This document shows positions 1 through 32,106 of a stretch of 32,106 nucleotides of DNA, piece by piece. Made by a program: the position numbers and the translations under genes. Each line of letters opens with the position of its first letter. Positions within the stretch are counted from its first letter, which is position 1. The stretch lies in IMG/VR virus record IMGVR_UViG_3300032322_002004; one strand, 5' to 3'. Source of the DNA: an uncultured virus (IMG/VR IMGVR_UViG_3300032322_002004) (taxonomy: Duplodnaviria; Heunggongvirae; Uroviricota; Caudoviricetes). The notes beneath the pieces were generated by a model. It had not been told where the DNA came from. It was given only the letters and a program-made list of their open reading frames with translations, and made no database searches.

Positions 1-2
1 CG

Positions 3-1496
3 TTCCTTTATGATAATAAAAACAAGGGAAAGCTTGGCCTTGATGATTGCCTTCAAAGAGAACTTGGTTTTTCTATGGAAAAGGGCATTGGCCATATGGT
101 TGAGATCTATGGTTTTAATGAGGTTGCTAAGTACGCATTCCTTGATGCCAAGTACACATTTATGCTTTGGAAAGTTTTAGCACCAAAACTTGCTGCTGCA
201 AATGTTGAAAAGGTCATGGCGTTAGAGATGGACGTTCTTTCTGTGCTGTGCCATATGAAACTTACTGGCGCACCGATTGATATGAATCAACTACAGATTT
301 TGTACGATAAGTTAAGTGAAGAAGTTGAACAAGTAAAAGCAGAGATTTACGCCATAGCTGGCATCTTTAATATGAACTCAAATGGCGATAAGCAGTATGT
401 ACTTTACGGACCTAAAGAAGAAGGTTGCCGAGGTTTACGAACACACGTGCTTACCGGTAAAGGTGAGAAGAAAGCTAAAGAGAAGGGCGAGCAGTCTTTA
501 ACTTATAAAGACTATTCAGTATCAGCCGAAGCTTTAGAAGATTTTAGAGGTAAAGACGACCTGGTAGATGCCCTACTAAAGTACTCAGATTTAAATAAAT
601 TGTTAAGTACCTACGTAATTCCCTACCTTGGCGGTGAAGTGGTAAAGACTACCAATGGAAAAGCTAAGACAGAAGAGCGCGAGAGCTTACTTGTTAACGG
701 CAGGATCTATGCAGACTTTATCCAATGGGGCGCAGAGACCGGTAGATTTTCTAGCCGTAACCCAAATCTACAGAACGTACCGGCTCCGCATACCGAGCAC
801 GGTAAAGCTATTAGAAACTTATTTATTGCCCCAGAGGGCTACAAGCTTGTAGTAGCTGACTACTCACAGATTGAGCCACGTGTTATTGCCGCTATGTCTA
901 AAGATCCAATCATGATGGATAACTATTTAACTGGCGGGGACATTTATACAACTGTAGGAAACACCATGGGTGTAGATCGCAAAGCCGGTAAAGTACTTGT
1001 ACTAGCTATGGCTTACGGAGTAGGGCCAGACAAGATTTCACGATCTATTGGTTGCACGGTTCCCGAAGCTAAAAAGCTTCTTAATGACTTTGCTGAGAAG
1101 TTTCCGTCGGTCAATGAGTACAAAACTACAGTCATTGGGGTTGCTAGGAACCTGGGCTATGTGACCACTATTTTAAACAGACGCCGTTACCTTCCTGATA
1201 TTACGTCTAGAAACATAGGGTTTAAGGCTAGTGCTGAGCGTCAGGCTTTTAATACGCGTATCCAGGGGTCAGCCGCAGATATCATCAAACTTGCTATGAT
1301 ACGCGCCCAAGACCTTCTACCCAAAGGGGCAAACATCATCCTTACCGTACACGATGAAATCGTTACCCTTACCCCAGATGCTTTAATTGAAGATACTAAA
1401 TCAGCTATTAAAGAGGCTATGGAAGGCATTACCCTATTACCTATACCGTTGGTGGCAGACATGGCGGTTGTCCAAAAGTGGGGAGATGCTAAGTGA
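3..1496 (+). CDS. polA: Family A DNA polymerase (5' end truncated by window edge)
   Basis: Frame is open from position 3. ExoIII-like YAFLDA, TGRFSSRNPNLQN, motif A VADYSQIE, motif B RKAGKVLVLAMAYG, ERQAFNTRIQGSAADIIK, motif C TVHDEI. Confidence 0.95.
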   Translation, partial: FLYDNKNKGKLGLDDCLQRELGFSMEKGIGHMVEIYGFNEVAKYAFLDAKYTFMLWKVLAPKLAAANVEKVMALEMDVLSVLCHMKLTGAPIDMNQLQILYDKLSEEVEQVKAEIYAIAGIFNMNSNGDKQYVLYGPKEEGCRGLRTHVLTGKGEKKAKEKGEQSLTYKDYSVSAEALEDFRGKDDLVDALLKYSDLNKLLSTYVIPYLGGEVVKTTNGKAKTEERESLLVNGRIYADFIQWGAETGRFSSRNPNLQNVPAPHTEHGKAIRNLFIAPEGYKLVVADYSQIEPRVIAAMSKDPIMMDNYLTGGDIYTTVGNTMGVDRKAGKVLVLAMAYGVGPDKISRSIGCTVPEAKKLLNDFAEKFPSVNEYKTTVIGVARNLGYVTTILNRRRYLPDITSRNIGFKASAERQAFNTRIQGSAADIIKLAMIRAQDLLPKGANIILTVHDEIVTLTPDALIEDTKSAIKEAMEGITLLPIPLVADMAVVQKWGDAK

Positions 1497-1960
1497 GATG
1501 GTTACGTCGTCTATTTAACCGGGAAGAGTATGTAGTCCACCGGGTCGATGTTCCGGTAAGCACTATTGTCCGCTGGTATATGTACGATACGTCTTTGTAT
1601 GATGAGAATGATTTAGCTGAGCTTATCGGGTTAAGTCGGGTAAGCCAAGAGGGCAACGCTAAAGAGCAAGAAGACAGCGATAATAGATTAGAAGCTATAG
1701 AGCAATATATGCCATTTTTAGATCAGATGGCAGATATAAGCGCCAACATCTTAACCACAATTCAATTAAAAGAGATATCAGATTCAGAGTATTTAACTAG
1801 TTTAGCTGAAGACATGCCTACAGAAATTATGCACAGTTTGTTTAAAGCTGTAGCATTGTCTACGTTGATCGGTACCTTTTCAATAGGTACTAATTTACAA
1901 ATAATTAACCCAACTTCAGTACCCACTGGGTTTATAAAGATGGAGGATATAGATGAGTAA
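1493..1960 (+). CDS. Hypothetical phage protein
   Basis: 155 aa ORF with GTG start, translationally coupled to polA (GTGA overlap). Confidence 0.75.
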   Translation: MRWLRRLFNREEYVVHRVDVPVSTIVRWYMYDTSLYDENDLAELIGLSRVSQEGNAKEQEDSDNRLEAIEQYMPFLDQMADISANILTTIQLKEISDSEYLTSLAEDMPTEIMHSLFKAVALSTLIGTFSIGTNLQIINPTSVPTGFIKMEDIDE

Positions 1961-2069
1961 TGTTGTTTGTAAAATAGTTGGCCATAAAATGTATAACATT
2001 TCTTGGACACAAGAAACTTTTACTGTTTTGTGTGTTAGATGTGAAAAACACTGGGGAGTAAAACTATGA
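1953..2069 (+). CDS. Small Zn-binding protein (DUF1660-like CxxxGH...CxRC)
   Basis: Not in ORF track. MSNVVCKIVGHKMY...LCVRCEKHWGVKL, GGAGG RBS, overlaps both neighbours. Confidence 0.6.
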   Translation: MSNVVCKIVGHKMYNISWTQETFTVLCVRCEKHWGVKL

Positions 2070-2431
2070 GTAGTAACTGGTGGGCAAACAAATTAGGTGC
2101 ACCAGCCCCTCAACAGTCAACACCACAGCCACAATATGTAGCACCACAGCCGGCGCAATATGTACAACCGCAGCAGCCAACATATCCTCCATCGCAACAG
2201 GCACAGCCTGCGTCCCCACGTTGCCCTGGTTGCGGTAGTGGAAATTACGCAAGTCTTGAAGGAGCTAAAGCTCGTTGTTACGATTGCGGTTACCCTATCC
2301 AACAATCTGGTAGTGGATTAGGTACTGGTATTATTGGTCAAGGTGGTCAATCAGGAGGACCTGCTACACCAGCTACACAAGTACCTACCGGCGGATTTAA
2401 TCCAACAACGATCATTGGACACTTAGGATGA
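2066..2431 (+). CDS. Pro/Gln-rich protein with Zn-ribbon
   Basis: CPGC...CYDC; coupled to recA. Confidence 0.75.
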   Translation: MSSNWWANKLGAPAPQQSTPQPQYVAPQPAQYVQPQQPTYPPSQQAQPASPRCPGCGSGNYASLEGAKARCYDCGYPIQQSGSGLGTGIIGQGGQSGGPATPATQVPTGGFNPTTIIGHLG

Positions 2432-3483
2432 ATAAAGACTTAGCTTTATTAGTTACTGCACTTAATAAAAAGCATGGCGCCGGAACTATTGTTTTAGGTT
2501 CTGACATTATTGCACCACCGCCTCGTTTTACTTCCGGATCATTGTCAATTGATGTAGCGCTGGGCGGAGGTTGGCCACCTAATCAATGGCATGAGATTAT
2601 TGGTGAAGCAAGTAATGGCAAGACTGCTTTAGCTTTAAAAACTGTTGCTGCTAATCAAAAGAGAGATCCAGAATTTACTACTGTGTGGGTTGCTGCCGAA
2701 GAGTGGGTAACAGGGTATGCGGAGTTGTGTGGAGTAGATGCTTCACGTGTTTATGTAGTTTCAACAAATATTATGGAGGAAGCTTATGAAGCTGTCATTA
2801 AGTTTGCAGAAAGCAAAGCGATCGATTGTATTGTTCTTGATTCTTTACCTGCCTTGGTCCCTTCAGCAGAAGACAATAAGGAGATGGAGGAATCGACTGT
2901 AGGTAGAGGAGCCCTGCTAACTAACAAGTTTTTCCGTAAAGTGGGCAAGGCTTCTAAGAGATCCCTTGTTTCCCCAGAGCGCCCATTCATAGGTCTTGTT
3001 ATTAACCAGTACCGTATGAAGATTGGCGTTATGTACGGGGATCCAAGAACTACCCCAGGTGGGCTAGGCAAAGATTACGCGTTCTTTACCAGAACTGAAG
3101 TACGTCGAGATGAATGGATTGAGGCCGGAACTGGCCAAGAAAAGCGCCGTATTGGGCAGTCTATTAAAGCTCGTATTATTAAAAACAAGTCAGCAGCCCC
3201 TTCCCAAGTTGCTACGGTTGACTTTTACTTTTCAGAAGGTGACGCTGTCCCAGCCGGAGAGTTTGACTTTGCTAAAGAAGTAGTTGCTATGGGAATCATT
3301 AACAAGGTTATTACCAGAGCGGGTGCTTACTACCGTTACGGGGGTCGCCAATGGCAGGGTAGTGATGCTATGCTTAGCTCAATACGGGAAGAGATTGACC
3401 TGAAAGAAACCCTTGAGCGGGACGTACTAGATTCGATTAAAGCCGGATCTAAATTCGTAGCCGAAGACTCCGATGAGGAGTGA
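2428..3483 (+). CDS. recA: RecA/UvsX-like recombinase
   Basis: SGSLSIDVALGGG, Walker A GEASNGKT, Walker B IVLDS, INQYRMKIGVMYGDPRTTPGG, IKNK. Confidence 0.95.
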   Translation: MNKDLALLVTALNKKHGAGTIVLGSDIIAPPPRFTSGSLSIDVALGGGWPPNQWHEIIGEASNGKTALALKTVAANQKRDPEFTTVWVAAEEWVTGYAELCGVDASRVYVVSTNIMEEAYEAVIKFAESKAIDCIVLDSLPALVPSAEDNKEMEESTVGRGALLTNKFFRKVGKASKRSLVSPERPFIGLVINQYRMKIGVMYGDPRTTPGGLGKDYAFFTRTEVRRDEWIEAGTGQEKRRIGQSIKARIIKNKSAAPSQVATVDFYFSEGDAVPAGEFDFAKEVVAMGIINKVITRAGAYYRYGGRQWQGSDAMLSSIREEIDLKETLERDVLDSIKAGSKFVAEDSDEE

Positions 3484-3898
3484 AGGACAGAAACAGTCTA
3501 AGAAGCATGAGGACCGATTAGCTAAAGCAATCGGCGGGCAGCGATCAGCTGCAAGCGGTGCGTTTTGGAGTCGGAAAGGTGATGTGCGTTCCACTGATTT
3601 GTTAATTGAACATAAGTGGACTGGCAAAGCCTCCTTTACCGTCAAAGCGGCGGTTTTGGAAAAGATTGTTAAAGAAGCAATTCTTGACAGTCGGACTCCC
3701 GTCCTCGGCATTAGTTTAAATAACGAAAATTACGTTATCTTAACTGAAGATGATTTTCTAGAACTGCGCCATAATCTTCAGGAGCATACTTGTACGACAG
3801 CGCAGGACCAGAACCTTGGCGATACAAAGCCAAGTGCAGAGGCATGGACACAGAACTCTGGTTTCCTCCCAGAGACAAATCTAAATACCGAGTCATAG
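3473..3898 (+). CDS. PD-(D/E)XK Holliday junction resolvase-like nuclease
   Basis: N-terminal HEDRLA helix, SGA...KGDV...LIEHK catalytic pattern. C-terminal tail overlaps whiB. Confidence 0.7.
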   Translation: MRSEGQKQSKKHEDRLAKAIGGQRSAASGAFWSRKGDVRSTDLLIEHKWTGKASFTVKAAVLEKIVKEAILDSRTPVLGISLNNENYVILTEDDFLELRHNLQEHTCTTAQDQNLGDTKPSAEAWTQNSGFLPETNLNTES

Positions 3899-4104
3899 CA
3901 GAAGTATCAAAAGCTGTTTGCTACGGCAAAGATGGATTACCGGAATGCCCTGTTCGTAAACAATGTTTACTTTATTCAGACAAGATGGACGAGCAGCATG
4001 GTATCTGGGGCGGTATGTCCCATCGTGAACGCAACGCATTAAAACGTAAAGCTAAGAAAGCTGGGCTAACGTTTAAGGAGTGGGTGGATACACGTAAATC
4101 GTGA
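3790..4104 (+). CDS. whiB: WhiB-family transcription factor
   Basis: W...AKC...LWFP...C...CPVRKQC...GIWGG...ER (four Cys plus G[IV]WGG turn). TTG start with AGGAG RBS. Confidence 0.92.
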   Translation: MYDSAGPEPWRYKAKCRGMDTELWFPPRDKSKYRVIAEVSKAVCYGKDGLPECPVRKQCLLYSDKMDEQHGIWGGMSHRERNALKRKAKKAGLTFKEWVDTRKS

Positions 4105-4116
4105 TAGATTATCCCA

Positions 4117-4977
4117 ATGAGTGCATACAAACCTACGGGATCATTAAAGAATTTTATAGCTGCTGGTAAGGTCCCAAGTAGGGTATTAGCATCAGTTGAA
4201 CGCCACGTGTTAGCTAGTCCGCGTGACGATTCACGTCGAACAAATGTTCTACACCCATCGGAGATGGCTGGATCTGACTGGTGTTACAGAGCTTCATACT
4301 TTCAGTTATTAGGCTACGCGCCAAACGCTCGTAACTATTCATTTAAGCTTTTGTCAGTATTTGAAGAAGGCCATGCTATCCATGCTAAATGGCAAAATTG
4401 GTTTAAAGAAATGGATAAGTTGTACGGTCAGTGGTACTGCACTGATTGCAGAGATACTTTTTGGGGTATTCCCTCAGACCACAAGGTAGACCCAAAGTTT
4501 TTACGTTATAACGAGGTCCCTTTGGATTACGAACCATTACGTATTTCTGGCCATTCAGATGGATGGTTAAAGGGTTTTGGGGACCCAATGATGCTTGAGA
4601 TCAAATCGGTTGGTGCCGGAACACTTCGTTACGAGGTTCCTGAGTTATTAAAAGAAAACAATAACGATGTAGAAAAGACGTGGAAGGCAGTTAAAGAGCC
4701 TTTTATGAAACACATTACACAGGTGCAGATTTATATGAAGTTAGCTGAGCTACTTGGTTATGAAGACGTACCGCAAGAAGCCGTACTTATTTATGAATCA
4801 AAAGCAAACCAAGAAGCTAAAGAGTTTGTAATTCCCAAAAGCGATTTTGGTATTACCCAACTATTTGATGCGGCAAAAATGATCTGCGACGCGGTTGACG
4901 CAAAGGTAGCCCCTGCGTGTAATATAGCTGCCACGGGATGTGCCAAGTGCAAAGGATATGAAGATGAGTCCAATTGA
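4117..4977 (+). CDS. Cas4-like PD-(D/E)XK exonuclease with Fe-S Cys cluster
   Basis: HPSE...WCYR, GHAIH, GHSDG...EIKS, QVQIYM, C-terminal C...CxxC. Likely leaderless (TAGATT 6 nt before ATG). Confidence 0.85.
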   Translation: MSAYKPTGSLKNFIAAGKVPSRVLASVERHVLASPRDDSRRTNVLHPSEMAGSDWCYRASYFQLLGYAPNARNYSFKLLSVFEEGHAIHAKWQNWFKEMDKLYGQWYCTDCRDTFWGIPSDHKVDPKFLRYNEVPLDYEPLRISGHSDGWLKGFGDPMMLEIKSVGAGTLRYEVPELLKENNNDVEKTWKAVKEPFMKHITQVQIYMKLAELLGYEDVPQEAVLIYESKANQEAKEFVIPKSDFGITQLFDAAKMICDAVDAKVAPACNIAATGCAKCKGYEDESN

Positions 4978-5461
4978 GTTACAGCTAGCAGAAGCTAGCA
5001 AGCGAGCTATCAGTAAGTTAAAGAGCCAAGGGCTGTCATTAAACGAGGGCTACAGTTACGATCCGCCATCACTTCCAGAAGATGTTACATCTATGGGTGA
5101 TGAAAACTTAATGGACTTGTACGCTAAGTATGTAGCTTATTTAGAGTTTATTAACCTACAGGTGTGGTGTGCCCATACGGACAAAGCCGAAGCCGAAAAA
5201 GAAATGGTTTTAGAAAAGGCTAGAAAAAAATTAACAATGAAGGCTAGCGGTAAAGCAGTGGCTTTAATTGATGCAGAGATTGAGGTAGACGAGGTTTACC
5301 GGGAAAAAGCTGATAAGTATCAAGAGCTATCTAACTACCATAGCTTGATTCAAATGATGTCCGAAAAGCTTTCTAAAGACATTTCGTTTATTAACCGGGA
5401 GATTACACGCCGTGTTAATTTAAACAAAGCTGTCGGTCGGGCACCTTGGCTCACGCCGTGA
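4964..5461 (+). CDS. Helical hypothetical protein (possible recombination mediator)
   Basis: AAGGA RBS; coiled-coil-like composition; lies between two nucleases. Function is inferred only. Confidence 0.65.
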   Translation: MSPIELQLAEASKRAISKLKSQGLSLNEGYSYDPPSLPEDVTSMGDENLMDLYAKYVAYLEFINLQVWCAHTDKAEAEKEMVLEKARKKLTMKASGKAVALIDAEIEVDEVYREKADKYQELSNYHSLIQMMSEKLSKDISFINREITRRVNLNKAVGRAPWLTP

Positions 5462-5997
5462 AAGTATTTTACAAGGGGTCTATTGACCGTGAGCGCCCTG
5501 TATACCTAGGAATAGACCAGTCTTATAGCGGATTTGCTGTAACAGCTTTACAAGATGATGCTTTTTATTCAGAAGTGTACACATCAGATAAAAGAGGAAT
5601 TGATCGTTTAAAAAACATTCAGGGTTATGTAATGAATTGGTTATACGAGTTCAATAAAGTTGAGGACGTAGCCATGGAAGGTTACGCATTTGGGTCACAA
5701 ATGGCCAATATGCTCGGTGAGCTTGGCGGTATGGTCAAGTTAAGCCTTCTTGATTTTGGCATTTACCCGTTGATCGTCCCGCCGACTACCCTTAAAAAGT
5801 ATGTGACCGGCAAAGGCCAAGGAGTACCTAAAAGCCAGATGCTGTTGCACGTTTACAAGAAATGGAATGTCGACATTACCGATGACAACGCGGCAGACTC
5901 CTATGCACTTGCCAGATTAGTATCCGGGACCCATACTTTGGCATATGAAAAAGAGATATACGATAAGCTACAGGATCCAAAGTTTCGGGAGAAATAA
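5458..5997 (+). CDS. RuvC-like Holliday junction resolvase
   Basis: YLGIDQS, VAMEGYAF, PPTTLKKYVTGKG, DNAADSYAL. Confidence 0.85.
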   Translation: MKVFYKGSIDRERPVYLGIDQSYSGFAVTALQDDAFYSEVYTSDKRGIDRLKNIQGYVMNWLYEFNKVEDVAMEGYAFGSQMANMLGELGGMVKLSLLDFGIYPLIVPPTTLKKYVTGKGQGVPKSQMLLHVYKKWNVDITDDNAADSYALARLVSGTHTLAYEKEIYDKLQDPKFREK

Positions 5998-6167
5998 TGC
6001 CTAATTATGAATACAAATGCACCACTTGCCAAGAAGTAAGTGAAAGCTTTTTTCCAATTAATGACGGCCCCGCCCCAGCTGTGATCTGCAAATGTGGTGG
6101 AGAGGCGTTTCGTCAATTTTCTAACTTTGCAATTCAACTAAAAGGTGGTGGCTGGGGTGGCCAATAA
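5997..6167 (+). CDS. FmdB-family Zn-ribbon protein
   Basis: Not in ORF track. MPNYEYKCTTC...CKCGG...RQFS...LKGGGW; TAATG coupling. Confidence 0.85.
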   Translation: MPNYEYKCTTCQEVSESFFPINDGPAPAVICKCGGEAFRQFSNFAIQLKGGGWGGQ

Positions 6168-6384
6168 AAAGCGCGATGAAGAAGAGCTAAGAGCTCACGG
6201 GTATATGACACCCGGAGAATTTGTCGACAATTTAGTTCCAGGGTTAAAAGAATATTTAAAACATAATTGGGGTTGTAAGCCGGATGAGCTGTACCACCCA
6301 GAAGATTTGTTTTCTAATGCAGAGATTTATATTGAAGTGGCGCGGCATATTGCAGGGGACTTCATTGTTAGACCTAAGAGATAA
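6157..6384 (+). CDS. Hypothetical protein
   Basis: ORF overlapping the FmdB-like gene; start uncertain. Confidence 0.6.
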   Translation: MANKKRDEEELRAHGYMTPGEFVDNLVPGLKEYLKHNWGCKPDELYHPEDLFSNAEIYIEVARHIAGDFIVRPKR

Positions 6385-6538
6385 AGATAACCCACTAGAA
6401 GTCTGTGTTTGTGGATCTACCCTGTGGAAGGTTCAGGCTATGTTTGAAGACGGCCAAATAAGCCTTTATATGTTAGATATGGAATGTGCCCTGTGCGGGT
6501 CCCTAGCGACCGCTCCAACCCCTATAGACGAGGTTTAG
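6365..6538 (+). CDS. Small Cys-rich actinophage-type protein
   Basis: DLR...VCVCGS...FED...YMLDMECALCG...TAPTP pattern; start uncertain. Confidence 0.6.
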   Translation: MLDLRDKDNPLEVCVCGSTLWKVQAMFEDGQISLYMLDMECALCGSLATAPTPIDEV

Positions 6539-6609
6539 CCTTACAGATACCTGTGCTTCCCCGATAATAATTACCGCGGGGTTCCACTATTCGTAAACCG
6601 AGGTATCAC

Positions 6610-6888
6610 ATGACCGAATCACCAGATGAAAACGTCCTACGCGTAAGCGCGGGAAGCAATCCACAAGCTGTAGCTTCAGCAATCGCTCACAGCGTATATG
6701 AAACAAGAACCTGCAAGATCCGTGCTGTAGGCGCAGGAGCTGTAAACCAGGCAGTCAAAGCTATCGCTATTGCCCGTGGATACACCGCTCCAAGAGGTAT
6801 TGATCTAGCCTGTATTCCAGGATTTGCCACTATTGAAAGCCACGATGGCACTATTAGCGCTATTGTGTTTTCGATTGTTGCTAATTAA
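6610..6888 (+). CDS. spoVS: SpoVS-family protein (Alba-like fold)
   Basis: LRVSAGSNPQAVASAIA...RAVGAGAVNQAVKAIAIARGY...IPGF matches the SpoVS signature. Confidence 0.9.
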   Translation: MTESPDENVLRVSAGSNPQAVASAIAHSVYETRTCKIRAVGAGAVNQAVKAIAIARGYTAPRGIDLACIPGFATIESHDGTISAIVFSIVAN

Positions 6889-6951
6889 GCCTGTATTTCT
6901 AGCAGATATACCGTACCTTTAATTAAACCCCTTTAGGCCAAAGGAAACCAA

Positions 6952-7293
6952 ATGAAAGATTCAACTAAGAACGCAAAGACACTTGCGCCGTCATCGACAG
7001 CGCCATCAGCGTCTTCAAGCGCAAAAGCACGAGCAGCAGCTCCTGAACGAGGAACACTTGTAAAGAAGACTGGCAACGCTAAAGGCGGAACTGATCCGTA
7101 CAAGCAAGCTAAGCCTTCACGTACAAAGGTAACCAGCCCAGGCGCTCGCGGCGGTGCACGTTACGGTATTTCCGTAAAGTATCAAGCATCAGTAGATCCA
7201 TCAGCAGGCGCAACACAGAGCAACGGTCGCATTATTAAGTCTGCAATGAACCGTCAATCACCTTCATTTTCTGAAGGCGCAGCTAACTACTAA
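6952..7293 (+). CDS. Basic low-complexity hypothetical protein
   Basis: AAGGA RBS; rich in K/A/S. Confidence 0.7.
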   Translation: MKDSTKNAKTLAPSSTAPSASSSAKARAAAPERGTLVKKTGNAKGGTDPYKQAKPSRTKVTSPGARGGARYGISVKYQASVDPSAGATQSNGRIIKSAMNRQSPSFSEGAANY

Positions 7294-7304
7294 AAAGTAT
7301 TACC

Positions 7305-7343
7305 AATAGCACCCCGTCCTAACCGGCGGGGTGTTATTATTTT
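7305..7343 (+). terminator. Intrinsic terminator
   Basis: AATAGCACCCCGTC / GGCGGGGTGTTATT stem followed by a T-rich tract. Confidence 0.7.
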
Positions 7344-7396
7344 CCCGGGCGCTCATCCGAGGCCCAATTAACTTATATCGTCTAAGGAGATATATT

Positions 7397-7894
7397 ATGG
7401 CATCAGGCATGCACCAACAATGGCCCGCAGACAAGTGGGAACATATTAAGAAACCAACAACAGTTGTTCAGACTGTTACTTTACCCCTACCGTCAGTATT
7501 TAATGATCAGTTTTTCTTGGGGTTTCAAGACCAAATTCAACGCTGGGCTCCGTTAGCTTATAACAGAAAACCAGCTTCTTTCCCACCGTATAACTTGTTA
7601 AAGCTAGACGAAAACAAGTACAAAGTTGAGCTTGCGGTTGCGGGTTATACAAAAGAAGACATTGAAATTACTGTAGAAAAAGACACACTTACAGTTAAGA
7701 GCAAGGTAAAAGAAGTCACTACTAGCACTGAAGTTATACACCAAGGTATTGCTGAGCGTCAATGGTCACAGCAATTTATTCTTGGGGAATATATGTCAGT
7801 AAAAGACGCTACCCTTAAAGACGGCCTACTAACTATCAACGTGGAGCGAGAGCTTCCGGAAGAACTAAAACCAAAGACAATCAAGATCAAGTAG
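7397..7894 (+). CDS. Small heat-shock protein (Hsp20/IbpA-like)
   Basis: FPPYNL...YKVELAVAGY...HQGIAER...ATLKDGLLTI...PEELKPKTIKIK; TAAGGAG RBS before ATG 7397. Confidence 0.93.
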   Translation: MASGMHQQWPADKWEHIKKPTTVVQTVTLPLPSVFNDQFFLGFQDQIQRWAPLAYNRKPASFPPYNLLKLDENKYKVELAVAGYTKEDIEITVEKDTLTVKSKVKEVTTSTEVIHQGIAERQWSQQFILGEYMSVKDATLKDGLLTINVERELPEELKPKTIKIK

Positions 7895-7906
7895 TGTATA
7901 TTTAGT

Positions 7907-7969
7907 TTGTCGCAAGGTCGCTACCTTCGATAAGGGCCCTGAGCATGGCCACGTAAACTGCTCCTTTTT
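7907..7969 (+). ncRNA. Putative small structured RNA: hairpin plus H-type pseudoknot
   Basis: Stem GGCC/GGCC with loop CTGAGCAT; loop GAGCA pairs with downstream TGCTC in TAAACTGCTC. A covarying second copy lies at 23620-23646. Confidence 0.5.
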
Positions 7970-8042
7970 CATGTCCTTTTTGTCTAATGTGTGCTAATGT
8001 TTATGCACCACGCATCCACCACGATGCCAACAAGGAGAGTAC

Positions 8043-8279
8043 ATGCTGGACATATTGAAAAAGCATTTAGAGGAAACTGTTTTTCAGTGCGTTGTTTCAA
8101 CTTGGATTAATGAGTTAGAAGAAGAAGAACAGCAAGCTTTTGCTTTATTAAAACAAAACCAAGAAAGAGTTGTATTTGCTGATTTATATAAAGAATTATT
8201 AAACAACCAAGAATTGCCGTTTAAAATTACGGCTTTTAGGTCCCATATGAAGGGTTATTGTTCATGTCAGAAAAACTAA
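8043..8279 (+). CDS. Hypothetical protein
   Basis: AAGGAG RBS; C...H...CSC; coupled to the phosphoesterase gene. Confidence 0.7.
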   Translation: MLDILKKHLEETVFQCVVSTWINELEEEEQQAFALLKQNQERVVFADLYKELLNNQELPFKITAFRSHMKGYCSCQKN

Positions 8280-9472
8280 GTTTGTCGGAGGTGTTAAGTA
8301 AAACGATCGGAGATTTATCCGGCACCGGCTCAGACCTAAAGCGTTCCAATGTCCCACAAGATTGGCGAGCGCGTTTAGAAATTGGAGAAGACGGCGGATT
8401 TTTTGTATCAACACCGCGCAACGCCGGAGAGCTTCCAGACGCTGTAGAGATGTTTAAAGACTTTGATTTAGATCCAGAAGTATGGGAAGTTATAAGCGTA
8501 AGAAAATCCCGATGGCAACGATATGACGGAGAGTGGCTAGAAGCTGCTAGAGTATCCGTAAAGCCAGCAAAAGGTTACAACGACAAAAACGATATTGATT
8601 ACGATGATTTAATAGAGGAGATAAATGAATATAAACCACGATCTACCCCGGCTCCTAAAGGCCCACTATTTGCTGTCTATGCTATTGGAGACACTCAATA
8701 TGGAAAAGACGCAGGTGGGGGTACTGAAGCAACAGTTAGACGAGTCCTGTATGCAATTGATGAAGCTGTTGGAAGACACAAAGAGTTACTCGCAAGCGGA
8801 AGAAAAATTGGAACAGTCGTTCTACCTCAACTCGGAGATTGCATTGAAGGAAGTACTTCGCAAGGCGGCAGAGTCCTTGGAAGAAGTGACTTGGGAGTTA
8901 CACAGCAGGTACGAGTCGGCCGTCGCATCCTCATGGCATGGGTAAAAGCTTTTGCACCATTATGTGAAGAGTTAATAATTCCTGTTGTTCCAGGTAATCA
9001 TGATGAGACACATAGAATTATGATGACTGATCCGACAGACTCATGGCAGGTTGAGATTGCCGCCGCAGTTCAAGATGCTTGTGCTGAGAACCCAGCGTTT
9101 TCGCATGTAGTGTTTAGGTACCCGTCAGCAGATCACGCAACACTTGCACTTGATTTAGGTGGAACAATTTTAGGTTTAGCCCATGGACATCAAGCAAAAG
9201 ATATGGGCAAGTGGTTGCACGGACAAGCAACCGGTCGCACACCTGTAGGTTCAGCAGATGTTTTGATAACAGGTCACTTCCACCATTTTAGAGCTGACCA
9301 AATTGGCCCAAGATTGTGGATCCAAGTACCGGCTATGGATGGCGGAAGTGCATGGTTCCGTGACAAGAGCGGTCTAGAGTCACCGACAGGTATTGTTTCA
9401 TTAGTTGTTGGTCCAGATTATGATCCACGCCGCGATTTAGCAGTTTTAGCAGGAGAAAACCGCTTACCATAG
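8264..9472 (+). CDS. Calcineurin-like metallophosphoesterase (Mre11-like actinophage type)
   Basis: GDTQ, GDCIEG, PGNHDE, AHGH, GHFHH motifs. Confidence 0.88.
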   Translation: MSEKLSLSEVLSKTIGDLSGTGSDLKRSNVPQDWRARLEIGEDGGFFVSTPRNAGELPDAVEMFKDFDLDPEVWEVISVRKSRWQRYDGEWLEAARVSVKPAKGYNDKNDIDYDDLIEEINEYKPRSTPAPKGPLFAVYAIGDTQYGKDAGGGTEATVRRVLYAIDEAVGRHKELLASGRKIGTVVLPQLGDCIEGSTSQGGRVLGRSDLGVTQQVRVGRRILMAWVKAFAPLCEELIIPVVPGNHDETHRIMMTDPTDSWQVEIAAAVQDACAENPAFSHVVFRYPSADHATLALDLGGTILGLAHGHQAKDMGKWLHGQATGRTPVGSADVLITGHFHHFRADQIGPRLWIQVPAMDGGSAWFRDKSGLESPTGIVSLVVGPDYDPRRDLAVLAGENRLP

Positions 9473-9476
9473 GAAC

Positions 9477-10007
9477 ATGGCTACCCATCAAAACGTCCAG
9501 AACCTTGGCGCAAGCGGGCTGTACGGAACTAACACAACGTATGGTGGAGGCGGCGTACCTATTGCTCGTTCTGAGCTTGACTTTGCCCGCATGGGTGTTG
9601 GTCGCCAGCCACAAGCAGAATATCCAGACGGCTATTTAGGAACTATTCGTTCACGTCGAGATGATCGCGGTCGTCCGTCTAGCGTTTCAGATAAAGTATT
9701 AGATGGTTTAAAGGTACGTATTGGTCAGCGTTCATACCAACGTGGTGTTCACCGCGGTGAGCGCATTGATGCGTCAGATTATTATTACCCAGCTGGTTTA
9801 GAAAACACACGTGGTATTGCTCGACAGATGAGAGCTGTTAAGGACGGAAATGTTTATCGCGTAGAGCGTGGTGTAGAAAATGCAATGGCCGCTCCAGCTC
9901 CACACTTACCAAATGACGGTAAAGCTAACATGCGTAGCACATCACCACAGTCACTTGATAAGCGACGTGTTGATCAGATGGCTCGTATGCGTCCGGCTTG
10001 GAAGTAA
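9477..10007 (+). CDS. Hypothetical protein (Arg/Gly-rich)
   Basis: 176 aa ORF in a tightly coupled run. Confidence 0.75.
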   Translation: MATHQNVQNLGASGLYGTNTTYGGGGVPIARSELDFARMGVGRQPQAEYPDGYLGTIRSRRDDRGRPSSVSDKVLDGLKVRIGQRSYQRGVHRGERIDASDYYYPAGLENTRGIARQMRAVKDGNVYRVERGVENAMAAPAPHLPNDGKANMRSTSPQSLDKRRVDQMARMRPAWK

Positions 10008-10008
10008 T

Positions 10009-10134
10009 ATGAACCCACTTATTCAATCACCAGTCACTACTCCGGTAGATCGTTCGTCTAACCCAAATAGAATTCCAAAGATTAATTCAGGTACCTCATC
10101 CCCAGAGCAATCAATGCCAGGAGGTTACAAGTAA
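10009..10134 (+). CDS. Small hypothetical protein
   Basis: MNPLIQSP...PGGYK fills the gap exactly; TAATG coupling. Confidence 0.5.
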   Translation: MNPLIQSPVTTPVDRSSNPNRIPKINSGTSSPEQSMPGGYK

Positions 10135-10490
10135 TGGCCGGTAGATATTCGGATGGCGTTTACGCCCCACGCCCATGGACAGCTCCATTAGAGGCAGCTT
10201 ACCCACCGCAAGAATATATTGGCCCATTTCAAAGTAATCAAGAGCGCTTGTTAAGCCAGTCTTTAGCTGCATTAAACATGACAGCGGCAGAGATCCAAGA
10301 GTTTGTACGACCACCGCTTCCACAGATCCAGCTATTCCCTGCACGATACGGGTTTACAGAGGACGAGATTAGCGTTGAGGATATAATTGATATGCCGCGC
10401 CGCGGACAGCAACGTGTAGAGTCTGACTTTAGCCAGACCCCTAACACAACGCAGTCAACAAGCCGAAACACATTGGGAGGGTCCATTTAA
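10134..10490 (+). CDS. Hypothetical protein
   Basis: AGGAGG RBS; coupled ORF. Confidence 0.75.
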   Translation: MAGRYSDGVYAPRPWTAPLEAAYPPQEYIGPFQSNQERLLSQSLAALNMTAAEIQEFVRPPLPQIQLFPARYGFTEDEISVEDIIDMPRRGQQRVESDFSQTPNTTQSTSRNTLGGSI

Positions 10491-10654
10491 TGGGGCGTAA
10501 TAACGAAGATTTTTACTTAGAACGTATGGGTAAAGCTTTAGGTTTTTCACAAGGAGGCACTCACCCAGGTGACGGACTAAAACCTTCTACCGTAAAGCGC
10601 AAGCGAGACAACGATAAAGAAGACGTCAGCGACGCAGAAATTAAAGACAAATGA
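10490..10654 (+). CDS. Small hypothetical protein
   Basis: Not in ORF track. MGRNNEDFYLER...; GGAGG RBS; coupled at both ends. Confidence 0.65.
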   Translation: MGRNNEDFYLERMGKALGFSQGGTHPGDGLKPSTVKRKRDNDKEDVSDAEIKDK

Positions 10655-10869
10655 AAAACGACGTTGGTCTATTTACAGACGGTACGGGCGAAGGCATGGC
10701 CGGAGCCACAGATGTGTCCTTGGAGACCATTTATAACGGTTCTAAGGGGTGTACAGCGTGTGGAACAATGATGAACCCACTACAATCATTGCGTAGTATT
10801 GAAGATCAGCTTTGCCCATCTTGCAGTCGACGCAAGAAGGTTAACTTAGTGAAAGGCCGAATGGCATGA
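10651..10869 (+). CDS. Small Zn-finger protein
   Basis: CTAC...CPSC. Confidence 0.7.
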   Translation: MKNDVGLFTDGTGEGMAGATDVSLETIYNGSKGCTACGTMMNPLQSLRSIEDQLCPSCSRRKKVNLVKGRMA

Positions 10870-11075
10870 CAGTTCGTAAAGCACGTTCAGAGAACGCTGA
10901 ACTATTAGAAGGCGCAACAGACGGCAAGTATCGCAAGCGCCGTCCAAACACAACTGTTGATCCAGGCATGGGCGACCAGCTTGTAGTCAAGAACCGCGCC
11001 GGTCTACACCCATACATGAATTATGGTTTCGTTAACTCAGAAGAGCCAGCAAAAGTAAACCCAGGTAGCAATTAA
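10866..11075 (+). CDS. Hypothetical protein
   Basis: Coupled ORF. Confidence 0.7.
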   Translation: MTVRKARSENAELLEGATDGKYRKRRPNTTVDPGMGDQLVVKNRAGLHPYMNYGFVNSEEPAKVNPGSN

Positions 11076-11356
11076 TGTTTAATCGTCTACCAGATCGTGG
11101 ATCAGATACTTCACGTCAAATTGGTGATTTTCAAGGCGTTCAAGCAGCTTTGGGACGTGCCACTGGTTGGGAAAGCATGCAAGGATCACAAGGACGAATT
11201 GCATTAAACGTTGGCAACATTAATGAAGAAACAGGCGAAATACCACACTTTGTTCCCGGTCAAGGTTATGCAGAGCCTATGATGCGTAATGCAGAATTTA
11301 TGCAGTCATTAGCTAACCCACCTATGAAAGCCCGCGAAGGGGACATGTTTAATTAA
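11075..11356 (+). CDS. Hypothetical protein
   Basis: Coupled ORF (TAATG). Confidence 0.65.
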   Translation: MFNRLPDRGSDTSRQIGDFQGVQAALGRATGWESMQGSQGRIALNVGNINEETGEIPHFVPGQGYAEPMMRNAEFMQSLANPPMKAREGDMFN

Positions 11357-11393
11357 ATACGATAGTATTCGGACCAACAATTAGGAGCATAAC

Positions 11394-11942
11394 TTGGCAG
11401 ATAAATTAAAGCAGGGCGAAGACTTACTTAACATAGTCGTTTGCTATACCTGTAAAACTATTGAAGAAGCCCCGTACACCAAAACAGGTAAGTACCTGGG
11501 CGATGGCAAATACGATCAGTCCGATAACCCTTTCCTGCCACCACTTGTTGACTGGCATGGGGAGAAGGGCCACGTAGGCCGCATTTTTGACTGCGATTCA
11601 TTTTTTTGGATGTCTAAAGAAGGACGCGAGTCCACACTAAAGCAAATTAAATCCCAGCTACTAGGCGGGTCTAGCGGTCTTGACGTATTTGGTACAGACT
11701 TCTACAACGTCAAAGCTACCTTTTCAGAAGATGCCATGAGCTGTTACGCCCTGCATAACCGGCCAAAGGCTGATTGCGCTGACTACAAGACAGACCGTAA
11801 AGTATTAACCCCAAAGACTGACGCAGAGCGCAAGGAAGCTGGCCTAGGCAAGTCCAAGGTCAAAAGTTACCTTTGCGACTTTTGTGTGGTAAAGTCGTTC
11901 GTACAAAAGAAAGCCTATACAGAAAAAGGACTATACAACTAA
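11394..11942 (+). CDS. Cys-rich hypothetical protein
   Basis: TTG start with AGGAG RBS; CYTC and CDFC motifs. Confidence 0.75.
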   Translation: MADKLKQGEDLLNIVVCYTCKTIEEAPYTKTGKYLGDGKYDQSDNPFLPPLVDWHGEKGHVGRIFDCDSFFWMSKEGRESTLKQIKSQLLGGSSGLDVFGTDFYNVKATFSEDAMSCYALHNRPKADCADYKTDRKVLTPKTDAERKEAGLGKSKVKSYLCDFCVVKSFVQKKAYTEKGLYN

Positions 11943-12229
11943 TGAGCGAAGCAACAGAGAACGCAACACCAATCGAAGACGCAGTAGAAGTCATCGAAGC
12001 AAATATTGCTTTTATTTTGTTTCAGAAGCCAAACGGATCATTTGGAGCTAGTGGCGACTTGACCAAGACTTTTAAGGTAGCCAAGCAGGCAACTTTCCTA
12101 GACATGAAGATCGCCTCCCGCGAGCTGTACGAAGCCCTAATTCGTGAGGAAATCGCCGGTACGGTCATTGAAAACCTCCAAAATGGGTCTGTTAACCCAC
12201 TGGGTTCACTAGGAACACCTACCGCCTAA
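11942..12229 (+). CDS. Hypothetical protein
   Basis: MSEATEN... start coupled to the upstream stop. Confidence 0.65.
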   Translation: MSEATENATPIEDAVEVIEANIAFILFQKPNGSFGASGDLTKTFKVAKQATFLDMKIASRELYEALIREEIAGTVIENLQNGSVNPLGSLGTPTA

Positions 12230-12272
12230 AGCGGTATACTGTACCTACACCCCATGGAAGGTAGGCCACCGT

Positions 12273-12479
12273 ATGTTTATCGAGATGACTTGCAAATGCG
12301 AAGCATCGTTTCAAGCTGATACTTCGGATAACGAAACCCTTGCTATGGTCTGGGCGCAATCATTTATTAACGCGCATCATGAGTGCGGATACATGACAAA
12401 GCCTCAAGTGCAGAATGATGAAGAAAAGATGCGTCGTTTGGACGTTATCTACAAAGAACAGAAAGAAAAAGAACTATAA
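12273..12479 (+). CDS. Small hypothetical protein
   Basis: CKC...HHEC; TATACT -10-like element upstream. Confidence 0.65.
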   Translation: MFIEMTCKCEASFQADTSDNETLAMVWAQSFINAHHECGYMTKPQVQNDEEKMRRLDVIYKEQKEKEL

Positions 12480-12486
12480 TAGTTAA

Positions 12487-13419
12487 ATGAATTACTACGA
12501 TGCGCTGGTTGCACAGGCGACCCCAGTCGAAGTAATCCCTTCTGAAACTTCTTATTTCAGCACCCCAGGCGTGGGCCTAGACCCTAGATTGTTTAGGGAT
12601 AACAAGATGGTTCCAGCTGTTAGATCAGCCATATTGCGTATCCTCAATGAGCATTTACGCAAGCACTATTACAACCCTGAAGCTTACCTACACGTTTGGT
12701 TAGCTGGATCAGCCGTGTCTTACCAATGGTCGGCCGCTCGCAACCCAGCTGATTTAGATTGTCTGATTGGTGTGAACTATTTGTTATTCCGCCAAGCTAA
12801 CCCAGCATACAAAGCGTTGAGTGATCAACAGATTGCTGATATGTTTAATGAAGATTTTAGAAAAGAACTTCACCCTATAACAGAAAACTTTTTAGAAGCA
12901 TATGAGCTTACTTTTTATGTAAACGTAAAGTCTGATATTAGATCAATTAAACCTTACGCCGCATATTCATTAACAAATGATGACTGGACTGTAGCACCAG
13001 AGATTAAAAAAGCTCCAGTTAATAAAGCTTGGGATCAAACAGTTTCTAGAGATACGTCGTTTACTATGGAAATACTAGAGCGCTACACTAAAGCATTAAA
13101 TGAAATTAAATCCGCAAGTAATGACAGCTCTAGACGAAATGCTGAAGCTGCATTAAAGTTAGCGGTGGAGCAGGGTTCTGCCTTGTTTGATATGATCCAC
13201 CAAGGTAGAAAGACAGCTTTTAGCCCAAGCGGCCAAGGTTATTCTGATGTAGCTAACTATCGTTGGCAATCAGGAAAATCAGCCGGAACTATTCAAGCAT
13301 TAAAACAACTTAAAGAACTAAATACAAAGAGTAGAAAAGAGTTTGAGGCTTCAACTTATGGCATGGAACTACCGGACGCAAATACTTTAGTGAGACGCGC
13401 CTTATCAGCTAAACGATAA
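12487..13419 (+). CDS. Pol-beta superfamily nucleotidyltransferase-like protein
   Basis: LAGSAVSYQW...ADLDCLI (GS...DxD) plus a later ELTFYV acidic strand. Leaderless (TATAAT 6 nt before ATG). Confidence 0.75.
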   Translation: MNYYDALVAQATPVEVIPSETSYFSTPGVGLDPRLFRDNKMVPAVRSAILRILNEHLRKHYYNPEAYLHVWLAGSAVSYQWSAARNPADLDCLIGVNYLLFRQANPAYKALSDQQIADMFNEDFRKELHPITENFLEAYELTFYVNVKSDIRSIKPYAAYSLTNDDWTVAPEIKKAPVNKAWDQTVSRDTSFTMEILERYTKALNEIKSASNDSSRRNAEAALKLAVEQGSALFDMIHQGRKTAFSPSGQGYSDVANYRWQSGKSAGTIQALKQLKELNTKSRKEFEASTYGMELPDANTLVRRALSAKR

Positions 13420-13449
13420 TATTCACCCCCCTACATTGGAGCATAAACT

Positions 13450-13911
13450 GTGGCGTTTGTAATGTTTTTAGATGGCGTACTTCGTAGCCATACTGGCGGT
13501 CCTATCTATCAAGGTCTTGGGCTGTACAAGTTACTAAATGAAAACAATAAAGTTTTGCTTATATGTGCCGATAAGAAAAAAGATGATGTTTGGCTAAAGC
13601 AACATAAGATTAACAAGCTTGACGATCTAATTGGTAGAGACATACCTGGGATGACAGACTTTCCAGAGTGGCGCCAGGTTGAATATGTGCGCTCGCAAGG
13701 CCCGGTTGAGATGGTGATATGCTCCGACCCAGTATTGGGTAAGCGACTACTGGAAGCAGGAATTACCACTTTAATGTTTTTGCAGCCAAGTTATGTTAAA
13801 GAGGACTTTAGGCCAGATAGCCGGCAGGGTGTTAAAAGCTGGTCAGATATCGTCGATGAGATAGTTAAACAACAAGAGTCCTTTGTGGAAGATCCCAGGA
13901 TCAAAGAATGA
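13450..13911 (+). CDS. HAD-like fold protein (degenerate motif I)
   Basis: FVMFLDGVL resembles DxDGVL but lacks the first Asp. Confidence 0.5.
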   Translation: MAFVMFLDGVLRSHTGGPIYQGLGLYKLLNENNKVLLICADKKKDDVWLKQHKINKLDDLIGRDIPGMTDFPEWRQVEYVRSQGPVEMVICSDPVLGKRLLEAGITTLMFLQPSYVKEDFRPDSRQGVKSWSDIVDEIVKQQESFVEDPRIKE

Positions 13912-15377
13912 AGATTATTTACTTGGGGGCAGAGGTACCAAGTAATAGAACCCTACTGGAGACCACAACAGCTAACCATGTTGGCGTGAGCTATTGGCGT
14001 TTAATGAAGCGCGGGCTACCCAAGAAAAGCGACTATTTACTAGAGAACTACTTTGGCAAAGACTTTTACATTTACGTCCACCCGGGAATTCCAAAAGGTA
14101 CCCGGCTAGATCGGTTAGACCTAGAGGTATTTGCCGCGGAGTATGAAGGCTTTATTGCCAACAATATTGACCGACTTACCGCGTTTACAGAGATCAACGG
14201 TGAGTGGGTCCCAGAGGACTTTGTCGACAATCAGAGAAAGACCGCTTGGTCTGAGGTACCACCAGGTAAATTCCAACCTGTATGGAACCCGCAAACGGGC
14301 CTCAAAGGCCTTAAGAAGCTTGTAGACGTATATTTGGATATAGCCATACCTGGGGATGCTATCGAGGCTAATTCCCAGCTTGCAAGCGCTACAAGAGCCC
14401 ACGTGATACAGGATGGAACACGCTTCCATGCTTTGGGCTGTGCCAAGCCGGATAACCTACGACAAGTCAAGGTTGAGTCCGCTAGCACTATGTCATGGAT
14501 GTCCCCTATGTTGCATGGTGAGACTATAGTCTGGGATGGCACTAGGCTAGTGCGCTATCCAAAGAAAATGAAAGACCAAGCTAGAGCTCGGTACCAAGGT
14601 GTTTACACTAAGGCCGGACTCGATGCAGATAAGATTTTAGAAGACGATCCCCAAGAGGTGTGTAAGCTCGCGGTATGGTCATATGAGCAGTTTGAGATGA
14701 GGATAAACACAATGAACCATAGCGAAGATGACGACCTGTTATCTGATAATAGTGAGGGGAGTGAAGTGGAGCAAAGTGGGGAAATGACCCCCGCCGTATC
14801 TGATAATAAGGGTGTTCAGATGCGGAAACTTGAACCACGAAACCCAGACGAAATTGTCAATTTACCGGTGTTTGGATACGACGTAAAGACCGAAGTTGAC
14901 GAGCACGGAGTCATTAAAGACATACCTGTGATCCAGTCCCAAGCTAGTAGTTTGAGGGCATGCGATACCTGTTTTGTGGCATCTAATTGCCCAGCTTTTA
15001 AGCCTCAAAGTGTCTGTGCATTCAACCTTCCGGTAGAGGTAAAGACCAAGGAACAGCTAAAGAGTTTGATTAATGCCATCATAGAAATGCAGGGGCAACG
15101 TGTTGCTTTTATGCGTTTTGCTGAAGAAATGAATGGTGGATACGCAGATCCGAACGTTTCGCAGGAAATCGACCGCTTGTTTAAGTTGATCAAAACTACC
15201 AAAGAATTGGATGACTCACGTGAGTTTATTCGCATGACTGTGGAGCGCCAAGGCTCCGCAGGTGTGCTAAGTTCCATCTTTGGAGAACGAGCTCAGGTAC
15301 TAAATGAGCTACCAGCTGGTGGTCTAAATGAGGAGCAGACAACCAAGATTATTAAAGATTTAACTGAAGAAAAGTAG
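13908..15377 (+). CDS. Large hypothetical protein: possible TGT-like barrel plus C-terminal 4-Cys domain
   Basis: FQPVWN...RFHALG...ESASTMSW resembles phage tRNA-guanine-transglycosylase-like motifs; CDTCFVASNCPAF...C. Fold assignment is tentative. Confidence 0.5.
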   Translation: MKIIYLGAEVPSNRTLLETTTANHVGVSYWRLMKRGLPKKSDYLLENYFGKDFYIYVHPGIPKGTRLDRLDLEVFAAEYEGFIANNIDRLTAFTEINGEWVPEDFVDNQRKTAWSEVPPGKFQPVWNPQTGLKGLKKLVDVYLDIAIPGDAIEANSQLASATRAHVIQDGTRFHALGCAKPDNLRQVKVESASTMSWMSPMLHGETIVWDGTRLVRYPKKMKDQARARYQGVYTKAGLDADKILEDDPQEVCKLAVWSYEQFEMRINTMNHSEDDDLLSDNSEGSEVEQSGEMTPAVSDNKGVQMRKLEPRNPDEIVNLPVFGYDVKTEVDEHGVIKDIPVIQSQASSLRACDTCFVASNCPAFKPQSVCAFNLPVEVKTKEQLKSLINAIIEMQGQRVAFMRFAEEMNGGYADPNVSQEIDRLFKLIKTTKELDDSREFIRMTVERQGSAGVLSSIFGERAQVLNELPAGGLNEEQTTKIIKDLTEEK

Positions 15378-15487
15378 TTGCCTATTATCAGATAAGAGGC
15401 CGCTAGCATAACCCGGAACGCCATTCACGGCGAACCACAGCTTTATAGTAAGTAAACTATATTTTCACTTAACACGGGAGGCTACAC

Positions 15488-17512
15488 ATGTCATTATCGT
15501 TTCGCTTAGCAGACGACTTCGTAAGCTCATACAAGGAAAAGAAAGTACCTTGGGGGTATGCGGATGCGGCCGGAAATTCGGTTGGGGAGATCACTTTCCT
15601 TCGAACTTATTCCAGGTTAAAAGCTGACGGAACCAAGGAGACATGGGTTGACGTATGCGAGCGTGTTATCAACGGTATGTATTCCATTCAAAAGGATCAC
15701 GCTAAAGCCCAACGACTACCATGGTCGGATGCCAAAGCTCAGGCTTCAGCTAAAGAAGCCTTTGACCGTTTGTTCAATCTAAAGTGGACCCCACCGGGTC
15801 GCGGACTTTGGGTTATGGGTACCCCACTCGTCAATGAGCAGAAGAACTCAGCGGCATTACAGAACTGTTCATTCGTATCAACATCTTCAATGACGAAGCT
15901 TGATCCGGCAAAACCATTCGCCTTCCTCATGGAAGCCTCCATGCTTGGCGTGGGAGTTGGCTTTGATGATAAGGGCGCAGATAAGGACTTTACAATTTAT
16001 GCACCGGAACCAGACACAGCACCAATCGTCATCCCAGATACCCGTGAAGGCTGGGTTGAATCAGCCGCCCTCGTCATCAACAGCTTCCTTAAGCCAGATC
16101 AGAAGAGCCCAGTATTCGACTACACACAAATCCGGCCAGCCGGTACTCCGATTAAAACCTTTGGCGGAACAGCCGCGGGTCACGAACCATTAGAGAAGCT
16201 ACACAATTACATCAGATCTATTTTCAAAGGACGTGCCGGTGAGAAACTTACTCGTAAAGACATCGCGGATATTGGCAATCTTATTGGAGTGTGCGTTGTA
16301 TCTGGCAATGTCCGCCGGAGTGCTGAGCTTCTTATGGGTCGTCTCGATGATAAAGACTTCCTAAACCTAAAGAACGCAGAGGTATACCCAGAGCGTAACT
16401 CGTATGATCCAAAAAACCCAGGATGGGCCTGGATGAGCAACAACAGCGTCGAAGTTTGTGTTGGCGATGATCTTAGCCACATTAAAGAAGCTATTGCACT
16501 CAACGGTGAGCCAGGTGTTATTTGGATGGACGTTACACGTAAGTATGGCCGTCTAATTGATCCAATCAACAACAAGGACCACAGAGCCGCTGGATACAAT
16601 CCATGCGCTGAGCAATCACTTGAAAGCTTTGAGTGCTGTACCTTGGTAGAAACATATCTCAATCGCCATGACTCATTTGAAGACTTCAAGCGCACATTAA
16701 AGTTTGCGTATTTATATGCCAAGACTGTAACACTCCTTCCTACACACTGGGAAGAAACCAATGCGATCATGCAACGCAATCGCCGTATCGGAACTTCAAT
16801 GTCCGGTGTAGCTAACTTTGCAGATCGTGTAGGTATGCCAACACTTCGTGAATGGATGGATGCAGGGTACTCAGCTATCCAGCAATACGACAAGACCTAT
16901 TCTGAATGGCTTGGTATTCGTGAGTCAATCAAGACTACAACTGTAAAGCCATCCGGAACCGTATCGATCTTAGCCGGTGAATCACCTGGAGTACACTGGA
17001 CTCCGGGCGGAGAATACTTTATGAGAGCTATTCGTTTTGCTAACGATGATCCAATGCTTCCTTTGTTTAAAGCATCCGGTTACGTTGTAGAGCCAGCTAG
17101 TGAGTCACCTAAGACTACAAGCGTAGTGTTCTTCCCAATCAAGTCACAAGCTTTGCGATCAGAGAAGGACGTATCTATTTACGAAAAGACTTCTCTCGCC
17201 GCTACAGCTCAGCGTTACTGGTCTGATAACTCAGTCTCAGTAACTATCTCTTTCGATGCAGAGAAAGAAAAGGATGCGGTTGGTACTGTGTTACATATGT
17301 TCGATGGCCAGCTAAAGACTGTCTCTTTCTTGCCAATGGGTAACGCTGTGTATCCTCAAATGCCATACACGCAGACAACTAAAGAAGTCTACGATGAATA
17401 CACATTAAAGCTATTGCCTATTGACTTTACTGACGTGTACGCCGGCATGGCCGCGGATGCAATCGGTGAGAAGTATTGCAGTACTGACTTCTGTGAAGTA
17501 CCAAAACCATAG
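15488..17512 (+). CDS. nrdJ: Class II (B12-dependent) ribonucleotide reductase, monomeric RTPR type
   Basis: TFLRTYSR, PPGRGLW, LQNC, GVGVGF, NPCAEQ, RRIG, TTVKPSGTVS, C-terminal CSTDFC. Confidence 0.95.
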   Translation: MSLSFRLADDFVSSYKEKKVPWGYADAAGNSVGEITFLRTYSRLKADGTKETWVDVCERVINGMYSIQKDHAKAQRLPWSDAKAQASAKEAFDRLFNLKWTPPGRGLWVMGTPLVNEQKNSAALQNCSFVSTSSMTKLDPAKPFAFLMEASMLGVGVGFDDKGADKDFTIYAPEPDTAPIVIPDTREGWVESAALVINSFLKPDQKSPVFDYTQIRPAGTPIKTFGGTAAGHEPLEKLHNYIRSIFKGRAGEKLTRKDIADIGNLIGVCVVSGNVRRSAELLMGRLDDKDFLNLKNAEVYPERNSYDPKNPGWAWMSNNSVEVCVGDDLSHIKEAIALNGEPGVIWMDVTRKYGRLIDPINNKDHRAAGYNPCAEQSLESFECCTLVETYLNRHDSFEDFKRTLKFAYLYAKTVTLLPTHWEETNAIMQRNRRIGTSMSGVANFADRVGMPTLREWMDAGYSAIQQYDKTYSEWLGIRESIKTTTVKPSGTVSILAGESPGVHWTPGGEYFMRAIRFANDDPMLPLFKASGYVVEPASESPKTTSVVFFPIKSQALRSEKDVSIYEKTSLAATAQRYWSDNSVSVTISFDAEKEKDAVGTVLHMFDGQLKTVSFLPMGNAVYPQMPYTQTTKEVYDEYTLKLLPIDFTDVYAGMAADAIGEKYCSTDFCEVPKP

Positions 17513-17520
17513 TTAAAATT

Positions 17521-17552
17521 AAAAGCCCCCTGTGAGAAGCAGGGGGCTTTTT
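17521..17552. terminator. Bidirectional intrinsic terminator between convergent blocks
   Basis: AAAAGCCCCCTG-loop-CAGGGGGCTTTTT. Confidence 0.9.
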
Positions 17553-17650
17553 CTATTTGAGAGCAGGTATAGCTACGGCTGATAGGGGCCGATCATGACT
17601 ATCCTTGGCGTAAGAAAGGTTAGGACCGCTTTGACTCTCTCATAGCTCAG

Positions 17651-17815
17651 TTAATCTTGGTAAAAACCAAAGCGCTCTTCATCAAGCGCATGTTTATCGT
17701 AATCTCCGTCAAACTCTTCTTCTTCGATCTCAAAGTCATCTTCATCTTCATCAATATCTTCTCGACGGATGCTAGGGCTAATCGGTTCAATTAGCGGATC
17801 AGGCAGAATATCCAT
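17651..17815 (-). CDS. Very acidic small protein
   Basis: Not in ORF track. MDILPDPL...EDIDEDEDDFEIEEEEFDGDYD...; AAGGAG RBS; TAATG coupling. Confidence 0.65.
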   Translation of the reverse strand: MDILPDPLIEPISPSIRREDIDEDEDDFEIEEEEFDGDYDKHALDEERFGFYQD

Positions 17816-18099
17816 TAAGCCTCTCCTTTATATGCAAAAGAACCCTTGAATGATACCGGCTTACCCTTCTCATCAAGCTTCTCTCCAGCTTCCAGCTTTA
17901 CGCTCTTGCGTGGTGTGTGTTCGGCGGCCATCGCTTTCAGCCATCTCTTTCCAGCTGACGCGTTAGCCCATGCTTTGAACTGACCTTTCGGTGCGCTCTC
18001 TTGGTCGTCACGTATTACATAGTGACCGATCCATGCTCCACCCTTTTCGGTGTTCTTTGTTAGATCAGCACTAAAAGTATAATTAATCTTCTTTGCCAT
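17815..18099 (-). CDS. Basic hypothetical protein
   Basis: 94 aa, coupled. Confidence 0.75.
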   Translation of the reverse strand: MAKKINYTFSADLTKNTEKGGAWIGHYVIRDDQESAPKGQFKAWANASAGKRWLKAMAAEHTPRKSVKLEAGEKLDEKGKPVSFKGSFAYKGEA

Positions 18100-18100
18100 A

Positions 18101-18280
18101 TTAGCTCTCTTCTATTGTTGTGTACTCAATTAGTGAGCTACCAAAGTCATCATGAATCCAGCCTTGGATCATAGTCTTGGCATACTCTTCGTCAAAACTA
18201 TCCTCGGGATAGTCTCTTCTAAGTTCAGATAGTACCTCATCTGTGTCATAAGTGACAGTTGCGGTTGCGGTTATTTTCAT
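18101..18280 (-). CDS. Small acidic hypothetical protein
   Basis: Not in ORF track. MKITATATVTYDTDEV...IEES; TAATG coupling. Confidence 0.65.
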   Translation of the reverse strand: MKITATATVTYDTDEVLSELRRDYPEDSFDEEYAKTMIQGWIHDDFGSSLIEYTTIEES

Positions 18281-18492
18281 TAGAAGTCTCCGTTCATTAC
18301 ATCAATTGATCTCATTAATTGTTCGCATACCTCTCGGTCGGCGCGGTTGATCTCTTCCGATATATCGGACTCGACCCAGCTATCTCCGGTCCAAACTGTG
18401 CCTTCGGGGAATCTTGCCTCTTCCGAGGCAATATCCCACATCCAGCCCATACCGGATACGTACTTAACTATGAAGTGGTGCTCAGTTCTCAT
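18280..18492 (-). CDS. Hypothetical protein
   Basis: Coupled ORF. Confidence 0.7.
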   Translation of the reverse strand: MRTEHHFIVKYVSGMGWMWDIASEEARFPEGTVWTGDSWVESDISEEINRADREVCEQLMRSIDVMNGDF

Positions 18493-18839
18493 TAGCCTAG
18501 GTCATCCCTATCTATTAGATACTCGATGAAGTGATCTTCTCGGTCATATACAGTCGTAGGGTAGTTCTCTTCAACAAAACTCTCAAACTTATCTCTTACT
18601 ACAAGATCAAAGAATTGATAAGAATTGCACCCACCTACGCCTTCATTACTTACTTGGCCTATCAATACGTCATCAAAGTGAATGGCGGCCTTCCACGCAA
18701 CTCCGCGGTTGTGCTCAAACATCGTGAGTTTAGATACCCGATACAGCTGGGCACTCTCGATATCTTTAGGCACAAGGGATGCGCTCCATTGTGCGGCAAA
18801 CTCGGCATAATCTTGCTGAATGCTAGTCATCTCGGTCAT
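18492..18839 (-). CDS. Hypothetical protein
   Basis: Start MTEMTS coupled to upstream stop; VSNEGVGG motif. Confidence 0.7.
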   Translation of the reverse strand: MTEMTSIQQDYAEFAAQWSASLVPKDIESAQLYRVSKLTMFEHNRGVAWKAAIHFDDVLIGQVSNEGVGGCNSYQFFDLVVRDKFESFVEENYPTTVYDREDHFIEYLIDRDDLG

Positions 18840-19426
18840 TAGATACGCTCCCCACTTAGATAGTCGACTACTTGCATAGCCTCTTTCATAGCATCGTCCG
18901 CTTCTTCCCATCCACCCACGGAGTCCTGAAAATTTTCCGTGGTGTGATTACAAGCTTCACACTTCTCCTCCTTGGTAATGCGGTAGGTATATGACTCGCC
19001 ACGAAGATACTTATCGTAGGACTTAACCTCACCACGCAATAGGGCTTCGGCTTGATCTAAGTCCTTGATACCTTCACGAACCATGTCGCCATCGGTGCAG
19101 AATATGAACCCGACTTGACCACTATCCCAACCCGCGTGTTCGACAATTCCGCGGTAACTCCCTACCTTCATAGAGAGTCCTGAATGGTCATAGAGATATA
19201 GGGGAAGGATGACCATGCCACCCAACTCGGACTCGATATAGTCACGGACTTCCGACCATGAGCCTAAGTCCTGATTATCGATCTTGAATGAGTCACCTAG
19301 GGCATATCTGCCGTGCATACATACCATAGTGCCGAAGTTATCCCACTCGCGGGGATTCTGTGGATCAGTGTCATAGTCAATTGCAATTGTGTAGCCCTTA
19401 TATAGGGTCAATTCGGCGGTAGTCAT
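18839..19426 (-). CDS. Conserved phage/mobile-element hypothetical protein
   Basis: NPREWDNFGTMVC.H..Y, PLYLYDHSG, WDSGQVGFI, YDKYLRGE. Confidence 0.8.
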   Translation of the reverse strand: MTTAELTLYKGYTIAIDYDTDPQNPREWDNFGTMVCMHGRYALGDSFKIDNQDLGSWSEVRDYIESELGGMVILPLYLYDHSGLSMKVGSYRGIVEHAGWDSGQVGFIFCTDGDMVREGIKDLDQAEALLRGEVKSYDKYLRGESYTYRITKEEKCEACNHTTENFQDSVGGWEEADDAMKEAMQVVDYLSGERI

Positions 19427-19602
19427 TACGCCACCTTCACTTCTGCATAGATACCATAGATAGCGTATTCCTTGATCATACGCTTGGTAGATGCTGGAGT
19501 TAATTCTGCATATACAAGTACTTCATTAGTCTCGGTATCGATTATGCAGGTTGGTACTTTCTTACGTGAATTGAGCTTAGGTAGCTCGATCTCCTTTATC
19601 AT
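19426..19602 (-). CDS. Small hypothetical protein
   Basis: Not in ORF track. MIKEIELPKL...YAEVKVA; TAATG coupling. Confidence 0.55.
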   Translation of the reverse strand: MIKEIELPKLNSRKKVPTCIIDTETNEVLVYAELTPASTKRMIKEYAIYGIYAEVKVA

Positions 19603-19617
19603 CGGTATATCTTCTAT

Positions 19618-19686
19618 CTGTAAGCTGAATTCGCGGTAATCGTATATCGATTACTGGATAGGCATATAGATACCTATGGCTTACAG
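19618..19686 (-). promoter_or_regulatory. Three-way-junction 5' leader
   Basis: CTGTAAGC/GCTTACAG outer stem enclosing two hairpins (19636-19654, 19658-19677). Confidence 0.5.
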
Positions 19687-19734
19687 GGCAGACATTACCC
19701 TCCGACAACCCATATTCCTAGTATTTAGGATATT

Positions 19735-19805
19735 TAGCTCTCTCGGCGTGTCGGAGCTCTCTTAGCTCTCTCTCTTAGCTCTCTCTCTTATCAGATAGCT
19801 CTCTT
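19735..19805. repeat. Iterated AGCTCTCT tandem repeats
   Basis: Five AGCTCTCT units around a CGGCGTGTCG box at 19744-19753. Confidence 0.7.
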
Positions 19806-19974
19806 GGCCATAGGGCAGTAAATCTGGCCATATCCGCAGTGTCGCTTTGTCGACATTTGGCAGTAGCCGGAATCGATAAGTAGCTTTGTCGACAATTGCT
19901 ACTTGGCCGGTAGCTCTTCGGCTACCACGGCCGGATCGGCTGTGTCAAGCAACTTAAGCTGTGATTCGCATCAC

Positions 19975-20026
19975 CTCTCTCTTACTTACTTATTCCCTTT
20001 AATGGGGAGGGTGGGCCAACACAAAC
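19975..20026. repeat. Inter-cassette structured element, copy 1
   Basis: CTCTCT...TTCCC...TGG GGAGGGTGGG CCA ACACAAAC. Confidence 0.85.
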
Positions 20027-20078
20027 TTTTCGCTGCAAAAACGACTCAAAGAGTCCTCTCGGCAGCGAAAGCTGTGAG

Positions 20079-20119
20079 CTCGCACCCAACCAGCGTGATA
20101 GGCCGCTGGCCGGGGCGAG
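20079..20119 (-). terminator. Terminator-like hairpin
   Basis: Long GC stem, loop TGATAGGC on + strand, just after the stop at 20129. Confidence 0.65.
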
Positions 20120-20128
20120 AAGATCAGC

Positions 20129-20434
20129 TTATATGTAACGTTTCCATTCAGTCAATACTTCCAGGATCAGCTCCAGGCATTCACCATCGGTGGCCTCTTC
20201 GCCTCCCATGGCTATAATTTGCTGGACCAGGTCCAGGGCATCCGCGTCGTGGCCGTCCTGGCCATCTTTTAGCGTGTTTACATAGCTATCGACCAGGTCA
20301 TCGATTTCTGAGCGCTTCCGCGGACAGTCTGGATAAGCTTTTGGCGCATCTTCACAGCTACAAAACCCGAACTTCTCGACTTGGGTTGCGTGTGTGAGCT
20401 CGGCGAGCTCGCTCCAGGTCATTGATTCGCTCAT
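20129..20434 (-). CDS. Hypothetical protein
   Basis: Coupled ORF; CSCED...YPDC. Confidence 0.7.
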   Translation of the reverse strand: MSESMTWSELAELTHATQVEKFGFCSCEDAPKAYPDCPRKRSEIDDLVDSYVNTLKDGQDGHDADALDLVQQIIAMGGEEATDGECLELILEVLTEWKRYI

Positions 20435-20685
20435 GCCTGGACCCCCGATCTGCGATCAAACTCCCTGGCGGCCTCCGCTAGGGTCTTGCAGTAGGTACCC
20501 TGGGAGCACATGCCCTCAAAGTCTGAGTACCACACCACATATGGATCGACTGGGTGATCGCGGAAAGCTAGGACCACAGCTTGCCCATCACGGATCACAG
20601 CTGAGGCTATACACAAAGCCCCATTTTGAAGGCGGGAGCCACGTAGCTCCTTTAATAAGTGATCACGAACTACTTCTAGTGTCAT
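20431..20685 (-). CDS. Hypothetical protein
   Basis: MTLEVVRDH..., AGGAG RBS, ATGA overlap. Confidence 0.7.
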   Translation of the reverse strand: MTLEVVRDHLLKELRGSRLQNGALCIASAVIRDGQAVVLAFRDHPVDPYVVWYSDFEGMCSQGTYCKTLAEAAREFDRRSGVQA

Positions 20686-21011
20686 TCGTCTACTCCTGAC
20701 TCGATTAGGTTCACAGCATAGGCCCACAGCGGGCTAGAAGACAAGACCTCACGGCGAGCGCCGTCATACCAATCTTGGTAGACATACCAAACAGCATCTA
20801 CTTCACCGAACGAATGTTCGATTTCAATGCGATCAGCTGGGCCGCCAGTGCTAAGAATGACTCTTGTCAGCTTGCGGTGATCAATACCTAGAGCTGGATC
20901 GTCAAAGTAGTCATCATGGTTAGGGTTCTCCATGAGCTCTTTAAACTGGAGCTCTCTCTCTTTCATCTCTCCCGCGATTCTCTCTTCGCAGGTTCTCTCT
21001 TTTGTTGACAT
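20682..21011 (-). CDS. Hypothetical phage protein (LSTGGP...YQDW type)
   Basis: GAGGA RBS; first gene of cassette. Confidence 0.75.
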   Translation of the reverse strand: MSTKERTCEERIAGEMKERELQFKELMENPNHDDYFDDPALGIDHRKLTRVILSTGGPADRIEIEHSFGEVDAVWYVYQDWYDGARREVLSSSPLWAYAVNLIESGVDE

Positions 21012-21135
21012 TTGTTCCTCTCTTCGCCCTATCTGAGCTAGGAGAAAACTACAGCTACAGCTACAGCTAGCCAGGCATTTAACTCGGCGTGTCGCAACTA
21101 TTTTTACACAGCTCTCCAGCGTGTCGGCTTGACAT

Positions 21136-21190
21136 CTCTCTCCGTTTACCCTATCCCGAAGGGATAAGGGGAGGGTGGGTCAACACAAAC
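21136..21190. repeat. Inter-cassette structured element, copy 2
   Basis: CTCTCT...TATCCC GAA GGGATA..GG GGAGGGTGGG TC AACACAAAC. Confidence 0.85.
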
Positions 21191-21217
21191 ATTTGGATGG
21201 GTGTAGGCAAAAACCAT

Positions 21218-21258
21218 AAAAAAAGAAACCGGCGCGGGGTGATAGGCCCCCGCACCGG
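21218..21258 (-). terminator. Intrinsic terminator
   Basis: GC stem with loop TGATAGGC; A-tract on + strand gives a U-tract on -. Confidence 0.8.
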
Positions 21259-21268
21259 CTGAAGCTAG

Positions 21269-21406
21269 CTACTTACTAGCTTCTAATCTTTTCTCGATTA
21301 GGATCAGATTCCAGTAAATCATGCACCACTGGCATTCACACAGATCCCCTTCGGGGTGGATGTTCCTATCAATCCACTCCAGGGCCTCCTGGATAGTCGC
21401 GCTCAC
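21269..21406 (-). CDS. Small hypothetical protein
   Basis: Not in ORF track. GTG start, H...CECQWC, GTGA overlap. Confidence 0.5.
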   Translation of the reverse strand: MSATIQEALEWIDRNIHPEGDLCECQWCMIYWNLILIEKRLEASK

Positions 21407-21573
21407 ATTGAACTCACTTCCATATAGTGGAACACATTGGAATCACAGAATTCGACCTTGTCATCAGTGTCCTCTTCATTGAAGTAAGCATCGTAGAGGG
21501 CCTCAGCCTCCTCCTCATCCCTGGCTTGGATGAAGAGTTGCTGAGTCACAATATTGGCTATAAACGTTGGCAT
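21403..21573 (-). CDS. Small acidic hypothetical protein
   Basis: MPTFIANIV...; TAATG coupling. Confidence 0.65.
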   Translation of the reverse strand: MPTFIANIVTQQLFIQARDEEEAEALYDAYFNEEDTDDKVEFCDSNVFHYMEVSSM

Positions 21574-22109
21574 TAGTCGACCTTTCCACAGCGACGGCAT
21601 TCTTGGCGGTAAACGTGCTTGCAGTGAATACCAAGGTTGTTGTTAAAGACTTCAGAGATGTCTTCCCCAAAGATGTCGTAGACGACGTTGTCGTCACCAC
21701 CTTCAAACTGTATACCGTCTTTCTTCCAGTACTCGACAACGCCACGCTCGCCGACAAACTGTGTCCATTGGTAGTTGGAGCCTTCAAATCTAAAGTGGAA
21801 ATCATTTTGAACCTCCAATACTTTTTGGGTAGCGCTCTCAATTTCGATCCCAGCAAGAAGAGGAATCTCTCTTATTGGTTCATTCATTAAACGAGGAGCG
21901 ATGCGAACGACGGCTAGGTCATCTGCAACCTCAACGCACTCAGGGTTATTCTTGGTATCGATAGTGCATGCTTCAACGAACCATTCACTCTCTTCTCTCA
22001 ACCAATTAGCAGCATCGACATAACTTCCAAAATCCTCATTGGTATAAGTCGTTGCGCTCTCTACTTCATTACCTTCTACGTCGGTGACGTAATACTTAAC
22101 TTTGTACAT
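21573..22109 (-). CDS. Acidic hypothetical protein
   Basis: GATAGGAG RBS; C-terminal CKH...CRRC. Confidence 0.75.
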   Translation of the reverse strand: MYKVKYYVTDVEGNEVESATTYTNEDFGSYVDAANWLREESEWFVEACTIDTKNNPECVEVADDLAVVRIAPRLMNEPIREIPLLAGIEIESATQKVLEVQNDFHFRFEGSNYQWTQFVGERGVVEYWKKDGIQFEGGDDNVVYDIFGEDISEVFNNNLGIHCKHVYRQECRRCGKVD

Positions 22110-22208
22110 TTCGATCTCCTATCAGGGATGTGGAATTTCCACTTGCACAAGGTATCGAATCCCGGACAAAAGTGTGGGACCTCGGCCGGTCGGCGTGTCG
22201 CGCCTCAT

Positions 22209-22267
22209 CTCTCTTTTATTTATTAACCCTTTAGGGTTGAATGGGTGGGTGGGCATTCAACACAAAC
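22209..22267. repeat. Inter-cassette structured element, copy 3
   Basis: CTCTCT...AACCCT TT AGGGTT GAATG GGTGGGTGGG CATTC AACACAAAC. Confidence 0.85.
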
Positions 22268-22319
22268 AATTTGGCGCTTCGCACAGCTCTTTGCTGCGGG
22301 CGCCAGCTGTAGGATCATG

Positions 22320-22354
22320 AAAAAGAAAAAGCCCCCCAGCCGTAGCTGGGGAGC
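22320..22354 (-). terminator. Intrinsic terminator
   Basis: CCCCAGC CGTA GCTGGGG with an A-tract on + strand. Confidence 0.85.
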
Positions 22355-22369
22355 CTTCCCTTGGTTTAT

Positions 22370-22849
22370 CTACTCGATAGGAGAGATAAGGTCTTGGGCG
22401 GTTTCATCCAAGGTGGCCTTCACCTTTGGGTGGAGTTCATTCCGCATGTTGGCGAATGCTGGGGCTGGCCAGCCAGCCTTGTACACTCGGTCTAGCAGGT
22501 TTGCTAGGGAGTAATCGGGTGTTAATTTCTTGCACTCGATAAGTGATAAGAATGCGCTAGGGGTATCGCCATTCTCGTAATGGTAAGCCGAAAGAATGGC
22601 GTACCAAGGGGTGCGGTGCTTCTCTTCCACTAGGGGAATGATAGTTTCAGCGAAACGGATACTATCCTTTACAGATAGTTCTAGGGGCAGACCGAGTAAG
22701 TAATCTCGGACTTGTATATCGGCAGAAACTACTTCTGCCATATCAGCGACGAGTTCAGGTGAGAACTCTTGTGAGTCTTGGAAAGAATTGACGAGTGCGT
22801 TAATCGCCTCGACGCCCCTTCCAACTGTAAGGTTTTCCTTAACAGTCAT
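22370..22849 (-). CDS. DUF4192-like helical protein
   Basis: VRDYLLG...ENGD..SA..SL...PDYSLANLL.RVY.AGWP resembles the actinobacterial DUF4192 C-terminus. Confidence 0.65.
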   Translation of the reverse strand: MTVKENLTVGRGVEAINALVNSFQDSQEFSPELVADMAEVVSADIQVRDYLLGLPLELSVKDSIRFAETIIPLVEEKHRTPWYAILSAYHYENGDTPSAFLSLIECKKLTPDYSLANLLDRVYKAGWPAPAFANMRNELHPKVKATLDETAQDLISPIE

Positions 22850-22895
22850 TTGTATCTCCTATCAGAATAACTAGGCGGTGTTGCCTAGTGAGAGA

Positions 22896-22949
22896 ACTGT
22901 ATAACGGCTCACCGACAATTCCCTGCATTTGCCTATCCTCGGCGTGTCG
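22896..22949 (-). promoter_or_regulatory. Cassette promoter: CGACACGCCG...AAATGC...TTGTCGGT-N9-TACAGT
   Basis: Same architecture and spacing as 24089-24142. Confidence 0.7.
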
Positions 22950-22970
22950 CACTTCCCAGCTCACCGGCAT

Positions 22971-23026
22971 CTCTCTTACTTACTTATCCCTCTGGAAGAG
23001 ATAGGGGTGGGAGGGCCAACACAAAC
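22971..23026. repeat. Inter-cassette structured element, copy 4
   Basis: CTCTCTTACTTACTTATCCC...GG GGTGGGAGGG CC AACACAAAC. Confidence 0.85.
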
Positions 23027-23050
23027 AATGCGAGCGCTGCCGGACATGCG

Positions 23051-23079
23051 AAACGCCCCCACCGATCTCGGCAGGGGCG
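23051..23079 (-). terminator. Terminator-like hairpin
   Basis: CGCCCC...GGGGCG stem with a short U-tract on -. Confidence 0.65.
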
Positions 23080-23092
23080 CTCGCTGGACGAA

Positions 23093-23593
23093 TTACCAAC
23101 TGGCTTGATACACGAACTCACCATCTGGGAAACGCTCTAATGCTTCCGCAATAATCTCTGCGGTTTGGAGCAGGTCAGCGTAGTAATACTGGTCTTTCTC
23201 TGTGCCGCCGAAGAAGAAACCAGCAACTGGTCTTAGTGGGTCTGATGTGTCCTCAAACTGTTTCTCTAATAGAGCCAGCGTGGTTTCCATCTTCATTTGA
23301 TTTGCCAGCCACTCACCAATGTTTTCTCCATCAACTGGAACTGACTTTGATGACTTAGGGCTTTCGGTCTCTTCCAATGGAGCTGGGTCTTGGCTGCGCT
23401 TTACTAGAGCCGTGAGGCATAGAGCCTGTAACTCCATCAACTTGATCTTGGATACTGGTATTTCTTGGCACTCATCTACTCCATCAGCCAACTCACGAAC
23501 AAACCAACCATGAATAGCATTTGCCTTACGCCAGTAACCTACTTCTTGCGTTCCTTCTGATGTTCTTACTCCTAGATACATGTCTAGTCCCAT
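23093..23593 (-). CDS. Conserved phage hypothetical protein (MGLDMYL...YWRKAN...YQASW)
   Basis: Recognisable terminal motifs; GATAGGAG RBS. Confidence 0.8.
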   Translation of the reverse strand: MGLDMYLGVRTSEGTQEVGYWRKANAIHGWFVRELADGVDECQEIPVSKIKLMELQALCLTALVKRSQDPAPLEETESPKSSKSVPVDGENIGEWLANQMKMETTLALLEKQFEDTSDPLRPVAGFFFGGTEKDQYYYADLLQTAEIIAEALERFPDGEFVYQASW

Positions 23594-23619
23594 TTTTTTC
23601 TCCTATCTTGTTGGGTGGT

Positions 23620-23646
23620 GAGCAGTTTAACCACATACTCAGGTGG
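23620..23646 (-). ncRNA. H-type pseudoknot motif, second copy
   Basis: On -: CCAC CTGAGTAT GTGG TTAAACTGCTC; the stem covaries with the 7935-7963 copy. Confidence 0.5.
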
Positions 23647-23656
23647 ATAGTGGGAT

Positions 23657-24046
23657 TTAGAGATACTTTGAGATGTCTTTCATTGTTGAGGCATTGACGA
23701 ACTCCTCGTCGGTCATCTTTAAGATGTTGAGGGCATTTTGGATTTCCTCTAACTGCCAATGACCTAATGTGCTTTCATGCTCACGCTTTGGCTCATCAGG
23801 TAGAACTGTGCCCTCAGCAATTTCATACTCAACTGTAAGAGTTCTGTTCCATGTTCTGAGGTTAAGTGAATTAACCTTCACGCTATCTTTGAGTTCTTTT
23901 ACAAGGCTGGCGTTGTATTTATCCATAGCCTTTTGATAGTTCTCCTCATTGACCTTATTGCGTTTTTCTCTTTCTTGGTTATCAGTAATTTTGTTCTCTA
24001 GTGCCGCAATAACTTTGGCTACTGGAACTTTTACTCTAACTGCCAT
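23657..24046 (-). CDS. Hypothetical protein
   Basis: GATAGGAG RBS; first gene of cassette. Confidence 0.8.
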   Translation of the reverse strand: MAVRVKVPVAKVIAALENKITDNQEREKRNKVNEENYQKAMDKYNASLVKELKDSVKVNSLNLRTWNRTLTVEYEIAEGTVLPDEPKREHESTLGHWQLEEIQNALNILKMTDEEFVNASTMKDISKYL

Positions 24047-24088
24047 TTGTTTCTCCTATCAGAGTCTGCCCGTGTTGGCATTGGCTCA

Positions 24089-24142
24089 ATAATAGGCGAA
24101 CCCACCGACAACCACCGGCATTTGATGATTACCGGCGTGTCG
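24089..24142 (-). promoter_or_regulatory. Cassette promoter: CGACACGCCG...AAATGC...TTGTCGGT-N9-TATTAT
   Basis: Repeated architecture. Confidence 0.7.
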
Positions 24143-24145
24143 CAA

Positions 24146-24205
24146 CTCTCTTTTCCCTATTCCCTTTAGGGATAGAGCAGGGTGGGTGGGCTGCTCAACA
24201 CAAAC
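24146..24205. repeat. Inter-cassette structured element, copy 5
   Basis: CTCTCT...TCCCT TT AGGGA TA GAGCAG GGTGGGTGGG CTGCTC AACACAAAC. Confidence 0.85.
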
Positions 24206-24237
24206 ATTTTGCGATCCGCGCTCGCGCTCGCCAGGTA

Positions 24238-24278
24238 AACAAATCGAGCTCCCGATCCGCGGGGGACCGAGAGCTCGA
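24238..24278 (-). terminator. Terminator-like hairpin
   Basis: TCGAGCTC...GAGCTCGA followed by TTTGTTT on -. Confidence 0.7.
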
Positions 24279-24299
24279 CTGTCTCCTGATAGGGGAAGC

Positions 24300-25193
24300 T
24301 TATGCGATAACCTCTTCTGAGATCTTGGCGCTTTCTTCTTTACGGTTGATCCCTTGGATGTAATCAGCTGCTCGCTGCGCCTTGCCGCTAGCTGCGATGA
24401 TCAGTGACGGATCATTCTTTAAAGCTTTCAACCATCCGGCGATGTAGCTCGCAGAATTCTGCATGTCGACCTTGATCCCGGCCGAGCTTAGGAGCATCTG
24501 GGCGCCGATATCTGCGACGAGCTCTTCTCGTGCGTAGTTAGCATCTCCAAATCGTGCCGGCTTATCATCCTCGCTAAATCGGTCTAGGCGTGATTGATGT
24601 CCGGTTGAATGAATCATCTCATGGCATAGAGTGTAAGCGTGACTCTCTGCATCGTCGAATGTCTCCAACGGTGGCAACGTGATCGAATCGGCCAACGTGT
24701 CATAGAATGCGCGACCTTGCGCCTTGTAATAAATCTCCGGCTTGCTGGTATACCCGGCCACGATTGAATTTAAAGCTGGCAAGGTTGCAACCGGTTCGCG
24801 CTTGATGTCATAAATGGCCGGGATGGTAATCCCCTCGCATTGTTCAACGTTGAACACGCTATAGAATTTCATAAATGCACCCTTAGAGACGGGCTTGCCA
24901 TCCTCGCCTTGCTTAATGATGCGTGACCAATACACGACGGGCAGACTCTTCTCACCCTTGCGGACGTTACCGCCTAGGGCTTGCGCTTGCTTATAGGTAA
25001 CCCATAGTGAGCGCTCATATTGTGCGCCACATATTGCTAGCACTAGGGCATTGATACCCGAATATTCTTTATTGCTGGTTAAGCTCATTGGCATATATCC
25101 GCTTGAATTCCATGGTTTATGCCATGGCGCGATACCATTCTCCAATTGTTCAATTACTAGGGCGTTGATTCGCTCCACTAATTCCTTGTTCAT
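24300..25193 (-). CDS. ardC: ArdC-like antirestriction protein (ssDNA-binding domain plus zincin-like domain)
   Basis: LENGIAPWHKPW, YSGINAL, WVTYKQA...GGNVRKGEK, VFNVEQ, HEMIHSTGH..RL.R, YAREELVA, SASYIAGWL. Start at ATG 25193 after GATAGGGG. Confidence 0.9.
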   Translation of the reverse strand: MNKELVERINALVIEQLENGIAPWHKPWNSSGYMPMSLTSNKEYSGINALVLAICGAQYERSLWVTYKQAQALGGNVRKGEKSLPVVYWSRIIKQGEDGKPVSKGAFMKFYSVFNVEQCEGITIPAIYDIKREPVATLPALNSIVAGYTSKPEIYYKAQGRAFYDTLADSITLPPLETFDDAESHAYTLCHEMIHSTGHQSRLDRFSEDDKPARFGDANYAREELVADIGAQMLLSSAGIKVDMQNSASYIAGWLKALKNDPSLIIAASGKAQRAADYIQGINRKEESAKISEEVIA

Positions 25194-25230
25194 TCTATCC
25201 CCTATCGTTACGCCTTGTTGCGTAGGTAGA

Positions 25231-25297
25231 AAATTACCGCATATGAATTGATTCACCAACACGACACGCCGCTCATATATAACGATTTGATAACAAT
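25231..25297 (-). promoter_or_regulatory. ardC promoter (TTGGTG-N17-TAATTT) with GACAC box and MtrA-like direct repeat
   Basis: CGACACGCCG at 25262-25271; ATAACGAT-ttg-ATAACAAT at 25279-25297. Confidence 0.65.
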
Positions 25298-25361
25298 CTC
25301 TCTCACAACAACTCCCTTACGAAGTAAGTCAGAGACAGGGTGGGCGGGTCTCAACACAAAC
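25298..25361. repeat. Inter-cassette structured element, copy 6
   Basis: CTCTCT...CCCTTAC GAA GTAAG...GAGAC AGGGTGGGCGG GTCTC AACACAAAC. Confidence 0.85.
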
Positions 25362-25375
25362 ATTTTTGGCAAGCG

Positions 25376-25408
25376 AAACGCCCGCCCCCGGGGAAGTGGG
25401 AGCGGGCG
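25376..25408 (-). terminator. Terminator-like hairpin
   Basis: CGCCCGC...GCGGGCG stem. Confidence 0.65.
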
Positions 25409-25422
25409 CTGATCCAGCTTTT

Positions 25423-25698
25423 TTATTCTGCCTTGGCGATACCTTCTAAGTAAGTCACCGCGTCATATATGGCGTCGGTATCTGATACCTCGGGTAGTAA
25501 TCGCCATAGAGCATTTGCTAAGGCTTGTGGTGTTTCGTATTTCATCTTGTGCTTCCCCATATCTGTTTCGTATGTTTCACACTCTGAGCAGGTCTCGGAG
25601 CGGTATTCCCTTTCATCATATTCATTGTCGCACCTATCGCATTTGACCCATATTGAGTCATCATAGAAGGCGGGGTCTGCCATTGGTGGATAACTCAT
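25423..25698 (-). CDS. Zn-finger-containing hypothetical protein
   Basis: CDRC...CSEC. Confidence 0.7.
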   Translation of the reverse strand: MSYPPMADPAFYDDSIWVKCDRCDNEYDEREYRSETCSECETYETDMGKHKMKYETPQALANALWRLLPEVSDTDAIYDAVTYLEGIAKAE

Positions 25699-25892
25699 TT
25701 CATCAACCCCTCATCTATGAAATCGCCACAAGGATATTCAATGGCTACTGGTGGAAGGTAAGTAGTCCAACGCTCACCCTCGGCGGTATTCAATCTAACT
25801 CTGAATGACCCTGTGCGATTTGGAACAATCTCCATAATCTGACCAACAACGCCACTCTTATGAGTTGTGTATGTCTGACCTATCTCAATCAC
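25695..25892 (-). CDS. Small SH3-like beta protein
   Basis: IGQTYTT.KSGVVG.I.EI...RVRL...RWTT; GTG start with GATAGGGG RBS. Confidence 0.65.
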   Translation of the reverse strand: MIEIGQTYTTHKSGVVGQIMEIVPNRTGSFRVRLNTAEGERWTTYLPPVAIEYPCGDFIDEGLMK

Positions 25893-25934
25893 TTGCTTCC
25901 CCTATCTATCAAACCAATTTGATTTGATGACTTA

Positions 25935-26012
25935 ATAATAGACACGCTCACCGACAATACTCAAAACGACACGCCGTAGTTATATAACAATTTGATAACG
26001 AAGTTATCCACA
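25935..26012 (-). promoter_or_regulatory. Cassette promoter (TTGTCGGT-N9-TATTAT) with GACAC box, MtrA-like repeat and DnaA box
   Basis: CGACACGCCG 25967-25976; ATAACAAT-ttg-ATAACGAA 25984-26002; TTATCCACA 26004-26012. Confidence 0.65.
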
Positions 26013-26013
26013 A

Positions 26014-26068
26014 CTCTCTTATATATATATTCCCTTGAAAAGAATGGGGTGGGAGGGCCAACACAAAC
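26014..26068. repeat. Inter-cassette structured element, copy 7
   Basis: CTCTCT...TTCCC TT GAA AAGAA TGG GGTGGGAGGG CCA ACACAAAC. Confidence 0.85.
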
Positions 26069-26093
26069 ATTCTCGGCGCGGCCGGGCAAGGCG

Positions 26094-26117
26094 AAACCCC
26101 CGGCTGATCACCGGGGG
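26094..26117 (-). terminator. Terminator-like hairpin
   Basis: CCCCCGG-loop-CCGGGGG followed by TTT on -. Confidence 0.7.
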
Positions 26118-26137
26118 CTCCGTTCTTAGTTAGGGGA

Positions 26138-26287
26138 CTAAGCTTTGACCTTTTCTATGTATCGACTGATCTCGTAGTAAGCGCGGGCACATCTGTGGCA
26201 GAACTTCTCTGTCACTCCGATTCCATACATAAGGGCGTCTACCCCTGAATAGACAACCTCATCGCTTTCGCAGATTAAGCATTTCAC
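26138..26287 (-). CDS. Small Zn-finger protein
   Basis: Not in ORF track. (M)KCLICES...FCHRCA...; GGAGG RBS. Confidence 0.65.
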   Translation of the reverse strand: MKCLICESDEVVYSGVDALMYGIGVTEKFCHRCARAYYEISRYIEKVKA

Positions 26288-26439
26288 TTGGCAACCTCCA
26301 GTGCTAGATACTCGACGCAGATTCTGATTGCGTCATCTGGTCCTGTGCAGTTGTCAATCTCTGACTCAAATCGAGCCGTGGTCTCTGAGTCGTTGCGGAA
26401 CTTCTCATAAACCTTTGCCATAAATAATCTTGGGTCCAT
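26284..26439 (-). CDS. Small hypothetical protein
   Basis: Not in ORF track. MDPRLFMAKV...LEVAK; GTGA overlap. Confidence 0.6.
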   Translation of the reverse strand: MDPRLFMAKVYEKFRNDSETTARFESEIDNCTGPDDAIRICVEYLALEVAK

Positions 26440-26441
26440 CT

Positions 26442-26597
26442 TTATTCCCTTTCCCATTTGATTAGGTCACAAGAGCGACCATCGACTGTTTGCTTGCAGT
26501 TTCCATATACTGGATTGTAGAAGGCGTGGAGCACCAATACTCCGAGGAGTAGGAGCGCCCCGAGGAGCGCCCCTACCTTGTCGAGAGTGTTAAGCAC
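26442..26597 (-). CDS. Small membrane protein
   Basis: VGALLGALLLLGVLVLHAFY hydrophobic helix; GTG start overlapping the upstream stop. Confidence 0.6.
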   Translation of the reverse strand: MLNTLDKVGALLGALLLLGVLVLHAFYNPVYGNCKQTVDGRSCDLIKWERE

Positions 26598-26952
26598 TGA
26601 CCGCGACCTTGGTGCGTCGGGTGTAGGTATCGATACCGAGTTGGTATAGATGGTTGACGAACTTCGTCTTGGTGTAGCGGTTGGCATTGGTGTGCAGACC
26701 GATACGGCGTTGGATGTCGGCTGGTGTGTAGAAGTAATCGCTACCAGCGATGTCGCTTGTGTAAACGAGAGCGCCGTTGGCACCCTCGAGCATCTTGATG
26801 CGAGTGTAGAACTCGCCAGCGTTGGCGTCGGTAATTTCGTTCATACCGATAACCATAGTTGCGAAGACAAGGCCCTGAGTCTTGACAGACTCGGTGCCGC
26901 TGTTGATTTCACTGAAGTCTATGACTCGAGTGATATCCCACGTAAGTGGCAT
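26590..26952 (-). CDS. Hypothetical protein
   Basis: MPLTWDITRV...IGMNEIT..N..EFY.R...RRIGL.TNA; TTAGGGGA RBS. Confidence 0.75.
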   Translation of the reverse strand: MPLTWDITRVIDFSEINSGTESVKTQGLVFATMVIGMNEITDANAGEFYTRIKMLEGANGALVYTSDIAGSDYFYTPADIQRRIGLHTNANRYTKTKFVNHLYQLGIDTYTRRTKVAVSA

Positions 26953-27020
26953 TTTATCCCCTAACGGACAGTGCCAGCGGTGTTGCTGACAAGACATATA
27001 AAACACTATCCGTTGAGCGT

Positions 27021-27065
27021 AGTCAATGCGACACGCCGTGCGCTTCATAACAATTTGATAACAAT
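27021..27065 (-). promoter_or_regulatory. Cassette promoter region with TTGACT, GACAC box and MtrA-like repeat
   Basis: CGACACGCCG 27029-27038; ATAACAAT-ttg-ATAACAAT 27047-27065. Confidence 0.65.
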
Positions 27066-27171
27066 ACCCCCCTAGGGGTTAAATGTCGACAATTTTGAGA
27101 TAGCCACCAGGGAACCCGAACAGGTGATGCTGAATTTGCTAGGCAGTAGCCCAGTTTGCTAGGGTGCGGGA

Positions 27172-27573
27172 ATGGACAACGACAAAAAAACACGTGAAGA
27201 AATGTTAAATGAAGTACTAGCTCAGATTGAACGTAGATTTAAAACTTCTACTAAAACTGAAGTCCCAGATAAGCCGAGAGAAGTGCCGGTGCAATTGAGG
27301 TTCAAAAGATGCCCTGCTATTACCAGAGCAGGCAATCCATGCCCAATTGGCGGTGAAGATGAACGTGGCGGTTACTGTCATGTCCATGATCCGGAAGGTA
27401 CCTACCAGAAACAACAAAAGAACAAAAAGCCAGTTCAACTAAAGCCTGCAACCTTTGGTACCAAAGAAGACCGGATCCGTGTGCAGGTGGCGCGGGAAGC
27501 TATTGAATACCTACGTAAAAACCCAAATTGTCATCCAGAAGAGCTCATAGATCTAATTTTAGGAAATTGGTAG
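27172..27573 (+). CDS. Protein with C-x8-C...C-x2-H Zn finger
   Basis: RCPAITRAGNPC...YCHVH; probably leaderless (TAGGGT 6 nt upstream). Confidence 0.7.
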   Translation: MDNDKKTREEMLNEVLAQIERRFKTSTKTEVPDKPREVPVQLRFKRCPAITRAGNPCPIGGEDERGGYCHVHDPEGTYQKQQKNKKPVQLKPATFGTKEDRIRVQVAREAIEYLRKNPNCHPEELIDLILGNW

Positions 27574-27595
27574 TAGCGTTTGCTACAATTAAGAC

Positions 27596-27739
27596 ATGAT
27601 CGCATTTGGACTAGAGCTGCGGAGAGCTCCTGAGCGTAAGCCTCAGGTAGTCGATGTTGCATGCAGTCATTGCGGTCGCCCTTACCAAGTCACAGAAGAT
27701 AACCTACGTGTAGGTAACTACTGCTCAAGCTGTAAGTAA
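27596..27739 (+). CDS. Small Zn-ribbon protein
   Basis: Not in ORF track. CSHC...CSSC; leaderless (TACAAT 6 nt before ATG). Confidence 0.65.
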   Translation: MIAFGLELRRAPERKPQVVDVACSHCGRPYQVTEDNLRVGNYCSSCK

Positions 27740-27866
27740 CGTGTGCAAAAACTGCGGTAACTGTACAGCTGAACACGGCGGTAGGACAATTGATGATGCC
27801 GTAGATGAGATTTTAGATTCACCAGTTTAGGCAGTAGCCGGAAGCCGCGGTAGCCATACTACCTCC

Positions 27867-28094
27867 ATGAGATACACAGTTTGGCTATGGGATCAGATGG
27901 ACGAAGATAGCCCTATTGGCAGATTTGCCAAGCTTTGCTATGACGACGTAAATAATGGCTGCGCTAATCCAAAGTTTTCAGCCGGTGAGTGGATCTCACA
28001 TTTTGAACAAAATCATCGCGATAACAAAGAGGAGCTTATTTCCAGGTTCTTTACAACATTCATTGTGTATAACAAGTCTAACAAGGCTGAATGA
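27867..28094 (+). CDS. YozE-like (SAM-like) protein
   Basis: WL.DQ.DEDSPIGRFA...DD pattern; leaderless (CATACT 6 nt upstream). Confidence 0.55.
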   Translation: MRYTVWLWDQMDEDSPIGRFAKLCYDDVNNGCANPKFSAGEWISHFEQNHRDNKEELISRFFTTFIVYNKSNKAE

Positions 28095-28107
28095 GAGACA
28101 ATTGAAT

Positions 28108-28350
28108 ATGCCTAATAACAAACGCGGAGTTAGTGATCGGTCCGGAGATAAAAAGCGTGTCATCGATCTAGAAACATTTCGTAAGACAAAAGAAATTACC
28201 GGTAAAGGTATTCGCGTATCAGCTACAAAAGATAATCCAGAATTAACTAAGCACGAAGATGAAGCTATGGCACTTGGTAATGAAGGACGTAAAGGTCCTA
28301 AGTTAATTGCCGGTCCTGGTTGGATGGGTGAGAACGATGCCAAAAAGTGA
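28108..28350 (+). CDS. Hypothetical protein
   Basis: MPNNKRG... start chosen to avoid overlap. Confidence 0.6.
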   Translation: MPNNKRGVSDRSGDKKRVIDLETFRKTKEITGKGIRVSATKDNPELTKHEDEAMALGNEGRKGPKLIAGPGWMGENDAKK

Positions 28351-28600
28351 AGCATGGACACGCAAAGAAGGTCAGAACCCTGAAGGTGGATTAAATGCTA
28401 AAGGTCGTGCATCTTTAAAAGCTAAGGGACAGAATATCAAGCCACCTGTTTCTAAAGAACAAGCTAAGAAGTCTCCTAAGTCTGCTGCACGTCGCAAGAG
28501 TTATTGTGCACGATCAGCAGGACAAGCAAAGATGTTTCCTAAAGCTGCAAAAGATCCAGATAGCAGATTGAACAAAGCTCGTAGAAAGTGGGACTGCTAA
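28337..28600 (+). CDS. Basic phage protein (DUF6321-like)
   Basis: AWTRKEGQNPEGGLNAKGRAS...RRKSYCAR...DPDSRLNKARRKWDC. Confidence 0.75.
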   Translation: MPKSEAWTRKEGQNPEGGLNAKGRASLKAKGQNIKPPVSKEQAKKSPKSAARRKSYCARSAGQAKMFPKAAKDPDSRLNKARRKWDC

Positions 28601-29067
28601 TGCCAAAAGATAAAATTACTAAGGTGACAACTCCAAAGGCACCAAAGAACAAGACTACTCGTGTAGATAACTCCGAGTGGAAGGCATCCTCCCCACTTTC
28701 TGGATCCGGTCAATCTTGGTCTGAATGGGGCAAGAGCAACCCTAACCGGGAAGCAAACGCACAGTCCCGTAAGGCTGAATTTGCAAAAGAGCCTACAACT
28801 ATGACTCGTGCTAATACTCCACAGCGTGATGAGATGGTAGCTAAATGGAAAGCCGCACGTCCTGTTACCGGCAAAGGTGGAGCTAAGTCTGATGAAGATA
28901 AAGAAGCTAAGCGCCAGTCAATGATCTTTTGGGCTAAGAACAATCCTAACAAGGGCACTAATGCTGGACGCGCTATCCGCGAAGAGAAGGCAAAGAAAGC
29001 TCCCGCACCTCCACGTGCACCAAAGTCTAAGAAGGCTGCTGCACCAAAGCGAGGTAAGAAGAAGTGA
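28600..29067 (+). CDS. Lys/Ala-rich basic protein
   Basis: TAATG coupling. Confidence 0.7.
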   Translation: MPKDKITKVTTPKAPKNKTTRVDNSEWKASSPLSGSGQSWSEWGKSNPNREANAQSRKAEFAKEPTTMTRANTPQRDEMVAKWKAARPVTGKGGAKSDEDKEAKRQSMIFWAKNNPNKGTNAGRAIREEKAKKAPAPPRAPKSKKAAAPKRGKKK

Positions 29068-29285
29068 AAGATCAAGCTTGGGGAGATAGCAAGCAGACCC
29101 GTGCAGGATTAGGTGGAGTTACACCAAAAAATTCTCTGAAGGCTCCGCGTAGCAGAGTCAATGAATTTAGATATGTGCACACTGGGCAGTTTGATGGTCC
29201 AAAACCAACTTATGGAAGATACAATGTTTCCGAACAATCAGCTGATATTGTCAACAGACAAAAGCGCAATATGGATATGAGGTAG
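29064..29285 (+). CDS. Small hypothetical protein
   Basis: GTGA coupling. Confidence 0.6.
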   Translation: MKDQAWGDSKQTRAGLGGVTPKNSLKAPRSRVNEFRYVHTGQFDGPKPTYGRYNVSEQSADIVNRQKRNMDMR

Positions 29286-29287
29286 TT

Positions 29288-30454
29288 ATGCCACTCCCAC
29301 TAATACCAATAGCTATTGCTGCTGCTGGAACTGTTGCACGTGCCGCCGCCGGTGCTGCTGCAAAAGAAGTTGTTAAGAAAGCTGCACCTGTTGTTGCTAA
29401 AGAAGTTGTTAAAAAAGCTGACGACGTTGCTGCAAAAGTACTTCCACGTACTGCTGAGTTTGTAACTGGTAAAACATCATCATGGGATGATGCTTTTGCT
29501 GCTGCTAAAGCTGCACCTGCAAAACCTGCACCTGCGCCAGTAAAACCTGCACCATCAACACCTAAAGTTGATCCACTAAAGCCAGGAACACCTGCGCCAA
29601 AAATTGAACCATGGCAAAAGCCTGGGCCACAATTCCCAACTATTACTCTTCCTAAAACTGCACCGGCACCTAAGCCTGCGCCAGCTCCTGCTCCTAAGCC
29701 AGCACCTGCGCCAGCTCCTAAGCCAGCAACGCCTGCGCCAAAGATCACACCAAAACCAGCGCCAGCTCCACAACCTTACACAGCACCACGTCCATCAACT
29801 CCTGCAACAAAACCAGGAGATCTTCCAGGTGCACCGGGTTATCCAAAGGTAACACCTAAACCAGCACCGGCTAAACCAACACCATCTAAGCCTGCGCCAA
29901 AAATTGAACCAAAGACACCACCAAAGATTGAACCAAAAACTCCTGCTAAGCCAGAAACAAAACCAACTGTTCCTGGTAAAGAACCATTCTTTGATCCAAA
30001 GCCAGGTATTAAGCCAGGAGTTAAGCCAACTACAAAGCCAGAAACAAAACCAAGTACTAAGCCAGAGACAAAACCAGAAACAAAGCCAAGTACTAAACCT
30101 TCTACAAAACCTTCTACTAAGCCAGGAACAAAGCGTCCTGTTCGCACTGCGCCTGGACTACCTGGAACAGGTAAGCCTGGTACGGGTAAGCCTGGAAAAA
30201 CTAATCCTAAGACAGATAAGCCAAAGAAAGACAAGGTTAAGCGCGAAGCTCGTAAACCAAAAATTGATATTCCTCCAGTCTTTTTCCCAGAGCTAGAGCC
30301 TTTTGATCCACCAGTTACTCAGCCACAGCCTCAACCACAGCCAGTTCCATTTATTCCTCCTACAATTCTTGAAACAAAGAAAAAAACAGGAGGATTTATC
30401 CCTAAGAAGGGCCCAGAAGCCCCACCTTGGAACGCACCAAGTAGGGTTATCTAA
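29288..30454 (+). CDS. Pro/Lys/Thr-rich repetitive protein with hydrophobic N-terminus
   Basis: MPLPLIPIAIAAAG start; PAPAPK and TKP[ES] repeats. Confidence 0.8.
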   Translation: MPLPLIPIAIAAAGTVARAAAGAAAKEVVKKAAPVVAKEVVKKADDVAAKVLPRTAEFVTGKTSSWDDAFAAAKAAPAKPAPAPVKPAPSTPKVDPLKPGTPAPKIEPWQKPGPQFPTITLPKTAPAPKPAPAPAPKPAPAPAPKPATPAPKITPKPAPAPQPYTAPRPSTPATKPGDLPGAPGYPKVTPKPAPAKPTPSKPAPKIEPKTPPKIEPKTPAKPETKPTVPGKEPFFDPKPGIKPGVKPTTKPETKPSTKPETKPETKPSTKPSTKPSTKPGTKRPVRTAPGLPGTGKPGTGKPGKTNPKTDKPKKDKVKREARKPKIDIPPVFFPELEPFDPPVTQPQPQPQPVPFIPPTILETKKKTGGFIPKKGPEAPPWNAPSRVI

Positions 30455-30744
30455 TGGCAGAAGCAAAAAAGTTTGGTCCCTACAAAGGTTCCAAAGCGAA
30501 TGGAGGTCGCCCTATCTACGTCTACAAGAAAAAGGTAGACGGTAAGTGGGTCACAACATCGAAAAATAAAGCCCGTGCCGACTATGAGGGAAAAAACGGG
30601 AAGCTTCCTCGAGACACAGACGTGGATCACAAGGATAATAATCATAGTAACGATTCCTCAAAAAATCTCCGCGCCCTAAAGCACGGAAAGAACACAGCGA
30701 AAGAAAACAAACGCCGTGCAGGCAAAAAGGAGAATGAAAAATGA
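30454..30744 (+). CDS. Small HNH-motif protein
   Basis: DVDHKDNNHSNDSSKNLRAL...N. Confidence 0.75.
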   Translation: MAEAKKFGPYKGSKANGGRPIYVYKKKVDGKWVTTSKNKARADYEGKNGKLPRDTDVDHKDNNHSNDSSKNLRALKHGKNTAKENKRRAGKKENEK

Positions 30745-31511
30745 GATTAACAAGTAATCAAATTGATGGTGGCAGCGACCCATTTGTTGAGTCACCAAAG
30801 ATTAAAGTTTCACAAGCAACTGTAGATGCTGTTAAGAACGACGGCCGTGGAAACATGGGACAGGCTGCTGCAAACAAAGTTGCTTATGGTGCTCCGGGTT
30901 ATAGCGGAAGTACTTTTTCACCTAACGCTCCAGTATCAGCAGAGTACAAAGAAGCAACAAAGCGTGTTTATCCAAATGCAAAAGCCACATCACCTGCTGC
31001 ATCATCTGGTGCAACTAACCCTAAGCAATCAGGACCTGACGCAGCAAGAGCTGCCGCAGCAACTCCTAAAGCATCAGCTCCTAAGAATTACGGTGGAGCA
31101 GCAGCAGAAAAGTATAAGTCAGAAAAAAATAAAGCAGCTCTCCCACCTATTCTACCTGGCGCACAGAACATGCCATTTAAGCCGGGAACTGGTGGTAAAG
31201 CAGAGAACATGCCGTTTAAGCCAGGCACTGGCGGTAAAGCAGAGAACATGCCGTTTAAGCCTATTCTTCCTCCTGTTACTCCAAAAGCAACACCAAAGGC
31301 ATCAGCACCATCAAAGGTTAAAGTTTCACAAGCTACAGTTGATGCTGTTAAGAAAGCTGGTAAAGAAAAGTCTATTGGAGCTACACAATACAAAGGTGTT
31401 AGCCCAGAGTACAAAGAAGCTGTAAGACGTGTTTATCAATCACCTGCAAAGCCAAAGCCAAAGGCAAAGTCCGGCGGCGGAGGCGGAAAAGCTTCAAGCG
31501 CAGTAAAATAA
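30741..31511 (+). CDS. Basic low-complexity protein with internal repeats
   Basis: KVSQATVDAVK...EYKEA..RVY twice; NMPFKP three times. Confidence 0.75.
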   Translation: MRLTSNQIDGGSDPFVESPKIKVSQATVDAVKNDGRGNMGQAAANKVAYGAPGYSGSTFSPNAPVSAEYKEATKRVYPNAKATSPAASSGATNPKQSGPDAARAAAATPKASAPKNYGGAAAEKYKSEKNKAALPPILPGAQNMPFKPGTGGKAENMPFKPGTGGKAENMPFKPILPPVTPKATPKASAPSKVKVSQATVDAVKKAGKEKSIGATQYKGVSPEYKEAVRRVYQSPAKPKPKAKSGGGGGKASSAVK

Positions 31512-31538
31512 ATCTAATTAACTACAGAGGAGCCGGGA

Positions 31539-31763
31539 ATGACAATAGTTCAAGAGCAGACCCCGGTGAGGGTAACCGATCACCCGGCTCTTCTGGCAGT
31601 TGATCGTTGCGATAAATGTAACGCAGCAGCTATGGTAGTTGCTAATTTTGTACATGGTGAATTAATGTTTTGCGGACATCACGCAATTGAACAAAAAATT
31701 AATTTAATGGCAAAATGTGTATCAATCTTTGACCCTAATAATCTTTTATTTCCTGTAAACTAA
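31539..31763 (+). CDS. Actinobacterial-type Zn-binding small protein
   Basis: DRCDKC.AAA.V...GELMFCGHH; GAGGAG RBS. Confidence 0.7.
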   Translation: MTIVQEQTPVRVTDHPALLAVDRCDKCNAAAMVVANFVHGELMFCGHHAIEQKINLMAKCVSIFDPNNLLFPVN

Positions 31764-31791
31764 AGGTAATAGTTTCAGGAGAGGAACTTAA

Positions 31792-32106
31792 ATAATCGCT
31801 CTGCGCCTATTCGCAGCATTATTCCTCGCACTAATCCTTTTTTTATTAGGTCAACAATCCGCTAACGCAGAAGACACTACGCCTACCACGGTGATAGTCA
31901 GTCCTACCACAACTTCCAGCGATCCCGCTCCAGTTGTTGTCGTGACAGCTCCTGTCCAAGAGACTTCGACTGCAACTGTTTCAACGTCGTCTCCAGCACC
32001 CGAATCTTCAACTTCAACGGCTCCGTCCCCTGAACCCAGCCCACAACCATCCCCGCAACAAAGCTCCCCAACATCAGGAACATCACAGTCATCTGAGACA
32101 CCGACA
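31792..32106 (+). CDS. Secreted Ser/Thr/Pro-rich protein (3' truncated; apparent non-canonical ATA start)
   Basis: Frame is open to the window end. LRLFAALFLALILFLLGQQSANA|EDTT signal peptide; AGGAGAGGA RBS. Confidence 0.65.
   Translation, partial: MIALRLFAALFLALILFLLGQQSANAEDTTPTTVIVSPTTTSSDPAPVVVVTAPVQETSTATVSTSSPAPESSTSTAPSPEPSPQPSPQQSSPTSGTSQSSETPT

Follow-up and report, generated by a model that had tools for sequence, protein, structure and literature searches.

Seven copies of a short structured element separate the units of a block of small genes in the DNA analysed here, a 32,106-nt stretch from an uncultured freshwater virus of the Caudoviricetes (IMG/VR record IMGVR_UViG_3300032322_002004; hereafter the window). 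What is this element, and is it read as DNA or as RNA? Our analysis suggests that it is an undescribed DNA-level signal and not an RNA or a promoter. Among the specific readings, we tentatively prefer a DNA site that a phage-encoded factor recognises on one strand.

The seven-copy array and its surroundings

The seven copies described in the first-pass annotation, with their coordinates, spacings and shared orientation, were all reproduced. On the plus strand, the motif CAACACAAAC occurs at 20017, 21181, 22258, 23017, 24196, 25352 and 26059, with successive spacings of 1164, 1077, 759, 1179, 1156 and 707 bp. Read on the minus strand, the joint pattern GTTTGTGTTG-N1-7-CCCNCCC matches all seven sites compared with 0.00 expected (100 shuffles). 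The gene-sense (minus) strand of each copy carries, in order, the 10-mer GTTTGTGTTG, the tract CCCNCCCNCCC, a hairpin with a GGGA end (P2), a C-free spacer and GAGAG; in three of the seven copies CCCNCCCNCCC is enclosed by a covarying stem (P1). The features of the array, in the direction of the genes, are as follows.

17651..27193, minus strand: leftward run of small genes in which the array lies, probably early and anti-defence genes
26014..26068, minus strand: element copy 7, with the 10-mer, a CCCTCCCACCCC tract without P1, a hairpin with GGGAAT, an AT spacer and GAGAG; the DnaA-box-like TGTGGATAA comes next
25298..25361, minus strand: element copy 6, upstream of the ArdC gene, with P1 GAGAC/GTCTC around CCGCCCACCCT and P2 CTTAC-TTC-GTAAG, then GGGAG, GTTGTTGT and GAGAGAG
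24300..25262, minus strand: anti-restriction gene of the ArdC type, carried by one unit as its cargo
24146..24205, minus strand: element copy 5, with P1 GAGCA/TGCTC and P2 CCC-TAAA-GGG
22971..23026, minus strand: element copy 4, without P1, with hairpin CTCT-TCC-AGAG
22209..22267, minus strand: element copy 3, with P1 GAAT/ATTC and P2 AACCC-TAAA-GGGTT
21227..21260, minus strand: GC hairpin plus T-run upstream of copy 2, the clearest intrinsic-terminator-like site ahead of an element
21136..21190, minus strand: element copy 2, "type A" (TATCCC-TTC-GGGATA), the commonest subtype in relatives
19975..20026, minus strand: element copy 1, the array's last; after it comes a 424-nt leader that contains GAGAGAGC repeats

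The presence of ardC among the cargo, also part of the first-pass annotation, is confirmed by Pfam (ArdcN 1e-29, MPTase-PolyVal 1.2e-33). Each window copy is placed between a GC hairpin and the operators of the next unit. The hairpin is stable (roughly -20 to -34 kcal/mol across the 70 nt ahead of a copy), precedes all seven copies and ends 1-15 nt ahead of the 10-mer. It had been proposed that a terminator and a promoter frame each copy. The hairpin part of this proposal stands; in a consensus scan, T-run terminators precede just two copies (a weaker terminator-like site, at 20043-20055, lies ahead of copy 1), and just one copy has a sigma-70-like promoter immediately behind it. The scan found 10 promoter-like sites in 17500-28000, all of them outside the elements. 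The operator-like sites differ between units and resemble those of the host regulators DnaA, LexA and CRP. The same operator motifs occur in the block's first promoter region (~27.06-27.25 kb), which has no element. The position of the array copies, at unit boundaries right after a GC hairpin, also fits a transcript-level role, counter to a reading as DNA.

An element so placed could be an RNA boundary, that is a back-up terminator, an insulator or an RNase processing site on read-through or polycistronic early transcripts; a resemblance is found in T7, where RNase III sites lie between the early genes. Read-through is plausible because only two of the GC hairpins have T-runs. In addition, the hairpins end close to the 10-mer, every window copy points the same way as the genes, the small stems require a single strand, insulation would suit units with different operator-like sites, and the block's first promoter does without the element.

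Folding of the element

Stems had been reported around the tract that is G-rich on the plus strand and C-rich on the minus strand. Three of these, GAATG/CATTC, GAGCAG/CTGCTC and GAGAC/GTCTC, are found in copies 3, 5 and 6. The fourth, TGG/CCA, is not a real helix, because the remaining four copies have no stem around the tract. Across 25 aligned copies, P1 pairing is 83.8% compared with 64% in shuffled alignments (0 of 500 shuffles as high), and its covariation is 0.64 compared with 0.25. A complementary arm is present in 44 of the 53 family copies that have an insert, in 22 different arm pairs, versus 7% in controls. These data bear out the idea of a dedicated signal whose structure is conserved: the helices are kept by compensatory change, and therefore at least part of the element acts as a folded single strand. 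That the signal is unnamed agrees with Rfam 15, which gave 0 window matches at the gathering score, none overlapping the element at E up to 5, and no covariance-model match at 14 long-form loci.

These long forms, of which 41 are distinct, occur in sister phages. They are near-perfect palindromes of 59-143 nt, bounded by the 10-mer on one side and by its complement on the other; their centres are AT-rich and self-complementary, and variants at the ends are compensated. Their helices contain 740 Watson-Crick pairs and zero G.T; the helices of the short forms contain 1030 Watson-Crick pairs, with five G.T-type and six A.C-type isolated mismatches. G.U is not in excess over A.C, which counts against an RNA boundary.

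P2 has a stem of 4-9 bp, and in 39 of 65 hairpins its loop is TTC, TAC or TCC on the sense strand, which makes it a GNA triloop on the template (window plus) strand. This speaks for a reading as DNA, though not uniformly, since the long forms carry GNA loops on the sense strand. Together with the conserved GGGA and purine run after P2, and with the genome's own DnaB/DnaC/DnaG set, these triloops would be in keeping with a template-strand hairpin signal, either an N4-like early promoter, marked by a 5-7 bp stem with a 3-nt loop ahead of early genes, or a G4/ssi-like site of single-strand initiation or priming. We consider such a signal very unlikely. P2 is missing from several copies, and the first unit's promoter region has no element. 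Moreover, a T7/N4-type RNA polymerase (PF00940) was not found in five complete genomes, in a search where control genomes were equally without signal, and the largest ORF of one complete relative, G001, encodes 960 aa. The single-stranded promoter option of the first-pass annotation found no supporting evidence.

That annotation also raised a small-RNA or decoy family with C-rich loops, for which the actinobacterial 6C and other C-rich-loop sRNAs are the model. P1 does present a C-rich 11-nt loop, and one subtype, in four genomes, directly precedes a GC hairpin with a T-rich tail. However, the window copies have neither a recognisable promoter ahead of them nor a terminator behind, no 6C match appeared in Rfam at E up to 5, and the evidence at the DNA level, including the genome-wide, one-stranded distribution of the 10-mer described below, also counts against it. 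Nor, in four genomes, did the region preceding the inverted copy show a conserved -35/-10. This option drew no evidence in its favour and we judge it highly improbable.

Three other ideas were rejected. A G-quadruplex is not general, since four antisense-strand G-runs are present in just 45 of 108 copies and three in the other 63. Pairing of CUCCC with GGGAG, or a switch sequestering the SD sequence, did not show consistent co-variation by eye. Finally, a leader peptide beyond GAGAG was dismissed, since the start codons there are inconsistent.

The 10-mer as a genome-wide word

Beyond the array, the window has a single further exact 10-mer.

16454..16463, plus strand: exact 10-mer inside the ribonucleotide reductase gene

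This copy lies on the strand opposite to the array, and two complete relatives, G003 and G005, carry copies in the same sequence context. Exact 10-mers number 10 in G001, 13 in G003 and 11 in G005, with strand splits of 9:1, 12:1 and 10:1, respectively. The word is over-represented genome-wide (9-13 copies versus ~0.3); in these three genomes, 209 other words of the same composition have a mean of 0.29-0.37 per strand, and more than four copies were seen only for an overlapping shift. Sixteen non-array copies in the three genomes are on the array strand, against the direction of the surrounding late genes, and many of them are inside long open frames. The coding copies are at positions that are not orthologous between genomes; two intergenic copies that adjoin late-gene hairpins are conserved. 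In a further relative, G052, the early palindromic elements have the core variant GTTTGGGTTG or GTTTGGGTCG, and 10 of the 11 non-array copies are on the early-sense strand, seven of these 10 with the same T-to-G variant, so that array and dispersed sites vary together. Not every genome is polarised: in G056 the copies divide 11 to 6, in two domains, and G053 has no strand bias outside its inverted pairs. Relatives without the element have no repeated 10-mer common to them.

Given that the 10-mer is genome-wide, largely one-stranded and over-represented in related complete genomes, our reading shifts towards a directional DNA-level signal. The RNA boundary set out above is harder to reconcile with these findings. 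The 10-mer is antisense to late genes and, in the array of G056, to early genes, and the core is therefore not tied to the sense transcript. In addition, G002 and G004 have one copy inverted relative to both flanking gene sets, and a match in Rfam is absent. We regard an RNA boundary as possible but unlikely.

The element is common in ~96 kb WhiB-encoding myovirus contigs, the host of which is possibly Nanopelagicaceae, assigned from one binned contig. In 41 genomes of that family, the 10-mer occurs 0-7 times each, like its reversed control, save for one phage-like contig. Since the word is not enriched there, its reader is probably phage-encoded. A host Chi site was rejected because the word is not over-represented in the same 41 genomes of this putative host family.

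We return to the strand-specific recognition site, which we put forward tentatively. In its favour, besides the one-stranded distribution, are helices maintained through Watson-Crick compensation alone, the template-strand GNA triloops, the palindromic long forms, the core variant that G052 has at array and dispersed sites alike, and the antisense array of G056. The invariant core GTTTGTGTTG(G) would be read strand-specifically as DNA by a phage-encoded factor, presumably a DNA enzyme or binding protein that takes part in a directional process. In the early region, each boundary between gene units would carry the core as part of a modular junction element, in which the 10-mer is joined by a tract rich in C and by one or two hairpins that vary; this module is predicted to fold when single-stranded. 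Duplex DNA cannot extrude stems of 4-6 bp that carry 11-nt loops, and therefore a single-strand source must be assumed; the hairpins may form on a displaced or unwound strand. The core could alternatively mark priming or loading sites, among which protein-loading sites for DNA entry were an option of the first-pass annotation, or be a phage-specific Chi-like signal. HNH genes are only candidates for the reader.

Exchange of units and comparison with known systems

At least 191 stretches match the element in a pattern scan, and relatives of the ribonucleotide reductase gene next to it occur on 602 contigs. The nearest phage isolates by PolA are Streptomyces phages (~41% identity). Among 50,697 phage records there was no match to the region (megablast) or to one element (blastn). 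Cellular genomes gave 23 matches, with further parts of the element in three only, all on small contigs (3.5-7.3 kb) that are probably phage. A full-text literature search with the 10-mer and its complement returned unrelated primers only, among the matches listed, and the literature on freshwater actinophages contained no such element among the matches listed.

The first-pass annotation proposed cassette shuffling at the element. Comparison of the window with G008 indeed shows replaced or inserted units, and identical element subtypes recur between unrelated flanks. The 109 copies comprise 63 subtypes. Type A accounts for 16 copies, with six different contexts upstream and nine downstream; seven belong to the copy-6 subtype, with four contexts on either side. 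However, the end points of homology blocks (>=250 bp) do not favour elements: 6% fall within 50 nt of one, against 15.5% in the null (n = 49). No target duplication was seen at elements by eye. Membership of the attC class, another suggestion of that annotation, is contradicted: a second inverted core is missing from the window copies, and no integrase turned up in a complete relative. On the sense strand, a downstream CAACACAAAC is present in 0 of 7 window copies; only the long forms of relatives have one. In G001, neither the 106 ORFs of >=90 aa (PHROGs) nor the 65 ORFs without assigned function (Pfam) included an integrase (tyrosine recombinase), a RAYT (HUH Y1) or another transposase, in scans that omitted two ORFs crossing piece borders.

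The recurrence of subtypes, the fact that all five G001 copies are type A, the 41 long forms bounded by inverted 10-mers and the replacement or insertion of units relative to G008 would all fit a REPIN- or MITE-like selfish palindrome. Its long form would be mobile, the short form in the window a decayed or half derivative, and spread would occur by gene conversion or transposition, with the element an incidental, PeSL-like joint for unit exchange. We find this distinctly unlikely: G001 yielded none of the enzymes named above, placement and orientation in arrays are strict, bare 10-mers within coding regions cannot be insertions, and neither the block end points nor target duplications point to elements.

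The strand-specific site may extend to a more specific and unlikely proposal, namely that a phage-encoded system nicks or primes strand-specifically at the 11-mer GTTTGTGTTGG, that the dense anti-defence array gives regular single-strand entry points, and that displaced-strand hairpins organise stepwise DNA entry, early replication or recombination, and exchange of units under independent regulation. If true, abundant freshwater phages of actinobacteria would possess a nick system like that of T5, equipped with a defined structured module. The element recurs often across a large, uncultured set of ~96 kb freshwater phages, is without a name in Rfam, phage isolates and the searched literature, and joins a genome-wide one-strand DNA word to a modular anti-defence array architecture. 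Even for T5, tf and phiKMV, to our knowledge, such a one-strand word has no established purpose. Should the word mark nicks or loading sites, these phages would provide a defined sequence with which to approach what nicks do in phage DNA, and they could show how early cassettes are insulated and exchanged.

The element shares features with several known systems. Like integron attC sites, it is a structured, co-oriented cassette-boundary site that would act as a folded single strand; unlike them, its window copies have no second inverted core, an integrase was not found and the units carry regulatory regions of their own. Chi and KOPS are polar oligomers, over-represented, strand-polarised and G/T-rich, that also occur within genes. 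The 10-mer resembles them in all of these respects and differs in its length (10-11 nt), its lack of enrichment in the 41 putative-host-family genomes and a variant confined to a single phage genome. PeSLs are reported to be composites of terminator and promoter at which exchange takes place (PMC4122927). As with the T4-type PeSLs described there, the element is a short conserved intergenic module between small ORFs in a plastic region with unit replacement; in contrast, it has no internal sigma-70-type promoter, homology end points are not enriched at it, and its core also lies outside the plastic region. REPINs are described as inverted REP pairs that form hairpins (PMC3337134, PMC3116915). 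REP, BIME and REPIN sequences, as these papers present them, likewise combine conserved motifs with variable palindromic units and are extragenic, after genes. The long form, like a REPIN, has inverted conserved ends that close a hairpin, which the window copies do not. The element differs in being phage-restricted (three of 23 cellular matches are real, and these are probably phage contigs), in that a RAYT was not found and in the strict order of the array.

The closest precedent, by analogy, is the localized single-strand nick consensus of T5, phiKMV and tf. The 10-mer differs from these nick sites in being clustered early (~1 per kb) and embedded in hairpin modules, with inverted pairs in some relatives. 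Phage tf of P. putida is described as having 14 sites of the 9-nt 5'-TACTRTGMC-3', all on the top strand, in a genome whose gene sets converge and whose nick sites are still one-stranded (PMC3517423). The combination of an exact word, many copies and one strand holds in G001, G003, G005 and, outside the array, in G052, and not in G056 or G053. In T5, the phiKMV-like phages and tf, as here, a short exact word occurs ~10-14 times per genome on one strand regardless of gene direction.

Layout of the element in the window

The first-pass annotation had described seven co-oriented copies of a ~55-bp structured element between gene units, and all seven positions were recovered. The core 10-mer appears as CAACACAAAC on the + strand of the window at 20017, 21181, 22258, 23017, 24196, 25352 and 26059, and the joint minus-strand pattern of the 10-mer, 1-7 nt and CCCNCCC matches 7/7 sites against 0.00 expected in 100 shuffles. 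Because the genes at 17.6-27.2 kb sit on the minus strand, we read the element in that sense, in which its parts run 5' to 3' as follows.

Minus strand, part 1: GTTTGTGTTG
Part 2: G or A, or an arm of 3-6 nt
Part 3: CCCNCCCNCCC
Part 4: a complementary arm, only where the first arm is present
Part 5: a hairpin whose 3' side ends GGGA(A/G/T)
Part 6: a C-free stretch of 8-16 nt, often short tandem units, for example GTTGTTGT or GTAAGTAAG
Part 7: (A/G)GAGAG

A stop codon precedes every window copy by 61-102 nt, a stable GC hairpin ends 1-15 nt before the 10-mer, and the next start codon follows 99-424 nt downstream of the 10-mer start. The annotation had set each copy between a terminator and a promoter. 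The GC hairpin is indeed there each time, but the T-run criterion is satisfied by only two of these hairpins and a sigma-70-like promoter is called directly behind just one copy, so that both labels are partly interpretation. The block's first promoter region (~27.06-27.25 kb) shares operator-like motifs with the units and has no element.

In the 424-nt leader after the last element (window 19640-19760, minus strand), AGAGAGAGCT units are repeated together with TGTCGACA palindromes, so that the GAGAG box would seem to be a repeated site in its own right as well as the element's 3' end. Between 20682 and 25900, a GATAGG(A/G)G context is common to the starts of 5/7 unit-leading genes; in three of those five the match extends to CTGATAGGAGA-N5-ATG, and stop codons (TGA and TAG) in two frames immediately precede the Shine-Dalgarno sequence. 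Short ORFs that begin at or in the element terminate at these gene starts (for example, 22122-22256).

Helices, long forms and the roles they bear on

The stem around the C-tract (P1) had been proposed to vary in sequence while staying paired. An insert of at least 3 nt separates the 10-mer from the C-tract in 53/105 distinct short-form (window-type) copies, and in 44/53 of these a perfectly complementary arm (at least 4 bp) lies 3' of the C-tract, compared with 7% when arms were matched to the flanks of other elements. The arms comprise 22 distinct sequence pairs. When 25 copies (21 distinct) are aligned without gaps, pairing in the 5-bp helix reaches 83.8% versus 64.0% in shuffles, and its covariation score is 0.640 versus 0.251; 0/500 shuffles attain either value, and slid registers give 27-50% pairing. 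P1 is therefore under selection as a helix, and this part of the proposal was confirmed. Pairing at every copy was not, since P1 is optional: it is present in three window copies and absent from half of all copies, including 4/7 in the window. The second hairpin (P2) varies too, and is reduced to CCC...GGG in a few copies.

In sister phages the 10-mer opens a longer element closed by its own reverse complement. We found 41 distinct long forms of 59-143 nt, some with the C-tract and two or three internal hairpins and others simple long hairpins. In four forms a change at one end is matched in full by its complement at the other: GTTTGGGTTG/CAACCCAAAC twice, and GTTTGGGTCG/CGACCCAAAC and GTTTGTGCTG/CAGCACAAAC once each. 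Because the search demanded exact complements, uncompensated variants would have escaped the count. Two relatives (G002, G004) carry short and long forms together. Among 80 loci fetched via a neighbouring reductase gene, many of them incomplete or organised differently, 14 have at least one copy opposite that gene's strand and none on the same strand. An inverted subtype (…CCCCTACGGGGAATCGAGAGAG), kept in four genomes, lies opposite to both flanking gene sets in G002 (locus L204, ~3950-4022) and G004 (locus L205, ~3700-3775), where it adjoins a bidirectional GC terminator that heads the early block.

A role at RNA boundaries or in RNA processing would fit the strict placement of copies behind GC hairpins, the weak T-runs that permit read-through, and the need for insulation between units with different operator-like sites. 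Within 130 nt downstream of 108 copies we counted GTGA-N6-TCAC (CRP/GlxR-like) 42 times, GACACGCC or TGTC-N5-GACA 33, GTTAT/ATAAC pairs 25, a DnaA box (0 or 1 mismatch) 15, and the LexA-type box CGAAC-N4-GTTCG 5. These sites differ from one another and resemble host regulator sites (window 19600-27250 and related loci), which suggests that the early units may be independently regulated and sense host state. The helices themselves count against a sense-RNA role. Structured RNAs usually accept G.U much more readily than A.C, but the predicted short-form helices (1030 Watson-Crick pairs) contain isolated mismatches of 5 G.T and 6 A.C type, and those of the long forms (740 pairs) contain 0 of G.T type. 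The long-form hairpins are also near-perfect palindromes with self-complementary AT-rich centres, again an argument against sense RNA. Finally, the sense-strand loop is TTC, TAC or TCC in 39/65 short-form P2 hairpins; on the template strand these become GAA, GTA or GGA triloops, of a class (GNA) noted for the high stability of its DNA mini-hairpins. Long forms have GNA loops on the sense strand instead. On balance we regard the RNA role as unlikely.

A REPIN/MITE-like element or recombination joint is more doubtful still. Subtypes do recur beside unrelated flanks (the 16 copies of the commonest, type A, are spread over 6 different upstream and 9 different downstream contexts), and units are replaced between the window and the relative G008. 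However, homology blocks of 250 bp or more show no excess of ends close to elements: for 49 ends that are not independent, 6% fall within 50 nt versus 15.5% in the null, and 24.5% versus 24.8% within 100 nt. The breakpoint comparison that the annotation had proposed for cassette shuffling was negative.

The 10-mer as a proposed DNA signal

The deciding new finding is that copies of the 10-mer also occur outside the array. Three complete related genomes (G001, G003 and G005) hold 10, 13 and 11 exact copies, whereas the mean per strand for the 209 other words with that composition is 0.29-0.37. Apart from the one-base shift TTTGTGTTGG, no such word has more than 4 copies, and the true word is therefore the 11-mer GTTTGTGTTGG. 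The strand split is 9:1, 12:1 and 10:1, respectively. All 16 dispersed copies share the strand of the array and fall roughly in the 30-55 kb "upstream" of it, with zero in the 35-61 kb beyond it. Many fall within long open frames encoded opposite to them, where they run antisense to late genes; these coding positions are not orthologous among genomes. Two intergenic copies adjoining late-gene hairpins are kept in all three genomes and are absent from the same places in G002 and G004. In another relative, G052, early elements use GTTTGGGTTG or GTTTGGGTCG; outside its array 10/11 copies sit on the strand that is sense for the early genes, and the same T-to-G variant is seen in 7 of these 10. Two relatives are exceptions: G053 has no strand bias apart from inverted pairs, and G056 has 11 versus 6 copies by strand, in two domains. 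Closely spaced G056 copies are antisense to early genes and, read on their own strand, are again preceded by a GC hairpin and TT.

We rank first, at somewhat under even chances, the reading that the 10-mer is a strand-specific DNA signal. Because the word is exact, over-represented, largely one-stranded whatever the gene direction, independently gained in genes and co-varying genome-wide, it would be a DNA recognition site whose recognising factor co-evolves with it, and on account of that co-evolution the factor is most likely phage-encoded. The hairpins and C-tract would act once the strand is unwound or displaced. Nicking at the word is the leading specific mechanism, though itself an unlikely one; alternatively, the word may be a site for priming or for loading, or a Chi-like signal particular to the phage. 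Outside this DNA-signal reading, a hairpin promoter or priming signal is very improbable, and a small RNA or decoy family the least probable of all; for neither did the analysis recover the enzyme or promoter evidence that it requires.

Genome context and known systems

The window encodes PolA, a RecA/UvsX-like protein, Hsp20, a class II ribonucleotide reductase and ArdC; "early region" is a label we infer from the presence of ArdC, the small size of the ORFs and the gene layout. RusA-like and RuvC-like resolvases and a Cas4-like exonuclease (3473-5997, + strand), with an Mre11/SbcD-like nuclease (8258-9472), sit in one genome rich in palindromic elements. A DpdA-like transglycosylase (13908-15377, + strand; phrog_887, queuine tRNA-ribosyltransferase family), kept in G001, suggests that the phage DNA may carry 7-deazaguanine; this would bear on any G-quadruplex or restriction argument. 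A 388-aa ORF (29288-30454, + strand) is made up of Ala/Pro/Lys-rich tandem repeats (families D1-D3 and D6), and an HNH endonuclease gene (30454-30744) lies directly behind it.

A DNA-level similarity search against phage isolates gave no match. A pattern scan of IMG/VR found the element pattern on at least 191 stretches, several on complete ~96 kb records. One such genome, G001 (complete, ~96 kb), is a myovirus with WhiB, DnaB/DnaC/DnaG, PolA, RecA and DpdA, in which no recognised RNA polymerase, integrase or transposase was found. Eight 10-mers lie on a 7.3 kb contig (C44) of a Candidatus Nanopelagicaceae bin (G011); the contig is probably a mis-binned phage fragment and gives a weak hint that this family is the host.

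Membership in any Rfam family, attC, PeSL and REP/REPIN was rejected, in each case because the element failed the test for one or more defining features. The host enrichment of Chi is likewise missing, as the 10-mer is not enriched in 41 genomes of the putative host family, Nanopelagicaceae. The closest documented case is the consensus of localized nicks: in phage tf, whose gene sets converge, a 9-nt consensus occurs at 14 sites, every one on the top strand, and such nicks are reported to have no known purpose (PMC3517423). The one testable feature of such sites is shared by the element word in four genomes. We file the element as joining two kinds already known, a one-strand DNA word of phages and a REP/BIME-like hairpin mosaic at gene-unit boundaries.

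Follow-up and report, generated by a model that had tools for sequence, protein, structure and literature searches.

In the type I toxin mRNAs hok and aapA, a fold-back between the 5′ and 3′ ends keeps the full-length mRNA translationally inert. Among regulatory RNAs, the 6C RNA of Actinobacteria targets Shine-Dalgarno (SD) sequences with a C-rich loop, as the UCCC motif of S. aureus RNAIII/Rsa reportedly also does, and in the gene 1.1/1.2 mRNA of phage T7 an unprocessed 3′ sequence is said to inhibit the ribosome binding site (RBS) until RNase III cuts. For S. aureus icaR, it is reported that the motif UCCCCUG in the 3′UTR pairs with the SD region of the same mRNA, which blocks initiation and forms an RNase III substrate (PMC3868564). 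In B. subtilis, anti-SD (aSD)-like 8-mers pair with an RBS that lies 467 nt upstream of them, and the half-life of the mRNA falls from 11.2 min to 1.7 min; as described in this preprint by Gill et al. (2025), natural B. subtilis genes are depleted of aSD-like sequences and the tested ones were synthetic insertions (PMC12697547).

The window analysed here is the whole 32,106-nt stretch from an uncultured lake phage. Its early region lies on the − strand at 17.5–27.1 kb and is made up of about eight short promoter-to-terminator cassettes, here A to H, which encode small ORFs and, in cassette C, the anti-restriction protein ArdC. The first genes of the cassettes share a stereotyped RBS, GATAGGRGA, which in its extended RNA form reads (U)GAUAGGRGA. 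The GATAGG RBS precedes 8/8 cassette first genes and none of the 26 plus-strand ORFs; it is a specialised early site, and the replication genes on the opposite strand do without it. The complement of this site, here called the anti-RBS, stands at the 3′ end of many cassettes. It reads CCUAUC, extended by UCCCC/UCUCC or A, and lies either no more than about 12 nt from the last stop codon or inside the terminator hairpin loop. The sites are as follows.

26957..26965, − strand: cassette A first-gene RBS, GTTAGGGGA; ATG at 26950-26952
26129..26137, − strand: cassette A anti-RBS, TCCCCTAAC; begins 1 nt past the last stop, TAG 26138-26140
26093-26120, − strand: cassette A terminator hairpin, downstream of the anti-RBS
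25895..25906, − strand: cassette B RBS region, GATAGGGGAAGC; GTG at 25890-25892
25390..25396, − strand: CTTCCCC in the 8-nt terminator loop of cassette B; hairpin 25378-25409
25198..25206, − strand: ardC RBS, GATAGGGGA; ATG at 25191-25193, gene 24300-25193
24282..24299, − strand: ardC composite anti-RBS, GCTTCCCCTATCAGGAGA; adjoins the ardC stop, TAA 24300-24302
24052..24060, − strand: cassette D RBS, GATAGGAGA; ATG at 24044-24046
23599-23607, − strand: RBS of the second gene of cassette D, same motif as the first
23000..23005, − strand: CCTATC in a conserved intergenic element past cassette D
22855..22863, − strand: cassette E RBS, GATAGGAGA; ATG at 22847-22849
22376..22384, − strand: cassette E anti-RBS, TCTCCTATC; within the last codons, stop TAG 22370-22372
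22115..22124, − strand: cassette F RBS, TGATAGGAGA; ATG at 22107-22109
21240..21246, − strand: CCTATCA in the cassette F terminator loop; hairpin 21227-21260, unpaired probability 1.0
21028..21033, − strand: cassette G GATAGG, at −22..−17 from ATG 21009-21011
20096..20102, − strand: CCTATCA in the cassette G terminator loop; hairpin 20079-20119
19610..19618, − strand: cassette H RBS variant, GATAGAAGA; ATG at 19600-19602
17581..17588, − strand: cassette H CCCCTATC, 63 nt past the last stop, TAA 17651-17653; precedes a bidirectional terminator, 17521-17551

The long-range pairing that we propose for the full-length cassette mRNAs resembles that of hok and aapA, but it would engage the SD, not the very 5′ terminus, and the cassettes have no small toxin, no known antisense RNA and no sign of activating 3′ processing. 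As in RNAIII/Rsa and 6C RNA, a pyrimidine-rich anti-SD motif is displayed in hairpin loops; those RNAs have separate sRNA genes, whereas the phage loops belong to mRNA terminators. The T7 case likewise concerns an early message of a phage, and its 3′ end is reportedly able to pair with an upstream RBS, but it is a single case that depends on RNase III sites, and these cassettes have no RNase III-type long duplex. With icaR, as reported, the cassettes share a C-rich anti-SD motif at the mRNA 3′ end, here UCCCCUAUC, UCUCCUAUC or CUUCCCC (PMC3868564). Unlike icaR, presented there as one chromosomal gene with a long 3′UTR, the phage design is repeated over many cassettes of a phage family; its RBS is extended and phage-specific, and its element, found either at the stop codon or in the loop of the terminator, is not specific to its own cassette. 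Like the B. subtilis aSD system, for which in vivo pairing and a fall in half-life and translation are reported, the phage has 8–12 nt RBS complements hundreds of nucleotides downstream; unlike in that system as described, they are enriched at one defined place, the cassette 3′ end (PMC12697547).

An earlier, sequence-only reading of this DNA had proposed six RBS/3′-end pairs, and its observation was partly confirmed: all six are exact reverse complements and correctly placed. For each of the eight cassettes, we compared the RBS window (−20..−3) with a 3′ stretch that opens 18 nt ahead of the last stop and extends as far as the next intergenic element. Cassettes A–H gave maximal Watson-Crick runs of 9, 7, 9, 5, 9, 7, 6 and 5, and their sum of 57 was reached by 0/2000 dinucleotide shuffles (40.6 ± 2.5, maximum 50) and by 0/2000 sets of random early-region windows (40.0 ± 3.0). 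For single cassettes, P was 0.005 (A), 0.07 (B), 0.003 (C), 0.004 (E) and 0.02 (F), and in this test the matches of D (0.58), G (0.40) and H (0.85) were at chance level. The GATAGG of cassette G, previously taken as its RBS, in fact lies upstream of the real SD, GAGAGG. Cassettes D (23093-24046) and H (17651-19602) had been credited with matches of only about 5 nt; their own runs are indeed 5 each, but CCTATC recurs further downstream of both, at 23000-23005 and 17581-17588. No anti-RBS was found in cassette D from the stop (23093-23095) to the terminator (23048-23084), and CCCCTATC of cassette H matches its own RBS by 5 nt only. Over the whole window, CCTATC occurs seven times on the − strand, all within 17586-24293: five are at cassette 3′ ends, one is the intergenic site past cassette D and the last falls within the cassette H 5′ leader.

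The 3′ motif is predicted to be displayed single-stranded, as CCTATC sites at 3′ ends had a mean unpaired probability of 0.83, compared with 0.35 for control hexamers. The RNAfold minimum free energy (MFE) structure contained the RBS:3′ helix in all three 9-nt cases, with mean pair probabilities of 0.99 (cassette A, 9/9 pairs), 0.55 (ardC) and 0.74 (cassette E), MFE predictions on long RNAs being unreliable. Pairing of a terminator loop with an RBS is beyond the reach of RNAfold because it forms a pseudoknot. No Rfam family was hit at gathering score. In the related phage L003, the terminator loop of cassette B is identical, while 4 of the 13 stem pairs have changed on both sides; the loop of cassette G is retained in L003 and L117, its stem having three one-sided changes and one deleted pair. 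The loops are thus fixed and the stems variable. The cassette E anti-RBS is the same in L003 and L117, and that after ardC is conserved in L001, L125, L126, L130, L131 and L103. The ArdC orthologues retain the helix at 8–10 nt with differing flanks (GATAGGGGA, TGATAGGGGA, ATCTGATAGG and TGATAGGG); in L003 the ArdC RBS has diverged with no matching change in its partner, and 6 nt of the match are left.

It was not established that each 3′ element follows the RBS variant found in its own cassette. Matches of at least 7 nt were as frequent with the own RBS as with non-cognate RBSs of the same phage (20.7% vs 19.6%). Within-phage permutation gave p = 0.20 and 0.56 for the stop-proximal region and a marginal p = 0.046 in the 170-nt test, and among all 40320 orders of the eight window cassettes 3.6% were as good as the cognate one. 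The longest match in the window, 12 nt, is itself non-cognate, between the RBS of cassette B (the 25892 cassette), GATAGGGGAAGC (25895-25906), and the ArdC 3′ end, GCTTCCCCTATC (24288-24299); in a modelled read-through RNA 12/12 of these pairs formed. The cassette B RBS matches its own terminator loop by 7 nt. The ardC composite anti-RBS is also complementary to its own RBS by 9 nt and to CTGATAGG of cassettes D–F by 8–9 nt, and overall it fits 6/8 window RBSs by 8–12 nt and 7/8 by at least 7 nt.

This generic complementarity to early RBSs is what would be expected if 3′ hairpins, or early mRNAs in full, acted in trans on all early RBSs, perhaps as stable 3′-derived fragments comparable to small RNAs with a C-rich loop, with a collective shut-off of early translation as early RNA accumulates. 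That the terminators present the motifs in their loops, much as kissing-loop regulators do, is also consistent with such action. We nevertheless consider it unlikely: a separate promoter or processed fragment is not known, and many elements are linear at the stop codon, outside stable hairpins. Furthermore, among 39 3′ elements the own RBS was the better match than that of the next cassette in 20 (tie 12, worse 7), while against the previous cassette it was better in 10, tied in 12 and worse in 17, and the asymmetry with respect to the next cassette suits cis action better than free diffusion.

We extended the analysis to 58 automatically called cassettes; 20 related IMG/VR sources were scanned, and 17 of them supplied these cassettes. 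The 8-mers complementary to the own RBS occurred at 6.9/kb around the last stop (−15..+25) and at 0.02/kb in cassette bodies. Near the stop, 15 were observed against 0.7 ± 1.0 in dinucleotide shuffles (maximum 4 in 200 shuffles), while inside cassettes they were if anything depleted (1 observed, 4.8 expected, p = 0.075). A match of at least 7 nt was present in 21/58 cassettes over the 170-nt region and in 12/58 near the stop, about one third at most. The 3′ motif changes with RBS type across phage groups: CCTATC was found in the 3′ region of 10/21 GATAGG cassettes and 3/37 others (Fisher p = 0.0009), and TGCCCC in 3/11 GGGGCA cassettes and 0/47 others (Fisher p = 0.005). Counts over this set are not fully independent, because cassettes of related phages share ancestry. 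Counted by lineage, 5/5 GATAGG lineages and 1/10 others had CCTATC 3′ elements (p = 0.002). Phages of other RBS types (GGGGCA, GGGGCTG) have the correspondingly matching complement at the 3′ end. When cognate RBSs were permuted with those of other phages, the observed value was reached by 0/5000 in the 170-nt test and the stop-proximal p was 5e-5; the effect persisted in 35 non-GATAGG cassettes (p = 0.008–0.02). Covariation is thus seen at the level of phage groups; the compensatory changes claimed earlier for single cassettes are not supported. Cassettes have also been reshuffled among these relatives, L003 having an extra gene after ardC and cassette D being split in two.

In phages with G-rich RBS types, complementary C-runs come from GC-rich terminator stems through composition. 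The whole pattern could in principle be without function, a side effect of 3′ regions that are rich in C (for Rho loading or through the make-up of terminators) and of shared ancestry of duplicated cassette ends, in line with the lack of within-phage specificity and the many cassettes without an element. This we regard as improbable, since CCTATC is more than a plain run of C, reaches 14 times the density of cassette bodies in 3′ regions (2.8/kb vs 0.20/kb), exceeds dinucleotide shuffles, occurs in at least eight unrelated sequence contexts, and stays in loops while stems change.

The position of the elements could also suit a positive role, in which the joined ends shield the mRNA from 5′- or 3′-dependent RNases or recycle terminating ribosomes to the first RBS. 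Five GATAGG phages have 15 sense CCTATC sites, 11 of which lie at 3′ ends with offsets of −12..+7 or, in the loop, +22..+26, and the linear ones at −12..+7 fall within the footprint of a terminating ribosome; in the recycling variant, each such ribosome would open the stop-adjacent element. A precedent proposed for such shielding is the interaction between the 5′- and 3′-UTRs of B. subtilis hbs (PMC5737220), but a helix that covers the SD, as here, is described as repressive in the tested cases of icaR (PMC3868564) and the aSD 8-mers (PMC12697547), which makes a positive or protective role very unlikely. Least probable is a role in DNA, as short inverted repeats serving as two-orientation protein sites or recombination points for shuffling, since, although the repeats bracket gene cassettes that are indeed reshuffled between relatives, the 3′ copy lies in RNA hairpin loops and beside stop codons, places meaningless in duplex DNA, its orientation is strict (sense GATAGG in 0/21 3′ regions), the 5′ copy is spaced from the start codon as an SD would be, and the motif follows RBS type in other phage groups.

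Complementarity at the RNA level is supported because the motif is conserved, follows RBS type, is predicted to be unpaired, sits in fixed loops of changing stems and, in the three 9-nt cases, forms the helix in RNAfold. The most likely mechanism, judging from these analyses, is an icaR-like RNA pairing that would occlude the RBS. We hold with moderate confidence that the anti-RBS of a finished early mRNA pairs with the RBS, occludes ribosome binding and throttles the mRNA's own translation. Once the 3′ end is transcribed, the anti-RBS would pair with an RBS of its own RNA, of a read-through RNA begun one cassette upstream or possibly of a separate RNA; the helix would then occlude ribosome binding and probably hasten decay. 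We infer that both sites pair in vivo, that this pairing represses translation and that its action is in cis. The earlier interpretation is, as a whole, partly supported, its built-in timer being a putative effect on translation. If this is true, early proteins of these phages would be made mainly off nascent messages, followed by a shut-off that needs no dedicated repressor.

The minus strand of the window between 17.5 and 27.1 kb carries about eight short cassettes in a row (A–H). All share one layout. A conserved intergenic element comes first, then an operator-like motif, a leader that contains a small hairpin, and a stereotyped RBS; between one and seven small genes come next, and a GC-rich hairpin follows the stop codon. 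The first genes of the cassettes encode 65–297 aa, and one of them is ArdC (cassette C). From the presence of ArdC and the gene layout, we infer that the minus-strand cassette genes are ‘early’ genes. The DNA polymerase on the opposite strand is closest to those of Streptomyces phages Alone3 and BRock, at 39–42% identity. A megablast comparison of 19900–27200 with phage and plasmid collections returned zero matches. Lake-water metagenomes from at least 17 studies contain DNA related to the window, and the sequencing runs listed for it include no RNA run. Outside the cassettes, an ORF at 29288–30454 (+), for which there was no Pfam match, is packed with Pro/Ala/Lys-rich, PAPKPA-like tandem repeats of several families.

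Features of the window
Plus strand: DNA polymerase A (match 1e-88)
Plus strand: RecA (match 9e-46)
Plus strand: class II ribonucleotide reductase (phage replication gene set)
24300–25193, minus strand: ArdC gene (ArdcN 1e-29, MPTase-PolyVal 1e-33)
26059–26069, 25352–25362, 24196–24206, 23017–23027, 22258–22268, 21181–21191 and 20017–20027, minus strand: intergenic element cores
5' base at 24142, 22949, 22200, 21094 and 19753, minus strand: operator-like CGACACGCC
5' base at 27037, 25975 and 25270, minus strand: reverse complement of CGACACGCC

The intergenic element lies after every terminator and has the core TGTTTGTGTTG, present in seven copies in the window. Over the core and about 60 nt downstream it contains (T/A)GTTTGTGTTG, a C-rich tract (CCCNCCCNCCC) and a small variable hairpin ending in GGGA(A/T), and its 3' part is an AT-rich stretch followed by AGAGAG. 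The pattern occurs in 17 IMG/VR contigs, with up to 14 copies per ~96-kb genome, nearly all in the same orientation, and is common to phage groups with different RBS types and operators. A sigma-70 promoter scan showed no enrichment (9 found versus 13.3 expected), and the element does not match a sigma-70 promoter. Two relatives, L104 (G002) and L113 (G016), carry the TGTTTGTGTTG element as inverted pairs 62–96 bp apart, on both strands. The operator-like 9–10-mer is located between the intergenic element and the RBS in every cassette, in either orientation, and TTGTCGGTG and a TAnnnT box often come after it. The corresponding position in sister phages is taken by TGTGAC-N6-GTCACA palindromes, and the motif probably belongs to a phage regulator of early promoters. 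A short hairpin sits a few nt before each RBS (e.g. 24067–24080 and 22890–22907, minus strand), often with an AACAC or AACAA loop; these hairpins are kept across cassettes and relatives though their stems differ, and are possibly 5' stabilisers. The leader of cassette G also has a GCTGTA tandem repeat of three units at ~21049–21067 (minus strand).

Six pairs had been proposed, from sequence alone, between the first RBS of a cassette and its own 3' end, and each of these is an exact reverse complement at the coordinates given. For cassette G the proposal errs in one detail, since the GATAGG lies 17–22 nt ahead of the ATG and the real SD is downstream of it. In all eight cassettes we set the RBS stretch (−20 to −3) against a 3' stretch that begins 18 nt ahead of the last stop and runs up to the next element; the longest complementary runs in A–H are 9, 7, 9, 5, 9, 7, 6 and 5 nt. 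Their sum of 57 was reached in 0/2000 dinucleotide shuffles (40.6 ± 2.5) and 0/2000 random windows (40.0 ± 3.0). Individually, A, C, E and F are unusual (P = 0.003–0.02), B is borderline (0.07), and D, G and H are not unusual; five of the eight cassettes have a 7–9 nt complement of their own SD at the 3' end. RBSs of the GATAGG type precede 8/8 cassette first genes and 0/26 plus-strand ORFs. The minus strand of the 32-kb window has only seven copies of CCTATC, all within the cassette region: five at cassette 3' ends, one in the intergenic element after D and one in the 5' leader of H.

To extend this comparison, relatives (L-numbers, related phage contigs or loci from IMG/VR or metagenomes) were gathered in three ways: as ArdC relatives, from a search for the intergenic element that hit 19 stretches across 17 contigs, and by retrieving further sequence from these same contigs. 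Cassettes were called by script where an ORF of 50 aa or more, whose start codon had an SD-like motif, began 120–262 nt past an intergenic element and the next element was at most 4 kb away. This gave 66 cassettes from the 20 sources scanned, or 58 without eight near-duplicates; window cassettes A and H fail the calling rules and are absent from the 58. The RBS is of type GATAGGRGA in the window, L001–L004, L102 and L103, GGGGCA/GGGGGCA in L100, L089, L105, L107 and L108, and GGGGCTG in L101 and L106. A search with the cassette E and G proteins added only one further close relative (L114/L117), with its elements unchanged. The IMG/VR pattern CTGATAGGAGA-N4-7-ATG was rejected as a family finder, its 119 matches being mostly chance; 11 of 80 loci fetched for it had the intergenic motif with one mismatch, and the three inspected were non-family.

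For these 58 cassettes, we looked in the 170 nt that precede the next element and measured the longest complement to the RBS there. The mean was 6.26 nt for cognate pairs (RBS and 3' element of the same cassette) versus 5.49 nt for non-cognate pairs, with at least 7 nt in 36% (21/58 cassettes) versus 14.8%, and a global permutation reached the observed value in 0/5000. Restricting the analysis to the 35 non-GATAGG cassettes left the effect in place (p = 0.008 and 0.02). CCTATC was found in the 3' region of 10/21 GATAGG cassettes versus 3/37 others, and TGCCCC in 3/11 GGGGCA cassettes versus 0/47 others, while sense GATAGG was found in 0/21 3' regions of GATAGG cassettes. Counted by lineage, CCTATC 3' elements were present in 5/5 GATAGG lineages versus 1/10 others (Fisher p = 0.002). 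RBS/3' pairs in relatives include GGGGCTAA/TTAGCCCC in L105, overlapping the stop, TTGGGGG/CCCCCAA in L107, GGGGGCAAG/CTTGCCCCC in L089, GGGGCTG/CAGCCCC in L101 and CGATAGGAG/CTCCTATCG in L102. The covariation seen is at the level of phage groups, between which the 3' motif changes with the RBS type.

The 3' elements also have a fixed place. The density of 8-mers complementary to the cassette’s own RBS is 6.9/kb at the last stop (−15 to +25), 0.67/kb farther downstream and 0.02/kb in cassette bodies, where 43 kb contain a single one. At the stop, 15 were observed versus 0.7 ± 1.0 in dinucleotide shuffles (maximum 4 in 200 shuffles), and in cassette bodies one was observed versus 4.8 in shuffles (p = 0.075). 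With near-duplicates L001, L002, L109, L111 and L112 excluded, 11/15 sense CCTATC sites in five GATAGG phages are at 3' ends, either at −12 to +7 from the stop or at +22 to +26 in the terminator loop. These 3'-end sites have a mean predicted unpaired probability of 0.83, compared with 0.35 when every hexamer in these regions is counted, and the value reaches 1.0 for CCUAUCA in the hairpin loops at 21240–21246 and 20096–20102 and for ACUUCCCC in the loop at 25390–25396 (all minus strand). The loop ACTTCCCC is the same in the window and L003, while 4/13 stem pairs differ on both sides. Similarly, the cassette G loop CCTATCA is retained in L003 and L117, where the stem has three one-sided changes and one pair deleted, and an unrelated hairpin in L004 likewise displays CCTATCA in its loop.

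The claim of the sequence-only reading that each 3' partner follows the RBS variant of its own cassette, with compensatory changes, is not established. In a test limited to the stop-proximal region, complements of at least 7 nt were present in 12/58 own pairs (20.7%), 19.6% of 204 same-phage non-cognate pairs and 7.7% of 3102 other-phage pairs, with within-phage permutation p values of 0.20 and 0.56. The 170-nt test gave p = 0.046 for own versus same-phage RBSs, and in the window alone 3.6% of 40320 permutations do at least as well as the cognate order. A 3' element aimed at the next cassette’s RBS on read-through RNA is not favoured, as the own RBS was the better match in 20 cases, with 12 ties and 7 in which the next was better (n = 39), and in 16, 10 and 7 cases, respectively, without the window and its two closest relatives (n = 33). 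Compared with the previous cassette’s RBS, the own was better in 10, tied in 12 and worse in 17 (n = 39). In a set of metagenome loci (46/80 used, 34 dropped by eye as incomplete, at a contig end or duplicate, by no formal rule), 6/46 own pairs and 4.5% of the non-cognate ones had complements of at least 7 nt (permutation p = 0.002), a signal carried by four family members together with L146 and L167. The latter two are metagenome contigs outside the family, with ArdC at ~38–40% identity, in each of which the ArdC gene is followed, shortly past its stop, by a 7-nt complement of its own RBS (L167, TCTGGAG/CTCCAGA at +4; L146, GGAGAAT/ATTCTCC at +20).

The ArdC cassette illustrates both sides of this behaviour. 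ArdC orthologues retain an 8–10 nt complement with differing flanks, the helix sequence being GATAGGGGA in the window, TGATAGGGGA in L125 and L126, ATCTGATAGG (match CCTATCAGAT) in L130 and L131, and TGATAGGG in L103; in L003 the ArdC RBS has changed to GATAGGACT and the 3' element is TTCCCTATC, and 6 nt of match remain. The window’s ArdC 3' element matches six of the eight window RBSs over 8–12 nt and seven over at least 7 nt. The longest match in the window, 12 nt, is non-cognate, between the cassette B RBS (25895–25906) and the ArdC 3' end (24288–24299, minus strand), and is found in L001 too. This suggests that pairing may occur on read-through transcripts or in trans.

The transcripts folded with RNAfold were given a guessed 5' end, 50–55 nt upstream of the start, and ended shortly beyond the hairpin. 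The minimum free energy structures join the RBS to the 3' element with probabilities of 0.99 in A (9/9 pairs), a mean of 0.55 in C and a mean of 0.74 in E, and the B RBS is predicted to pair with the ArdC 3' element over 12/12 pairs if a B-to-C read-through RNA is assumed. The zero probability for B, F and G is uninformative, as loop-to-RBS pairing is a pseudoknot outside RNAfold’s scoring. An Rfam search of 17000–27500 found no family at gathering score (best 23.9 bits versus 45), and at E ≤ 1 gave only four sub-threshold, terminator-like matches.

Among known systems, icaR of S. aureus is the closest tested precedent for the phage elements: its 3'UTR UCCCCUG pairs with the SD, blocks initiation and makes an RNase III site (PMC3868564). 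The phage cassettes share with it an anti-SD motif at the mRNA 3' end complementary to the SD of the same mRNA, the physical pairing here being a prediction. In B. subtilis, aSD-like 8-mers pair in vivo with an RBS 467 nt upstream of them and reduce half-life from 11.2 to 1.7 min, and beyond 500 nt protein is still down 44% (PMC12697547, a 2025 preprint by Gill et al.). The phage cassettes and this B. subtilis case have in common a complement of the RBS of at least 8 nt, hundreds of nt downstream on the same RNA; the 9-nt complements in cassettes A, C and E span ~480–900 nt. Exposure of the anti-SD motif in a hairpin loop is shared with the C-rich-loop anti-SD small RNAs (RNAIII/Rsa, 6C). The likeness to the type I toxin mRNAs hok and aapA is one of analogy only, as no small toxic peptide family was matched among the cassette first genes, no toxin was seen and ArdC is an anti-restriction protein.

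Together, the window pattern is a real, conserved sequence design. Because of the icaR and B. subtilis precedents, we read the phage elements as built-in anti-RBS tails, and most likely they form an icaR-like anti-RBS system that works at the RNA level and recurs among the early cassettes of this phage family. We infer that the pairing would be repressive and act in cis. The RBS would be accessible while the cassette is transcribed, and the finished tail could then close the RBS of its own RNA, that of a transcript reading through from the previous cassette or, acting in trans, one on another RNA. The proposed translation ‘timer’ is a plausible hypothesis. A bolder reading, which we consider improbable, is that this lake phage family has modular ‘self-closing’ early mRNAs, in which translation would hold the message open and its end would close it, as a protein-free early-to-middle switch. 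The extended RBS, GAUAGGRGA here and GGGGCA/GGGGCUG in sister groups, would be private to these messages and co-evolve with a complement in the terminator loop or at the last stop, where the footprint of a terminating ribosome would cover it. With no more ribosomes passing, the message would shut, or the tails of neighbouring messages would silence it in trans, and the private RBS would keep the anti-RBS off host and late phage messages.

In bacteria, only a few natural cases of long-range RBS occlusion have been described, and PMC12697547 names three in its Discussion. The literature covered, outside subscription journals, gave no description of a comparable phage-wide anti-RBS arrangement. 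The same preprint describes aSD-like sequences as depleted from natural genes. Whereas such sequences are selected against in genes there, at phage cassette ends the RBS complements are, on the sequence evidence, selected for, having a fixed place in many cassettes of the family and a sequence that shifts with the RBS type. Confirmation of the pairing would make an RBS complement at an operon’s last stop or in its terminator loop a searchable signature of such control elsewhere, and the arrangement a simple, portable design for self-limiting expression. It would also show that phages can programme the timing of early (anti-defence) expression within the mRNA itself.
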